The notes under the pieces are model-generated. The model was not told the origin of the DNA and ran no database searches. It saw only the letters and a program-made list of their open reading frames with translations. The translations under genes and the position numbers were made by a program. A stretch of DNA of 63,022 nt, counting the filler, from Stramenopiles sp. TOSAG23-6 (taxonomy: Eukaryota), in NCBI GenBank assembly GCA_900128565.1. It is 6 parts of 6 records of this genome, joined end to end, with 100 filler letters (N's around TTAATTAATTAA, not from the genome) between each part and the next. Parts side by side here need not be neighbours in the genome. Positions count along the whole stretch, not along the records: positions 10,543 to 20,978 come from LT636312.1; 5 more parts are not named here. The stretch is one strand, 5' to 3'. Positions within the stretch are counted from its first letter, which is position 1, and each line of letters begins with the position of its first letter. Positions 1-63,022 of this stretch are shown piece after piece.

Positions 1-137
1 TTTTTTTTTTTTTTTTTTTTTTTTAACCGAAAAAAAAAAAAAAAATCGAATTTATTTTTTTCAAAAAATTTTGTACCTAACAAATTTTTTTTTTTTTTTG
101 GTAAAAAAAAATTTTAAAATATTTTTCCAAAATACAT

Positions 138-721
138 GGTATGCGACTTGAAAAGGTTAATTTTACCCAAGTCCGCGATGAACATTTTACTGTCATTAGG
201 AAGTTATTACTACCACTGGTTAATGAGAAACGAACTTTCGTATGTATGTTTTATTTTTTTCATCAAGATATTTTTTCATACGAAATTTTGTACCTAACAA
301 TTTTTTTTGAAAATATTTTCTTACAATATATTTACTGGTCGAAATCCATTAAAAGTTGCTACACATCCATCATCGGTATCGATGCCAATGAAACTTGACA
401 ACAATCAAAACCAAACACAAACACAAATGCAAAACACATACAATACCGTATATTCCAAAAATTATGAAAATCAAAATCCAAGTGCACTTGAGTATAACAC
501 CATACATGTATTTTTTATTTTTTTTTTTTTCCGGTAAAAAAAAAATCGACTTTTTTTTTTTTTTTTTTTAAAATTTTTTCCCATAAAATTTTTTTTTTTT
601 TTTTTTGACATATTTTTCCAAAATACATGATTTCAAAGCATTTTTAAAAGGTCCTCCCACTTCAATTGGCGCGAGACGACTAAGGGCGAGAGAACAACTT
701 ATAACACAATTTGATATGTAA
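138..721 (+). CDS. 3' part of unknown protein; exons 138-243, 332-507, 629-721
   Basis: Removing two GT-AT introns gives one open frame (..KRTFV/FTGRNPL..NTIH/DFKAFLKG..FDM*). Preceded by a partial intron ending AAAATACAT at 137. Confidence 0.7.
244..331 (+). other. Non-canonical GT-AT intron (introner-like family)
   Basis: AT|GTATGT..CATACGAAATTTTGTACCTAAC..CAATATAT|TT; joins ORF frames 141 and 307. Confidence 0.8.
508..628 (+). other. Non-canonical GT-AT intron (interior probably mis-assembled)
   Basis: CAT|GTATTT..CCAAAATACAT|GAT. The mirror copy near 9630-9706 carries the hairpin and branch core. Confidence 0.65.
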
Positions 722-1136
722 TTTTCAATTTTTGTTTTTTGCAAATTTGAATTATGATAGAGCTTTAGAGCTGTATAACTATCATATATATTATTGGACA
801 ATAAATTATATATAATAATAATAATAAGTATTACATCTATGATGTACAGAGAATTTTGAAAAAAAAATTTGTTAGGTACAAAATTTCGTATGAAAAAATA
901 TCTTGATGAAAAAAATATATTTTGAAAAAAAAAAAATCTTTTTTTTTGTTAGGTATACAATTTATATTTTTTATCAAATAGGAAAGACAAAAAAATAATC
1001 CAAACCCTAATTTATCTCCAGTTGTGTGGGTTAAATGTTAAATGTTAGTTGTTGGATTTTGATCACTTGTTTTTATTTCAATTTTGAGAAAAATAAAACA
1101 AAAGAGACAAATCAAAAAGGATGTATGGATGTATAC

Positions 1137-4001
1137 CTATGAATTTCGAGGTTTCTTAGACACTTTTGCTACATCTTCAGCGCTTTCTCCTTCTAAAGAA
1201 TGTTTTAAAGATCGAAAATCTGTTGTTTCTGGGTTAGGGTTAGGCGAATCTGTTGTTTCAGGGTTAGTAGGGTTAGGCGAATCTGTTGTTTCAGGGTTAG
1301 TAGGGTTAGGCGAATCTCTGATTGTCAGACCATATGCTAAAGCGTGGTGTTCCAGATAAGCCAAGAGCTCCTGCATTTGACGTTCACACGATTGATAATT
1401 TGAACCATGGTGCTGTACCTCGTCAAAAAACGCCTTTGATTTTTCGACATATTGCCGACCAAGTAAATTCCAATATTCAATTCTTTCCTTTGCGAATGGC
1501 GTTTCTATACGAAGACGAAGTTCATTCGCAAAACAGTTGTAAGCATCTGCTCTTGCAAGACTTGCTGAAGATAAACTGCTTAACTCTCCTGTAGTATTTC
1601 CAAGTTGAAGTACCATTGCAGGCATCAGGAAGGTTCGTGAGCTTATTTGTGAGCTTAGAACTCTTAAATGGGAAGCATCAACACGAGCTTGATGTGCTCT
1701 TTTCTTCAATTCTCGTTCATTTATTATGTCACATACGATATCATAATAAGTTTGTTCCAATTCAGAAGCAGTGACAAGTGCAGCATGATAAGTAGATAGG
1801 GGGTAACCGTTTAGAATAGCATCATCTCTCTTGCGTGAAAAATCAATGGTTATTTGCGATTGTCTGTGAAGGTCAGAAGCTGCATTTTCTAGTTCCGTCG
1901 AGCAATCAAGACCAGGAATATCATCGGTAATACCATCTAACATCCGCTTATTACCATTAAAAGTGCGAGGCAGCACATATGTATATCTGCCATCATTACG
2001 TTGAATGTATAAATATTCAGTAGCGGAGTCATCTTGTTGAGGTAAAGATTCAGTAGCGGAGTCATCTTGTTGAGGTTTCTTATGCAGCTTAATTAACTCA
2101 TCGACATCTTTTTCTACAATGTTTTGATCACACGTCAAATATTTGATGATATTTGGCCATCGTAATTTCGAATTAGGTTTGTGCGTTTCTTCCGCTTGCA
2201 AGGACATATTTTCCAAGAAGATATTTTCGAATTTCAATATTGATAAAAAAGAAGGTATCAAATGGTCTGGCTCTATACGAAGATGATGATATATCTCGGA
2301 ATCTTCATCTTGATACATTAATCTTGCGAATAGCAAGCGTTGTTCCGCTACTAAAAGAGCTTGTTTTTCAAGTATTTTTCCAGCAAGTTGTTGTGTTACT
2401 TTGTCCTGCTTTTCCCGAATATATGAAATCGATATACCACCACGAGGAATCCTCAATTTTTGATTTCGATCTCGTTTCAATAAAGTCCTCACCATTTGAA
2501 TTTTGTTGCGTATTTTAATAGTGTGTTCATGAGCTTTCTTTTCCCAGAGTCTATTGAAATCACTAAGTCGCTTGCTTGCTTCATTTTTGGTTATAGCTTT
2601 TAATTCTATTTTCTCTGCGATTTCCTTATCAAGGAAAAATTTCTGCTTTTTCCGTTCATCCTGTAGATTTCTCAGTAGATGTTTCATAACAAGAGCTATA
2701 TCACGTTCAAATATTCGATCAGTGTAAGTGACTCCTCCTTGAAATAGTAGACGAAGAATCATTTCAATATCTTTTAACTCATTAGGAATCCATCTAAAAA
2801 AGGCATCATTTGAAGAATGTGCGCCAAAAGCTTTTTTTGCAAGTCTCTTACCACCTTCCCGTTTCAAGTCTGCTGCAACGAATCGGTAGGCTTCTGGATA
2901 CATACTGACATTAACCATCACTGCAGGGAGGTTCATCATTGCAGGGACGTTATATAATTGAGATTTTCGATTTCTTCTCATTCTCCCCAAACCCTTGAAA
3001 ACAATTTCTCCCATAGATGCAGCTTTATATACAAATGCTTTATCCGATTTCAAACTTTGTGGAATCAACCCGTAGAATGGGCCAGTTGGATATCTTTGGA
3101 GGGCAGTCAATGCAACTTGTTCATTAGCTTGTATATCTTTGCTTGCACGTTCATAAATGTGAACTGCTGGCTCTTTATTTGCAGAAATCCCAGGAAGATG
3201 ATAGATTCTTTTGAGCTCTTTCAATACATATTCCAAACTACCCTCTTCATGAGTTGAGTCATCTACTTGAGCCTCAAAAGTTCTCGTGGTAATCCACAAA
3301 TGGACGTCGGATCCAGGGTATACATCCTCAAGACGCACCACATATGTATGACAATATGTAAAAAGCGTTTCACTATGAATAAGAGGAAAAGAGCAATTAT
3401 TCATCCACTCGGAAAGTCTATAAAAAATCTTTAGACGAGCAGATTTCGCAGCTTCAAACTGTTCAAGTAAAAGAGCACTCGTGGCATCGGGATAGGCGTT
3501 CATAATTTTTTCGTGAGCTTCTTTCAAGTTTTTATCAGCCTCTACTTCTTCTTCATGAAAAATAGACGCCTGTATTTCAGCTTCTTCTTCAAATTTGACA
3601 AAAAGGTCATTGAAGAATGCTTCGTAAGAAAGAACGCCGTGAGAAATGCGGTCATAGCAATCTGGAACAGGAACAATTTGTATGCAGAGTTCCTTAAACG
3701 ATTCCCACGAACTCAGAAACTCCTTCAACTTCTTGTGACGACTTTCGTTAATTATAGCACTTGTAAGCGGAGAGTAGTAGTGTTTTTTACGCCCCGTGGG
3801 ATATTTGTCACCGTTTTCTGTAAAATATTCATATTCGTTTACAACTTGCTTAGCCCATCGGACAAGGGTTTCACCATGTGCAACTTTTCTACGATAATCC
3901 ATTGCATGCATAGTATTGGCGTGGCTAGCTGCATCCACATTGAACTTTGGCATACATAATAAGAATAATATGACGCACGTTTGGTTTATACAACTTTTCA
4001 T
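1137..4001 (-). CDS. 954-aa intronless protein with probable signal peptide and degenerate DUF4116-like repeats
   Basis: Long ORF with hydrophobic N-terminus; YGLIPQSLKSDKAFVYKAA and FRWIPNELKDIEMIL resemble DUF4116 repeats; C-terminal DSPNPTNPETT repeats. Confidence 0.75.
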   Translation of the reverse strand: MKSCINQTCVILFLLCMPKFNVDAASHANTMHAMDYRRKVAHGETLVRWAKQVVNEYEYFTENGDKYPTGRKKHYYSPLTSAIINESRHKKLKEFLSSWESFKELCIQIVPVPDCYDRISHGVLSYEAFFNDLFVKFEEEAEIQASIFHEEEVEADKNLKEAHEKIMNAYPDATSALLLEQFEAAKSARLKIFYRLSEWMNNCSFPLIHSETLFTYCHTYVVRLEDVYPGSDVHLWITTRTFEAQVDDSTHEEGSLEYVLKELKRIYHLPGISANKEPAVHIYERASKDIQANEQVALTALQRYPTGPFYGLIPQSLKSDKAFVYKAASMGEIVFKGLGRMRRNRKSQLYNVPAMMNLPAVMVNVSMYPEAYRFVAADLKREGGKRLAKKAFGAHSSNDAFFRWIPNELKDIEMILRLLFQGGVTYTDRIFERDIALVMKHLLRNLQDERKKQKFFLDKEIAEKIELKAITKNEASKRLSDFNRLWEKKAHEHTIKIRNKIQMVRTLLKRDRNQKLRIPRGGISISYIREKQDKVTQQLAGKILEKQALLVAEQRLLFARLMYQDEDSEIYHHLRIEPDHLIPSFLSILKFENIFLENMSLQAEETHKPNSKLRWPNIIKYLTCDQNIVEKDVDELIKLHKKPQQDDSATESLPQQDDSATEYLYIQRNDGRYTYVLPRTFNGNKRMLDGITDDIPGLDCSTELENAASDLHRQSQITIDFSRKRDDAILNGYPLSTYHAALVTASELEQTYYDIVCDIINERELKKRAHQARVDASHLRVLSSQISSRTFLMPAMVLQLGNTTGELSSLSSASLARADAYNCFANELRLRIETPFAKERIEYWNLLGRQYVEKSKAFFDEVQHHGSNYQSCERQMQELLAYLEHHALAYGLTIRDSPNPTNPETTDSPNPTNPETTDSPNPNPETTDFRSLKHSLEGESAEDVAKVSKKPRNS

Positions 4002-4389
4002 TATAAATAATATATTATTGAAAATCCTTTACGGTTTACAAAAAAATCGTACTACTAAAGAGGGGTACAGTATATAGTAGGCCACTGTAGAACTTGAACT
4101 GACTTGACACTGACTTGAAAAACACGAAATCTGGTCTTTTTTGGATATGATCTGAAGTTCTGAACCTGAACGCTCCTCTCTCTCTCGATAATAATGATCA
4201 AAATAATAAATATAGCAGTGTGTAAAGAAAAGTTACAGCAGAACGATATCGATAGTAGGGAGATCAAGCTGCATCGAAAGTATTCAGATTCAGTTTGCAT
4301 GGTGTGTTGATCAACACACTTCTATAGTCCGACATTTAATTTTCAGGTCTTACATAAAGCCTGAATCAAGTCGGAAAAAAGTCTACGGA

Positions 4390-5072
4390 ATGGAGGAGTG
4401 GAGATTATTGATTCCTCTTTGTGTACTAGTGTACTGTGCGTTATATGTGAAAGGTTTTGCACCACCACATTTAGTACAAATTCAACCAAGTTTTGGTCCA
4501 GATCGAGGTGGAACTGACGTTTTAATAACTGGTAGAAATCTTGCTTTCCTTGAACAGGACATCAAAGTGTTTCTACGAGGAATCAAACGACAGCCTGAAA
4601 TCGTTGTTGGTTGGGAAAGCATACATCTAAAAATGCCATCATGCATTCGGTGCGGAACTGTACCAATCAATGTAATCGTTGGAAGCAAACGAAGTAATTT
4701 CTTGAATTATACATACACAAATGATTGTTTAGGCCCAGTCCAATCGGGAATTCCAATTTTACCACCACGCTTCTCAGAAAAAGAAAATTGCACATACGTT
4801 TTCATTTTTTTTTGTCTATTTTTTTTTTCGTACGAAATTTTGTACCTAACAAATTTTAAAAAAAAAAAAAAAATTTTTTTTTCACAATACATAATTTGCA
4901 CAGAACTTGTTCAATTGACTGAAGCAGCAGCACCAGATATGTCCACTTGGCAAGGTTTTAGAGAGACAATGCAGAGAGTTTGCAATACAATCCACTTTAG
5001 TAAATTTAAATATCCTGGTGAAATTTGTAAAGCTGATTATTCAATTGGTTGTCGTATATTAATGGCATCCAT
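4390..5072 (+). CDS. Secreted IPT/TIG plus saposin-B-like protein; exons 4390-4793, 4893-5072; truncated by the fold-back
   Basis: Signal peptide; PHLVQIQPSFGPDRGGTDVLITGRNL is an IPT/TIG signature; splicing yields a saposin-like CTICTELV..MQRVC..C..C pattern. Confidence 0.75.
4794..4892 (+). other. Non-canonical AT-AT intron (same family)
   Basis: AC|ATACGT..GTACGAAATTTTGTACCTAAC..CACAATACAT|A. 99 nt in frame; removal restores CxxC. Confidence 0.75.
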
Positions 5073-5184
5073 GTACGTTTTATTTTTTTTCAATATTTTT
5101 TCAATTTTTATTTTTTTTTCATACGAAATTTCGTATGAAAAAAAAATAAAAATTGAAAAAATATTGAAAAAAAATAAAACGTAC

Positions 5185-5867
5185 ATGGATGCCATTAATA
5201 TACGACAACCAATTGAATAATCAGCTTTACAAATTTCACCAGGATATTTAAATTTACTAAAGTGGATTGTATTGCAAACTCTCTGCATTGTCTCTCTAAA
5301 ACCTTGCCAAGTGGACATATCTGGTGCTGCTGCTTCAGTCAATTGAACAAGTTCTGTGCAAATTATGTATTGTGAAAAAAAAATTTTTTTTTTTTTTTTA
5401 AAATTTGTTAGGTACAAAATTTCGTACGAAAAAAAAAATAGACAAAAAAAAATGAAAACGTATGTGCAATTTTCTTTTTCTGAGAAGCGTGGTGGTAAAA
5501 TTGGAATTCCCGATTGGACTGGGCCTAAACAATCATTTGTGTATGTATAATTCAAGAAATTACTTCGTTTGCTTCCAACGATTACATTGATTGGTACAGT
5601 TCCGCACCGAATGCATGATGGCATTTTTAGATGTATGCTTTCCCAACCAACAACGATTTCAGGCTGTCGTTTGATTCCTCGTAGAAACACTTTGATGTCC
5701 TGTTCAAGGAAAGCAAGATTTCTACCAGTTATTAAAACGTCAGTTCCACCTCGATCTGGACCAAAACTTGGTTGAATTTGTACTAAATGTGGTGGTGCAA
5801 AACCTTTCACATATAACGCACAGTACACTAGTACACAAAGAGGAATCAATAATCTCCACTCCTCCAT
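5185..5867 (-). CDS. Mirror copy of the IPT/TIG-saposin gene
   Basis: Exact reverse complement of 4390-5072. Confidence 0.6.
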
Positions 5868-6255
5868 TCCGTAGACTTTTTTCCGACTTGATTCAGGCTT
5901 TATGTAAGACCTGAAAATTAAATGTCGGACTATAGAAGTGTGTTGATCAACACACCATGCAAACTGAATCTGAATACTTTCGATGCAGCTTGATCTCCCT
6001 ACTATCGATATCGTTCTGCTGTAACTTTTCTTTACACACTGCTATATTTATTATTTTGATCATTATTATCGAGAGAGAGAGGAGCGTTCAGGTTCAGAAC
6101 TTCAGATCATATCCAAAAAAGACCAGATTTCGTGTTTTTCAAGTCAGTGTCAAGTCAGTTCAAGTTCTACAGTGGCCTACTATATACTGTACCCCTCTTT
6201 AGTAGTACGATTTTTTTGTAAACCGTAAAGGATTTTCAATAATATATTATTTATA

Positions 6256-9120
6256 ATGAAAAGTTGTATAAACCAAACGTGCGTCATATTATTCTTATTA
6301 TGTATGCCAAAGTTCAATGTGGATGCAGCTAGCCACGCCAATACTATGCATGCAATGGATTATCGTAGAAAAGTTGCACATGGTGAAACCCTTGTCCGAT
6401 GGGCTAAGCAAGTTGTAAACGAATATGAATATTTTACAGAAAACGGTGACAAATATCCCACGGGGCGTAAAAAACACTACTACTCTCCGCTTACAAGTGC
6501 TATAATTAACGAAAGTCGTCACAAGAAGTTGAAGGAGTTTCTGAGTTCGTGGGAATCGTTTAAGGAACTCTGCATACAAATTGTTCCTGTTCCAGATTGC
6601 TATGACCGCATTTCTCACGGCGTTCTTTCTTACGAAGCATTCTTCAATGACCTTTTTGTCAAATTTGAAGAAGAAGCTGAAATACAGGCGTCTATTTTTC
6701 ATGAAGAAGAAGTAGAGGCTGATAAAAACTTGAAAGAAGCTCACGAAAAAATTATGAACGCCTATCCCGATGCCACGAGTGCTCTTTTACTTGAACAGTT
6801 TGAAGCTGCGAAATCTGCTCGTCTAAAGATTTTTTATAGACTTTCCGAGTGGATGAATAATTGCTCTTTTCCTCTTATTCATAGTGAAACGCTTTTTACA
6901 TATTGTCATACATATGTGGTGCGTCTTGAGGATGTATACCCTGGATCCGACGTCCATTTGTGGATTACCACGAGAACTTTTGAGGCTCAAGTAGATGACT
7001 CAACTCATGAAGAGGGTAGTTTGGAATATGTATTGAAAGAGCTCAAAAGAATCTATCATCTTCCTGGGATTTCTGCAAATAAAGAGCCAGCAGTTCACAT
7101 TTATGAACGTGCAAGCAAAGATATACAAGCTAATGAACAAGTTGCATTGACTGCCCTCCAAAGATATCCAACTGGCCCATTCTACGGGTTGATTCCACAA
7201 AGTTTGAAATCGGATAAAGCATTTGTATATAAAGCTGCATCTATGGGAGAAATTGTTTTCAAGGGTTTGGGGAGAATGAGAAGAAATCGAAAATCTCAAT
7301 TATATAACGTCCCTGCAATGATGAACCTCCCTGCAGTGATGGTTAATGTCAGTATGTATCCAGAAGCCTACCGATTCGTTGCAGCAGACTTGAAACGGGA
7401 AGGTGGTAAGAGACTTGCAAAAAAAGCTTTTGGCGCACATTCTTCAAATGATGCCTTTTTTAGATGGATTCCTAATGAGTTAAAAGATATTGAAATGATT
7501 CTTCGTCTACTATTTCAAGGAGGAGTCACTTACACTGATCGAATATTTGAACGTGATATAGCTCTTGTTATGAAACATCTACTGAGAAATCTACAGGATG
7601 AACGGAAAAAGCAGAAATTTTTCCTTGATAAGGAAATCGCAGAGAAAATAGAATTAAAAGCTATAACCAAAAATGAAGCAAGCAAGCGACTTAGTGATTT
7701 CAATAGACTCTGGGAAAAGAAAGCTCATGAACACACTATTAAAATACGCAACAAAATTCAAATGGTGAGGACTTTATTGAAACGAGATCGAAATCAAAAA
7801 TTGAGGATTCCTCGTGGTGGTATATCGATTTCATATATTCGGGAAAAGCAGGACAAAGTAACACAACAACTTGCTGGAAAAATACTTGAAAAACAAGCTC
7901 TTTTAGTAGCGGAACAACGCTTGCTATTCGCAAGATTAATGTATCAAGATGAAGATTCCGAGATATATCATCATCTTCGTATAGAGCCAGACCATTTGAT
8001 ACCTTCTTTTTTATCAATATTGAAATTCGAAAATATCTTCTTGGAAAATATGTCCTTGCAAGCGGAAGAAACGCACAAACCTAATTCGAAATTACGATGG
8101 CCAAATATCATCAAATATTTGACGTGTGATCAAAACATTGTAGAAAAAGATGTCGATGAGTTAATTAAGCTGCATAAGAAACCTCAACAAGATGACTCCG
8201 CTACTGAATCTTTACCTCAACAAGATGACTCCGCTACTGAATATTTATACATTCAACGTAATGATGGCAGATATACATATGTGCTGCCTCGCACTTTTAA
8301 TGGTAATAAGCGGATGTTAGATGGTATTACCGATGATATTCCTGGTCTTGATTGCTCGACGGAACTAGAAAATGCAGCTTCTGACCTTCACAGACAATCG
8401 CAAATAACCATTGATTTTTCACGCAAGAGAGATGATGCTATTCTAAACGGTTACCCCCTATCTACTTATCATGCTGCACTTGTCACTGCTTCTGAATTGG
8501 AACAAACTTATTATGATATCGTATGTGACATAATAAATGAACGAGAATTGAAGAAAAGAGCACATCAAGCTCGTGTTGATGCTTCCCATTTAAGAGTTCT
8601 AAGCTCACAAATAAGCTCACGAACCTTCCTGATGCCTGCAATGGTACTTCAACTTGGAAATACTACAGGAGAGTTAAGCAGTTTATCTTCAGCAAGTCTT
8701 GCAAGAGCAGATGCTTACAACTGTTTTGCGAATGAACTTCGTCTTCGTATAGAAACGCCATTCGCAAAGGAAAGAATTGAATATTGGAATTTACTTGGTC
8801 GGCAATATGTCGAAAAATCAAAGGCGTTTTTTGACGAGGTACAGCACCATGGTTCAAATTATCAATCGTGTGAACGTCAAATGCAGGAGCTCTTGGCTTA
8901 TCTGGAACACCACGCTTTAGCATATGGTCTGACAATCAGAGATTCGCCTAACCCTACTAACCCTGAAACAACAGATTCGCCTAACCCTACTAACCCTGAA
9001 ACAACAGATTCGCCTAACCCTAACCCAGAAACAACAGATTTTCGATCTTTAAAACATTCTTTAGAAGGAGAAAGCGCTGAAGATGTAGCAAAAGTGTCTA
9101 AGAAACCTCGAAATTCATAG
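6256..9120 (+). CDS. Mirror copy of the 954-aa protein
   Basis: Translation identical to 1137..4001. Confidence 0.7.
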   Translation: MKSCINQTCVILFLLCMPKFNVDAASHANTMHAMDYRRKVAHGETLVRWAKQVVNEYEYFTENGDKYPTGRKKHYYSPLTSAIINESRHKKLKEFLSSWESFKELCIQIVPVPDCYDRISHGVLSYEAFFNDLFVKFEEEAEIQASIFHEEEVEADKNLKEAHEKIMNAYPDATSALLLEQFEAAKSARLKIFYRLSEWMNNCSFPLIHSETLFTYCHTYVVRLEDVYPGSDVHLWITTRTFEAQVDDSTHEEGSLEYVLKELKRIYHLPGISANKEPAVHIYERASKDIQANEQVALTALQRYPTGPFYGLIPQSLKSDKAFVYKAASMGEIVFKGLGRMRRNRKSQLYNVPAMMNLPAVMVNVSMYPEAYRFVAADLKREGGKRLAKKAFGAHSSNDAFFRWIPNELKDIEMILRLLFQGGVTYTDRIFERDIALVMKHLLRNLQDERKKQKFFLDKEIAEKIELKAITKNEASKRLSDFNRLWEKKAHEHTIKIRNKIQMVRTLLKRDRNQKLRIPRGGISISYIREKQDKVTQQLAGKILEKQALLVAEQRLLFARLMYQDEDSEIYHHLRIEPDHLIPSFLSILKFENIFLENMSLQAEETHKPNSKLRWPNIIKYLTCDQNIVEKDVDELIKLHKKPQQDDSATESLPQQDDSATEYLYIQRNDGRYTYVLPRTFNGNKRMLDGITDDIPGLDCSTELENAASDLHRQSQITIDFSRKRDDAILNGYPLSTYHAALVTASELEQTYYDIVCDIINERELKKRAHQARVDASHLRVLSSQISSRTFLMPAMVLQLGNTTGELSSLSSASLARADAYNCFANELRLRIETPFAKERIEYWNLLGRQYVEKSKAFFDEVQHHGSNYQSCERQMQELLAYLEHHALAYGLTIRDSPNPTNPETTDSPNPTNPETTDSPNPNPETTDFRSLKHSLEGESAEDVAKVSKKPRNS

Positions 9121-9535
9121 GTATACATCCATACATCCTTTTTGATTTGTCTCTTTTGTTTTATTTTTCTCAAAATTGAAATAAAAACAAGTGATCAAAA
9201 TCCAACAACTAACATTTAACATTTAACCCACACAACTGGAGATAAATTAGGGTTTGGATTATTTTTTTGTCTTTCCTATTTGATAAAAAATATAAATTGT
9301 ATACCTAACAAAAAAAAAGATTTTTTTTTTTTCAAAATATATTTTTTTCATCAAGATATTTTTTCATACGAAATTTTGTACCTAACAAATTTTTTTTTCA
9401 AAATTCTCTGTACATCATAGATGTAATACTTATTATTATTATTATATATAATTTATTGTCCAATAATATATATGATAGTTATACAGCTCTAAAGCTCTAT
9501 CATAATTCAAATTTGCAAAAAACAAAAATTGAAAA

Positions 9536-10305
9536 TTACATATCAAATTGTGTTATAAGTTGTTCTCTCGCCCTTAGTCGTCTCGCGCCAATTGAAGTGG
9601 GAGGACCTTTTAAAAATGCTTTGAAATCATGTATTTTGGAAAAATATGTCAAAAAAAAATCTAAAAAAAATCGTTAGGTACAAAATTCCGTACGAAAAAT
9701 AAATTCNNNNNNNNNNNNNNNNNNNNNNNNNNNNNNNNNNNNNNNNNNNNNNNNNNNNNNNNNNNNNNNNNNNNNNNNNNNNNNNNNNNNNNNNNNNNNN
9801 NNNNNNNNNNNNNNNNNNNNNNNNNNNNNNNNNNNNNAAAAAAAAAAAAAAAAATTTTATGGGAAAAAATTTTAAAAAAAAAAAAAAAAAAAGTCGATTT
9901 TTTTTTTACCGGAAAAAAAAAAAAATAAAAAATACATGTATGGTGTTATACTCAAGTGCACTTGGATTTTGATTTTCATAATTTTTGGAATATACGGTAT
10001 TGTATGTGTTTTGCATTTGTGTTTGTGTTTGGTTTTGATTGTTGTCAAGTTTCATTGGCATCGATACCGATGATGGATGTGTAGCAACTTTTAATGGATT
10101 TCGACCAGTAAATATATTGTAAGAAAATATTTTCAAAAAAAATTGTTAGGTACAAAATTTCGTATGAAAAAATATCTTGATGAAAAAAATAAAACATACA
10201 TACGAAAGTTCGTTTCTCATTAACCAGTGGTAGTAATAACTTCCTAATGACAGTAAAATGTTCATCGCGGACTTGGGTAAAATTAACCTTTTCAAGTCGC
10301 ATACC
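9536..10305 (-). CDS. Mirror copy of the 138-721 gene, spanning the N gap at 9707-9837
   Basis: Reverse complement of 138-721. Confidence 0.55.
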
Positions 10306-10442
10306 ATGTATTTTGGAAAAATATTTTAAAATTTTTTTTTACCAAAAAAAAAAAAAAATTTGTTAGGTACAAAATTTTTTGAAAAAAATAAATTCGATTT
10401 TTTTTTTTTTTTTCGGTTAAAAAAAAAAAAAAAAAAAAAAAA

Positions 10443-10542
10443 NNNNNNNNNNNNNNNNNNNNNNNNNNNNNNNNNNNNNNNNNNNNTTAATTAATTAANN
10501 NNNNNNNNNNNNNNNNNNNNNNNNNNNNNNNNNNNNNNNNNN
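10443..10542. other. Artificial contig linker
   Basis: 100-nt N run with central six-frame-stop TTAATTAATTAA. Confidence 0.98.
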
Positions 10543-10597
10543 GTAAAACCNCTTGGTAATACTACAAATACTTGCGCAATTTATTATACAAGTTCAA

Positions 10598-11533
10598 ATG
10601 AATCATTCTGTTATTTTATTGATTTTACTTTCATGTTTCGAGCAGATCCATTCATCCACTCACGTCGGTAGAGATGAAAGTGAAAGCACGTATCGTAACC
10701 TAACCCAAACCCTAAATGAAGTCGAGCAGTCCGGAACCCCGGCCGGAACAGGGGAAAAAATTTTGGAACTTCTAAACAAAATTGGTGGAAAAGATTTTGA
10801 TTTTCTGACTTCGGAATGTGATATATGTAGGGAGGAGATGAAGAATTGTATACTTGGATGTGGTCATGGTATTTGTGAGACGTGTGTCGAAGAATTGTTT
10901 GCTAGAGGAATGACGTGTCATCAGTGCCGGGAGGATATCGCGAAAGTAGTTAAAATCGGAAAAAGTGATGACGGCGTGAAAGTTAGTGTTGCACGTGAAC
11001 GTGATGGAGCAGATGACGAAGAAAATTTTCCACAGCAGCAGCCTGTCGAGGTGGCACCTAACGTTTGGACGGTGAATGCGCATGTTTCTCCTGCACAACT
11101 ATACTATGCTGGAGCGGAGAAAGCTAGCCTTCGTATGGGAGAATATGAATTTGAATACCCTTTAGAAGCTAGGTCCGAAATTTTTNTCTTAATGANTGNG
11201 AAACTTTTAACTTATCCCTCTGGTAATCCTCGTCAACACGCTGTTTCTGAAGAGAATTTGCAACGTCTGTATGACGGTTTAACTGAGGAACAAAAACAAA
11301 ATTTCATCGACGAAATGATGCCACGTTTATCGTGGTTCATGGTGGGTATACATCATATGGATGAACGAAATCCGGTTCCAGACACGTCGTGTACACAGAG
11401 ATTCTTACGAGGAGCATCATATTGCTTGAAGCAGGGCTTGTTGGTTGCCCCTATAGCGTTTTACCTTCATGCTCCTTGGTCGTTTGCATCATACATGCTA
11501 TCACACACTACAAATTCATCCCTCGCAATGTAA
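10598..11533 (+). CDS. RING-finger (C3HC4) protein with predicted signal peptide
   Basis: CDIC..CGHGICETC..CHQC; N-terminus MNHSVILLILLSCFEQIHS. Confidence 0.8.
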   Translation: MNHSVILLILLSCFEQIHSSTHVGRDESESTYRNLTQTLNEVEQSGTPAGTGEKILELLNKIGGKDFDFLTSECDICREEMKNCILGCGHGICETCVEELFARGMTCHQCREDIAKVVKIGKSDDGVKVSVARERDGADDEENFPQQQPVEVAPNVWTVNAHVSPAQLYYAGAEKASLRMGEYEFEYPLEARSEIFXLMXXKLLTYPSGNPRQHAVSEENLQRLYDGLTEEQKQNFIDEMMPRLSWFMVGIHHMDERNPVPDTSCTQRFLRGASYCLKQGLLVAPIAFYLHAPWSFASYMLSHTTNSSLAM

Positions 11534-11869
11534 ATATATCAACCCTCTAAGCGGTCCTCCAACTGACAACACAGTCAAAAACACTTTTTTTTTTGAACCC
11601 TAAAAAATAAAATACTTATCACTTTGAATCAATATTAAAAAGTCGTGACTGCTGTGTCAAAACTTATTGCGGGTGCAATCAAAGGATATTATATAGTAAT
11701 ATTGTATAATAGATAGTAGACTAATCATACGGTATCCAATACCCAAAAATTTCTATTATAAATTTGAAATTCGGCTTTTTTTTATTTTTTTTCAAAAAGC
11801 AAAGCAAACGAAAAAAAAAACGAAAGAGAAAAAAAAGCAAAGCGATATTGAGGAGCATGATATATAATA

Positions 11870-14800
11870 ATGTCGAGGGAAAATTCACTGCATGAATATC
11901 GACGGCAGTCTCACAATCCAAACGGCAAGAGATCTATAAATTCTGCAGATAGTATCATCAATAACCGCTATATGATGGATATTTCTAATAGAAGCAACCA
12001 CGAAACTACACCTCCTTCAAGAGTGCGAAACTTCAATGCAGGAGTTACAAGCACGCAGTCGGATAGACAAAACGACCCTTCTGGTTCTCTGTCAAATCTG
12101 ATGCACTCTATTAGCGGAGCTGTTGGTGGATCAGCCACGTTTCATCTTCCAATTCAAAATACTAGAGTCCCAGAATATACACCAGGTTCACGTTTCCCTC
12201 AAACACCAGGGTCAGCTTTAAACGCAACCCTAGGCAATTTGAACCTTGGTACCGATGTCCCAACCTCGTTATTACCTATCAATCGTATAAAGAAAAAACA
12301 GTCTGTACATACTGTTTTAACAAGCAAGCCTCTCACCATTACGTATGGACATGAAATCAGCTTACGCTGCGGTGTCGAACGTGGTTTTCTCGGAGCAAAT
12401 GACAATGGTTCTTTAATAGTGTCTGGAACCGGAAATAATGCCGACGCCGAAATATTTACTCTTGTAAATATTCATTTAAGAAGTGATACAGGACCAGTTC
12501 GATATGGAGACTCTATTGCATTATGTAGTCACTCTTGTGGTGTTGGGGAAGGCAAATTTCTCGCTTGTGAAACTAATATCACTGATATTTCAAAATTACG
12601 TATTCCAGGAGGGGATCGCAAGAAAGCGTTAACTACAAAGTCTGGACCTGCTCTAAATCGCACTTCATTTGGATCTGCTGAAAAGTGGACTATATTGAGT
12701 GCAAGTACTCCTGGGCTAGACAGAAATTCCAAAACAAAAAATAGTGTAGTCTGTGCTGGAGATCGAGTAATCCTTCGTTGTATCCGTGGAACTTTTCTTT
12801 CTTCGTCCTCAATATCACAAAATCAACAAAACCAAAATATGCAGACGCCTATTCCGACTCTGACACCAAAATCAACATCCGCATCATGGATTATCACAAA
12901 AGGAAGGACTCCATGGATGCCTGATTGGTCGCGAACACGACTTTTTCTCACTGGTGATTTTCTTTCCTGTCCATCGATAAAAGATACTCAAACAAAATGT
13001 AGTGCTCCTGACCTAAATGATCATCCTTTGGAATTACAGGAACATATTATTATAGAAGATTTGCTATATACAATGGTAGGGATTGAAGGTCGCTATATAC
13101 GTATAATTGATACACCAAATATCTCTACCATGTCTCATTCTACTGAAATTACATTTTCTTTGGATAGTAATGTAATGGATGCTTCATTAGGGTTCTTAGT
13201 AAAACGCTTCTTACCTCTTTGTAATCATTATGCTTGGCTAGAACGTTTTGTTACCCGACATATGGGATATGAATTTGGAAGAACGGCTCATGCATTTTGC
13301 GCAGCTGTGAAACAACTCTTACGGGAATATGTACGTTTTCAAAATTTAATTTTCGAATTTTTTTTTGTACCAAATTTTGTACCTAACGAATTTTTACTAA
13401 AAATAATATTTTTCCAAAATACATACCTTACTAGTCACTCAACTAGAACACAAATACAGAATGTCTCAACTCAGTGTACAAAAACTTTGGTTTTATGTAC
13501 AGAATTCTTTGCATTTAATGCAATCATTGAAAAAAGTATGTATAGAAGCAGAGCATGAAGTGGGAGGAGCTCTTCTCAATGCGATCAACCGTGTGGCTAA
13601 ATTAGGAGGTAATGCAAATGCACAGCAGTTATTCCATTTTCTCACTAAAAAATCAGCCGCCCCATATTTACGAATGTTGGAACAATGGATCTATCGTGGT
13701 GTTGTAAATGATAATCACTCAGAGTTTATGATATCTGAAAATCGTCAATTGTCTAAAGAGCGACTAGCAGATGATTATAATGCACATTACTGGGATAAAC
13801 GTTGTACAATCTGTGATCATCAAGTACCATGGTTTTTAAAGCCTTATACCGCGAAGATTTTTACAACTGGAAAATATTTAAATGTCATTCGAGAATGTGG
13901 CCGAGCGATCGATTGTCCATTGATTACAATAGATTTTGTGTCAGCTCATAGTGGGTATAGCAAGATTATTGATGATGCAAACAAATTTGCTAGTCGAACT
14001 TTATTGGATATGTTACTTCAAGATGCGAAATTGATGGATCATTTAGCATCTTTACGACTCTTCTTTTTTCAGGCCAAGGGTGATGTTTTTGTTCATTTTA
14101 TGAATATAGCTTCTTCAGAATTGGATAAAAATTTTGTTGACATTGATATTGGAAAATTAGAATCATTGTTAAATGTTGCAATATGTGATACAACAATGGA
14201 TACTAATGCTGATCATATAACTTGTACCTTGGAACCTCTAAAATTATTTCATCTTCTAGAGGCAGTACATACTACATCTACTCAAGGTAGCTCCATTCCA
14301 CGTGGTCCAGGTGTTGACGCTCGAGATGCGGCAGTTGCAGCTCTTCGAAGTGCCCAAATGCATCAAAATAACTCTGTAAAAGGTATAGATAGCTTTTCTT
14401 TGGATTATCGTGTAGAATGGCCTTTATCGTTGGTCATTTCCCGACAAACAATTATCAAATACCAGATTTTATTCCGACATTTGTTTTTTTGTAAATATGT
14501 AGAGTGTCAATTATGTGAAGCGTGGGTACATCAACATACTGCTAAAGAGCTAAGTGTACAAGTCGCTATGAGAGTCAGTTATTGCTTGCGTCAAAGAATG
14601 CTCCATTTTGTTCAAAATTTAGTGTACTATGTTACAGTTGAAGTTTTAGAACCTCGTTGGCATGAAATGAAACAGAAATTACGCAAGGCTTCAACAGTTG
14701 ATGAAGTATTATCGTACCACAATGATTTTCTTGATTGCTGCTTAAAGGAAAGTTTGCTGACAAATCCTGTTTTAATTCGTTTATTGACTAAATTAATGAC

Positions 14801-15368
14801 AACATGTCTCCTTTTTTCGAACAAAGTGAAAAATTTCTATGCTACTTCTTCACTTCAATCAGATAAGGAGTCTCGCGTTTCTGCGGTTCAATCAAATGAT
14901 ACTTATCGTCGATGTGTTACAGATGACTTTGAGACAGCTGAACGCAAGCGCATTGTAAGAGAAGCTCGCAGAGCGAGAGGTGGAGTTTCAAAAGGTTCTC
15001 AGTCTTCTAAGTATTATGAAGAAGCTGGTGGCGAAAGAAATTTTGGAGCTGCAACAAGGAAAGCTGGAAACAACGTTGAAAAAAGAAGAGCTCGGCGAGG
15101 GTCTCTTGATCTCAGACGAACACGCATTGAAGTTCAATCTGCACATATCCGTCAACACGCTGAAGGTCCAGCATATCGCAGAATGTTGTCTGGTTTTGGA
15201 GGAAACTTCGATGCCCTATTAATGTCATTTATGGCTGCTTTGCAAGATGAACACCATGTTGAATATCATATGCATTTAGCTAATGTTTTTACGCGTCTTG
15301 ATTTTAATAAATTTTATGCGAATAGACACAATGAAGCAAAAAGGAATCTATCTCGTGAATGTTCATAA
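11870..15368 (+). CDS. TUBGCP2: Gamma-tubulin complex component 2 (Spc97/GCP2); exons 11870-13330, 13425-15368
   Basis: IIEDLLYTMVGIEGRYI, TTGKYLNVIRECG, VEWPLSLVIS, KYQILFRHLFFCKYVE. Confidence 0.92.
13331..13424 (+). other. Non-canonical GT-AT intron in GCP2
   Basis: TAT|GTACGT..GTACCTAAC..CCAAAATACAT|ACC; restores LLREY/TLLVTQLEH. The interval contains no AG. Confidence 0.9.
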
Positions 15369-15488
15369 GTAATCATATGTATATATACAAATATTACTTT
15401 CAAAAAAATAAAACAAAGATTATATACTTTTATGCATTGATTTCAATAAATATTTTGAGTTTTACATATAAAACATGATGTACTACAA

Positions 15489-18400
15489 CTACAAAGAGCT
15501 GTGTTCATCAGAAGAATCTGTTGAGGGAATCGGTACCGTATATGTGGATTTTCGACGTAATGGCGTAAATCGTCTTAATGGTATTTGTTCTGTATCGAAT
15601 GATATATTATTCAACGACTCCGATGATGAATTTCCATTAGATGAAATATTGCTTAATGAATCTGAAGATGAACCTTTATCAGATGAAATATCATTTGTGT
15701 GTATATCATGTTGTTTGGATTTTGTTGAACTTGGAGGTGTAGGTGGCTTCATCTTCGAAGACTCGCAATTTTTCTTATGCAAACGAGCTTGTATCCTTCG
15801 TAACGCTTCAGTACGTTCTCTATCACGCCTTATACTTAATCTATGACGCAATTTAGAATATTTTGTAGAAGCATCATGTTCTAACTTTTCTTTTGCTTTT
15901 GTGTCAATTTCTCTTTGAATTCGGGCCTTTTGCATTAAGTTTGCAGCATAATCTGACAATCTACGTTCTCTTTCATCAACAAATTTTGTTTGCTTTGGTG
16001 GCGGTGGTGGTGGTGGACACTTCTCTTGTGTTCTTTGTATTGGTGGAGGCGAAGGTGGGCATTTTGTTTGTGTGTTTTGCTTTGGTGGTGGAGGTGGTGG
16101 GGGTGTTGGCCTGAAGCTTTGTTCAGCACTTTTCATCGATCTTAAATATTCATTACAAATATTCCTCAATATTTGTATTGTCCCAGGACTAAACTCTTTA
16201 TGACCATTCTCTCTCAACTTCTGATTTAAGATAACAGATTTTTTATCATTACAGTTGTGAAGTGATATTATTTGACACAAATCATGAAATGAACGCACCC
16301 CAATTTGCAATATTTTTTTCACGACTTTTTTTGAAGTGCGCTTTGACCAACGTCTATTATGACTTAATGTTTCTAACACTTTAAGAAGATTTACATCCGT
16401 ATTAAATGAGTTTAACCTTTCTTCAAACATATCATGAATAATATCACTACTATCATTTTCACTGGAACTACTATTATTTTCGCTGTAACTACTATTATCA
16501 TCACTATTACTATTATCATCACTATTACTGCTAAGATCGCTGTAACTACTATTATCATCACTATTACTGCTAAGATCACTATTACTGCTAAAATCACTAT
16601 TCTTATTTATATTACTATTGGGAAATGCATTCCCAATTATATGAAATTGAGCTGTCGACATATTGTACCATCTTTTGATACCTGTTTCGAACTCTATCAA
16701 ATGTTGCTGACTTCTCACACTATACATATTTATACTGCCTTTTATCCAATTATTTCCTATGAGAATTGTAATTTTCGAACCGACTAAAGATTCAGGATGA
16801 TTCCACCAAATCGAATTAGATTTCACATCACTTGCTACTGTTTCTTCCGTTGCATTTCCTAAATTTTGATTACCTTTATTATTTGATGATGATTTGTCAC
16901 GTGTTGGTGATGTTTGTTTATTAATCATTTCATCATCTACAACTTCTTCTGGTATAAAGTCTGAATGTGCTTTTTGTTTGTTCTCAGTTCTTCGAAACAA
17001 TTGTTTAGCTTTTAGTTTAAACTCACTGAAAATTCCAAATAAACTACTTTTCTTGATATCATTATCACTCTTGAAGGTTGTTTTTTTATGCTCCTTGTCA
17101 GAATGCAGGCTTGTTTTTTTTTCTATGTGTCCTGTTTTAGCGGGGGTTTTCACTGCACGCTTTGCAGATGCACCAGCAGCTCTTCTAGACGATGGGGATA
17201 AGCTTGGAGGTCTTGAGTTCGTATAAGCGCTGTCATTGTTTTGTTGTACATTCACTTTTATTTTATGTTTGTTTTGAGATGTTTCATTATTTTGTTGGAC
17301 ATTCACTTTTATTTTATGTTTGTTTTGAGAGTGCTTTTCTCTCTCAAAAGTACGTTTATTTAATCTCTTTTTTTTAATGCGATTCAATGCGTCTTTTCTT
17401 TCACGTTCGAGTCGTTCTTTCATTTGCTTCTTCACCAGATTCGCTTTTGCCTTATTCATTTCCTTATCAAGTTGAATGCGACGTTTTCGTCTTTCATTCG
17501 CCTCATCCTGTTGTTGTTTTAACCTTTCCTTTTCTATTTTTTCGCGTTCGTTTTCTCGTTGTTGTCTAACTTTTTCCTTTTCAGCCTCTTTCCGCTTTTC
17601 TATTTCTTCTCTACGTTTACGAGAACGTAAAATTTCCGCCTTGCGTCTTTTTTCTATTTCAGCTTTTCTTTCTGCTTCCTTTTTAGCACGGGATCGTGCT
17701 TCAGCGTATGCATTGGATCGTGACTGGGCTCTAGAATGTTGATTATAATCAGTTGAATTGTATGCATTATTTCTTTTAGTTTGATCTGTATAAGAATTTT
17801 TATGCTGATAGTATTGTTTAGGATTAGGAGTAGAAGATTTATATTGCTTTCGTCGTCCATATTTATTCCACGCATTTTGCTGTTGTTGTCGCTGTGTTGG
17901 TGGTGGTTTGGGCGGATAAAAATTATTTGATGTTCGTTCTGGCTGTTTTTGATGCTGTCTGTTTTGTGACTTTGGTTGTTTTGGTTGTTTTGGTTGTTTG
18001 GATACTTTCGTTGAATGCCACACTCTTTGCATAGTACTACCCCAGTCCCAGTGATACGTCTTTGTACCATTTCGCCTTAGTTGACAATCGACTGAAGCTT
18101 TTCTCTTGGAATCATTCAATATTTCATAAGCTTCTTGAATTTGAGTAAATAAAATTTGTGTATTTTTTGATCCACTTTTATCAGGGTGAAAACGACGAAC
18201 GAGTTTAATGTATGCTTTACGAATACTTTTAGGTCCTGCAGTTTGAAGACAGCCTATCGTCATATATGGATTCGATTTAAAAACGATCAAAATTCGGTCT
18301 AATTCTATCCCAATAGCTCTTTTTTGAGCTGCGGTAACCTTGGCCTTGTAGGAATTTGGAGCATATTCATTTTGAAGTGCAAGTTCCAAGTGATATTGTG

Positions 18401-18527
18401 AATTTACAAATGAGGCGAAGGCATCATGTAAGGTATGCTCTCCCCATTTATTTGAAATATTAAAACTCTGTAGTAATTGTTTACCCTTATTGAACTCCAA
18501 AGATGCTATATCAGAGGATAGCGTCAT
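15489..18527 (-). CDS. DnaJ-domain protein with coiled-coil, Tudor-like and Pro-rich regions
   Basis: IRKAYIKLVRRFHPDKS..FTQIQEAYEILND (HPD motif). Confidence 0.85.
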   Translation of the reverse strand: MTLSSDIASLEFNKGKQLLQSFNISNKWGEHTLHDAFASFVNSQYHLELALQNEYAPNSYKAKVTAAQKRAIGIELDRILIVFKSNPYMTIGCLQTAGPKSIRKAYIKLVRRFHPDKSGSKNTQILFTQIQEAYEILNDSKRKASVDCQLRRNGTKTYHWDWGSTMQRVWHSTKVSKQPKQPKQPKSQNRQHQKQPERTSNNFYPPKPPPTQRQQQQNAWNKYGRRKQYKSSTPNPKQYYQHKNSYTDQTKRNNAYNSTDYNQHSRAQSRSNAYAEARSRAKKEAERKAEIEKRRKAEILRSRKRREEIEKRKEAEKEKVRQQRENEREKIEKERLKQQQDEANERRKRRIQLDKEMNKAKANLVKKQMKERLERERKDALNRIKKKRLNKRTFEREKHSQNKHKIKVNVQQNNETSQNKHKIKVNVQQNNDSAYTNSRPPSLSPSSRRAAGASAKRAVKTPAKTGHIEKKTSLHSDKEHKKTTFKSDNDIKKSSLFGIFSEFKLKAKQLFRRTENKQKAHSDFIPEEVVDDEMINKQTSPTRDKSSSNNKGNQNLGNATEETVASDVKSNSIWWNHPESLVGSKITILIGNNWIKGSINMYSVRSQQHLIEFETGIKRWYNMSTAQFHIIGNAFPNSNINKNSDFSSNSDLSSNSDDNSSYSDLSSNSDDNSNSDDNSSYSENNSSSSENDSSDIIHDMFEERLNSFNTDVNLLKVLETLSHNRRWSKRTSKKVVKKILQIGVRSFHDLCQIISLHNCNDKKSVILNQKLRENGHKEFSPGTIQILRNICNEYLRSMKSAEQSFRPTPPPPPPPKQNTQTKCPPSPPPIQRTQEKCPPPPPPPKQTKFVDERERRLSDYAANLMQKARIQREIDTKAKEKLEHDASTKYSKLRHRLSIRRDRERTEALRRIQARLHKKNCESSKMKPPTPPSSTKSKQHDIHTNDISSDKGSSSDSLSNISSNGNSSSESLNNISFDTEQIPLRRFTPLRRKSTYTVPIPSTDSSDEHSSL

Positions 18528-18811
18528 TGGAAATCAGCCCACAATGCTTATTAATTGTCAATGTTTACCCTCATAATAATAATAACTAAAAGACATCACC
18601 AAAGTCTTTGTTTGAAGCTTTTGTTTGTGCTCTACCTTCAAGAATAAAAAAGAATAAAAAAAAAATGAAAAACAACAGTTTCACTTTCGTGGACAAACCT
18701 GTTTTTTCTTAAATCGCATTCGATAAAATGTGACCTTGAAGTTGAATTGAACGTCGAGAAAAAACACGCACACGAACTACTGTAGGAAGAAGAAACTACA
18801 TTTTCCAGCTG

Positions 18812-19692
18812 ATGTTTGCCACAAAAGGTGAATATGATAGCGGTGTAAACACCTTTTCTCCAGAGGGCCGTCTTTTTCAGGTTGAGTATGCTATTGAGGC
18901 TATTAAACTTGGGTCTACTGCGATTGGAATCTGCACAAAAGAAGGAATCATCTTGGCTGTGGAAAAACGTCTCGAGTCTAAACTTCTGGAAGCAAGCAGT
19001 ATTCATAAAATCGTTGAAATTGATCGCCATATTGGATGTGCGCAGAGTGGTCTAACTGCTGATGCGACAACACTTGTGGAACGTGCCCGTGTGGAAGCGA
19101 CACAACATACATTTACTTATGATGAGCCTATGCCAGTTCGGTCTTTGACACAAGCAATTTGTGACATGGCTCTTAGCTTTGGAGAAGGCGGGGAAAAACA
19201 GATTATGTCTAGGTAAGTAACTATTTCACTTGGCATCTAATCATATTGTAAAATTCATTTGAAATTGTAACCTTCTTTTTTTGTTCTTTTTGTTGTATAA
19301 TTTTGTATTGAAGTAACCAAAACACTCATTTTTGTTTTATTTTTTTATACTTTTTCCATGAAAGACCTTTTGGTGTTGCCTTACTTATTGGTGGATGTGA
19401 TGAAAATGGCCCATCACTTTATCACACTGACCCTAGTGGCACATTTATTAAATATGATGCGAAAGCGACTGGTTCTGGTTCAGAAGGTGCTCAAAAGACT
19501 CTTGAAGATGACTATTCACCTGACTTCACACTCGAGGAAGCCGAACGTTTAGCAATGAATACTTTGAAAGAAGCCATGGAAGAAAAAGTAAGCTTAAAAA
19601 ACGTTGAAGTTGCAACAATTACACCCAAAGATGGATATAAACTTCACAGTAAAGAACAGCTTCAAGCTGCTATTGAAAGACTTGGTGCATAA
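18812..19692 (+). CDS. PSMA5: 20S proteasome subunit alpha type-5; exons 18812-19212, 19365-19692
   Basis: [50 protein letters not shown]. Confidence 0.96.
19213..19364 (+). other. Canonical GT-AG intron (the only one found in the window)
   Basis: AG|GTAAGT..GAAAG|A; restores MSRPFGV; lacks the family hairpin. Confidence 0.92.
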
Positions 19693-20370
19693 AAAATAGT
19701 AGAGATGACTTTTTTTGTATATTGTGTCAGTGAAAGTTTGAATATTTTGTTTTTTATTTTGTGAAAAGTGTCAAAAACAAAATATGATGTTGTACACATT
19801 AAATTCATAATAGCTATCTAGATCTCAATTTTTTTAAGAAGTAAAAGTAGAAATCATACCTCTTTTTTTCTTTTTGTGTTTTTATGTTTTTTCTTTTTTT
19901 TAAGAAAAAAAATAGTACAAGTAAAATCTGATTTTTATTAGATAAATTTTAGTTGAGGAATGACAAGTGCTTGCGAATATTTCCAATCAATTCCAAGTTG
20001 TACAAGATTTATATCATCTCGAATAAAAGGTTGCATACCAGAATAATTTAAATCACACATGTATTGAAAACAATAAATTTCGATCGTCCTACTCTTTAAA
20101 ATCTTTGCTAAGTGAGTTGATTTTGAAATGTTCAATCTTTTGTTGAATCCAAGAGCATGGAGTAATTTCAAATTTTCTTCAATACTTCGAGATGATGACC
20201 CCACCGCGGAGATTTTTGACGTAAATGTATCTATTTCATTATAAATCAGTATATTTAGTATTACACATTATATTTATTATATACCAAAATTAAATAATTA
20301 TCAATATAATAAAATATAAATATAAGGCATCTTATCCCAGGAGTGATAGAATTCACCACTTAACAATGTT

Positions 20371-20932
20371 TTATTTTCCCTTTGGACAATTTTTTTTTTT
20401 ACATTGTGTACATTTGTTGGACCCATTACGGTACCCTCTTAGAGAACCATATCTAGCAGCATTCATACATCCAAGGACTTGACAGCGAAAACCACCACCA
20501 CATTTAGCACATAATTCATGGTCAATTATTGCGGTGCCATCTTTATTAGGACCACGTGCAGCATTTTTATTGCATATTTCTTTTTTATTGCCTATTTCTT
20601 TCAAGCATTTCTTTTTTTCTCTATGTTTACCACATACAACCAGAGGGCCCCTTTTGACTTTTGAAAACAATGCAATATTATCACAATTTTCTGCCTCACA
20701 TACTTTCCTACCCGTTTCCAAATTTCGATGCTCAGGACAAAGCTCTATGATTTGGTAATATATTTCAAATATTTGTATTTGTTAGTTTTATAAATTTCAA
20801 AATAAATTGAGGTTTTGAAAGAATATCAAAAAAAAATAAAATACTTGATTTTGATGCAGCTTTAGCAGTACATCCATCTTTTTCACATATTCCAGTACGA
20901 CCTCCATCGGGTTGATGCATACAACAATAATC
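20371..20932 (-). CDS. 3' part of a Cys/His-rich repeat protein (CxxxxC..CxxH units); tentative GT-AT intron at 20760-20844
   Basis: CEKDGC, LCPEHR, CEAENC..VCGKHR, CQVLGC. The intron candidate has GTATTT..ACTAAC..GAAATAT. Confidence 0.55.
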
Positions 20933-20978
20933 TATAAATTGTGATACATTTCAAATATTTGTGTTACTGAGTTGAATA

Positions 20979-21078
20979 NNNNNNNNNNNNNNNNNNNNNN
21001 NNNNNNNNNNNNNNNNNNNNNNTTAATTAATTAANNNNNNNNNNNNNNNNNNNNNNNNNNNNNNNNNNNNNNNNNNNN
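20979..21078. other. Artificial contig linker
   Basis: N run with TTAATTAATTAA. Confidence 0.98.
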
Positions 21079-22013
21079 AAAGGTATAATGAATGAAGAAC
21101 TTCAATCTGTCGAAGAGTCGTTTGAGCTTGAAAGGGGAAAAAAAATTCAAAAACTGCGTCAGAAGTTTGAAGATAAAATTGAGAGTTTACGAAAACAACT
21201 AAATTCAGATTTGGCTGTTTTAAAAACAGATATTGAAATTAGACATTCTCAGGAAACCCAAGCTATACACAAAAAACATTCAAAAAAACTTTCCAAGTTA
21301 GAAATAGATGTATGATTTTATCATGAATTTCGAATTTATTTTTTTTCATACGAAATTTTGTACCTAACAAAATGTTTTTTCCGAATTTTTTTTTCACAAT
21401 ACATGCAAAACGCGCAATAGAATTATCAACAAAACTGAAAGCTAATTTAGTTGGCGGAGTTCCAAATATAAAAAAAGCATTTGCAGCACATTTCACAGCT
21501 TCACAATGCCGATTAAGTTTGAGATCCGCACTTTCAAAATTAGAGAATAATAAATCAGATATAGAAAAACAGATGTCCACCAAAACAAATCCTAACCCTA
21601 ACCCTAAAAAAAATATTAAAAAAACGCGTCCGCAAAGTTCGCGTTTTCCGTCTCGAATTTCTCACAGATTTAACGTTGAAAATGATGCTGTAAAGGGAGC
21701 ATTATCATCATTCAATAAGTGGGACCCTAACCCTAATATTACAGCGACCCCAAGAAATATCAAAATAAGATCACGAGCTTATACAGATAGAAGTCGACGC
21801 GCCACAATATCACCACATGCGAAGCATTCGTCAAATTTGGATGCTGCATTGAAAGGATGGAACACGAAATATAAAAGATTTGAAGTTTTGAACGATAGCG
21901 GAGGAATTGATAGTAGCGGCTGCACTCAACAAATTCGAAATTCGTTAGGCACAAAATTTGGTACAAAATTTGGTACAAAATTTGGTAGTATTGATGCACA
22001 CATCATAAAGTAA
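21079..22013 (+). CDS. 3' part of an unknown coiled-coil protein; exons 21079-21309, 21405-22013
   Basis: Two ORFs joined in frame by a GT-AT intron (LEID/AKRAIEL). Confidence 0.7.
21310..21404 (+). other. Non-canonical GT-AT intron
   Basis: GAT|GTATGA..CATACGAAATTTTGTACCTAAC..CACAATACAT|GCA. Confidence 0.85.
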
Positions 22014-22368
22014 AGGTATATAGATTTATTGAGATATAATGCATTATAATAAACATGAACTTGTTCTATATTTTAAATGTTTTTTTTACCAATTTTATAT
22101 TTTACATGTTTTTACACAATATTTTGAAAAAAATCGAAAGTCGCCGCTCCGTGTAACTGTCGAACGTTAATTTTAGGTTTTTAGGGACATCAAACGTGAA
22201 GTGTATCTTTCACTCTCTACTATATAGTCGTGTAGTCTCATGCTACAATTCAATGACCAAGTCTATGATTTCTAATGAAAATTATTTATTTTATCCTCAG
22301 TTGTGTGAAAATTATTTGGTAAATATCAAGAAAGCTCCGTAGAGATGTGGAACCACCCAACTCTATAA

Positions 22369-25197
22369 ATGAAGGTCAAACCGATCAAAAATGGCGATAA
22401 ACTTTTCCGAATAGTTACTGATGAAACCCCTCCGTCAACTTCTAGAAACAACCACGAGGATGAGTCTCAACATTTCTTACAATATGTTACACATGCGCAG
22501 GGTAAAGGACCTCCGTGTGTGGAAAATACGACAGATTTCTTAATTCCTTCAAAAGTCAGTGACATTAATAAAAAAGGCAAAGTAGTTAACAAAGTAAAAT
22601 TGAAAAAGAAAAAAAAGCGTTACACAAAGCCTAAAGTAAAATCAAAAGTGAACAGTGAAACAAAACGACCTGCATTTTTTTCATTCTGCACAGAAGCAGC
22701 AGCTGAAGCAAGGAGAACGATTGCAGAGGCAAAGGAAAGTAAGCGATCAATAAAAGATCGACCAAAAGTTAAGAAAAAGTTTCTTACAGTAAAGAATCGA
22801 CACCACTTGAAAAGGAATAGTAGATTAAATAGTAATAGTAGACCACTTTCACAATCGCCAATAAAAAAAAGGATGCATTTGAAATCTCTCAAGAGACGTG
22901 TATCACTTCGTAAGAAGGATAATATAAGTGAATCTGAAATGAATACTGAGACTGAAAATAGTAGATTAAATCGAAGTTCTGGCATGTCCAAGTCGAAAAT
23001 AAAATTGAAAATAAAATCGAAAATAAAATGTAATAATGACAATAGAGATATAAATCAAAGTAACACGGGAAATCATAGTTGTGATAAAAAGTCTTTAACA
23101 ATGAAGCATAAACCAGAAAGAAAAAGTATCGCTAGCCAAATGGGCAGCAACAATGCGTTTAACAAAGAGATTCGTCATCGGCGTAAAGAAGCTCGAATGA
23201 AACAGAGGCGTATTCTTGAAAAGAAAAGACTCGAAAAACAGGCTATTATAGAAGAAGAAAATGCACTTGATAAAGAACCAAGTTGTGAATCTTGTGGCAC
23301 AATGGCTACAAAACTTGGGGGTATATGTCCACCTCGGCCACCAAAACCACAAGGCATGAGCTCACGTTTCCAACGAGACAATCCCCATTTAGAGTGGAAA
23401 AAAGCTGGATCATTTGCAAAGAAAAAGTATCGCGCGGAATACGAAGAAGTAATGGCGGCATATAAACTTACGATAGAGAAATATAATGATGATCGCAGGG
23501 CGGATCCCGGGTGGGGAGTATTGAACTTGTGGGGTGAAAGACGTTTGTGCAAATATTGTATTCGGAAAAGTGTTAAATGTACTTCGTGTTTGGCAGCTCC
23601 TGGTACAATCAAAGATCCAGTAACTACTTTACTTATTTGTGTGGGATGCAATGAAGAACGTCGAGAGCTTGAAGAGGAGGCAAGACAAAAGAAATTAGAA
23701 GAAAAATTAAGTGCTATCAAAATGAAGCGAGAAGAGCAGAAGAAGAAAAGACAAGAGAAGAATCGGGAGCGAGCTCGACAAGAAATGTATAGAAGAACTC
23801 GTGTTCTAAAATCTCGCATTGCTGCGAAACTTCGCGATATTAAGGAAGCAAAATCTCGGGAATGGGATAAAATACGTGCCAGTGTCGATGATACCATTCG
23901 CCAAATGGAAAAACGATCCAAAGCTGCAAAAGTCCAGGCAAAGATTGATCGTAATTCTGGTGATCCTTTACGAGTTGGTATGATATGTAGATACCACAAC
24001 CGGGATTCGGCATTACGCTCAGGTGCACAACCTGCAAAAAATAGCGCAAAGAATAAAGCAATTGCAAAAGCTAAAAAGGCTGAAGCACGGCGGAAGGCTG
24101 ATATGGCGGGAAAACCTGGCTGGGGTCTATCATCATTTGTAAAGCGCAAAGCAAAAGAGCGCCAGAAGAAAAAAGATAGAGAAAGGAGGATTCTTGAAGG
24201 GCATATTATAAGTGAAGAAGACGACACCGAAGAAGAAGAAGAAGTTGTGAAAGTCGACCTAGAAAGTTCATCAGAAGAAGATTCACATGATTGGGAGTGG
24301 GTCAAGGTGAAAATTAAACGAATCCATATAGATGGTAAATCTGTAGATGTCGAGTACTCTGCCAAAACATACGCTGGTACTACTGAACCTATTACTGAAT
24401 TGAAAGTTTCTAGAAAACTTATCGAAATGCTTGATGGTACAGATACTTGGGGTATACCTATTGATGAAGATGCCAGAAATCTTAGTGGGTTGGTAAAACC
24501 AAAGCCAAAGGTTCCAAATATTACACGGAAAAATAATAAACAATATTGGGGTGAATTATTTGAAGATACCGAGAAACAGATTGTTCCTTGGGATAATAGA
24601 AATATTACTAAATTAGAGACCAAAAAAAATGCAAAACCTGCGATTGTGTGGGAACGCCTGACAGATTCCAGTAAATATACAGGGACTGCGAGAATGTATT
24701 CTGAAAGTCATAAAAAGAAAAAATTGGTAAATCAAAAGAACATTGATTTGGCCATAAACCCAAATCGCCTAGATTATGCCGGTTATGCCGCAAAACTTGA
24801 AGGTCAAGAACCACCAGAACAACTTACTGCAAAACAAAAACTTGTTCGAAAAGCAATCAAACGTAGGGAAATAGAAGCCAAAACTGAAAGTGAAAATGAA
24901 AGGTTAGTTCTTGCTGCTCGCAGACGACTTCGCGAATCTCACATTTGTGGGGATAAAGGATGGAAAGAGAGCGATAAGTTATATAATAGAATGTCTCTTG
25001 GTTGGGTTCATTTGATTAAACGTAGTCGAGGAGACGCAGTGACCAACAAAGAGAAAATAGCAAAACAGCTGTTGGCAGAGGCCAAGGCCAAAATGATCGA
25101 AGAATATGGAAATCTTACTGTGCAACACGAATTACCAAATCAAAAATTAGAATGGAAAGACTGGTATAGAAAAATAGGAGAAGATATTATTAAATAA
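22369..25197 (+). CDS. 942-aa basic coiled-coil protein with CxxC pairs and a partial p25alpha (TPPP/apicortin-type) motif
   Basis: Long ORF; VWERLTDSSKYTG matches the RLTDxxxYTG p25alpha motif. Confidence 0.75.
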   Translation: MKVKPIKNGDKLFRIVTDETPPSTSRNNHEDESQHFLQYVTHAQGKGPPCVENTTDFLIPSKVSDINKKGKVVNKVKLKKKKKRYTKPKVKSKVNSETKRPAFFSFCTEAAAEARRTIAEAKESKRSIKDRPKVKKKFLTVKNRHHLKRNSRLNSNSRPLSQSPIKKRMHLKSLKRRVSLRKKDNISESEMNTETENSRLNRSSGMSKSKIKLKIKSKIKCNNDNRDINQSNTGNHSCDKKSLTMKHKPERKSIASQMGSNNAFNKEIRHRRKEARMKQRRILEKKRLEKQAIIEEENALDKEPSCESCGTMATKLGGICPPRPPKPQGMSSRFQRDNPHLEWKKAGSFAKKKYRAEYEEVMAAYKLTIEKYNDDRRADPGWGVLNLWGERRLCKYCIRKSVKCTSCLAAPGTIKDPVTTLLICVGCNEERRELEEEARQKKLEEKLSAIKMKREEQKKKRQEKNRERARQEMYRRTRVLKSRIAAKLRDIKEAKSREWDKIRASVDDTIRQMEKRSKAAKVQAKIDRNSGDPLRVGMICRYHNRDSALRSGAQPAKNSAKNKAIAKAKKAEARRKADMAGKPGWGLSSFVKRKAKERQKKKDRERRILEGHIISEEDDTEEEEEVVKVDLESSSEEDSHDWEWVKVKIKRIHIDGKSVDVEYSAKTYAGTTEPITELKVSRKLIEMLDGTDTWGIPIDEDARNLSGLVKPKPKVPNITRKNNKQYWGELFEDTEKQIVPWDNRNITKLETKKNAKPAIVWERLTDSSKYTGTARMYSESHKKKKLVNQKNIDLAINPNRLDYAGYAAKLEGQEPPEQLTAKQKLVRKAIKRREIEAKTESENERLVLAARRRLRESHICGDKGWKESDKLYNRMSLGWVHLIKRSRGDAVTNKEKIAKQLLAEAKAKMIEEYGNLTVQHELPNQKLEWKDWYRKIGEDIIK

Positions 25198-25312
25198 ATT
25201 TAAGATCGAACATTAAGACTACATATTTGATTCCCAATGCATTTCTTTCTTAGTTGCTTGAAAATTAGAAAGTGTAATATGATAAAGTTTTTTATTGAAA
25301 TATAATCCTTCT

Positions 25313-28300
25313 TCATCTAAAAGAACTAAATGAAGATCCACCGAAAGCAGACGCTCCGCCACTTATAGCACCAAACCCACCTGTATTACCCCCACCACCA
25401 AAGGATCTCGAAGGAGAGGCACCAAATGCACTGGGAGCAGCACCAAACGGACTTGCTTGAGACTGTGTGCCAAATGCACTGGGAGCAGCACCAAACGGAC
25501 TTGTTTGAGACTGTGTGCCAAATGCACTACCACCTCCAAATGCACTTGGAGTCGCGGAAGAACCGAATGCACTTGGGGTCGCTGACGCACCAAATGCGCC
25601 AGCATTTGTATTTGTAGTACCAAAAGGTGATGCTGCTGGTGTAGTAGCACCAAATCCACTACTTTGTTGAGTATTACCAAAACTACCAAATCCACTTGCT
25701 ACCGGGGCTGCAGTTGTGCTACCTAAAGCTGATTGAAGAGCTTGTAATGATGGTCCCGCTTGAGGAAATGATGAGTACTTTTTGACAAGATTTGCGACTA
25801 ACTTTGCCTCTTGTCCTCTATATTTTTGAAGAATTCCATCAACCTTACCAACATTTGCTGGTTGAGCTTGCTGATAAAATGTCACTAGAGCTTGGCGGAA
25901 CTGAGGATTTGAGCCACCTATTGCGTGGGCACCAAAACCACCAGAAGCGGCACCAAATGGCGAGGCAGTAGATCCAAAAGCACCTGATTGCGTAGAAGCG
26001 CCAAACCCAGAAATAGCTGCAGAAGACCCAAAGGCACTAGGCGTGGAGCCAAACGCAGATGGAGTAGGCGTGGAGCCAAAAGCAGGCGCAGTAGGCGTGG
26101 AACCAAAAGCGGATGGAGTAGCACCAAATGGACTCGCCTGGGGTTGATTTGCACCAAATGCACCTACTCCAGAATTGGTACCAAATGCAGATGGAGCTGC
26201 GGCAGCAGGTGTTCCAAAAGGTGATGCTGTTGATGTAGCACCAAATCCACTACTTTGTTGAGTATTACCAAAACTACCAAATCCACTTGCTACCGGGGCT
26301 GCAGTTGTGCTACCTAAAGCTGATTGAAGAGCTTGTAATGATGGTCCCGCTTGAGGAAATGATGAGTACTTTTTAACGAGATTTGCAACTAACTTTGCCT
26401 CCTGTCCTCTATATTTTTGAAGAATTCCATCAACCTTACCAACATTCGCTGGTTGAGCTTGCTGATAAAATGTCATTAGAGCTTGTCGGAACTGAGGATT
26501 TGCACCACCTGATGCACCACCTGATGCACCAAATGATGATGTACTGGTACCAAATCCCCCTGATGTAGCTGCAGCAGTATTAAATGTCGAAGAAACACCA
26601 AATGGGCTTGCTTTAGGTTGAGCACCAAATGCACTAGTACTCCCAAATGCAGATGGGGTTGCTGGAGTAGTTACATTACCAAAAGCAGATGGAGTCGTCG
26701 TACGAGCAGGTGTTCCAAAAGGTGATGCTGCTGGTGTAGCACCAAATCCACTACTTTGTTGAGTATTACCAAAACTACCAAATCCACTTGCTACCGGGGC
26801 TGCAGTTGTGCTACCTAAAGCTGATTGAAGAGCTTGTAATGATGGTCCCGCTTGAGGAAATGATGAGTACTTTTTAACGAGATTTGCAACTAACTTTGCC
26901 TCCTGTCCTCTATATTTTTGAAGAATTCCATCAACCTTACCAACATTCGCCGGTTGAGCTTGCTGATAAAATGTCATTAGAGCTTGGCGGAACTGGGGAT
27001 TTGCGCCACCTGGTGCAACTGGTGTAGTTCCAAATGCAGAAGGAGTCGCTGGTGCAGGTGTAGTTCCAAATGCAGAAGGTGTCGCTGGTGCAGGTGTAGT
27101 TCCAAATGCAGAGGGTGTCGCTGGTGCAGGTTTAGTTCCAAATGCAGAGGGTGTCGCTGGTGCAGGTGTAGTTCCAAATGCAGAAGGTGTCGCTGGTGCA
27201 GGTGTAGTTCCAAATGCAGAGGGTGTCGCTGGTGCAGGTTTAGTTCCAAATGCAGAGGGTGTCGCTGGTGCAGGTGTAGTTCCAAATGCAGAAGGTGTCG
27301 CTGGTGCAGGTGTAGTTCCAAATGCAGAGGGTGTCGCTGGTGCAGGTTTAGTTCCAAATGCAGAGGGTGTCGCTGGTGCAGGAGTAGTTCCAAATGCAGA
27401 AGACGCTACAAGAGTATTTTTAGATTCAGTTGCGGAAGCAAAGCTCACAGGAGTAGATCCGAATAAACTGCTTGAGGATTTAGTTTTTTTAGCACCAATA
27501 ATATTTTGCGGCTTCAGCGTATTTTCCAGAATTTGCAACGACTCTATTGCTTTTACATTATCTTTATATTTCTTCTTCAACCTCGTCACAAGTCCAGCTT
27601 CTTGGCCTTTGTATTTGACTAGAATGCCAGGCACTTTAGCTACCTTATCAGGAGCTGTTATACGATAAAAATCTTCTAAAGCAGATTGCGTTGTTTTCGC
27701 TTCTGTAATTGCTGGCCCGGAAGAACTTTTCAATGGTAAAATATCACTTTTTTTATCATCTTTTGAAGAATTTTCAGTATCTTTACCCAAGTTAAAACCA
27801 AAACCAACTGTCTTCTTATCAACCTCTGAGGTATTTTCAATATCTTTACCTAGATTAAAACCAACTGTCTTTTTATCACCCCCAGTTGAAGTTTTCTCAA
27901 CTTTGTTAAAAGAGAAAGAAGCAGTAGGAACTTCCTTCTTATTTTCCGATTTTAACGTAGCTTTGTTATCATTACTATTACTATTACTACTAAAATCGCC
28001 ACCAAATGAAAATGCATTTGTCTTTTTGTCATCTTCTTTAGGTTTTACATCAACTGTCTTTGTATTAGTGCTAGAAGCACCACTAAATGAAAATGTATTT
28101 GTATTTTTATCATCTTCTTTAGGTTTCACATCAACTGTCTTTGTACTAGTACTAAAATCGCCACCAAATGAAAATGCATTTGTCTTTTTATCATCTTCTT
28201 TAGGTTTCACATCAACTGTCTTTGTATTAGTGCTAAAATCGCCACCAAATGAAAATGCATTTGTCTTTTTATCATCTTCTTTAGGCTTCACATCAACTGT

Positions 28301-31300
28301 ATTTGTACTAGTGCTCGAAGCACCACTAAATGAAAATGTATTCGTCTTTTTATCATTTTTTTCCAGGTAATCTTTCTTCGTATTCACAACATCATTACCA
28401 CTCATACTACTCGACGCACCTTCTAATGCAAATGCATTCATCTCACTAACTGTGGACTTATCTACTGATTTAAAGTTTTTCACAAATACAGGCGAGTTTC
28501 TTTTACCTGGTGACTCAGGGCTCAAACTTGTCATTTCAGCAGATTTGTTGCCAATGTTTCCAGATTTAGTTGGTGAAATGTTTTGAATCTCTTGAAGCCT
28601 ATCTTTGATTCGTTCCATGTGTTGCTGACTACGATTATACAATTCCAATCCTTCTTTACGCAATTTATTGGTTACACTGACACTATTCACCGATTTCGGT
28701 TTTATTTTTCTACCACCAGAATGACTACCATTAATAGCATTCCCGATTTGTAATAAATGATCGAGGAGATTTTTACTTACAGTTGGATTCGTATAATGTA
28801 ACTGGCGTATTTTAGTGATAGATACCGCTTTGGGTTTACCCGCGTTTACTGGTACTAGCCATTTATTGCCTCTATTGATTACATTTGACGAAGAAAGTTG
28901 TTTACTTGGAAAATAACCAACGTTTGTATTGCTAACTTTCGGACTAATAATATCATTAATATGCATTTTCAATTCCTGTGCATGATTGTAATGTTTTCGT
29001 ACAATTTCCATGACATGCGACGAAGTTTGTATATTCATAAATGAAGTGTGTCTTTTACTCCGAGTATTGCACGATTCCTGTCTTTGTTTTTCTAGTAATT
29101 TTGTACGTTTTGATACTTCTGACAGTCTTGAAAACACAAGTTTCTTCAAATCAAATAGTTTAGTTTTCATCGCTGCAAGATCTTCAGGAAGGGGTTGACG
29201 ATCAAGAAGTTCTGATAAATCCTTTTTCTGAGACAATATAATTAAACTGTGCGCCTCTTCAACACGGCGATCCACATTGATCATTTCTTGTTCGGTTTCT
29301 TTAACTTGCAACAAAGAAGCCGAAATACTAGATACAGCATCCTTGCAATTACGACGAGTCTTTTCTGTATTCACACTGAGTTCAGAAATAGAGTCAGCGA
29401 GAGAGTTCAATACATTATCGGTTATAGTTGGAACTTCTCTGAGTTTTTTTAACGTTAAATTTTCAAACATATCATTCGTTCGATCAAGAATTTCTTGTGC
29501 TTTGTCAACGGGTCCATCTTTTCGCTTTGTAAAATTTGAAGAAATATTATCAAATTTTGTCTCCCCTTTCAGCTTGTGTGTTTTAATTGTCGGTTCTACA
29601 CCAAATTTGGTACTTCTAAAATCACCACCAAATGAAACTGCATTTTTCTTTTTATCTTCTTCTTTAGGTTTCACATCAACTGTCTTTGTACTAGTGCTAG
29701 AAGCACCACTAAATGAAAATGTATTTGTCTCATCAACTGGAGCATTTCCGACTAAAGGTTGATCATTTACAGTAGTTTCTGTTTTGATTAGAGTCCCCCC
29801 CTCAGATTTTTCGTATTGTTTGGGTTCTATTAGAGTCTTCACAAGTTGTCGTCTGAGATCTTGCAACGTAAATAAACACAATTCTGCATCAGACGTCGCT
29901 ACTGCAACAACAGGACATGGCGGCAATGGCTTTTCAGCAGGGTTATCATCAGGTATTGGAGTATTTGATGTCAAAAGTAGGGAAATGCCCATACAAAATC
30001 CAGGGAATTCACCCTCATACCCATCACCTACCTTCATACAAATCCAAGACCCACTGCTATCATCAAAACCAACGACTTCTACTTCGGAGCTTTGATTGTG
30101 GCCTACTAAAATCATTCTCCACTCAGGAAAGAATGCCACATGAAATTTCGGCGAACCAGTCTCAGCATCAGTGTCAGGCACACAAATATGACCGAGTGAT
30201 TCGCACGAGTAACCACTAAATGACACAGACTTGTCACCCAATGTCCACATTGTTAAAACATGAGTCGTATCACCGTCTTCATCTTCGTACCCATAACCTA
30301 CTAACAAACTTTTAGTTTCAACCCATTTTACAAAAAATGCACGAAAAGTTGTTTTTTCTTCAACTTCTAGTAAGGCACATATTTTTTTAGGAAAAGATAT
30401 GGTTGTAATATTATCTACACGATTGTCCATTACTTGAAGAATTTCAATCATACCATTTTTCATACCTAAAGAAATACAATCTCCCTCCGGATTCCACGAT
30501 GCAGACATGTATTTTGGAAAAATATTTCAAGAAAAAAAAACTAAAATTTGTTAGGTACAAAATTTCGTCCAAAAAAAAATTTCGAATTTGAAAAAAAATA
30601 AAACATACATATACGGTGATTCCGATGAACGGCGAGCTACAACCGAACAATCTACATTTGCAATCGCTAATGTACCAGAAGATGATAAAGATAATAACTG
30701 AGACTTTGACCATTCTATCTGCTCAACTGCGACAGATTCACTTTCACTACATTGAAATGATCCAATTTCTTCTTCAGTGGACAACAAATTTGACATATTG
30801 AAGAGTGAAATTTTGCCATCAATGTTTGCACATGCGAGAGTGTTCGAATCTTTAGAAAGTGAAACTGCATCCATATTTTTTCCCAGCGAGTAGGGGTGAG
30901 CTAACATTGGAACTTTACCCGGATCTTTTATAGCATCTCGAGCAGCTTTTTCAATTTTACGACTGGAGCATCTCAGAAAGCCACCAGATTTGGCAGCAAT
31001 AACAACAGTTCCATATGTATCACTCACAGTGAGAGCATTACGTCCAACGCTATTTAATCCAGATGCACCGAAATTTAAACCACGATCAGAATCATCTTTA
31101 GAAAATTTCTTTAGTCGGAGCTCTTCTACTTGTATTTCATCAGACTCCGTAACCTTCACGACGATATCACTACTATTGCACTTTTCTTTATTTACACCGG
31201 ACTTTTTATTCTTCGCATCTACAACTTCTACTTGTTTGGTCTCTGTTGGAGTATTTACATTGGTATCATTTATCTTGTTTAGTAGTGTGTCTGTTTCACT

Positions 31301-31505
31301 ATCCTTCGTAGATGCTTTACTATTGTCATCGTCATTTCCAACAGAAAACGTTTTCGTTGACTTATTTATATTAAATGTATTACTAGACAAAGATGATAAT
31401 CCGAAGGCTGAAGCAGCACCACCAGTTTTTGCACCAAATGCACCAAAAGTACTTTTCTCAGTTGCTGGTTTACTATCAAATGGACTACTACCAAAAGCAC
31501 TTTTC
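25313..31505 (-). CDS. FG-repeat nucleoporin, Nup214/Nup159-like, 5'-truncated; exons 31505-30609, 30506-25313
   Basis: WD40-like propeller, coiled coil and abundant SAFG/FSFG repeats; four helical FYxxxxP..KYxGQE repeats. Confidence 0.8.
27020..27410 (-). repeat. 36-bp coding tandem repeat (AFGTTPAPATPS, about 10 units)
   Basis: Visible directly in DNA and protein. Confidence 0.9.
30507..30608 (-). other. Non-canonical GT-AT intron
   Basis: AT|GTATGT..GTACCTAAC..CCAAAATACAT|G. Contains an in-frame stop; joins two same-frame ORFs (SPY-M-SASWNP). Confidence 0.87.
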
Positions 31506-31605
31506 NNNNNNNNNNNNNNNNNNNNNNNNNNNNNNNNNNNNNNNNNNNNTTAATTAATTAANNNNNNNNNNNNNNNNNNNNNNNNNNNNNNNNNNNNNNN
31601 NNNNN
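31506..31605. other. Artificial contig linker
   Basis: N run with TTAATTAATTAA. Confidence 0.98.
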
Positions 31606-31655
31606 GAAATTTTGTACCTAACGAATTTTTTTTGAAATATTTTTCCAAAATACAT

Positions 31656-34600
31656 GTATGGTTGCATCAATACTCCTTGCAGCACTATACAAACTCAGTA
31701 GTAAAGAATCTATGGATAGGGTCATGTTATATAGGCATTCTCGTGAAGATACTCGAGGTGAAAATATGTCTCATATTCAAAAAATGAATGTACACGAAAT
31801 AGTTTCTAATTTAAGAAAGCAAGGATGGAATTTTATAAAGCATGTAAAAACTCCCGTAGATGAATTTGATACAACAATTCCTACGAAACAACTCTTAATC
31901 AATTCTAAAAGAACATGGGAAGCTACGTATTTGAGAGTGATGACCAGTTTGCGAAAGGTTATCGTTGAAAATGGAGGATTCCAGGCCCTCACCAAGTTAC
32001 GTCGTTGTATTGAGAAATTTGGATACAACACAGAGATACAAGCAAATGATGTGGCATTACTTATAAGAGAGTGTAATTTTAATATATCTTTATCTTACGT
32101 AGAGGCCAATGCTGTTATTCAGGGATTAGCTAGCAAGTACGAAAAAAAACCAAATGCTATAGACTTACATAATACTATACAAGGGCTTGATATTCCAGGT
32201 GAAAAAGTCAGGGAAACTATTAAGATGGCGTTTGCGATGATTGGAACTGTTGGAGGAGACGAAGAACACAGAGGGTCTGATGGTCTAATTGTGGCTAATC
32301 AAATGGGGGGCGATGGCAGGGAAACCGTTACACTCACTGCAATTCAGAAGGCATTTAATAGCGACTATGATCATTTAGGTAAAGCTTTTAATTTGCCGCC
32401 AATCTTGCGAAATAGTTCTCAGAGTGTGGAGGAAACAAATTACGATTCTGCCGAAGCAAGATGCAAAGAAGAATGTGTCAGAGAAATATCAGAAGTATTT
32501 CGCGAAGCTGCGGGTGGAGGTAGTGATCCCAAAATTACTATTGGGGAGTTTGAAGACTATCATGCGGCTCTTTTGTATAGACATCATTTGTTGAAAGAAA
32601 TACATTTTCAAGAGGCATTAACTTCAACAAGAATGTCAAACACTCAAGTGGCACAGTGGCACAAAGTTTCAGCGATGAGGCGTGGAAAGGTCAAAGATCG
32701 TTTTGCCTCTGCTTTTAGGGCTTTGCTGTGGAATATTTGGCATTTAGAAAAAGCTCCATTTGTACCAGTATCCTCAAACACAGACAATATTCAGGCTCAA
32801 ACACTCTCTATGCAACCTAAATCTGTGGAGGAAGTTGTATCAAAATTGAAAGATATTCTCCATCTTGGTTTACATAAAGGCAGAGAAAAAAATGATGGGG
32901 TTAGGGGAATGCATGAATTTCGTCGTATATTGAAAACAGCAAGTGAATATACTGGTATGATATCATGTGACATGTTTGAAAGAATAATGGGTAGATTTTT
33001 AGTGCAACACCCAAAAGACTTGAGTTGCCCCCCACTGACATTTGCTGACATCCGGACACTACAAAAATATTATCAAAAATTACCTGGACCAAACAAAGTT
33101 GTTGTAGACACCGATCGTTTGTATTTGGATGTCATCGGTAACTACGACAAACTTCGTCGTCGTCTAGCAGAAAAAGCATTTTCTCATATAGATATTGGTA
33201 ACAATGGATCGGTGCCTCTTATAGAAATATTACAACTTTACAAAGCTGATAAGCATCCTGATGTATTGGCTGGGCGTCGAAGTATTAATGAAGTAGAAGA
33301 AGAATTGAAAACTTGCTTAATTGGAAAAAATGGATTGATTCAAATTAATGATTTTGAAGAATATTTCATGAAGGTATCAAGTGTTTCAGATGACGACAAA
33401 TACTATAATATGATTATATATAACTGTTTCAGACTTTTTGAATTACAACGATCTCGAAAACGCAGGTACGAGCAAAAAGAAACCTCACACAATACTGGAG
33501 GATATCGCAATTCATCATCAATAACTTGGGTACCACACAAAAATAAATCTTTTCTGTCTACTTTGACACTTGGTCATGGTATCGAAGACAAAACTTTAGA
33601 TCCAAAGTTTATAAACAAAAAAGTAGACCAAAAGTGCACTAGCGTTAATAATAAGTTACAAAATGAATCCGAAAAATTCAATGAATTCAATGCACTAATA
33701 AAACGCTTCCGATGTCTATGTATGTTTTATTTTTTTCAAATTCGAATTTTTTTTCGTACGAAATTTGGTACCTAACGATTTTTTTTTGAAATATTTTTCC
33801 AAAATACATTAGTTGAACGAGGAGTTTATGGTTACTTTAATTTACGCAATGCATTACACGCCGCAAGCTGTGAGAATCAGGGAATGCATTTTGTGACGTT
33901 TTCGAATATTTTACGAAATATTGGATTTGCAATTTCTGAAAATGAAATAAAGATTGTCTTTGATATGTTACATGACTCGAATGTACCGAAAGATATGATA
34001 GACGCCGATAAGTTTCTTAAAGTAATACGTGAAGGAATGATTGCTGCAAGAAGAAGAATAGTAAAGAAAGTATTCGAAAGTGTTTCTCAAAGAAAGTTGA
34101 AAAACAATGGTGGAAAGGTTTCTGATAGAGTTCCAGTGAAATGTTTTCATGAGATATATAATGCAGAAAATCACCCAGACGTTCTTTCGGGGACAAAGAA
34201 AGCGAAAGATATTTTGGATGAATTTAAGAACACCTTTCCATTGAATGGTACTATATCTTACAGTGATTTTGAATCGTATTATGAGGCTATTTCTCTTACA
34301 GTACCGGAAGTTAAACCTTCAGACAATAATATGATGATGATGATGTGGAAAGTTTGGGACTTGAATAAGACAAGAATTGTCAACAAAAAACACAAAGATG
34401 CAAAAATAAATTTTGGAAAAACTTCTATGTTTTCCGATAAGTATTCACACACATATAAATATCACACTGATTCGAATCATGTATCCAATATTCAAAAGCT
34501 GTCATCAGATGACCATGCAACAATAGGTGGAGGCAATACGCATAATGAAACTGCACATTTCAGAAATGAAGAGCAAAAAATGTCTAATCATTACCGCGAT

Positions 34601-35457
34601 GTTCGCTTACATAAAGCAAAGACTGGAATCCATAAAGGATTTGCATGTCCCACTACGTATAAGTATGTATGTTTTAATTTTTGAAAATTCGAATTTTGTT
34701 TTCGTACGAAATTTTGTACCTAACAATTTTTTTAGATTTTTTTTTGAAATATTTTTCCAAAATACATGCTGCTGGTACAAGACCACGGATTGTAGGGAAA
34801 GGACCGCGTGTTGGAGAACATGAATATCGTACAGGAAACCAATCAGTTAAAATAGAAAAACACAGTCTTCTTCAACGAATTCGAAGAGTTTTATGGCAAA
34901 TCAATGCACCAGGCACTTTGCATTTGAGAGCGGAGATGGAAAATCGCGATATGAAAATGCAAAAATGGCTTGAAAAAACGGAATTTATTGCAGCTCTTCG
35001 TGGAGTTCACTTAAACCTATCAGATACTGAAAATAAAGCGTTATATGGTTGGTACGCGAAAGATTTGCCAAGTAGAAAGTACTATACAAAAATCCAACAA
35101 AAACCAAATCTTCATAATGTTTTTATGTACGAAGAATTTTTAAGCGATTTGAATGGGAAGCTTTCAAAGCAGCGTAGGGACATCCTGGAGGATTCTTGGC
35201 AAAAAATAGACAAATATAAAAAAGGATACTTAACTCTTGACGATATTCAGCTTTCTTATCATCCCGTGTATGGCCATTTAAAGAAAGAGGAAACGGCAAA
35301 ATCGCTACCCAATAGACAAATAAATGAATTCAAAAGATATGGTAAAACAATTACCTTTGATGAGTTTTGTGATTTTTATTTGCATAAATGTGCCTGTCTG
35401 GAGGATACCCAGTACTTTCAGATGCTTGTCTGCAATGATTGGGGTATACAAAAATAA
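31656..35457 (+). CDS. Multi-repeat calcyphosin-like EF-hand protein, 5'-truncated; exons 31656-33719, 33810-34666, 34768-35457
   Basis: AFSHIDIGNNGSV, YKADKHPDVLAG, YNAENHPDVLSG, ITFDEFCDFY..DTQYFQMLVCNDW. Confidence 0.8.
33720..33809 (+). other. Non-canonical GT-AT intron
   Basis: AT|GTATGT..GTACGAAATTTGGTACCTAAC..CCAAAATACAT|TA; removes an in-frame stop. Confidence 0.87.
34667..34767 (+). other. Non-canonical GT-AT intron
   Basis: TAT|GTATGT..GTACGAAATTTTGTACCTAAC..CCAAAATACAT|GCT; joins two frames. Confidence 0.85.
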
Positions 35458-35700
35458 TATCTTACACATATACTGAAGTAATAGTATTACGGTTGGCAAA
35501 TTGTGATGAAAACCATGTACATTTTCAAACAAAAATTCAAATGTTTGTTAGGTACAAAATTATCTACAAAAAAACATTCAAAAAAAAACAAATAATAAAT
35601 TTGAAGTATTATTACGACTGTCATTCAATTTATTCTAACAATTAAAGTTTTAAATTATTTTTCAACATTGTTGGGGAAAGGATTCTCGTGATCAATTAGC

Positions 35701-36906
35701 TCATGTAGACTTACGAGGTGACTTCACATGAGTCTTCAATTTATGTTCTTTTGCTTTTTCCAATTTTGCTTTTTCCAATTTTTGGCGTAAACTGATTTCT
35801 GTATTTAAACTCTGACGATATGCACGTTTGTCATGAAATGAACGGCTTCTTGATCTTCTACTATAATCCCTTCGACGACCTCTGGAATAACTTCTTGATC
35901 TTCTACTATATTCCCTTCGACGACCTCTGGAATTACTTCTTGATCTTCTACTATAATCCCTTCGACGACCTCTGGAATTACTTCTTGGTCTTCTACTATA
36001 ATCCCTTCGACGACCTCTGGAATAACTTCTTGGTCTTCTACTATATTCCCTTCGACGACCTCCTGAATAACTTCTTGATCTACGGCTAAAATTCCTTACA
36101 CGACTTCTTGATCTTGTTCTAGATCGACTTCTTGATCTTGTTCTAGATCGACTTCTTGCTCGTTTTTGACTTCTGCTGCGTCGTGACTTTGTGTTTTCAC
36201 CAACGTTTCCATTTTCTTCACCAATGTTTCTTTTTTCTTCAACAACGTCTCCTGTTTCGCTTTCGTCTTTAGATTCTCTCTTGTCAGCGTCTTTACATTC
36301 CGTCACTGAAGCTGTAGCATCTACAATTTTATCAGAGTCTTTATCTTTCATCACTGAAGCCGCAGCAGCTATAGCTCTAACTCTAACATCCGAAGCATCG
36401 TGCACATAACGGCAAACATTTCCTTTAGTGCAATTGCCAATACTAAAGAAATAGCAAGCCTCATCCACAGTGCCATTTAACTTGAGCTTTGCATTTGCTT
36501 GTTCACGGATACGCTGTGCCTGAATCTTTGCCTTTTGTTGTTCTAAAAAGTTACGTGGTATTCCTGTTTCTTCTTTTTCTGCATCACTGAGTATAGTCCA
36601 CAACTCCTGAACAAAAACTGCTGCATCCTTTTCTAAGAAGCCTGTCAAATCCACAAGCAACTGCATTCCATCCTTGGGTCCAATATCGAGAGAATTATGA
36701 ACAAGCCCAGTGACAACATCATCTTCAAATCCTAAAAGTTCCACAAGTCGATCAGTGATCCATTTCTTAATAACAGGCATGTTGACCTTGGAGAAGTCAA
36801 CAGTTTGCCTGAGCAACTTTTGATCATACTTTAGATTCTTAAGTTGACTCTTTTTACTACTCCCCCTGAATCTAGGATCCTGTTCAACAGATAATAATTT
36901 GACCAT
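35701..36906 (-). CDS. SRRM1/SRm160-like protein with PWI domain, CCCH zinc finger and RS region
   Basis: VDFSKVNMPVIKKWITDRLVELLGFEDDVV (PWI); CYFFSIGNCTKGNVCRYVH; RS repeats. Confidence 0.88.
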   Translation of the reverse strand: MVKLLSVEQDPRFRGSSKKSQLKNLKYDQKLLRQTVDFSKVNMPVIKKWITDRLVELLGFEDDVVTGLVHNSLDIGPKDGMQLLVDLTGFLEKDAAVFVQELWTILSDAEKEETGIPRNFLEQQKAKIQAQRIREQANAKLKLNGTVDEACYFFSIGNCTKGNVCRYVHDASDVRVRAIAAAASVMKDKDSDKIVDATASVTECKDADKRESKDESETGDVVEEKRNIGEENGNVGENTKSRRSRSQKRARSRSRTRSRSRSRTRSRSRVRNFSRRSRSYSGGRRREYSRRPRSYSRGRRRDYSRRPRSNSRGRRRDYSRRSRSNSRGRRREYSRRSRSYSRGRRRDYSRRSRSRSFHDKRAYRQSLNTEISLRQKLEKAKLEKAKEHKLKTHVKSPRKST

Positions 36907-37234
36907 GAAAAAATTGTTATATATAAGAGGGATGTGAAAACTAGACAAATTTCGCACGATTGAATTAAATTGAAGCGGAGTCGTGGCGCAACGAACAAAC
37001 TCGATTTTGTTTTCTTGTTTTGACCGATTTTTTGAAAACTTACGCGCCACGTGTTGTTTTGGCCTAAATGTCCTCAATTAGTAATATTCACAGCTTCCTT
37101 GAAAAATAGGTCATAATAGCATCCAAAAAAGTTAGCAGTACCAGAAAGATTCCAAATAGAGATTCGTAAACCACTGAGACATTTCGTTTAGTGCCACGAG
37201 ATATAGTATTGTTACATTCGTGCGCTCTTTGGAA

Positions 37235-39019
<1,785 letters not shown>

Positions 39020-39282
39020 ACAATAATTTTTTTTTGCGAATATATTTTGTTTCTTGAAAGAATAAGCTATCAATTTTTATAGTTGTTTAGGATAAAAAAA
39101 AAATTACTAAACTGGGACAGGTTTGTAGTTTTGTAAATAAATCTGTTATTATTAATTTGTTATTATGAATACTATTATACTTTTTTTTTCATTTTTTAAT
39201 TTATTTTTATATAATTGTCGCAATGTAGAAGTATACGTATTATTGTTTATACTGTACAATAAATATAGAAAAAAGAGAAATA

Positions 39283-41978
39283 TTACATTTCTACTACAGT
39301 TTCCTCCTGAGTTTGCCATTTGCCTTCATTGATTTCAGCAACTGCTGTTTCTACGTTAGAATTATCTGGTAAAATTTCAACAGGTTCGCCTTCATTGATT
39401 TCAGCATTTGCTGTTTCTACATTAGAATTATCTGGTAAAATATCAACAGGTTCGCTGCTTCCCTCATGATGATCCACATTCCAACCATCGCCATCCTCTT
39501 CTTCATTTAATTGAGTTAGGAATGCACTCGAAGTATTTTTCTTGACATCTTTTATAGCTTCTTCTGTAGTCTCTTCCTCTGTCTTTGTAATATCATTTTC
39601 ACCTTCTTCTGTGGTCTCTTCATTTGGTTTTGTGTCTTCTTTTGCAGCTTCTTCTGTAGCTTGCTTTTCAGCCAATTGCAACTCGGCAGCCTCTTTTGCA
39701 GCTTCTTCTATAGCTTGCTTTTCAGCCAACTCAGCAGCTTCTTTTGCAGCTTCTTCTGCGGCTTGCTTTTCAGCTTCTTGTGCTGCTTCTGCTTCTTCTG
39801 CCAGTTTTTCAGCTTCTTGAGTAGCTTCTTCTGCAGCCTCTACGCCTGCACGGGCTGCACTTAGTGCTTCATCAATGGCATTTGTTATAATGGCTCTCGC
39901 TGCAGCTTTTGCTTTCTGAATAGCCGCAGCTTGTGCAGCAACTACTGCAGCTGCTATAGCTGCATTACGAAGTCTAACAGCTTCTTTGAGTTTCTTAATT
40001 TTTTTTACAGCTTCTCCAATTTCAGCTCGCTGTGTCTCGGAAACTGCTTTTAATATGTCAGTTCTTCTAACTAGTTCAAGAGTCTCCGCTTCCGTTTTCT
40101 CTATCCTTTCATCTATTTTTTCTATGCGAGAGTTCAGAATTGAGCCCTCTTTATCTATTACGTATTCGGTACTCGTTAGAGAAGACTTCATTCGTTTAAT
40201 TTCCCTTGGGGTTTCTGGAACTTTGCCAACCCATTCTGGGGTAACACCACATTTACGAAGTTTAAGCTCTGCGGCAAGTTTCCGACATGAAGCGTCAAGT
40301 CGTACTGATTTCATTTGAATTTCTAATCTCTCTTTTCTTTCGCGCCGTGAGTGTTTAGTATCATTACATTTTTGCATTTCTTCAAACTCATTACGCAGTT
40401 CATTCAATTCACTTAAAAGCTTTTCATATTCTGTTCTCTCTGTGGAAGGTTTTATTTCCATATCAATGGTACACTCATGAACATGTTTATATCTTTCAGC
40501 TATTGCTAAGGATTCTTCTTTTAGCATTCCATAAACTTTTCCAAGTTCAGCAACTTGATCTATTTTTTGCTGGCTTCGATCTCTCCAACTCATGTGAGCG
40601 ATGGTGTTGAAGTCAATGCTCTCACTAGGTGAATCTTCTATTTTTTCTGCTTGTACTTTTATCTGTTTTGGTTTTGTTTTCATCCTTTTTTGCTTTGGAG
40701 CCTTTACTATAGATGATACTGCATTTTGTTTCTGGTAATCCTTTACAAGTTGAATCAAGTGTTTTTTCTTCCCTTTAGTAGATAAACCAAACTCCTTACA
40801 ATAAGTTTTTAAAACCGCAACTTTCATTTTTTTTAATTCCTTATGAGTAAAAGCTACTTCTTTCTTGTATACCTGCTTTAGCTTGGACACTTTTTTTGTG
40901 GTACGTTTATCTGACTTTGATTGAGGGGCTTTAGTTGAATTTGATTGATTGACAAACATTTTATCATTTTTAACTTTTTTGCGCAATCGTTTGGAAGAGC
41001 CTATTTGACCGTCAAGTAATGTATTGTACCGCTTCTCTTGTTCCTCAAGTTCTTTTGCTTGTGCATTAACTAGACGAAGTTTATGTATTGTAAAAAATAT
41101 TTTTTTTTATTTTTTTTAGAAAAAAAATTCGTTAGAAGATATTTTACAAAATTTAGATGAGGTAAAAAGAATAAATTTGAAATTCATGATGAAAATGTAC
41201 ATTATCGGTTGTCTGTAATTTTCTTTTCATCGTGGCTACCAAATCGCCCTGATTGTCTTGTTTCCTTTGCTGAAACTCTCGCATTTGATCTTTCACCATG
41301 TATTGTGAAAAAATAATCGAAATTTGTTAGGTACAAAATTTGGTACAAAAAAAAACTAAATTTGAAATTTAGAATGAAAACGAACATCGCCCGGTCAACT
41401 TCTCCATTCAACTTACTACAACTTTTTCTAAGTTGCGCATTCATTTGTACGAGAGTCTCAATTTGAAGCATTTCATGTGAAAAATATTTCAAAATTGTAA
41501 ATTCGTTAGGTACAAAACCTTTGCATTGTCCATGAAGAAAACATCGTCTATTACGGAATTTCGTACGAAAAAAACAATGTCACAAAAAAAATGTAGGTAA
41601 AAAATGGATGATGAAAACGTATATTTTTTTTCGTATGATTTTAAGACTTCTCTCTTCAACTTTACCCAAGAGAAACGCCCGTCGGTATTCATGAGTTCCT
41701 TCAACCAATGGATTTCCATGTACTGTGAAAAACAATTCAAACATTTGAAATTCGTTAGGTACGAAATGTAATACGAAAAAAAAAAATTAAAAAGTCAATT
41801 TTGAAAACACGAAAAAACAAATTAAAATTAAATTTTGAAAACGTACGTGGCGATCGGCAAGTCTACCATCTTGTGTTCTATGCACTGGGCTACTACTGCT
41901 TCGAAGCTTGCTACCGTTGAATTCCTTTATTGATTTTATTGATTCAGTGCTATTTTCCTTTTCAGGAGTTGATATTAT
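39283..41978 (-). CDS. SAP-domain coiled-coil protein, 5'-truncated; exons 41978-41847, 41717-41623, 41469-41386, 41297-41201, 41082-39283
   Basis: LKKMKVAVLKTYCKEFGLSTKGKKKHLI (SAP). Removing four family introns gives one open frame. Confidence 0.8.
41083..41200 (-). other. Non-canonical GT-AT intron
   Basis: AAT|GTACATTTTCATCATGAAT..CTAAC..TACAATACAT|AAA. Confidence 0.8.
41298..41385 (-). other. Non-canonical GT-AT intron
   Basis: AT|GTTCGT..GTACCAAATTTTGTACCTAAC..CACAATACAT|G. Confidence 0.82.
41470..41622 (-). other. Non-canonical AT-AT intron
   Basis: AT|ATACGT..GTACCTAAC..CACATGAAAT|G; keeps frame IRKK-M-LQIE. Confidence 0.72.
41718..41846 (-). other. Non-canonical GT-AT intron
   Basis: CAC|GTACGT..CGTACCTAAC..CACAGTACAT|GGA. 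Confidence 0.82.
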
Positions 41979-42027
41979 ATGTATTTTGGAAAAATATTTG
42001 AAAAAAAAATCGTTAGGTACAAAATTT

Positions 42028-42127
42028 NNNNNNNNNNNNNNNNNNNNNNNNNNNNNNNNNNNNNNNNNNNNTTAATTAATTAANNNNNNNNNNNNNNNNN
42101 NNNNNNNNNNNNNNNNNNNNNNNNNNN
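42028..42127. other. Artificial contig linker
   Basis: N run with TTAATTAATTAA. Confidence 0.98.
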
Positions 42128-42180
42128 TGTACCTAACAAATTTTAGTTTTTTTTTTTTGAAATATTTTTCCAAAATACAT

Positions 42181-43130
42181 GTCATGGTGAGAATAGTGTG
42201 ATCAATGACGATGGTATTTGTATATGCGCTAAAGGATATACCGGTAACCCACCAACATGGGAATCATCAGCTTGGTCGACGACTTCATGCATTCCAACTA
42301 ATCCACAACCACATGACTGTATCGATAGTACTATGGTCGAAGACGATCATGGTACCTGTCAATGCAATGATGGATATATCGGTAATCTAACACCATCGCC
42401 ACCACCTGAAATTCTAGCAGAACTAGCAGAACCAGCAGAACCAGCAGAACCACCCAAGTGGATAGGTATATGTATTGAAAAAACGAAACTTTGTAGAGGA
42501 GAAGGTATGGAAATGGGTACTGATGGTTGTGTCTGTAAAGATGGATATGAAGGTAATCCTGCATGGGAGAATGGGGAGTGGACAGGCTCTTGTATAGATA
42601 AAGTGAAGAATTGTTCAGCAGATGGCATGACTATCGAACAACATGGGTGTGTTTGTGAAGAGGGATATAAAGGTGATCATGCGCCTTCATATGTTGATGG
42701 AAAGTGGACAGGGAATTGTATAAATTCAACGAGTATTTGTGAAGGAGACTTTATGGAAATGCGTGGAAATGGTTGTTTTTGTAGAGATGGATATTCTGGA
42801 ACCCCAAAATGGGATTCTTCTGCAAAAGAATGGAATTTTGTTCCACCTTCACCCACATGTCAAGATAGACAATCAACTTGTGATGGAAATAGAACTGCAG
42901 GTCCTGGTACATGTGAATGTAAAGATGGGTATAGTGGAACACCAAAATGGGATTATCCGACAGATTCTTCGGAAAAACAATGGATGGGTACATGTGTAGA
43001 TGAACAATCAACGTGTAATGGAAATAGAACTGCAGGTCCTGGTACATGTGTATGTAATGTTGGTTATAGTGGAACACCAAGTTTTGATGGTTCTTCCTGG
43101 GGTGATGATACATGTCTTAAGGTCAATTGA
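42181..43130 (+). CDS. Last exon of a Cys-rich EGF-like repeat protein
   Basis: Repeated CxCxxGYxGxPxW..WxGxC units; preceded by a partial family intron ending AAAATACAT at 42180. Confidence 0.8.
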
Positions 43131-43334
43131 TATTAATAGTTATTATTCTACAAATACGTAGTCAAGTAATAAAAATGGTGTCTTTTTCGAATTTTTTTTC
43201 ATTCATCGGCGTTTTTACGTTTTTTTCATCATGATCCGTTACTTTTTGTGTTCACCCGATATAGCTACTACTACGACAAACGCTGTAAGTCTTCACACAC
43301 ACTTGTAAACAACTGTAGCACAACAATACTTGTA

Positions 43335-44833
43335 ATGTCACAACGTAATCCAATCGGCATATTATATACAAATGATATAAATTCGTCTTCTCCTGGTTCT
43401 CCTGAGGAGTCTGATGATTTTGTTGATCCTGTGCTGCCAAGTGGAGCAAATGATTTATATTTTGAAAATATAGAGGGTAACTATTGGAAAAATAATAAAC
43501 GTTTACATCCATACTCGAATGGTTGTAAAAAATACACATATAGTGTAGATGATCTTATACCGAAACTTGATACCAACGCTCGTAATGAAGCTACACATAT
43601 TGTCAAGGTTGATTTAGAGAGGCGATTCAGCAAGGAACAAAAGAAGAAGAAACATGTCCGTTGTATCGATTGTTGTACGTTTCATTTTTTTTTTTCAACA
43701 AAAAAATCGATTTTTTTTTCGTACGAAATTTTGTACCTAACAAATTGTACAAAAAAAACAAAATTTTTCACAGTATATGTTGTGCATTTTTTCATCGAGT
43801 GGAATTAGAAGTGGCGACGTTTTTTATATTCATTAGTACGACAATGCAATTATATTTTTTCGGATTGGTTGCGTTGCCAACAGTAGATGCAACTCAAATA
43901 CTTCCAACTACAATTCATCAAATTGGTGTTCTGTACGTTTTTTTTTCTCTTGAATTTTTTTTTCATACAAAATTTCATACCTAACGATTTTTTTTACCAA
44001 AATTTTTTTTTTTTTCACAATATATGGCTATATTGGTCATGTTAGTTATATTCGTTGCATGGATTTTGATAAAAAATGCTAGCGTTGCTTGTCATTTACG
44101 GTTTTGTTTTATTTCAACACTTATTATAACATCAATACAAATATATTTCGCTTTTATGGTAATTAAGGATACACACAATGCATGTATGTCTTCAAAAATT
44201 GACTTTTTTTGTTTTTTCAAAAAAAATTTCATTAAAAACATTTCATACGAAATTTTGTACCTAACGGATTTCAAACGTATTTGAATAAAAAACAATTCAC
44301 AATACATCATCTTCTGCAAGTCTTTTTCAATCGAACGAAAAGTTAATAGATGTATACGCATCAACAGAAAATACTTTGGAACATTTAAAAATTACACCGG
44401 AAGTATTAGACACATGTCCTGCTAGTGGTAGAGAAATCAAATGTGGTTGTATGTTGTATAAAAATATATTTTTTTTTTTCGGATTTTTTTTTTGTTTTTN
44501 GGATTTTGTTTTTTCAATTTTCTTTTTATTGAAATATATTTTTGAAATACATGCGATCCAAGTCAATATGATATAGCAGTAGCTATTGTCGCAGATTCCG
44601 GGGTATCAAATCGAACAAAAAATGATATCCAATGGGCTGGTTCTTGTATTGGTTTTGAGGCTCATTGCGAATCATCAGAAATAATTGGAAATTTTTCAGA
44701 AGATTGTAAAAAAAACACAAAAAATGGAGAATTTTGTTTAACATGTAAAAATGGATATGAAGGAGGATCTCTTTTATGTAATAATGATAAGCAATGGAGT
44801 ATACACAAATTTTGTGAAAATATAAATGTTTGA
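43335..44833 (+). CDS. Multi-pass membrane protein with Cys-rich C-terminus; exons 43335-43674, 43779-43932, 44026-44183, 44308-44448, 44553-44833
   Basis: Four family introns join five segments in frame; about three hydrophobic helices. Confidence 0.72.
43675..43778 (+). other. Non-canonical GT-AT intron (register-diagnostic)
   Basis: TT|GTACGT..CACAGTATAT|GT; sliding 2 nt upstream creates TGA. Confidence 0.82.
43933..44025 (+). other. Non-canonical GT-AT intron
   Basis: CT|GTACGT..ATACCTAAC..CACAATATAT|G. Confidence 0.8.
44184..44307 (+). other. Non-canonical GT-AT intron
   Basis: AT|GTATGT..GTACCTAAC..CACAATACAT|CA. Confidence 0.82.
44449..44552 (+). other. Non-canonical GT-AT intron; core motif absent, contains an N
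   Basis: TT|GTATGT..GAAATACAT|GC; opens a final exon of over 90 codons. Confidence 0.7.
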
Positions 44834-45098
44834 TAAAATTGATAAATTGGTAGCGTCCCTGGGGGAGTGTTATATATAGCCTATTCTGGAAATCATTCTC
44901 AAAACGCCAAAAATCGAATTAGAAACGAAAGGCGTCGAAAGGATATCTTTGACAAAAACACGAAAACAGAAGAAAAACGTCAAAAAAAATACCAGTCAGC
45001 TGACCAAGGAAACTCAGACTTACCTTGTGGTATCAATTCTACCATTTGTAATTTGTTTGTATATTGGAAACAAAGTATATTTGCGACTATTTTTCAAA

Positions 45099-45892
45099 AT
45101 GAATTATTCATGTATTATACTGCTATTAGTAGTGACAATAATAAGAGAAAGTAAAGGAGCTACAAGGGCAGAACAAGCACTAAAGCTAAAAGACAGTACC
45201 GCTTCAGTGCCTTCACATTTAACTAAACGTGAATTAGGTAATTTCTCTGCTGTTTCACGTACAATGCACAAGGCAGGTGATCGTGAATTTAACAACCGCG
45301 CAAAGTATATATTTGAAGGGGTGAAAGGACTGTTTGGTGAAAATGAAGATATTGGTTCTGTCAATAAAGGAGACACTGAGACATCAACCCAATGGCTACG
45401 CCGTGTAGAAGGTAGTCATTATCATCGTAGGGTATTGGAAAGAAAGGCTTTAATTGTATTGTATGATAATACTGATGGGATTCATTGGGAAAGGAGTGAA
45501 AATTGGAAAACAGATTCAGATATTTGTGACTGGTATGGAGTTACGTGTACTAATGGAAGTGTTACTAAATTGGCATTGAATCGCAACAACCTATCTGGTT
45601 CAATTCCGAAAGAAATTGGTCTACTAAGAAATCTTGATATGTTAGTCTTGGATGATAACAAACTAACTGGTGCAATACCAACGGAAATTGGTCAACTAAC
45701 AAATCTCGAAGGATTGTACTTGGATGACAACGAACTATCTGGTTCAATACCAAAGGAAATTTTTCAACTAACAAAGCTTCAATATTTGTTCTTGTATAGC
45801 AACAAACTATCTGGTTCAATTCCCCAAATGAAATTGGTCAACTAAGAAATCTCGTGGATTTGAGATTGGATGAAAACAACAGACTCATTTGA
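45099..45892 (+). CDS. Secreted leucine-rich-repeat protein with an apparent frameshift near 45825
   Basis: Signal peptide; ERKALIVLYDNTDG..W..CDWYGVTC cap; LxxNxLSGSIPxEIG repeats; the last repeat continues in another frame. Confidence 0.8.
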
Positions 45893-46624
45893 GAGTCTGA
45901 CTTGGTTTAAATGAGAGAGTCCAACATATCTTAAAAGTAAATGGCAGTCTAAATTGGAGTTCATTTGAAGTAAAAATGTCTAAAATCACAAAATCCCTTG
46001 TGCTTATATATATATATAGTAAGGTTTCCCGAATCTTGGTTGTTATGATTCTTGTTGATTATTTATTTATTATTGTGTAATAAATAATTCCTTATTAAAA
46101 ATGTAATTTTTAGTTTTTAGTCGTTTTTAGTTTTGTTTTGATTATATGATGAATTAATTTTGGAAAAAATATGTTACTTCTTGCATGATTTATTGAATGA
46201 ACTTGTTATTAATGAATATAGTAGTTATGTAAACACTTTAAATTGATAAAAAAAATTATTCATTTTGAGCATATTTAGCCATTATTATCGCTAGAATCGC
46301 TAGAATGATGCAAGATTCAATAATTTTTATTCGATTTTATTAATGGTTAGGGTTAGGGTTAGGGCAAAGGTAGGTCATTTTGCACCGGCAGATGCTCTTT
46401 GCTCGCGCTCTACGTAAATACAAAAAAAGAGGGATCACAACTCTGATTCTGAAAAGACAAAATTTATGTATTATTGAGTGAGTTTTCATTTGCACAGCTT
46501 CATTTACATTACACAATTTTAGTTGATTGATAGTGCAAGAGCTACAATCTAGTAGTATTGTATTGATCATTTGAAACAAAAAACGTAAAACAGTTTTCAA
46601 AACGACTTCTGCAAATCTATCCAT

Positions 46625-49600
46625 ATGACTTCGCGGGTGGTTGTTTCACCAGAAAGCGACACGAGTAAAGTACCAACTACATATGCTAATCAATCATTAA
46701 AGGCACATGCAAAAATTTTGTTTACACTTTCAAATCTCTCTCGAAAGATTTTAAAAAAGACTCGCGTTATAGCACCCAACAATGCAAAAAAAGGACGAAG
46801 CTCTGTCCGCCTCAAAGTTGTTTGGAATAAAGGAGAAATACCAAATGTCCCGTCAATTTATTCGAGTAATCTCATTCAATATGATAGAATATCTAAATGT
46901 CATGTACCATATATGCAACAGCGTGTAAATAAACGAAAGTATCCGCAAAAGGGTAGAAGAAATTCTCCATCTAAAAAGGCTAAAAAAGCAGTTAACGTTG
47001 TAAACAATATGAACGTAAATATCCTTCAGTATAATAATATTCCCCAGCATCATAGTACTTATGCATATAATATGTATCCACATGATATGAGATACAACGG
47101 AAATTTGCCATACATGCCAACTGCAGCTAATTCTACAACACACCCGCATCTTAATGGTACTGCGAATATGTTTAACAATGAAAATGCACTTTTACAACAA
47201 CAAAATAGACACACCAATAGAGTTAATAACAAAATGTATAATACCCCAGTACATAATAATATGAAACAATATAAGTATATACCACATCACAACATTAACA
47301 ATACGTACCCTATTGTACCTGCAGCAGACGGTAATTTTGTACTTAACCACAAACAAAATCTACAAAATCTACAAAATGCAGAACAACAAAACCTACAAAA
47401 ACTCAAAAAAAGTTTTGAAAACTCTCATCCTACAAAAGTCGATGATCCTTATACAGTTCATGGACTTTCACCTGATGATGTTTTGTTTGCATGTACAAAG
47501 AAGCGAAGAGAACGAATTCGATTACGTCGTAAGAGAGCTTTACGAGCTACACGAAATAAGCCTAAAAAACTACAAAAAACATCGAATGCTTCAACAATTG
47601 GAGGCAAGGGCAATAGAAGAGGTACAGCAGCTGAAAGAAGAGCACGAGCACAAGCAGAAGAACGCGTGGTTCTTGCGGAAGCTAACAAAAAGTTAAAGAC
47701 AATACAAAACGAGTTGGCTGTGTATAATGTACGTTTTTTATTATTTCGTGTTTTTTTCTTTATTTTTTTCGATTATTTTGTTTTTTTGAATGTTTACATT
47801 TTTATAATTTCACAAGTAACAAAATTCTTACACTGTACATTGCAAATGACAAAAATAAATATATGTTTCTCATTATATGTTATCCGTGATACCGAACAAG
47901 AATTAAATATTAGAAAAGCATTACTAAAAGCGTATGAATCTTTAGTAATTTCAATGAAAAATATTTTTGAAATGGAAGAAAAAAATAGAAAATTAGCTTT
48001 ACACACGAAATCACAGAAAGTATTACATCTTATTGAACAATGTCGTCTTTTATATACAAAAGAGTATACAGAAGCAAATAATGGTTCACTTAGTGTAGCT
48101 GAAGAGCATTTGTTAGTGACTAATCACGTGAAACAGTTAAAAACGATACAACAACAAAAAAAAAAGTGTAAAAAAATGTTTGAAGATGTACTCCAAGAGT
48201 TGAGTGATTCATCAAATACACGAAATCTTTTACATTTAAAAATGGAAAGAAAAAAATATCTCAGTGAAAAATATACAATAATGTGTTTGTTTTCATTTCA
48301 AATGTTTATTTCAAATGTTTATTTCAAATGTTTATTTCAAATGTATTTTTTTTTTTTTTTTTTTCATACAACATTTCATACCTAACAAAAAAAATCAAAA
48401 AAAAATATTTTCCAAATATACATGTCAACAATTACAAACATGGGAATCTAAAACAGAACAAGATCTTTTGGATATTCAAAATAATTTAAAAAACAATAAA
48501 AAAGTATTGCATTCTTCATCAAACGACATGAATGATGAACAAAATTCACAACATTCAAAAAATTCAAAAAATTCAAAAAATATGGATTCGCAATTGTCTA
48601 CTTCTACAGAAACTACAAAAACTACAAAAACTCAAACAACGGAAAGCAAAATTTTTGTTCATTCTTTAGAAGATTTTCGTAATTTAACAAATCTTGCGGC
48701 AGTTGATACTTCTGCTAATTCAAGCACACCTCGAGGTACAATTTTTCTACGTAAATCGAAACAATCTTATGAAAAGAATGAAGAAAATATTCAAAATGAT
48801 GAAACATCAAAATCAATAAAAAATAATGGAGTTGAAATTCAAGTAGGAAAATTTGTAGTGAAAACAGAAAGTCTACACTCAGATGAAAGGGTACAAAATA
48901 ACAATATTTCGTCTTTGAAATCATCTGAACAAACAAATTCGTCTTTGAAAGCATTTGAACAACGCGAAATTGGTCTTTCAGAACGATTACGAGAAAATGG
49001 ATTACCACTAAAACATCGAAATGCTTTATTACGTGATAGCATTCTTCGTGAAGGATCAAAAATTATGTCTGGATTTCGTGCATTGGAGGCAGAGCGATTG
49101 CTTGCCATACAACGTGAAAAACGAAAATCAAAAGATGAATTTTTTGAGGCATCAAAACGACAACAAATGTCAATTTATAGACATTTAAAAATGCAAGAAA
49201 AAAAAAAAGAACATTTAAAAGCGGTACGTTTCCATCTTTTTTTTTTTTTTTTTAACATTTTTTTAACATTTTTTTAAAACTTTTTCATCATTCATTTGTA
49301 AAATATCTGATATTTTTTTGTCTGTACACTAACGAATTTTCAGATTTTATCTATTTTTTTACAAAACATGTACAAAAAAAAATGTTAGAACAATTAAAAC
49401 TTCGACAAAGTACAGAAATTACAAAAAAAATGAAATCTTTACAAAATGAAACAGCTGATGTCAAAAAAACACATCTTGAACAATTACAAGCTACACATCA
49501 ACAACATATAAATGAATTATTAAGAATTCAAAAACAACAATGTGATACATTAGATATAAAACAACGTAAAGAAATTGAATTAAATATAAACAATAACAAG

Positions 49601-51057
49601 ATATTGCCAGTGTTACAACCAGTGCTGAGTTCAACATCTAAACGTGTTGAAGGTTCTGTTTCTATGAAGAATACTGCTAATAATAATCAAAATAATAATA
49701 ATATGAATAATAATGATATTCTCAATGATATTTCAGCTAGTACTAGTAGTAGTCAAAATAATACTTATAATAACATGAATAATAATGATATTCTCAATGA
49801 TATTTCAGCTAGTACTTTTAGTAGTCAAAATAATAATAACATGAATAATAATGATATTCTCAATGATATTACAGCTAGTACTACATTTTATTCTTCTATA
49901 AAAGTACCTGAAATTCCATTAGATAAATTAATAATTACAAAAGAAGAAACGATTAAAGAGAGAAAAGAACGTAAAAGAAAAAGAAAAATGCTAGTAGAAG
50001 CTCAAATTTTAAATATTGAATATCCACATCTAAGGCAATGTGAAAAAGATGCCAAAGAGGCTAAACAAAGCGCATTAGGATTCATTTCTGATATACTACC
50101 AGATGTATTTGATGTAGAAAAGGATACGAAAAATACAACAATTGTATCAAGTGACACGAAATCTGTTGATGAATCTCAAATTATTCAAAATGATACACCC
50201 GAAATATCATCAAATATTGTACATACAGTTACCACGTTTAATACTATGAACAACAACAGTAGTAGTACTAGTAGTAGTAGTAGTGAAAGTTCGAATATAA
50301 CTACACTTGAAAATTCTGAAAAAAAATTGAATAATGAGAAAATTGTTCCAATAACGAAACGATTTGAAATGTTTTTACCTATTTGTGTTGATGAAAATTG
50401 TTCAAAACCACGGTATAAACAAAATATGCACTGTAAAGATCATTTAACAGAATGTCCAATTTTGGAGTGTAAATATATCGGTTGTACTAAACAAGCACAA
50501 GGAAGGACTCCTTTTTGTATTTCTCATGGTGGAATATGTTATATTTTTTTCAAAATATGAAATTTTTTTTTTCATAACCCTAATACCTGACAAAATCTAT
50601 TTTTTATACTATATTGTAGACAATATATGGTAAACGATGTATCGTTAAAGGATGTACCAAATCAGCTCAAGGAAAAACACGAAAATGTATATTGCATGGA
50701 GGAGGGAAACGATGTGCTTTTGAAGGTTGTACAAAATCTGCAAGAGGGAGGACAAAATTTTGTGTTGGACATGGAGGTGGCAAACGTTGTTTTTTTGAAG
50801 GATGTACAAAATCAGCTAGAGGTCGATCTAATTTTTGTGTGAGTCATGGGGGAGGAAAACGATGTTCTTCTCAAGGTTGTTCAAAATCTGCGCAAGGCTG
50901 TTCAAATTTTTGTAAAGCACACGGTGGCGGAAGACGGTGTAAATATCCAAATTGTCGTAGAACTGGAAAAGGATCTGAGGAGTATTGTACCATTCATGGT
51001 ACTCAAATATGTCTTTTATTGAATGAAATGAAAGAATCGACATCAGCAACTGTTTGA
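46625..51057 (+). CDS. Large low-complexity/coiled-coil protein with C-terminal WRKY19-like zinc-finger repeats; exons 46625-47728, 47879-48284, 48424-49223, 49370-50533, 50629-51057
   Basis: Repeated GGGKRCxxxGCxKSAxGxxxFCxxH; four AT-ending introns join the ORFs. Confidence 0.78.
47729..47878 (+). other. Diverged GT-AT intron (in frame, 150 nt)
   Basis: AAT|GTACGT..CATTATAT|GTT; read-through is an F-rich stretch inside a coiled coil. Confidence 0.6.
48285..48423 (+). other. GT-AT intron with an internal 14-bp tandem repeat
   Basis: GT|GTTTGT..(TTTCAAATGTTTAT)n..ATACCTAAC..AATATACAT|GT. Confidence 0.75.
49224..49369 (+). other. Non-canonical GT-AT intron
   Basis: GCG|GTACGT..ACACTAAC..ACAAAACAT|GTA; the upstream TTCAG is out of frame. 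Confidence 0.78.
50534..50628 (+). other. Non-canonical AT-AT intron (cannot slide)
   Basis: GGA|ATATGT..TACCTGAC..CAATATAT|GGT; restores HGG/GKRC as in the downstream repeats. Confidence 0.85.
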
Positions 51058-51310
51058 TTGTACTATACTCACATATGTCTTTTATTGAATGAAATGAAAG
51101 AATCGACACATTAGCAGGTTTTTGATTGTAGTACACTCACATATGTCTTTTATTGAATGAAATGAAAGAATCGACATTAGCAGGTTTTTGATTGTAGTAT
51201 ACTCAAATATGTTTTTAATTGAATGAATTGAAAGAATCGACATTAGCAGGTTTTTGATTGTAGTACCATGTATGGTACTCAAATATGTTATTGAATGAAA
51301 TGAAAGATTT
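51000..51310. repeat. ~56-bp tandem repeat (about 5 units) overlapping the gene end
   Basis: ACTCAxATATGTCTTTTATTGAATGAAATGAAAGAATCGACA recurs. Confidence 0.85.
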
Positions 51311-51498
51311 TTTAAACAGCAATTGTTCACATTTATATTGAATAAATTTTGATGATTGCCATATTCCTTTGTCTCCTCGTTACACTTCCTGTTTATCTAT
51401 TGCAAGCTTCAATGTACATATCATGTAAATCATCAGCATTGGTTGCGGGAACATCAGCCGGTTTCAATGCGTACATTTGTTGCAATTGTATACATTTT

Positions 51499-52543
51499 TT
51501 ATTTCGCACCATGACGGAGAAATAGTGCAACTACTTTTTCATGACGAAACATTGTAGCAATATACAATGGGGACATTCCACACCCGTTAGGCTGATTGAC
51601 ATCAGCACCATTAGCGAGAAGTAATTCAACTACTTCTGTATGGCCTTTCGCTGAAGCATTATACAATGCGGTAAATCCATCATCATTCCTAGCCTGATTG
51701 ACATCAGCACCAGCAGCGAGAAGTAATTGAACTACTTCAAAATGACCCTTCCGTGAAGCAATATACAATGGGGTTTGTCCGTCTTCACCGGCCTGATCCA
51801 CAGCAGCACCTTTATCAAGTAGTAGCCCAACTACTCCTTCATGACCATTCTGTGAAGCAATCAACAATGGGGTAGCTCCGTCTTCATCAACTTGATTGAC
51901 TTTTGCACCTTTATCAAGGAGTAGCCCAACTACTCCTTCATGACCATTAAATGAAGCAATCAACAATGGGGTAGCTCCGTCTTCATCAACTTGATTGACT
52001 TTTGCACCTTTACCAAGAAGTAGTTCAACTATTCCTTCATAGCCATACTCTGAAGCAATATACAATGGGGGAAATCCGGTCAATGGTCCACTTGTCGCAA
52101 CCTGATTGACATTTGCACCTTTTTTGATAAGTAGTTCAACTACTTCTTCGTGACCATTCTGTGAAGCAATCAACAATGGCCTTAATTCGTTGTTAGCAGC
52201 CTGATTGACATCGGCACCCTTATCAAGAAGAAGTTGGACTACTTTTACATAACCATACTCTGAAGCAATCATCAATGGGGTAACTGCGAAGTTTTTTTCA
52301 GCCAGATTGACATCAGCACCTGCTTTAATAAGTTCTTTAACGACTTCAACATAACCATACTGTGAAGCAGCAAACAATGCGGTCGATCCATCTCTGCGCC
52401 CCTCATCAATATCAGCGCCAATCGCCAGTAAAACTTTAACCATCGCCACATTATTCATCTGTGCAGCTGAAAACAATGGATATTCGTCCTCTTCAAATGG
52501 GTGCTCTAGTTTCAACTCTTCTGTTTCGACATGATCAGTAAAG
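51499..52543 (-). CDS. Ankyrin-repeat protein, 5'-truncated
   Basis: About 10 repeats of TPLxIASxxGHxxVVxLLLxxGAxVN. Confidence 0.93.
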
Positions 52544-52643
52544 NNNNNNNNNNNNNNNNNNNNNNNNNNNNNNNNNNNNNNNNNNNNTTAATTAATTAAN
52601 NNNNNNNNNNNNNNNNNNNNNNNNNNNNNNNNNNNNNNNNNNN
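52544..52643. other. Artificial contig linker
   Basis: N run with TTAATTAATTAA. Confidence 0.98.
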
Positions 52644-52728
52644 TCAAAAAAAAAAACTAAAATTTGTTAGGTACAAAATTTCGTACGAAAAAAAAATTTA
52701 AAAAAACATTTTTAAAAATAAAACATAC

Positions 52729-55700
52729 ATAAACTGTACAAAATATTTTGCATGTACAATTTATGAATCGAAATTGTTACAAAACATATAATAAAAACGT
52801 AAATAAAATCGACATCTAAAAATAAAATAAAATCGAATGGGTATATTCAAAAGAAAAAAAAATATCTTTTTGTTTTTCTATGAAAATTTCGTATAAAAAA
52901 ACAAATTATAAATTCATGATGAAAACGAACATTGCAGTCCCAACGGCTCTTGGAAATTTGTATAACAAACGACGTACGATAGAACTTGTCATGATAACAA
53001 TATCATCTTTTTCGCGATTTTCTGATATAAATTGTAACAAAATATGGATAACTTTTTGTACTGCAATTTTCGATTTTTTTTTACTTTTTGATTCGTTTTG
53101 AATTTTTGAGTGTTGAAAGTTTTTGTTATTATTATTTGTTGTTTGAGTTTGATTACAACAAATATTTGACTGTATTTGAAATTTTGTAATGTGGTTTTTG
53201 ATATAATCAAAGCATATATCTAATAAAATCTGACGTAAAAATATTTCAATTGATATTTCATAATTTTTATCAAATCTTGTATTTGTACAATTTTTGTTTT
53301 TTCCATGTTTTTCAGTTTTTCCGTTTTTTTCAGTTTTTCCAGTTTTGTTTTCATTTTTAATTATATACGTTACGGTGGATATTTTGTTGTTATTATTATC
53401 ATTATTAGTAGTAGTATCATCATCATTATTATTATCATTATTATTAGTAGTAGTATCATTAATATTATTATCTGAAGCTGATAAATTATTATTATTATTA
53501 TCTGAAGCTGATAAATTATTATTATTATTATCTGAAGCTGATAAAATTCCAACAAGTGAAACAAACGATAAATTTCTTTCAGTTGGTTGTACTATAGAAT
53601 AAGCCTCAATATTTCTTTTAATACAATTTTGAGGAATTTCTTCAGCTTTTTCTGTACAATCAAAATCAATATCACTGTTTTTTTTTGTACCAAAATTTGT
53701 ACTTGTTGATTTTTTCTCATTTGTATTTTGAAAGTCAAGTAGAAAATCTTCACAAATACGTTTCGCATTGTCATTTATAGTATTCTCTTCACTATTAAAT
53801 CCTAGTAAACCTTTTAATAGAACTCTCCAATTTTCAGCAACAAGAAGATTACTTTGACTCCGTACAATTTGTAAAAATAAATATCGAATAAAAATGCCTT
53901 TTTCGTGCTTTGGGCCGGTTTGAATCATTTTTTGAGATGTACTACAAAATAAAATTAATTCGCATAAAAAAGGATATTGATTTTTCTTTTGTATTTTTTG
54001 TATTTTTTGTATTTTTTGTATTTTTTCAGTGAAATAATTTGGATCCGTACCCGGTTCTTCAAGAGAGCATATATTTGAAAATATTCGGAAAGCTAAACGT
54101 AGCGAAGTATTATCTGATTGAAGAAGACTATCACATATTGTAGACATATCACAATCATTATACCTTTTAAGATTTTTAAGGTTTTTAAGATTTTTAAGGT
54201 TTTTAAGATTTTTAGGGTTAGGGTTTGTTTGCTCCAATGAAATACCAAATTTCCCTAATCGAGATGCTGATTGAATGGGCACATAATCATTAATATTATT
54301 ACTATCACCAACACCAGTATATAATAACTTATATGAAGACGGACATCTCACACAAACACGAAATCGCTTTGTTTCTTGTTTTTCTTTTGTATTTTTTGAA
54401 TTAAAATTCCAAATTCGTTTAAAAAATGAATTTACATGTGATGTAATACTCTGTTCTTGACTATTTTGATGATTTTGTGTATTTTGGTGATTTTCTTGAT
54501 TCTGATTTTGGGAATTTACTGTAGAACTACTGAGGGTAGATATTTTTCTATTTGTTTTTTTCTGAATATACAGACTATTCGATACATCAATATAATTTTT
54601 AAAACATTTGGACACAATTTGTCTTGAAATTGCGTCAGACAAGCATTTTTTATTATTACTTAGAATATTTTGTAATAAAAATAAACTTGATAGAGACAGT
54701 CCGACATCAAATATATTATAAATATTGTTATCTATAGAGTCTATATTTGAATTTAAATTTGAATTTAAATTTGAATTTGAATTTAAATTTGAATTTGAGC
54801 TTTCATCTATATTTAAATTTGTGCTTACAATTACATTTGCTTTGCAAAGGGATTCAATTAAAGTGAATCCATCCACAGATTCATAAATATAGTCTTTAAT
54901 ACTATTAGGCTTATTAGGTTTATTAGGCGTTTTAGGGTTATTTTCTATTAAATCATTATAAAAATTCTTTTTTTTTATCAAAGTAAATAAAGAATCTAAA
55001 GAGGAATGACTTTTTGATAGAAACACATCAATACCATCATTTCCAATACAATGTAGTAAAGAACCAATTGAATTAACCATGTGAAAAAAAAACGGAAAGC
55101 AAAAAATAGTATGGCTAGGGTTATGGTTAGAACTCATTTTCTCATTTTTGTTTGTATTCTTTGCATTACTTTCAATCAATTTGTGTTGTAATGAATGTTC
55201 CAGTTGTATTTTTTGTATTTTTTGTATTTTTTGTATTTTTTGTATTTTTTGTGATTTCGTGTACAATAATATATCAATACATTTGGACAATAATATAATT
55301 GAGTATATTCCATCCATTCCTAACAACATTTTAGACATAATTCTACTATTAGGGTTAGGGTTAGACATAATTCTATTATTTTTTGTATATGTTTTCACAT
55401 TTGATGAAGTATCTGTAGAAAAATGATTTTCTGTTTTTTCTATTTTTTCTGTTCTTTTTGGTTCATTATTTGTTGTTTTTGTTCTTTTTGAATCATCATT
55501 TGTTTCTCTACTCGCACAATTGATAGTAGAGTTAGGGTTAGGGTGTATTGTATATGTCGTAGAACATTGTGATGACGCGTCACTGTCAAGCGAATTTCGA
55601 ATTTGTTGAGTGTTTGTACGATGTGTTGGCTCTGGTTGTATCATATGAAACGAGTCATAAAAAAAGGTATAAAAAAGTCGATGATTATTAGGGTTTTGAT

Positions 55701-56703
55701 GATTAGGGTTTTCATCTACTATTTTTAGAGATTTCGTAAAAATATCAAATTCTGTAAAAGATTTTGTTGTTGACATCAAATGTTTCCAAAATTGATTATT
55801 ATCAAGTTGTTCGCAATTATTGTCATTATGAATAATATTTTCATCGTTATGAACATCATTTTCATTTCTAACATGATTTGGCTGAGTATTTTTATAGACA
55901 TTTTGTTTCCATTGTAATGAAGACCCACAAAACATTTGAAGAGTAGAACTTATATGAAATAGTACAATCTTATACTGTAAAAAATCATTTTGTGTATCAA
56001 ATTTTGTACCTTTCACTAGAAACAACTTCAATTTCTTGACAACTATATATAAAAATTGGTGGATGACACAAGTTAGATTGTAATCAAACAAGATCCATCG
56101 ATTATAATTAGACCTACAAAATATAGCAATAACTCTCCACAATAGAACAAGCGTTTTCATCGTTACACGATTATATAATTCACTCTTGCAACTAGAAGTG
56201 GTACACGAAATAATATTGTTCAATTCAGTCATTATTGCTTTCATTACTTTACGTGGATGTCCCAGGACAAATAGTGAAGAAGAAATTTTGTGAACGGTCA
56301 TTTCGCCGTTTTCTTCATAGGATGGCAAGTTTGTTACGCCTTTATCTTGAATAATAGTACTATCCGAATGCGAATTTGTCGTTGATGTTTCACAGTCGCT
56401 GTTTTCTGAATGTCGAGGAACGCCGGCTGGGTCCCAATTTTGGTATATAGAAGATACTTCAGATAAGAAGGAAGATAGTACTTCATACCGATGATTTTCA
56501 TCACTACTATTATCAAGCTGATTATACGCATTCCATAAAAGACGTAATTGTATACCGTTTTTATCGGAAGAAAAATCCCACTGTGTCGTGGCGACTTCGA
56601 CAGGTATGGAGAGTGGATTTATTCGAGGTGTGACAGCTGGGGCAGGAGTATTCACTTCAACTTCTTCTTTCCACCCAAACACACGCTTGAAAAGCTTTGC
56701 CAT
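52729..56703 (-). CDS. N-terminal part of a large protein resembling BEACH-domain protein B (BChB-like), 3'-truncated; exons 56703-52931 and tentatively 52751-52729
   Basis: LLWNAY..FLSEVSSIYQNWDP..GHP..RSNYN recalls plant BChB N-termini (from memory; the BEACH domain is not in the window). Family donors at 52930 (GTTCGT) and 52728 (GTATGT). Confidence 0.55.
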
Positions 56704-57023
56704 GGTCTTGGGAAACGATGTACTGTACTATGAAAACACCTAGCACAAATACACGGCTTCCTTGACAATAAACACCGAAATATTTCTTTTGAGAGAGCAA
56801 AGTTTGAGTTTGAGTGTCATTTTATTATATAAAGAGAGAGAGAGAGAGAGAGAGCCATCAGTCAAAAAAAAAGTTTAAAAACGCACGAAAAAACCGACAC
56901 GGAAAAAAAAAAGGAAAAATTTTCATGATGTTTGACACGCGTCAGTGTGTGTGTGTGTTACTAACTTTATAACTATGAAAAACACATGAATAGTGAAGAA
57001 ATCTATCGTCTCAGATTTGATGA

Positions 57024-58241
57024 ATGATGCTAGCTGCTTCATTAACTAGATATATTCCAAAAAGGCAACTTGTCAGTGATGGGTGTCGTTTTGCGAGTAC
57101 CATTAACAAATTTACTTCAATAGATACAACAGTAATACGGTCTAGTGCAAATGACAACGTGAATGATGTTTCGTGTATATTAGCAAGTTCGACTTCAAAC
57201 AGTTTTAGTAGCTGGGATCTTGCTGCTAGTGCCTGGACAAATGCGACAGATGGTACACAGTGGCTGATTGAGGGTGTTCATGGAATAACTGGATTACCTT
57301 GGTGGTCTACAATTGTAGTTGCTACACTAGGTTTGCGACTAAGTCTTTTCCCATTTACATATTATAATGCTGCGACACAACATCGTCTAGCTACCACAAT
57401 TCCTGATATTAAGAGATTAAATGAAGCTCGGGCAGAAGCTCTATACTCAAGCACTCAAACATCCTCGCTTTTACAACGTCAGATGCACAGTGCTCACGTA
57501 ACACTACGATTTTTTAAAGGTTGTCGTGCAGTATGGAAAAAGCATGGTGCTCACCCTATGCGACGTTTTGTTCCTATTTCAGTACAACTCCCTTGTTTTA
57601 TTCTCTTTGCTTTGACATGGCGAAAAATGATTGGCGCTGCTGTATTGCCTTCAGCAGTCACTGAAGGTATTAGAGCTGCGTCTAGTGCTGGGATTTCATT
57701 AGAAGACTTTGATATTGCTGCTGCAACTGGCACATCGAAAGAATTATTATTAGGATTACAAACTGAAGGAACACTATGGTTCCCAGACTTGACAGTTGCC
57801 GATCAAACTCTAGTTTTACCTATTTCCATAATGTCTATTTCTTATCTTTCTTTACATCTATCCAAATCTCCAAAGGCTATAACAGACGGGAAATTTTTTC
57901 CAAAACTTTTAGATTCGTTTCAAGTTGCCATGATTGCAGGCTTACCACTTATATCACAATTACCTGCGGGTGTATTTTGTTATATGGGGACTTCTGCGTT
58001 ATGGGGCTTAGCTTTAGGAGTAGGTTTACGGAGTGAACAATTTAGACGTCTTATTTATTTACCAACGACAGCAACGACAAATGATTCTGTAGGTAACCCT
58101 AACCCTAGTAAACCTAATGTGGTTAATTTGGTATCGAATGGAAAAAATGAAAAAAATATGCATCTTTCAGATATAAATGATAAAAGTGGAAATGAGACGT
58201 CTAGTACTAATAGTAGTCTTATAGATAAGACAAAGAAATGA
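57024..58241 (+). CDS. Oxa1/Cox18 (YidC-family) mitochondrial insertase
   Basis: VHGITGLPWWSTIVVATLGLRLSLFP, QLPCFI, EGTLWFPDLTVAD, LPAGVFCY. Confidence 0.9.
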   Translation: MMLAASLTRYIPKRQLVSDGCRFASTINKFTSIDTTVIRSSANDNVNDVSCILASSTSNSFSSWDLAASAWTNATDGTQWLIEGVHGITGLPWWSTIVVATLGLRLSLFPFTYYNAATQHRLATTIPDIKRLNEARAEALYSSTQTSSLLQRQMHSAHVTLRFFKGCRAVWKKHGAHPMRRFVPISVQLPCFILFALTWRKMIGAAVLPSAVTEGIRAASSAGISLEDFDIAAATGTSKELLLGLQTEGTLWFPDLTVADQTLVLPISIMSISYLSLHLSKSPKAITDGKFFPKLLDSFQVAMIAGLPLISQLPAGVFCYMGTSALWGLALGVGLRSEQFRRLIYLPTTATTNDSVGNPNPSKPNVVNLVSNGKNEKNMHLSDINDKSGNETSSTNSSLIDKTKK

Positions 58242-58338
58242 GGAATTAAGTGTAAATAAGTAAATGATTTTTTTATAGAGTTCATTTGCTTTATAGTTTC
58301 AGTTTCATTTTGGTTTCATTTTCTTTATCATCTGTGAT

Positions 58339-58989
58339 TCATTTCTGTATGAGAAGAGCTTCAGCAAAAGCATACTCTCCATCATGTGATATACTCACTA
58401 ATGTATTGTTTATATCAAGATCAGTAGCTACATCCTTTGCTTTCCCATATAGTTTAATACGAGGTTCACCAACAACTGTTTTATATACACAAATGTCAGG
58501 GAAAGGAATGCGATGCGAGCCAAATGCTTTATACACCGCTTCTTTTGCAGCCCATCGAGATGCTATATATTTCATTCGTGTCGAAGAAGAACACTTCTGA
58601 AATTCTATAATCTCGTTAGGATGGAAAGCACGTCGAAGAAATCGATCCTCGTGACGAGCAAGTATTCCTTTAAACCTCGGTATGTGAGCTACATCTATAC
58701 CAAGACCAAATATTTTATACGCTGATTTTACATTGGACATCTTTGTAAGTTTAGACACTACAGGCAATCCTTTATTACTACAATTACTATAACTACTATA
58801 CATGTTTCGCAATGGCGGAAATTGTACTCTATCTCTTTGTAGTGAATCAAAAATGTGTTTTATATTTTGGACTGTGCGGCGCTTTGGAGAACGAATGGAA
58901 CGCCCTAAGAAACAACCTAAAAGAGCAGTGAGGGAACCTGCAGTAAAATACGCAAGATTTTTATACTCATGGCGGTCTAATTTCAACAT
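58339..58989 (-). CDS. acpS: AcpS-type holo-[acyl-carrier-protein] synthase with N-terminal extension
   Basis: GLGIDV, ASRWAAKEAVYKA, GEP, VSISHDGEYAFA. Confidence 0.92.
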   Translation of the reverse strand: MLKLDRHEYKNLAYFTAGSLTALLGCFLGRSIRSPKRRTVQNIKHIFDSLQRDRVQFPPLRNMYSSYSNCSNKGLPVVSKLTKMSNVKSAYKIFGLGIDVAHIPRFKGILARHEDRFLRRAFHPNEIIEFQKCSSSTRMKYIASRWAAKEAVYKAFGSHRIPFPDICVYKTVVGEPRIKLYGKAKDVATDLDINNTLVSISHDGEYAFAEALLIQK

Positions 58990-59261
58990 ATTTGCAAACT
59001 AGATACACATATTATTATCGTCAACTGCTTTCAAAGAATCAAACTGTAGGATATTTCAGTGATACTTTGAATTACAGTGCTGTTTTCATAGTAGTTTGTA
59101 ACCTGGAGGTTTTGCAAAGAGTCTTTGCAATTGACACGTGGTTCGTCTTTTTTTGACACGTGGCGCAGATTTTGATTGGACAGCACTGTCAGTACAACAA
59201 GCAGGTGTACCGTAGCCTTCATAGCTATATTTTGTAAAGTTTGCGCTCTTCTCTTTTTAAA

Positions 59262-60671
59262 ATGTCTAATCGTAGACCATATCATCGTCGTGTTTTACGT
59301 TCTGATAGAGCTGATAAAACAAAGTTGGAAAAAGTGATTGATGTGGATGAGATACACTGCCGTGAACTTGTTAAACGGGAACATGAAGATGGAGAATATG
59401 CTGAGATACGACATAATCGAATTGGAGGTATTATACCAGAGCTACGAAAAGAAGTTTTGACATGCTTCTACCCCCGAAAACTAAATAATGGATTAGATGA
59501 AGTTCCTTTGGTATATGATGTTTGTTCTTCTCCAACTGCTGCAAATATACTGATTAAAGCAGTGAAAGATGCAGTTAAAGAAAAAGACTGGATTGAACTC
59601 CACATATTAACAGGACAGATTCGACACTGTCTCCAAAAAGGTATGGTTCGTAGACAACATGGAGTAGGCTCAGAGCCATGGTGGAATAGACAAGCACAAG
59701 CAATGAATCCAAAAGTAAGTGAGGTGAGTGAGTGCATTGACTTGACTGAAGTAGACACAGAGTGTATTGATGTTGATGGTATTGATGTTGACAAGAATAA
59801 TATTGAAGAAGTTGAAAAAGTAAATATCAAATTAGAAAAGCGTTCAATTGATGATGTATCTAATAGTGATAGTAGTAGTAGACTGAATCATAAATCTAAG
59901 AAACAAAAGCTGGCTGTATCAAATTCACAGAGTGAATCATCATCAAATAGTGTTTCAATAGTAAATAATAATAAGAAAAGTGAATCATTATCAAATAGTG
60001 TTGCAATAGTAAATAATAATAAGAAAAGTGAATCATTATCAAAATTTAATAGTGTTTCAATAGTAAATAATAATAAGAATGTGTCAGCTGCTGTGAAAAA
60101 GAATGGAAATGCACTACAATATGTTTCAGATGAATTGAAGAATGACAGAAATTTTGTTTTAGCAGCTGTGAAAAAGAATGGAGATGCACTACAATATGCA
60201 TCAGATGAATTAAAAAGTGATAGAAATTTTGTTTTAGCTGCTGTGAAGATGATGGGAATTGCACTACAATATGCTTCAGTTGAATTCAAAAATGATAGAG
60301 ATGTTGTTTTAGTGGCAGTAAAAAACCATGGAAATGCACTAGAATATGCATCAGATGAATTAAAAAATGATAGAGATGTTGTTTTAGCAGCAGTAAAAAA
60401 TTTTTGTTGTGCACTACTATATGCATCGGATGAATTCAAAAATGATAGAGATGTTGTTTTAGCTGCAGTAAAAAACTTTGGAGATGTACTAGAATATGCA
60501 TCAGATGAATTAAAAAATGATAGAGATGTTGTTTTAGCTGCAGTAAAAAACNATGGAANTGCACTACAATATGCATCAGATGAATTAAAAAATGATAGAG
60601 ATGTTGTTTTAGCTGCAGTAATATATGCATCGGATGAATTAAAAAAGATAAAGCATTTTGTGCTACCTTAA
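59262..60671 (+). CDS. DUF4116-repeat protein
   Basis: About seven 25-aa repeats NDRDVVLAAVKNxGxALxYASDELK. Confidence 0.88.
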   Translation: MSNRRPYHRRVLRSDRADKTKLEKVIDVDEIHCRELVKREHEDGEYAEIRHNRIGGIIPELRKEVLTCFYPRKLNNGLDEVPLVYDVCSSPTAANILIKAVKDAVKEKDWIELHILTGQIRHCLQKGMVRRQHGVGSEPWWNRQAQAMNPKVSEVSECIDLTEVDTECIDVDGIDVDKNNIEEVEKVNIKLEKRSIDDVSNSDSSSRLNHKSKKQKLAVSNSQSESSSNSVSIVNNNKKSESLSNSVAIVNNNKKSESLSKFNSVSIVNNNKNVSAAVKKNGNALQYVSDELKNDRNFVLAAVKKNGDALQYASDELKSDRNFVLAAVKMMGIALQYASVEFKNDRDVVLVAVKNHGNALEYASDELKNDRDVVLAAVKNFCCALLYASDEFKNDRDVVLAAVKNFGDVLEYASDELKNDRDVVLAAVKNXGXALQYASDELKNDRDVVLAAVIYASDELKKIKHFVLP

Positions 60672-61300
60672 GAGCTTTGAATAAAAAAAAAAAATTGAAT
60701 AAAACAAAATTTAGGAGTAAAAACAACTGAAAAAGTTCAAGCTGTCAAATTGACCGTCAAATTGAGAAGGATAAAGCTGAACGAGATAAAGAACAAGCTG
60801 AACAAAATAAAAAATTTGCTGAACAAAATAAAAAATTTGCTGAACAAAATAAAAACTGGTAATATTTCCAGTGGCAGCTTTAAAATTGCGAGTAGTTCTG
60901 AAAAAAGTCACTGCATTTTTCTAATTATATGTAGCAGCTGTAACTATTTGTCTATTGTTGTTGTTTATCGTTAACTTGACTCAGAAAAATTGACACTTTA
61001 TAATTTAGTGTTCCAACTCATTTGATTAATTAAAGTTAAGAGTAGTACTTTGGAACATTTGTCTGACATTCTACATTTATAAAATTTCACTACAAAAATT
61101 CTGTATAATATTTTTTGTTATTTTTGTGTAAATAATGTTTGTGCAGCGTGAAACTAGCTAGAAATCATCTGTATAATAGTTATTAAATTCATCACAAAAA
61201 TTATTATAAAATTTATTTAGTTTTTATTCAGATTTTCTTATTAATTTTAGCTCGTTTTGCTTATACTATTTTTGTATGATTTTACTTTTGAATATTTGTA

Positions 61301-62134
61301 TTAAACTTGTTCTAATAGTTTTGGAGACCTCCTGGGTGAAATGTGTGAGTTTAGTCGTCGTCTTATTTCTTTGATACTTTTACTATGTTTTGCATCAAGT
61401 TTAGTTTCAATCCATCTGGTTTTTCTTGTTTCTTTCCACTCGAGTACTTTACTTGGTTTACAGATGATGATCTCAGGTGCCTTGCAATTCTTATATCCAT
61501 CAATTGCAGGATATGCATCACAGAGCATTGGATATGTATCCGATCCATGTGCAGTATACGCTCCAACAACCATACTATCCATCAAATGACTAAGTGTCCC
61601 TTCTTTCTTTTGACTGGCAAATAACTCAAAACGTTCCGTCTTATCGATATTTAATTCATTATACAAATGAATTTTGTTTGCCTCTGCTTCCATTCGTCCA
61701 CGTATGTTTGAACTCTTATGATCGTCACCAAGCAATTCCTCTATTTTGGCTGATATATATGGGTCTATCATCTGACCAAATGACAAAATTGTATTGTAGT
61801 ACAGTCGTTTGTATATTGGAAGTAAACTTAGTCGGTTTGCCAAGAGAACTTCGAGCAATTTAAAGTCATAGTTACAATTAAACACGTTGATCGATTGTTT
61901 CAGTTCAAATTGATGGACAGAGGTACCGTACCCTTGTGCTTCGCGGTCCTCCGGATCATTAACTGCAAAAAATGCTGGGCCGTTTGGAATAATTCCTTTG
62001 GTCAAAGTATAACTGCCATGGTAAAGTATTGTCCCATTTTCAACCGTATCGTTGGTCTCTAAAGGGTAGAATACATGCAACATAGATATTGCCGTTAGAG
62101 ACAAAAAAAGAAGCAACAGAATGCTGTAGAGCAT
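61301..62134 (-). CDS. Secreted or membrane-anchored protein with ADP-ribosyltransferase-like motifs
   Basis: Hydrophobic N-terminus; LYHGS, AFFA, YG, IDGY, EIIIC. Functional call is tentative. Confidence 0.6.
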   Translation of the reverse strand: MLYSILLLLFLSLTAISMLHVFYPLETNDTVENGTILYHGSYTLTKGIIPNGPAFFAVNDPEDREAQGYGTSVHQFELKQSINVFNCNYDFKLLEVLLANRLSLLPIYKRLYYNTILSFGQMIDPYISAKIEELLGDDHKSSNIRGRMEAEANKIHLYNELNIDKTERFELFASQKKEGTLSHLMDSMVVGAYTAHGSDTYPMLCDAYPAIDGYKNCKAPEIIICKPSKVLEWKETRKTRWIETKLDAKHSKSIKEIRRRLNSHISPRRSPKLLEQV

Positions 62135-63022
62135 TTTGAGACAACGCGATAGTAATAGCGTACTTTCTATGAATACCAGTCTTACTATTATAAATAGTTA
62201 GTAAGCGTAAAACGTACTAGCTACTGAGTTCCTGGCTCAGGTGAAATAGGTAATAGCAGAGAGATATTCGAGCTGTTTTTGAGCAGTTTTGTGTCCCGAT
62301 GGCTCAATTTGCTCAACCTTTTAAAAAAATCTCTTAGGTACAAAATTACGTACGAAAAACAAAAAAATAGGAATTTTTTTTTTTGAAATAGCCGAAATAG
62401 CCACCTCAAGTATACATAGAATGACTTCTTTTTTTTTGTCATGAACTTCATACACTTAGACCAAGTCATCACTGAGCATTTAAATAGCCTCAAAGTATAC
62501 TTTCGATGACCATAATGCATTCTCGCGAGACTTTTATTCCTCGGGTTATCCTGTTTTTTTTTCCGTAGATAATTTTGTACCTAACACTTTTTTTGAAATA
62601 TTTTCCTCGGATTAAAATCAAAAAAATCAAAAAAATAAACGTTTTATTGAATTTTCATTAGTTTTACTTTACCATTGGGAGGGTCAGGGTCACATTTTTA
62701 TTTACAAGCTCTCCGCAGGAGTCCGGCTGAAGGGCATTCATCACATACTGTAATATGCCCATTTTTATTATAAAGAACAACAATAGAAACTACAATATTC
62801 TAATGAAACATAACTTCTCAACAATAACTATACATAAATATAATGAAACATAACTTCTCAACAATAACTATAAATAAATATATATATACAACAATACAAT
62901 TCTGGCGGACCTCATTGTTTATTATTAAGATTAAATAAACTCAATCCTAAGAGAATTACTCTCCTACTTTTTTTTCTTTTTCCCAATTTTTTCTTTCATA
63001 TATATAAATAAATATACTTTAC

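Follow-up and report, generated by a model that had tools for sequence, protein, structure and literature searches.

A family of introns ending in AT, and the AT/G flank of its copies, in the uncultured marine stramenopile TOSAG23-6

The window, meaning the whole stretch of DNA analysed (63,022 nt), comprises six contigs of Stramenopiles sp. TOSAG23-6, an uncultured marine protist, and nearly all of its introns belong to one family, derived from a small and very probably mobile element with AT at its end in place of the usual AG. Our intron map holds 27 complete introns of one repeat family, each about 90-180 nt long, and six further copies clipped by contig ends; together they occupy at least 12 unrelated genes on the six contigs. 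Copies were located by a sequence profile and the open reading frame, and their flanks were not used. A profile made from 10 copies recovers the remaining ones on the sense strand of the host genes. Among the 27 complete introns, identity to the nearest neighbour ranges from 0.67 to 0.88, and the termini are GT-AT in 24 and AT-AT in three. For 26 of them the boundaries follow from an open frame through the joint that was either unique or at least available, and a spliced open frame is restored at 26 of the 27 joints; the 27th boundary belongs to the last intron of the Kae1 gene (38861-38983), directly ahead of the stop codon. One donor is uncertain (38277 or 38271), the intron at 52752-52930 is graded probable, and copies in the mirrored half of the first contig (5129-10442) were left out as duplicates. 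A literature search found no published report of this family.

The intron flagged in an earlier, sequence-only reading of this DNA interrupts a gamma-tubulin-complex gene on the plus strand (13331-13424; GT..AT, 94 nt, phase 0). It starts with GTACG, ends with ATACAT and lies between exons that read ..GAATAT and ACCTTA, so that its flanks are AT and A; splicing it out joins LREY to TLLVTQLEH. The span first given for it, 13329-13426, is wider by two exon bases on each side, those upstream being the exonic AT. The Kae1 gene, likewise on the plus strand, has six introns with GT..AT ends: intron 1 (37646-37742, between AT and T, VNH/CVGH, the slash here and below marking the intron position), intron 2 (37859-37947, between AT and T, passing over an AG 5 nt before the acceptor), intron 3 (38108-38205, between AC and G, with the exonic AC retained in an RNA contig), intron 4 (38277-38390, between GC and G, or with an alternative donor at 38271, exon end CA, that agrees with the length of the orthologues), intron 5 (38541-38688, within a conserved Met codon, AT/G) and intron 6 (38861-38983, between AT and G, with an AG at -5 passed over). 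When the six are removed as GT..AT introns, the product is colinear with orthologues at five of the six junctions. A public CDS of this gene contains translated intron sequence at all six introns.

The other complete plus-strand copies with GT..AT ends, given with the exon bases before and after each, are 244-331 (AT, T), 508-628 (AT, G; T-runs replace the core in this half of a foldback contig), 21310-21404 (AT, G), 33720-33809 (AT, T; the top match to the family profile), 34667-34767 (AT, G), 43675-43778 (TT, G), 43933-44025 (CT, G), 44184-44307 (AT, C) and 48285-48423 (GT, G), together with the diverged introns 44449-44552 (TT, G; containing one N), 47729-47878 (AT, G) and 49224-49369 (CG, G). 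On the minus strand lie 30507-30608 (AT, G; in an FG-repeat gene), 41083-41200 (AT, A; with an RNA contig stopping at 41082), 41298-41385 (AT, G; absent from the RNA contig that crosses the site), 41718-41846 (AC, G; AG at -5 passed over) and the probable copy 52752-52930 (AT, G), followed by a 25-nt exon at 52727-52751. AT..AT ends are found at 4794-4892 (plus strand, base 1 being A; flanks AC, A), at 50534-50628 (plus strand, between the Gly codons GGA/GGT of the first HGGGKRC repeat) and at 41470-41622 (minus strand), where the acceptor GAAAT, 5 nt beyond the usual family CACAT, is based on the letter count of the RNA contig and the sole open frame. Among the cut copies, 3' parts lie at 1-137 (plus strand, clipped at the contig start, next exon beginning with G), 31606-31655 (plus strand, contig start, G), 41979-42027 (minus strand, contig end, A) and 42128-42180 (plus strand, contig start, G), and 5' parts, both with the exon end AT, at 5073-5128 (plus strand, the contig folding back within the central palindrome of the intron) and 52644-52726 (minus strand, contig start). 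Two further introns served as comparators. The canonical intron at 19213-19364 (plus strand, proteasome alpha-5 gene) reads AG/GTAAGT..AAAG/A, and the GT..AG intron at 20745-20844 (minus strand) reads AA/GTATTT..CAAATCATAG/A. The latter is family-like to the eye, yet it goes undetected by nhmmer.

Family members have inverted ends, GTAY...RTAC, as the sequence-only reading had proposed for a GTA..TAC element, and a yeast-like or U2-like donor, GTAYGTTTT. In the interior, a central GTACGAAATTTTGTAC palindrome runs into a TACCTAAC branch-like box and then a T-tract; the element proper finishes with ..CA(A/C)AATAC. When positions +1 to +4 are set against -3 to -6, G-C pairs occur in 18, T-A in 26 and A-T in 19 of the 27 introns, and at +4 and -6 there are 10 T-A, five C-G, eight C-A and no T-G combinations. 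Directly outside this symmetry, AT is found on both sides in 17 of 27. The last CTRAY lies 29-49 nt (median 38) before the acceptor in 22 of the 27 copies, and in nine copies an AG situated between this CTAAC box and the acceptor is left unused, with RNA support at 37859-37947 and 41718-41846. A canonical U2-type GT-AG intron ends at an AG, the first after the branch point; the final dinucleotide here is AT in 31 of 31 copies, cut copies included. The U12 class offers a partial likeness. According to the portions of Sheth et al. (2006) available to us, GT-AT and AT-AT introns can be spliced by the minor spliceosome, and G1 and A1 switch within the class, so that both terminal pairs of the family are U12-competent. 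However, U12-type donors, including those of Physarum, are given as RTATCCTT or RTATCTTT in the accessible text, whereas the family has RTAYGTTTT, most copies carrying G at +5, and instead of a U12 branch box 9-20 nt from the acceptor there is CTAAC at 29-49 nt; no TTCCTTRAC box was found about 10-20 nt from the acceptor. A loose TTTTCCAAAAT or TTTTCACAAT adjoins the acceptor and differs from the U12 branch consensus. Rfam, at its gathering threshold, gave no hits in the window. Excision defined by RNA structure was considered and dropped, since minimum-energy folds pair the intron ends in six of 27 copies, with z-scores mostly between -2 and +1. How the spliceosome accepts AT while passing over AG may be explained by a changed major or a transformed minor-type spliceosome.

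The exon ends next to the 27 complete introns are strongly biased. Upstream exons end in AT 17 times, in AC three times, in TT twice and in GC, CT, GT, CG and GA once each; downstream exons start with G 19 times, T four times, A three times and C once. These values agree with the hand counts of the sequence-only reading (17 and 19 of 28), which was also correct about the codon GAC at 38105-38107 and CAC before 41846. Its list of non-AT ends holds for AC (three), TT (two) and CT; GT occurs once, not twice, AA does not occur, and GC, CG and GA have to be added. Inclusion of copies cut by contig ends or foldback gives AT in 19 of 29 and G in 22 of 31. As background, 36.6 kb of in-frame coding sequence was used, in which the probability of AT is 0.093 (0.134 in the highest codon phase) and that of G is 0.194 (0.281). 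The corresponding binomial p values are 1e-11 for AT and 1e-8 for G, or 3e-9 and 6e-6 at the worst-case phase. AT is thus enriched, with 17 of 27 against 9-13%, in line with the site preference proposed earlier; within coding sequence, AT before GTA has a frequency of 0.096 and G after AT one of 0.248. Only positions -2 (A in 20 of 27), -1 (T in 21) and +1 (G in 19) are biased, and AT and G lack a positive association (10, 7, 9 and 1 introns in the four combinations; Fisher p=0.19). The AT/G flank is therefore genuine and far from random. In AT-flanked copies the boundaries can be placed in two ways, two bases apart, which could hint at an artefact of boundary drawing, but the AT repeat is present in the DNA in either register and the introns were located by profile and open frame, independently of their flanks; together with the binomial values, this leaves chance or artefact practically negligible as an explanation.

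The same ambiguity bears on the position of the cut. Both registers yield identical mRNA in the 17 AT-flanked copies, and AT..AC is a known terminal pair, so that these copies might be AT..AC introns (ATGTAY...RTAC) with an exonic downstream AT. The distribution of changes makes such a shift highly improbable: the upstream AT varies (10 of 27) and the downstream AT never does (31 of 31), and G1 and T2 are retained in 24 of 27 introns, the three exceptions carrying A1. Metatranscriptome contigs, with 0-1 differences each, point the same way. They cover 37946-38107, 41846-41980, and 41623-41716 joined through 85 letters to 41205-41296, and at two non-AT junctions they retain the exonic AC. The first keeps AC at 38106-38107. 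Around the intron 41718-41846, contigs end at 41716 and 41846, stopping short of 41718-41719; thus, they retain the exonic AC and ignore the AG at -5. Since AC is kept at both junctions, the cut is GT..AT, not a shifted AT..AC. The RNA contigs hence place the cut after the intronic AT, and this copy, invariant in 31 of 31 against 17 of 27 for the exonic one, is the constrained copy, as the sequence-only reading had suggested. In total, six introns are skipped or bordered by the ends of RNA contigs, these being assembled contigs, not raw reads. In a seawater DNA run, contigs from other loci match from two bases before 33720 (at least 35 contigs) and 38861 (at least 29), so AT is included at those loci too. 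The joints listed are mostly cross-matches between intron copies at different places, and among the 15 listed of 408 no DNA joint skips exactly one intron.

The RNA contigs also bear on the second model put forward earlier, in which AT/G is the proto-splice site of this system; we take this to mean a lineage-specific exonic signal needed by the spliceosome and kept by selection. In favour of it, the enrichment involves only the three bases directly adjoining the splice sites, and more diverged copies have G at +1 more often. However, the exonic AT is missing in 10 of 27 introns, two of which are seen spliced in RNA contigs, and is thus dispensable for splicing; moreover, the exons before the two GT-AG introns end in AG and AA. 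With these two introns in the same window, AT/G is not a genome-wide proto-splice site, and we regard the model as improbable. In textbook U1 pairing, T at -1 pairs worse than G.

Very probably, AT/G is in general terms the insertion footprint of a mobile intron. In the reading that we prefer, a small non-autonomous mobile intron (introner) with GTAY...RTAC ends would transpose at the DNA level and integrate at AT, mostly in ATG. Insertion would leave AT on both sides as a 2-bp target duplication and lengthen the inverted ends to ATGTAY...RTACAT. The spliceosome would then cut ahead of G1 and behind the downstream AT, so that the intron takes one AT with it and the mRNA keeps the other, restoring the original reading frame. 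Selection would hold the downstream AT as the acceptor, and the upstream AT, under coding constraint alone, would drift. This would resemble introner families in which, as stated in the accessible part of Gozashti (2022), the element carries the donor and the duplication supplies the acceptor. The AT sites of Kae1 fall in codons (His CAT, Ile AT/T, Met AT/G and Asp GAT) whose residues distant orthologues share, and thus AT predates the intron. Two of the three AC flanks have C as the third position of GAC and CAC, as expected for a decayed AT; restoring AT would be synonymous in three of the 10 non-AT flanks and would need an amino-acid change in seven. G at +1 is present in three of the seven best-conserved copies against 16 of the 20 others, which places G outside any duplication. 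The AT repeat is constant in all copies, and no neighbouring position has a locus-specific match, so that a duplication looks the same as a constant target. The first model of the sequence-only reading can be retained for its GTA..TAC element and AT acceptor, while its duplication is inseparable here from a preferred AT/G site. To our knowledge, no transposon superfamily makes an AT duplication, and for a 2-bp AT target duplication specifically we consider the chances to be even. The introner literature, as far as covered by the accessible text of Gozashti (2022), also calls a constant repeat versus a fixed target ambiguous.

Alternatively, there may be no duplication, and an element GTAY...RTACAT would bring its own AT acceptor and insert preferentially, not exclusively, at AT/G. 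It could do so by DNA insertion, or the excised intron could be reverse-spliced into transcripts, and the likeness of exon and intron ends would reflect target choice or 2-nt microhomology. The copy at 50534 argues for this alternative. It lies in a five-fold HGGG[KR]RC repeat at GGA/GGT, and the four paralogous repeats lack the intron, their empty sites reading GGA/GGG, GGT/GGC, GGA/GGA and GGC/GGA. Because GGN/GGN is conserved in all five repeats, -2 was never A and the site can never have carried AT, against a strict duplication model. An ancestral AT at 43675 would have introduced a stop codon. This argument draws on the open frame only, since no longer relatives turned up when the first exon of the 43176 gene was searched. 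Furthermore, an intact fraction of 17 of 27 is low for coding-constrained sites, and there is no age trend: copy divergence has no clear link to AT loss (nearest-neighbour identity, p=0.42; profile score, p=0.13), the top seven copies by profile score, all with AT, being profile seeds. All 33 copies with a terminus are genic and in sense orientation; no full-length copy is intergenic or antisense in the window, where only five core fragments occupy such positions. In the portions of Gozashti (2022) at hand, a gene and sense bias of fungal introners without TSD is read as RNA-based spread. However, retention bias in a compact genome can account for the same pattern, the window is small, the AC flanks resemble a decayed AT, and a one-sided AT would break the otherwise symmetric GTAY...RTAC ends. 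Insertion without duplication is thus possible, and we entertain it with reserve. No transposase, empty allele or polymorphism was seen.

Other registers and transposon types fit less well. In a TA register the ends lose their symmetry; a 3-bp duplication of ATG was rejected because G at +1 is frequently missing from the best-conserved copies, and a palindromic CATG target because C occurs at -3 in only five of 27. A MITE of the Tc1/mariner type was rejected too, since the flanking repeat is AT, not TA, and a TA register puts ATG and CAT outside the element everywhere. Helitrons insert between A and T and have 5' TC and 3' CTRR ends with a hairpin and no inverted ends, whereas the ends here are inverted, (T)GTAY...RTAC(A). 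The 17-nt element core matches 64 loci on metagenome contigs from all kinds of habitats, and six loci on viral contigs. A profile search of the 64 loci gave core-length matches only, with E values of 3e-4 to 6e-4, and not one complete copy, and these loci were rejected as family members, the matches being attributed to chance.

Introners were reportedly described by Huff and co-workers in 2016 as intron families of transposon origin in algae and other protists, and at present no other mechanism explains bursts of intron gain as well. In the tunicate Fritillaria, non-GT-AG introns have taken over the whole genome, a change tied to small transposons and altered 3' site recognition. Fritillaria is an animal with, in the accounts available, many terminal pairs; the introns described here belong to a stramenopile, a single family and a single pair. 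To judge from the accessible parts of Gozashti et al. (2022, 2025), the introners of algae and protists share with the present family the occurrence of many similar short introns in unrelated genes, short inverted ends, a short direct repeat spanning the boundary of exon and intron, the splicing out of one repeat copy, which restores the mRNA, and the division of the splice sites between the element and the repeat. In the same parts, however, published families have GT, GC or GA donors and AG (or AC) acceptors, and the introner repeat contains AG; here the acceptor is AT in all 31 copies and the repeat is AT. As far as is known, introner families all obey the GT/GC..AG or AT..AC rules. The 2025 survey, in the sections available, names no 3' sites other than AG and AC, and mostly non-canonical families needed manual checks (Gozashti et al., 2025). 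The introner elements of Amoebophrya, another marine protist, are similar in being repeated non-GT-AG introns with terminal inverted repeats and with direct repeats of 3-5 nt spanning the borders. As described in the text at hand, they differ in their highly variable borders and dinucleotides (here uniformly GT..AT, or AT..AT), in hairpins of 8-20 nt (here about 4 nt of end pairing, with six of 27 folds closing the ends) and in the apparent lack of parts of U1, in contrast to the textbook U2-like donor and branch box here (Farhat et al., 2021). A transposon that has inverted ends and duplicates TA may have given rise to the U12-type introns of Physarum, according to the available portion of a preprint (Larue et al.).

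Tentatively, more than nine-tenths of the introns of this stramenopile may be copies of one mobile element with a U-ending acceptor (GT..AT, with AT..AT viable) and nearby AGs passed over, although we hold this broader claim to be rather doubtful. If true, no introner family before this one would have had an acceptor other than AG or AC, 3' site choice would have to be independent of AG, and the broken state of public gene models in the lineage would be accounted for. Gene finders fail here when they expect AG and, as a public Kae1 CDS translates six introns, the proteomes and gene counts of the lineage are probably distorted. A family spreading with an AT acceptor would show that the target duplication of a transposon can impose a new splice-site dinucleotide on a genome, and it would offer a natural system for 3' site choice without AG.

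The intron at 13331-13424 (GTACG...ATACAT) lies between the LREY and TLLVTQLEH codons of a gamma-tubulin-complex gene and is readable in three ways (GT..AT, TG..CA and AT..AC), because exon and intron both end in AT. Its relatives were found by an internal TTTGTACCTAAC box search and then a profile from ten clear copies; introns were mapped with this profile, with a splice-site matrix combined with a test for an open frame, and by inspecting each place where coding passes from one open frame to another. In box and profile searches, members occur on all six contigs, always on the gene-sense strand. With 27 complete introns (88-179 nt) and six more copies truncated by contig ends or a foldback, the family accounts for 33 of the 35 introns seen in the window. 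The consensus reads GTAYGTTTT(A/C)..., CGTACGAAATTTTGTACCTAAC, a T-tract and GAAATATTTTTC(C/A)(A/C)AATACAT. The termini are GT..AT in 24 complete introns and AT..AT in three (4794, 41622 on the minus strand, and 50534), one of the latter with RNA support; a first-base A together with a last-base T seems to be tolerated. Donors carry +5 G and +6 T, as in U2-type donors, and 22 of 27 copies have a CTRAY box 29-49 nt (median 38) upstream of the acceptor. An AG between this box and the acceptor is passed over in 9/27 copies, with RNA support at two, and often takes the form TTTTTCACAG, where it follows the T-tract five bases before the AT acceptor (37941-37942, 38978-38979, 41723-41722 on the minus strand, 43773-43774 and others). 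The acceptor of intron 41470-41622 is GAAAT|, five bases past the usual CACAT. RNA folding of the introns gave no consistent closing helix. A 25-nt exon (52727-52751, minus strand) appears between two family introns (GTACAT|gcaaaatattttgtacagtttat|GTATGT).

The cut is GT..AT, on the basis of conservation, RNA and protein. The upstream AT varies and the downstream AT is invariant, while G1/T2 is present in 24/27 copies and A1 in the other three. The RNA evidence consists of metatranscriptome contigs on 31606-42027, seen as assembled contig coordinates rather than raw reads. One of them matches 37946-38107 with no differences, keeping the exonic AC at 38106-38107 and stopping before the intron, and another covers 41846-41980. 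A third runs through 41623-41716, 85 letters and then 41205-41296; the 85 letters fit the 84 nt of exon 41386-41469 and an additional ambiguous G, which shows that 41298-41385 and 41470-41622 were removed. Under an AC..AC or AT..AC register, the RNA would read AT where the exon has AC at two AC-flanked introns, which it does not, and the shifted AT..AC register is rejected as the main explanation of the flank. When Kae1 is spliced at its six GT..AT introns, the product is colinear with oomycete, Blastocystis and marine orthologues at five of the six junctions; the exception is the fourth, where the orthologues agree better with a donor at 38271, six bases further upstream.

The sequence-only reading had noted that upstream exons mostly end in AT and downstream exons mostly start with G, and the remapped set bears this out. 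Upstream AT precedes 17 of the 27 complete introns (the others end in AC three times, TT twice, and GC, CT, GT, CG and GA once each), and G follows 19 of 27; with one-sided copies included, the counts are 19/29 and 22/31. In a background of 36.6 kb of coding sequence read in frame, the frequency is 0.093 for AT (0.134 in its highest phase) and 0.194 for G (0.281 in its highest phase), so that exonic AT is far more frequent than the coding background (p about 1e-11, and 1e-8 for G; with the least favourable phase, 3e-9 and 6e-6). Chance is therefore rejected as the main explanation. Coding context is likewise ruled out, AT before GTA occurring at 0.096 and G after AT at 0.248, and flank positions -12 to -3 and +2 to +12 have no bias. 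The final dinucleotide of the intron itself is AT in 31/31 copies, and the proposal of the intronic copy as the functional AT stands.

That reading had also offered AT|G as the proto-splice site of this splicing system. GT-AG splicing exists alongside the family, and its exon ends are non-AT. The intron at 19213-19364 (AG|GTAAGT...AAAG|A) lies in a proteasome alpha-5 gene whose exons align to yeast subunit residues 1-135 and 137-242; the one residue in between falls to the split codon. The second, at 20745-20844 (minus strand; AA|GTATTT...ATCATAG|A), stays in frame only if cut at the AG; cutting at the AT located two bases upstream would break the frame. By eye it resembles a worn family member (GTATTTTATTTTTTTTTGA.., AAACTAAC, ..GAAATATATTACCAAATCAT+AG) that uses an AG two bases past the family-type AT. 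With these two introns in the window, a genome-wide AT|G proto-splice site is rejected as the main explanation.

The best reading of the AT|G flank is that it marks where a mobile intron family, or introner, has landed. Whether a 2-bp AT target duplication, the other model of the sequence-only reading, lies behind it is an evenly balanced question. The duplication would be supported by the symmetric ends, which bear AT on both sides: bases +1 to +4 pair with -6 to -3 (GTAY/RTAC; G-C 18/27, T-A 26/27, A-T 19/27, and at +4/-6 T-A 10, C-G 5, C-A 8 and T-G never), and directly beyond these paired bases comes AT, at the 3' end and for 17 copies at the 5' end as well. It would also fit two AC flanks whose C is the third base of an Asp and a His codon, and the Kae1 sites, where AT belongs to codons for residues that are conserved well outside the lineage, including a Met split AT|G. 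A preferred AT|G insertion site without duplication is possible, if rather doubtful, and several loci speak for it. In the first of five HGGG[KR]RC repeats, GGA|GGT is interrupted by the AT..AT copy at 50534-50628; the intron-less paralogous repeats read GGA|GGG, GGT|GGC, GGA|GGA and GGC|GGA, all Gly-Gly, so that -2 was G here, against a strict duplication. At 43675 a flanking AT would make a stop codon, and only 3/10 non-AT flanks could once have been AT without protein change. Nor was copy divergence significantly linked to loss of AT among the window copies. The repeat is identical in every copy and no neighbouring position matches more within than between loci, a fixed-repeat case that the introner literature treats as undecidable from flanks alone (Gozashti 2022). 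The +1 G is ruled out as part of a duplication, since it is least frequent in the best-conserved copies (3/7 vs 16/20 in the rest) and its mirror, C at -3, is not enriched (5/27).

The six contigs (10,379-10,442 bases each, ordered by falling size) are joined by N44-TTAATTAATTAA-N44 linkers at 10443-10542, 20979-21078, 31506-31605, 42028-42127 and 52544-52643, and neighbours across them are thus unlinked. The DNA is that of a gene-dense eukaryote: read with the standard code, it has long open frames, and its GC content is ~0.26-0.44. Contig 1 (1-10442) is its own reverse complement around ~5128, within the CATACGAAATTTCGTATG palindrome of an intron copy; the foldback is near-perfect from about 600 to about 9660, its arms are unlike over their outer ~600 bases (N-run vs T-runs), and it is likely an amplification product or assembly chimera. 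Introns on its mirrored arms were counted once. At least five contig ends (1, 31606, 42027, 42128, 52644) lie inside intron copies, and the family thus breaks assembly. It evidently also defeated a gene finder. The Kae1/OSGEP exon matches stramenopile proteins, best of all marine sequences at 80% identity and the public CDS P0010 (labelled GSMAST32... by its source). P0010 matches the exons of the gene at 37262-39025 with extra residues at each of six introns; these are translated intron sequence (e.g. 18- and 19-letter stretches; open frame 37641-37910), and the published gene model is therefore wrong. Other features of the window are (TTAGGG)x3 between genes (46345-46365), CCCTAA-like runs inside a coding region (21591-21610) and an FG-repeat, nucleoporin-like gene (25316-27700, minus strand; 1,737+ codons, ~500-bp tandem repeats) with one intron only in >5 kb of coding sequence.

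A literature search found no paper linking introners with marine stramenopile groups, and the main text of two genome papers on such groups does not report introns of this kind. Both terminal pairs, GT-AT and AT-AT, are known as rare U12-type ends (Sheth et al. 2006) and from Physarum (Larue et al., preprint), and non-canonical introners are known in Amoebophrya (Farhat et al. 2021); a uniform GT..AT introner family appears to be undescribed. Seawater metagenome contigs match window exons with few differences (e.g. 1,594 bases with 3). Across seawater DNA and RNA runs, summed contig depth is 10^3 to 2x10^4 over intron copies vs 1-10 over exons, high-depth intron-bearing bins including 33694-34041 and 34390-35085; the family, or its relatives, is very abundant in those samples. 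Within the window, every copy with a terminus is genic and in sense, and elsewhere only five core fragments occur: 853-907, 921-963, 35539-35582, 62321-62361 with 62555-62605, and the antisense 21935-21990 (21938-21983), which holds GGTACAAAATTT three times and through which a plus-strand gene is translated, giving its C-terminal GTKFGTKFGTKF. Both selection with retention and an RNA-level route are compatible with the restriction of the copies with a terminus to genes and to the sense strand.

Follow-up and report, generated by a model that had tools for sequence, protein, structure and literature searches.

The AG at the 3' end of introns has been explained structurally by two contacts: in the yeast P complex, G(-1) forms a pair with G(+1), and A(-2) one with the branch A, and Gln1594 of Prp8 reads the pyrimidine at -3 (10.1101/212811). 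The closest described exceptions, in the accessible parts of two reports, are the transposon-derived non-canonical U2-type introns of Fritillaria borealis and F. pellucida (PMC13326754, PMC11282704), to which the introns described here bear a likeness. AT is the commonest 3' end in both systems (34% and 44% in F. borealis and F. pellucida, 80% here), a YAY triplet is found both just before the donor and as the last bases of the intron, traces of terminal inverted repeats (TIR) and target-site duplications (TSD) are present, and most introns are not of the canonical GT-AG kind; Fritillaria has lost the minor spliceosome, and no U11, U12 or U6atac was found here. Introners that recruit their 3' splice site from the TSD have also been described, for example in Chrysochromulina (accessible part of PMC9860276), and a later introner survey, in the part available, discarded non-canonical families without RNA support (PMC12130899). 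No report of the present GT-AT family was found in a literature search with limited subscription coverage, nor in the accessible parts of 10.1101/2022.09.24.509304, 10.64898/2026.04.17.719054 and PMC12130899, and "GT-AT" occurs 0 times in the part of the PMC9860276 supplement that was searched.

The window, i.e. the whole stretch of DNA analysed (63,022 nt), is AT-rich eukaryotic DNA from the marine protist Stramenopiles sp. TOSAG23-6 in several pieces joined by N-linkers, and the best matches of its KAE1 gene, environmental proteins and oomycetes, place it among the stramenopiles. Within its first ~10 kb (1-10500) the sequence is duplicated in inverted orientation, which probably reflects an artefact of amplification or of assembly. 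Many of its genes carry introns of one family, ~100 nt in size (Table 1). The fragmented and incomplete assembly of this genome (21.1 Mb, 6,236 contigs) holds 4,473 exact matches to the pattern TACCTAAC-N25-50-ATACAT, a number inflated by duplicated contigs, against 6 for the reversed control pattern; the family count is far above chance.

Copies were scanned in the window and 80 further stretches of the same genome (853,869 bases in total), where 381 branch candidates gave 224 non-redundant copies passing donor and acceptor profiles, and 157 were dropped. The copies were selected on the branch motif TACCTAAC; the profiles took no account of the bases before the donor or of the terminal dinucleotide of the intron, and the donor profile did include the GT positions. 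The first two bases are GT in 204 copies, AT in 9, GA in 5, GC in 3, GG in 2 and CT in 1, so that 20 copies lack a GT start and there is some laxity at +1 and +2 too. At the other end, AT is found in 180 copies and TT, GT, AG, AC or another dinucleotide in 44, the canonical AG being found in 8 of the 224. The label "GT-AT", used in the initial annotation, is therefore apt for the commonest form and fails as a rule; the end tracks a 2-bp target-site duplication. A reading frame was callable for 178 copies, which are sense-oriented within an open frame, and not for the other 46. The distance from branch A to intron end has a median of 39 nt (5-95% range 33-49), and an AG is present between branch and end in 62 copies. 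The N-linker gaps 10443-10542, 31506-31605, 42028-42127 and 52544-52643 lie inside or beside family introns, which suggests that the repeat breaks the assembly. T-rich stretches that resemble degenerate family introns, their branch or donor motifs being weak or absent, were seen at about 47700-47900 and 44450-44560, and on the minus strand at 35520-35620 and 20730-20850.

Table 1. Introns of the family, one branch motif and one contrasting canonical intron, with positions along the window. A slash marks the exon-intron boundary.
Feature	Position	Strand	Remarks
Family intron, AT...AT (A at +1)	4794..4892	+	
Family intron, AT/GT...AT	13331..13424	+	
Contrast, non-family: canonical AG/GTAAGT...AG intron of proteasome alpha-5	19213..19364	+	junction read in protein; without family branch motif
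Family intron, AT/GT...AT	30507..30608	-	
Family intron, AT/GT...AT	33720..33809	+	
Family intron, AT/GT...AT	34667..34767	+	
KAE1/OSGEP intron 1, GT...AT	37646..37742	+	excludes shifts <=-3 and >=+1; His in 96/97 and Cys in 96/97 homologues
KAE1 intron 2, GT...AT	37859..37947	+	AG 5 nt before end would shift frame
KAE1 intron 3, GT...AT	38108..38205	+	pre-donor AC
KAE1 intron 4, GT/GT...GT	38273..38392	+	GT duplication; ambiguous, as sliding by 2 nt yields GT...AT with the protein unchanged
KAE1 intron 5, GT...AT	38541..38688	+	two branch motifs
KAE1 intron 6, GT...AT	38861..38983	+	AG 5 nt before end would shift frame
Family intron, GTTCGT...TACAT	41298..41385	-	
Family intron, GT...AT	41718..41846	-	pre-donor AC
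Family intron, GT...AT	43675..43778	+	104 nt; phase 1; pre-donor TT; GTACGT...CAGTATAT
Branch motif TACCTAAC	43734..43741	+	presumed branch A at 43740, 38 nt before intron end; family-wide branch logo
Family intron, GT...AT	43933..44025	+	pre-donor CT; Leu in GT register, Met if slid
Family intron, AT/GT...AT (slidable)	44184..44307	+	
Family intron, GT...AT	49224..49369	+	146 nt; pre-donor CG; branch A 37 nt before end
Family intron, AT...AT (A at +1)	50534..50628	+	within WRKY19-type zinc-finger repeat; removal restores HGGGKRC

The dinucleotide before the donor equals the last two intron bases in 159/224 copies, where permutation gave 117.6 on average and at most 132. Of the 44 copies with an end other than AT, 25 repeat it (TT 11, GT 8, AC 3, AG 2, GG 1), against an average of 2.7 and no more than 9 in 10,000 permutations. 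The excess is strong at -1 and -2, weaker at -3 (74 vs 64, s.d. 4) and absent at -4 to -6. A 2-bp target-site duplication flanks an element GTA...TAC, and it is because of this duplication that the introns can be slid. The element, about 90-135 nt long, has very short inverted ends of 3-4 bp, GTA[T]...[A]TAC, complementary in 177, 202 and 199 of the 224 copies at positions 1-3, in 118 at position 4 and in 3 at position 5. Its parts are the donor GTAYGTTT, the branch TACCTAAC and a fixed 3' box TTTT[C/T]CA[C/A]AATAC, and it shares with introners the many similar copies at unrelated genic sites (the 4,473 matches; nearest-neighbour identity among the 224 copies has a median of 0.86 and is at least 0.90 in 57) and the target-site duplication, here of 2 bp. 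In KAE1 the introns 38541-38688 and 38861-38983 have duplicated branch blocks, with two TACCTAA motifs each. An autonomous partner was sought at two Harbinger-type transposase loci, and neither has family-like ends. At L141 (contig C2432 and three like contigs) a Harbinger-type transposase without family-like ends faces a second ORF that is Myb/SANT-like by eye. No link between these transposases and the family was seen.

The initial annotation had read the family in the GT register and denied it a U12-type identity, and three independent lines, namely junction stops, conserved residues and the 5' end of U1, support both points. Fritillaria has RNA proof of its junctions; those here are predicted from frames and homology, and the small share (0.09) of the sequence words of 43200-51000 present in one metatranscriptome run speaks neither for nor against them. 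In the GT register, 0 of the 178 framed copies have a junction stop. Sliding 2 nt upstream (-2) gives stops in 6 of the 46 copies whose junction changes; for two of these six the flanking exons belong to a single Pfam domain (MatE, Aa_trans), and two are in copies ending AA or AG. Stops per changed copies at other shifts are 3/21 at -1, 8/92 at +1, 0/127 at -3 and 1/159 at -4, so that stops alone do not exclude the last two. The upstream AT is lost with the downstream AT kept in 46 copies, and the reverse holds in 9. In framed copies ending AT, the base at -2 is not A in 13/43 copies where it is a wobble position vs 12/100 elsewhere (Fisher p=0.015), and the corresponding test at -1 gave no significant effect (6/57 vs 5/86, p=0.35). 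Given the wobble excess at -2, the upstream AT behaves as exon.

Homologous proteins narrow the register further. For KAE1, 97 of 120 hits were kept by a length filter of 300-420 aa. Once its six introns (37646-38983) are taken out, the predicted protein runs colinear with its closest homologues, and the alignment to these is free of indels only if all six end at the family boundary. A shift of -3 destroys His137 (96/97), Asp229 (94), Met300 (92) and Asp358 (90), a shift of +1 destroys Cys138 (96/97) and changes Ile176 (90), and shifts 0, -1 and -2 give the identical protein at all six introns. In an MFS_5 gene, the intron L026:3380-3475 (GC...AT) leaves a Gly, found in 116/119 homologues (a count that leaves out the identical hit P0121), at shifts 0 to +3 and not at -1 to -4. 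The KAE1 limits and the MFS_5 glycine together yield register 0. One column points the other way: at the zinc-finger junction L079:5862 the commonest homologue residue is Asp (42 aligned hits of the 150 distant zinc-finger hits examined), the slid reading, and Val, the GT reading, lies outside the top six; the column is variable. The junction of UDP-GlcNAc pyrophosphorylase (UAP; L080:6766) lies outside the PDB alignments. The public protein models P0009 and P0121 share exon sequence with these genes and contain translated intron pieces at family introns; gene models based on GT-AG fail here, since both read through or mis-cut the introns.

The case had been made initially from four copies, at 43675, 43933, 49224 and 50534. 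As claimed, the slide at 43675 brings in a TGA (ID*CCAF vs IDCCCAF in the GT register) and the slid starts would be CT at 43933 and CG at 49224. At 50534 the slide does yield HGDGKRC in place of HGGGKRC, and the gene has HGGGKRC or HGGGRRC in its four remaining full WRKY19-type repeats; the copy itself starts ATATGT, however, so that it reads AT...AT, and sliding it by 1 nt leaves the protein unchanged. Sliding was also said to make most copies AT-AC: an AT...AC or AT...AT reading is available in 134/224, but none of the four becomes AT-AC (slid, they read TT..AT, CT..AT, CG..AC and GA..AT). The absence of the U12 donor was confirmed family-wide, RTATCCT occurring within -6..+14 of 0/224 donors, as was the long branch-to-end spacing (38, 41, 37 and 38 nt in the four copies). 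A homologue of the gene at 43675/43933 was searched for and none was found, and its exons have no Pfam match. At 43675 there is an in-frame canonical GT-AG alternative (43675-43799), and at 50534 the in-frame GY-AG alternatives found all have a donor displaced by 5-39 nt and an acceptor displaced by 9-43 nt. The four copies argue against the slide and are by themselves insufficient to prove the AT end; they are weaker than was stated, and the register holds on stronger, family-wide grounds.

Genes for U5, U2, U1 and U4 lie head to tail within 640 bp (L001:9-645, on contig C1146, with a duplicate on C6122), and U6 lies elsewhere (L003). The sole U1 snRNA gene found (L001:349-508) reads AAACGUACAUG. 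Its 5' end is AAACGUACAUGG, compared with AUACUUACCUGG in the Rfam consensus, and the complement of this end is CAT/GTACGTTT. The three changes each match AT/GTAYGTTT, facing donor positions -1 (T 86%), +4 (C 46%, T 53%, the T forming a G-U pair) and +7 (T 98%). Over the 224 donors, Watson-Crick pairs with this U1 average 9.04/11 in the GT register (shift 0) and 3.41 at -2, with no other shift exceeding 4.81, and the consensus U1 would reach 6.79/11 at shift 0. The gene scores 54.1 bits, below the Rfam cut-off of 69.5, its loops binding 70K and U1A differ from the Rfam consensus, and folded alone it is mildly better than shuffles (z -2.2). A canonical U1 was sought by Rfam search and by pattern search of the assembly, and none was found. 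A metagenome scan for the U2-U1 cluster in relatives gave 42 loci, 0 of them with a U2 core upstream.

The other snRNAs are conventional: U2 GUAGUA, U5 loop 1, U6 ACAGAGA and the U4 core motif are canonical. The motif TACCTAAC is UACUAAC with one extra C, and the branch-pairing region of U2 is canonical. The introns have two features of the U2 type, namely a GT/GC donor (GT 204, GC 3 of 224) complementary to U1 and to U6 ACAGAGA, and a branch site that pairs with U2 GUAGUA (in copies selected on that motif). The U12-type branch TCCTTAAC occurs in 0/224 introns, and the search for minor snRNAs proposed at the outset gave no match to U11, U12 or U6atac among the 41-45 candidates scored for each in the incomplete assembly. 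A changed Prp8 finger was rejected as an explanation, as 599 residues, alpha-finger included, are conventional compared with human. One U2AF65-like gene was the only strong match, and no U2AF35 was found among 5 zf-CCCH loci read (of 16 hits) and one RRM locus. In the 854 kb, AT-rich candidates for AG/GTAAG introns number 6, about 3 of them intron-like, and canonical introns are a minority. Such AG/GTAAGT introns (e.g. 19213-19364) match the variant U1 at about 6/11 positions, which makes a second, unassembled U1 possible.

Taken together, the GT register, the U1 match and the 2-bp duplication argue that this is very probably a transposon-derived family read as GT...NN (mostly AT) by the major spliceosome, which would cut at the element's own GT. 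The copies would be one short, non-autonomous transposon-like element (introner) that makes a 2-bp target-site duplication, mostly AT, and brings with it a U2-type donor, a branch site and a fixed 3' box. The downstream duplicate would supply the last two intron bases, so that excision from GT through this duplicate leaves the exon with no base gained or lost. The candidate U1 would be the working U1 and recognise the donor AT/GTAYGTTT, and U6 ACAGAGA would take +4..+6. Branching is expected at the A of TACCTAAC and ligation after the downstream duplicate; what positions the 3' site, we infer, is the branch together with the 3' box of the element. The base at -3 is C or T in 99% of copies (C 83%), that at -2 is A in 87% and that at -1 is T in 91%, so most copies could still make the contacts at -3 and -2 but could not form the pair at -1. 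On this view the contacts of Y(-3) and A(-2) would usually be retained, and splicing would do without G(+1)-G(-1) pairing. The family presumably spread by DNA transposition. A broader reading, to which we give somewhat less than even credence, is that a transposon invasion rewrote the splice code of the lineage: the single U1 of the major spliceosome would have been re-specified at three bases to fit the element's end together with its target duplication (AT/GTAYGTTT), the 3' site would lie two bases past the AATAC box and be nearly any dinucleotide (AT, TT, GT, AC, AG), and G(+1)-G(-1) would be dispensable genome-wide with an unchanged Prp8 alpha-finger.

Other explanations concern either where the introns are cut or what cuts them. 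A cut 2 nt upstream, giving NN...AC (mostly AT-AC) introns for a U12-type or minor-like spliceosome, would account for the 134/224 slidable copies and agree with the C at -3 (83%), and CCTAAC resembles the U12 branch, which is CCTTAAC. AU...AC ends are tolerated (accessible part of 10.1101/212811), and the slid residue is favoured at the one variable zinc-finger column (L079:5862). Against this stand the 6 stops in 46 slid copies, two of them in copies ending AA or AG, the broken MFS glycine, the lack of RTATCCT near all 224 donors and of U11, U12 and U6atac matches in the incomplete assembly, and a U1 that pairs in the GT register only, so that we regard this cut as highly improbable. Another possibility keeps the GT and moves the acceptor: in some copies, 43675 included, the true acceptor would be a nearby AG, and the AT end would be the element boundary only. 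The in-frame option 43675-43799 and the AG between branch and end in 62/224 copies fit this, but KAE1 is indel-free only with all six introns ending at the family boundary, and the AGs 5 nt before the ends of its introns 2 and 6 count against an AG acceptor there because they would shift the frame; an AG acceptor is improbable.

As for the machinery, a cut at GT could be made by a specialised second apparatus, one with a variant U1 or with two sets of U2AF like that of Fritillaria, with an unassembled canonical U1 serving GT-AG introns. The coexistence of a minority of canonical AG/GTAAG...AG introns, the fragmentation into 6,236 contigs and the use of duplicated U2AF subunits by Fritillaria (accessible part of PMC13326754) all speak for it; we nevertheless think it unlikely, as the variant U1 sits in the sole U5-U2-U1-U4 cluster found, neither Rfam nor pattern search gave a canonical U1, and a single U2AF65-like gene is the only strong match. 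Removal without a spliceosome, either as in the nonconventional introns of euglenids via inverted ends or by excision at the DNA level, would suit the inverted ends with 2-bp duplications and the varying last dinucleotide. It is scarcely credible for an element whose inverted ends span a mere 3-4 bp, which keeps a near-invariant branch motif and a donor matching U1 and U6, and 178/224 copies of which are sense-oriented in an open frame.

If the major spliceosome does read the family as GT...NN, thousands of GT introns ending in U, some in TT or GT, would be a natural test of which contacts are needed, and a U1 gene matching the end of a mobile element would be a direct case of a spliceosome adapting to an invading transposon. 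This route of U1 adaptation was, according to the Fritillaria study, not taken in Fritillaria, which has AG and other non-canonical donors, U1 5' ends that do not complement these donors, and a duplicated U2AF (PMC13326754). The element described here, in a different supergroup (stramenopile), carries a GT donor, and the U1 gene of the genome matches that donor.

The likeness to U12-type AT-AC introns lies in the ends, which the slid reading mimics, and in a strongly conserved branch motif; the U12-type branch lies about 10-20 nt from the intron end, and the present introns lack the RTATCCTT donor and the TCCTTAAC branch and place their branch about 39 nt from the end. By these sequence features the family is not of the U12 type. 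The introners with a co-opted TSD, such as that of Chrysochromulina, are like the present family multi-copy, bring their own 5' site and are removed exactly. In the accessible part of that report the Chrysochromulina example has 4-bp TSDs, and TSDs often include the GY/AG bases (PMC9860276); the TSD here is 2 bp and usually not AG. On the side of U1, the parts available of 10.1101/2022.06.08.495308 describe a Mastigamoeba balamuthi U1 whose ACGUAC pairs with GUACGU, the same ACGUAC core as here, and an Entamoeba U1, ACAAAC, whose extra 5' A was suggested to pair with U at +7, as would be the case here. Unlike in those two, the U1 base facing exon position -1 is also changed here (C9 to A), matching the T at -1; that T belongs to the target duplication, and the donor family it precedes is transposon-derived and has non-AG ends.

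Follow-up and report, generated by a model that had tools for sequence, protein, structure and literature searches.

Few eukaryotic signals are as highly conserved as the GU...AG ends of introns, and in the known spliceosomes a change of the first G to A blocks exon ligation. U2-type AT-AC introns have a major-type donor that is normal but for an A at +1, partnered with C at -1, and in yeast the G1A defect is reportedly suppressed by a C as last base, the first and last intron bases being read as a pair at exon ligation. The minor, U12-type introns include rare AT-AT, AT-AA and GT-AT ends, with a consensus consisting of the donor /RTATCCTT and the branch site TCCTTAAC, located 10-15 nt from the 3' end.

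According to the available part of the report on the yeast post-catalytic structure (P complex), A(-2) pairs with the branch adenosine, a glutamine of Prp8 reads the pyrimidine at -3, and the Hoogsteen edge of G(-1) pairs with G(+1), a geometry which A(+1) with C(-1) could fit too (bioRxiv 10.1101/212811). In the tunicate Fritillaria borealis, 95% of the introns are non-GT/AG, a change that the available text of the preprint ties to duplicated U2AF subunits and snRNA methylation (bioRxiv 10.1101/2025.08.15.670264). The introners of Amoebophrya, as far as the accessible sections describe them, show no dominant dinucleotide pattern, and hairpins have been proposed to define their ends (PMC7789003). 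Curated introner surveys expected a 3' AG or AC, and families with unfamiliar ends were inspected or discarded, as stated in the available part of one of them (PMC12130899). In our full-text literature search, we found neither GT-AT nor AT-AT introns described as a class, whatever the organism, nor any mention of unusual introns for MAST-3; intron ends are not discussed in the main texts of those MAST genome papers that were searched by term.

The stretch of DNA analysed here, referred to as the window, comprises 63,022 nt including filler from Stramenopiles sp. TOSAG23-6 (GCA_900128565.1), with positions 42,128-52,543 derived from LT636315.1. The host lineage is a MAST-3 marine stramenopile. 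With a G+C content of 34%, the window is AT-rich eukaryotic DNA, and its other genes, among them DUF4116 and WRKY19-type zinc fingers, are in keeping with a stramenopile. The DNA is an amplified single-cell assembly with chimeras and many gaps. Positions 1-10443 form an inverted duplication centred near 5128, in which 5129-10256 is the mirror image of 1-5128 and 10043-10443 that of 1-400, an N gap lying between; it is most likely a whole-genome-amplification chimera of the single-cell assembly, and genes and introns inside it are counted double if the duplication is overlooked. Runs of N at 31506-31605, 42028-42127, 52544-52643 and 9707-9837 lie inside copies of the intron family described below, most of them with the TTAATTAATTAA linker, and it is apparently at this repeat that the assembly breaks. 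The whole window was scanned against Rfam and for tRNAs, with no matches.

A motif search of the window with the box TACCTAAC returned short elements by the dozen, nearly identical to each other, present on both strands and always located between open reading frames. Of these, 25 full copies were curated in a first pass and 26 finally, besides partial ones cut by gaps, and they are hosted by Kae1, GCP2, TIG, SAP, zinc-finger and other genes. For 21 of the 25 first-pass copies, a single phase provided long open frames on either side; the four exceptions were M1, which follows a short first exon, and P10, the placement of which is uncertain, P16 and M3, all three re-placed after inspection of the reading frames, P16 to 47729-47878 and the end of M3 to 41470 following a matrix scan and the family alignment. 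The copy at 47729-47878 (+) is open in the exon frame over its entire length and its 3' end is uncertain, 47840 having the better motif but lying out of frame and 47878 being in frame. As the copies were picked by family motifs, the uniformity of their ends is partly built in; reading frames and protein homologies provided tests of the ends that are independent of the motif choice.

All 26 curated introns belong to one family with the layout 5' GTAYGT, TACCTAAC branch box, T-tract and 3' YAT. In the MAFFT consensus, an exon ending in ..AT is followed by GTAYGTTTT.., an internal TTTTCGTACGAAATTTTGTACCTAAC, a T-tract and the end ..CACAATACAT or ..CCAAAATACAT, after which the next exon starts with G; T-rich tracts are visible in the family alignment. 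The first base is G in 23 of the 26 copies and A in the other 3, T follows at +2 without exception, A at +3 and G at +5 occur in 22 each and T at +6 in 24. At the acceptor, a pyrimidine (C or T) is present at -3 in 24/26, A at -2 in 25/26 and T at -1 in 26/26. Of the 26 introns, 19 are preceded by an exon ending in AT and 17 are followed by one beginning with G. A TACCTAAC-like box was recognised in 21 of the 25 first-pass copies, its end lying at a distance of 18-43 nt from the 3' end.

The donor is thus of the major (U2-type) form GTAYGT/GTRAGT, from which the A(+1) copies depart at +1 only, and the branch box has the major-type arrangement, with a TACTAAC-like sequence, a position about 18-50 nt upstream of the 3' end and a pyrimidine tract after it. 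The acceptor is not YAG, with T as last base in 26/26; A at -2 and a pyrimidine at -3, which the known mechanism needs, are kept, and only the last base departs from YAG. Many similar copies serve as introns of unrelated genes, as is typical of introners, and the ends are inverted repeats, since exon AT plus GTAT is the reverse complement of ATACAT, although the repeat measures only 6 bp and the putative target-site duplication 2 bp. Neither an empty site nor an autonomous element of the family was seen in the window. The family is probably a short, transposon-like "introner" that supplies its own putative splicing signals (donor GTAYGT, branch site TACCTAAC, T-tract, acceptor YAT), and it seems to be the dominant intron family of this genome. 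In independent DNA, an exact 19-base family motif retrieved three metagenome contigs, all of them unrelated chance matches, and no independent copy of the A(+1) loci was found.

Compared with the described systems, the family shares its introner origin and the genome-wide departure from GT-AG with known cases, and is distinct in its uniform YAT acceptor, its canonical donor and branch site, and either A or G at +1 in combination with U at -1. It resembles the U2-type AT-AC introns and the yeast suppression in the A(+1) within a normal major-type donor and in the reading of first and last bases as a pair; however, the partner of A(+1) there is C(-1), whereas the three A(+1) copies of the window have T, as do the 23 G(+1) copies, and the assignment of the three to the U2-type AT-AC class was rejected for this reason. 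U12-type introns are alike in having non-AG ends and a 5' AT, but a ATATCCTT-type donor is lacking here, the branch box of the three A(+1) copies ends 35-42 nt before the 3' end, and all 26 curated introns are concerned, not a rare class; ATACGT and ATATGT do not correspond to /RTATCCTT, and a U12-type assignment was therefore discarded as well. Fritillaria borealis, as described in the available text, differs from the present family in termini and lineage (bioRxiv 10.1101/2025.08.15.670264). Introners generally are similar in that short, almost identical elements of a single family serve as introns in a large number of unrelated genes, while the available parts of the surveys do not describe a YAT-ending family (PMC9860276; PMC12130899). 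The Amoebophrya introners, according to the accessible sections, likewise show transposon-like repeats, inverted-repeat ends, short direct repeats across their borders and non-canonical ends (PMC7789003); in contrast to them, the ends here are uniform (GT or AT ... AT), donor and branch site are strongly canonical, and the end helix is mostly weak. Table 1 provides an overview of the features discussed in the following.

Table 1. Positions of the introns, putative splicing signals and host genes in the window. AT...AT introns are candidates; a slash marks an exon junction.
Feature	Positions	Strand	Description
AT...AT intron, zinc-finger gene	50534-50628	+	95 nt, phase 0; starts ATATGT, ends ACAATATAT; WRKY19-type zinc-finger repeat protein
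Branch-site-like box TACCTGAC	50584-50591	+	Ends 37 nt before the 3' end, then T-rich tract
Upstream exon, zinc-finger gene	49370-50533	+	Ends ...FCISHGG; the final 22 residues match Pfam Zf_WRKY19, profile positions 4-24 of 24
Downstream last exon, zinc-finger gene	50629-51057	+	Starts GKRC; at least four more zinc-finger units, then stop; Zf_WRKY19 E=2e-36, 4 stretches
AT...AT intron, TIG-domain gene	4794-4892	+	99 nt, phase 2; starts ATACGT, ends CACAATACAT; gene of a secreted TIG-domain protein
Branch box TACCTAAC	4843-4850	+	Ends 42 nt before the 3' end of the 4794 intron
Second-arm repeat of the 4794 intron	5365-5463	-	Same copy
AT...AT intron, coiled-coil/SAP-domain gene	41470-41622	-	153 nt, phase 2; starts ATACGT, ends CACATGAAAT
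Branch box TACCTAAC	41505-41512	-	41622 intron; ends 35 nt before the 3' end
Kae1/OSGEP gene	37235-39020	+	Highly conserved; exons compared one by one with solved structures
Kae1 GT...AT introns	37646-37742, 37859-37947, 38108-38205, 38541-38688	+	Ends fixed by solved homologues
GCP2 (gamma-tubulin complex component 2) GT...AT intron	13331-13424	+	Junction REY/TLLVTQLEH

The ends of the G(+1) copies can be verified in conserved host genes. On chain 8k20_A, the Kae1 exons cover the residues up to 113, 114-151, 153-205, 206-228, 228-276 and 278-331, with residues 152 and 277 encoded by split codons, and on both 8k20_A and 6gwj_K they abut without gap or overlap across four introns. Since no residue is missing or extra, these four introns must be removed at exactly GT...AT. 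The second of them (37859-37947) contains an AG five bases before its end, which would result in a frameshift if combined with the family donor and in three additional residues if combined with the GT four bases in; neither product fits the Kae1 exon mapping, and this AG is therefore not used. In GCP2, the junction given in Table 1 is ungapped within 6 columns in 38/38 aligned homologues. Across the family, an in-frame, stop-free GT-AG alternative within about 15-20 bases is absent for 16 of the 26 introns. A register of AT...AC, obtained by sliding the borders by two where the exon ends in AT, was also considered and rejected, as it yields varied ends (AT-AA, AC-AC, AT-TC) in the copies whose upstream exon has another ending and HGDGKRC at 50534, whereas the GT register is uniform.

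An AG five to nine bases before the 3' end is also present in several other copies, so that the full list reads 37859-37947, 38861-38983, 43675-43778, 41846-41718 (-), 56886-56718 (-) and 50534-50628; proof by protein alignment that such an upstream AG (e.g. CACAG plus five bases) is skipped applies to 37859-37947 only. At Kae1 intron 4 (38273-38392, +), the solved homologues have a single Cys at the junction, which needs either removal as GT...GT with the end ATATGT or, with two extra residues, as GT...AT from 38277; this intron is a possible exception at acceptor position -2. For GCP2 (12101-15365, +), the EukProt model GSMAST32...931.1 (P0002) of a near-identical assembly reads REY/VLTQ, while 38/38 homologues support REY/TLLVTQ, and the model also drops internal pieces of the long GCP2 exon. 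This gene model was apparently made to comply with canonical splice sites. Identity between the two GCP2 sequences is 87% overall, a value lowered by the pieces that the public model skips, and 99.5% over 414 aligned residues. It is this match that places the window in MAST-3, in an assembly identical or very close to that of the public model.

The initial annotation had drawn attention to three copies that start with A in an otherwise normal donor and end in AT, and both the sequence and the family alignment bear this out. The sites read ATATGT at 50534 (+), ATACGT at 4794 (+) and ATACGT at 41622 (-), and a MAFFT alignment of the 26 copies, made without hints, placed the first A of all three in the G(+1) column of the other 23 and their 3' ends on the family ..AYAT. 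All three have a perfect TAYGT at +2 to +6 and are in frame, with open frames of 426/142 (50534), 192/108 (4794) and 54/88 (41622) codons. They are not chance hexamers but clear members of one intron family.

In the zinc-finger gene, 14 in-frame junctions can be formed near the family ends from GT, AT or GC at the 5' side and AT, AG or AC at the 3' side, 11 of them free of stops, and only the combination 50534/50628 gives HGGGKRC. This motif, which was said to fix the junction and to recur several times downstream, does both: in HGG-x-[KR][KR]C, the number of intervening residues is one in 197/197 occurrences from 74 homologues, and the spacing is also constant in the repeats of the same protein. 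The GT four bases into the intron (50538-50626) is in frame and stop-free and results in HGGIYGKRC, with IY added, and use of the AG nine bases before the end would give HGGTIYGKRC. The register 50533-50627 encodes the same protein product; the family alignment favours 50534-50628. A same-species, transcript-derived protein across the junction was not found, the end of the upstream exon being unmatched among proteins of 234-746 aa and the last exon having a best match of 62% identity among proteins of 78-249 aa. Two seawater metatranscriptome runs share just 0.09 and 0.05 of the words sampled from 43000-52000, a word content that says nothing on splicing.

The intron in the TIG-domain gene is present in both arms of the inverted duplication; the element at 5463-5365 (-) is consequently not independent, and one copy, not two, is counted. 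The intron is open in frame on read-through, so that its retention leaves the frame open and the read-through protein (4390-5070) could be used as a query against 1.84 billion representatives. Thirteen short homologues were aligned, ten of which span both sides of the junction ENCT/ICTELV. All ten read ENC[TS] followed directly by [VI]C.[ELV].., with a gap of 33 columns opposite the 33 read-through residues of the window. The product of the AT...AT junction has the same length as the homologues, in contrast to the other in-frame options, which lack one or three residues or have two in excess; an in-frame GT...AT option does not exist at this site. The only in-frame AT-AC option from the family donor, 4794-4901, was rejected because it loses three residues kept by 10/10 homologues. 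The best homologue, a complete protein of 254 aa on a contig of 948 nt, shows 69% identity over the matched stretches on both sides of the intron. The homologues P0212, P0217 and P0232 lose similarity or end immediately behind ENCT, where the 4794 intron is located, and are uninformative for the junction; they look like open reading frames read into a same-site intron of other organisms. As three homologues break off exactly there, the intron position may be older than the 4794 element.

The copy in the coiled-coil/SAP gene is the least certain of the three and is placed by family alignment, reading frame and codon usage. Its upstream exon has two open frames, of which the one required by the preceding GT...AT intron 41846-41718 scores +8.6 with the codon usage of the window and the other -3.0. 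The initial annotation names no 3' coordinate for this copy; an end at the nearest AT (41475) would shift the frame and produce a TGA, and the family-aligned end five bases on, at 41470, is in frame. An AT-AC intron in the other open frame, to which an end at 41475 had pointed, was discarded on the basis of the family alignment and codon usage. In-frame alternatives are 41624-41475 (AT...AT), 41618-41475 (GT...AT, with three more residues and IYE in place of M) and 41618-41457 (GT-AG).

Taken as sequence evidence, the three copies are probably ordinary introns of the family that acquired a G-to-A change at +1 and are still removed at the usual ends, which would make them AT...AT introns. In two of the three genes, those with the introns at 50534 and 4794, the conserved protein is obtained only by removal at exactly the AT...AT ends. 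The proposal that the first G of the donor is dispensable is accordingly upheld in so far as only +1 is changed and two of the three proteins need the exact AT...AT ends, and it is weakened at 41622, where in-frame alternatives including GT...AT exist. As to use of another GT donor, which would speak against it, no in-frame GT...AT is available at 4794, and at 50534 the GT option adds two residues to a spacing that never varies.

The yeast-like donor and branch box, the spacing of 18-43 nt in 21/25 copies, the pyrimidine at -3 and the A at -2 point to removal by the major spliceosome. In the mechanism that we propose, the last-base requirement of this lineage's enzyme would have shifted from G to U, and the contact between first and last base would then accept either purine at +1. 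Since a uridine lacks the Hoogsteen edge of a purine, its contact with +1 would have to differ from the known one or be absent, and tolerance of A(+1) would presumably follow from such an altered or absent contact. By analogy with the G(+1):G(-1) contact of the yeast P complex, it is reasonable to suppose that U at -1 makes A at +1 acceptable. More tentatively, and with the odds somewhat against so broad a reading, the major spliceosome of MAST-3 may have switched the last base from G to U in essentially all introns, so that +1 relaxed to a purine and AT...AT introns came to make up about a tenth; this would be the first natural genome-wide rewiring of the exon-ligation contact.

A first rival reading, which is unlikely, takes the A(+1) copies to be defective in splicing or spliced with low efficiency, as recent G-to-A mutations or alleles of the one amplified cell that disable or weaken the host gene. 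The available part of the yeast report states that mutating the invariant nucleotides impairs mRNA formation, in agreement with a G1A defect (bioRxiv 10.1101/212811), and read-through of the 4794 intron meets no stop codon. Such defects would mean, however, that 3 of 26 introns within 63 kb are dead in three unrelated genes, and the flanking exons are intact and conserved, as seen from Zf_WRKY19 (E=2e-36), the 69% identity around 4794 and the long open frames.

Removal from an inner donor, the GT at +5/+6 (ATAT/GT..., ATAC/GT...) combined with a shifted AT acceptor, would turn the three into true GT...AT introns with small protein insertions. The in-frame and stop-free options 50538-50626 and 41618-41475 agree with this reading, yet we regard it as quite improbable, because 4794 offers no such option, the IY insertion breaks the spacing that is invariant in 197/197 occurrences, and the inner donors GTTATA and GTTTTC lack the A at +3 and G at +5 of the family (22/26 each). 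The analogous GT at +5 of 37859-37947, together with the AG five bases upstream of its end, is moreover excluded by the Kae1 alignment.

Very doubtful is a definition of the ends by pairing, in which the inverted repeats (exon AT plus GTAT with ATACAT) determine removal and the identity of +1 is minor. The inverted-repeat ends themselves, an upstream exon AT in 19/26 that resembles a 2-bp target duplication, and a predicted terminal helix with a probability >0.5 in 8/26 copies are compatible with it. This probability is <0.05 in 12/26, however, among them every A(+1) copy and three of the four Kae1 introns whose ends are verified at the protein level, and the strict donor, branch box, T-tract and -3/-2 bases are kept, as spliceosomal recognition expects. 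A hairpin-defined non-conventional intron of the Amoebophrya or Euglena type was also rejected, predicted stable end pairing being confined to the 8 copies mentioned.

That the A at +1 is an amplification, sequencing or consensus error for a true G can hardly be the case: although the amplified single-cell assembly has an obvious chimera (1-10443) and many gaps, three errors at one and the same position of 26 introns would be needed, odds that are inferred and not measured, and the match of 99.5% over 414 residues to the protein of the related assembly indicates high base accuracy.

If the preferred reading of the three copies as AT...AT introns is true, introns that end in U and sometimes start with A in a free-living organism represent a natural experiment on the contact between first and last base. 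It would show which parts of the 3' site are kept, namely the pyrimidine at -3 and the A at -2, and which are changeable, and its cause is to be sought in the proteins and snRNAs of this lineage. The protein sets of these abundant ocean grazers are probably damaged where canonical sites were assumed, since the public GCP2 model misplaces a junction and drops exon pieces. Finally, a G at -6 is confined to copies with C at +4 (5/17, versus 0/9 of those with T at +4), a difference that is statistically not strong; the pattern fits the inverted-repeat ends and may be a subfamily marker only.
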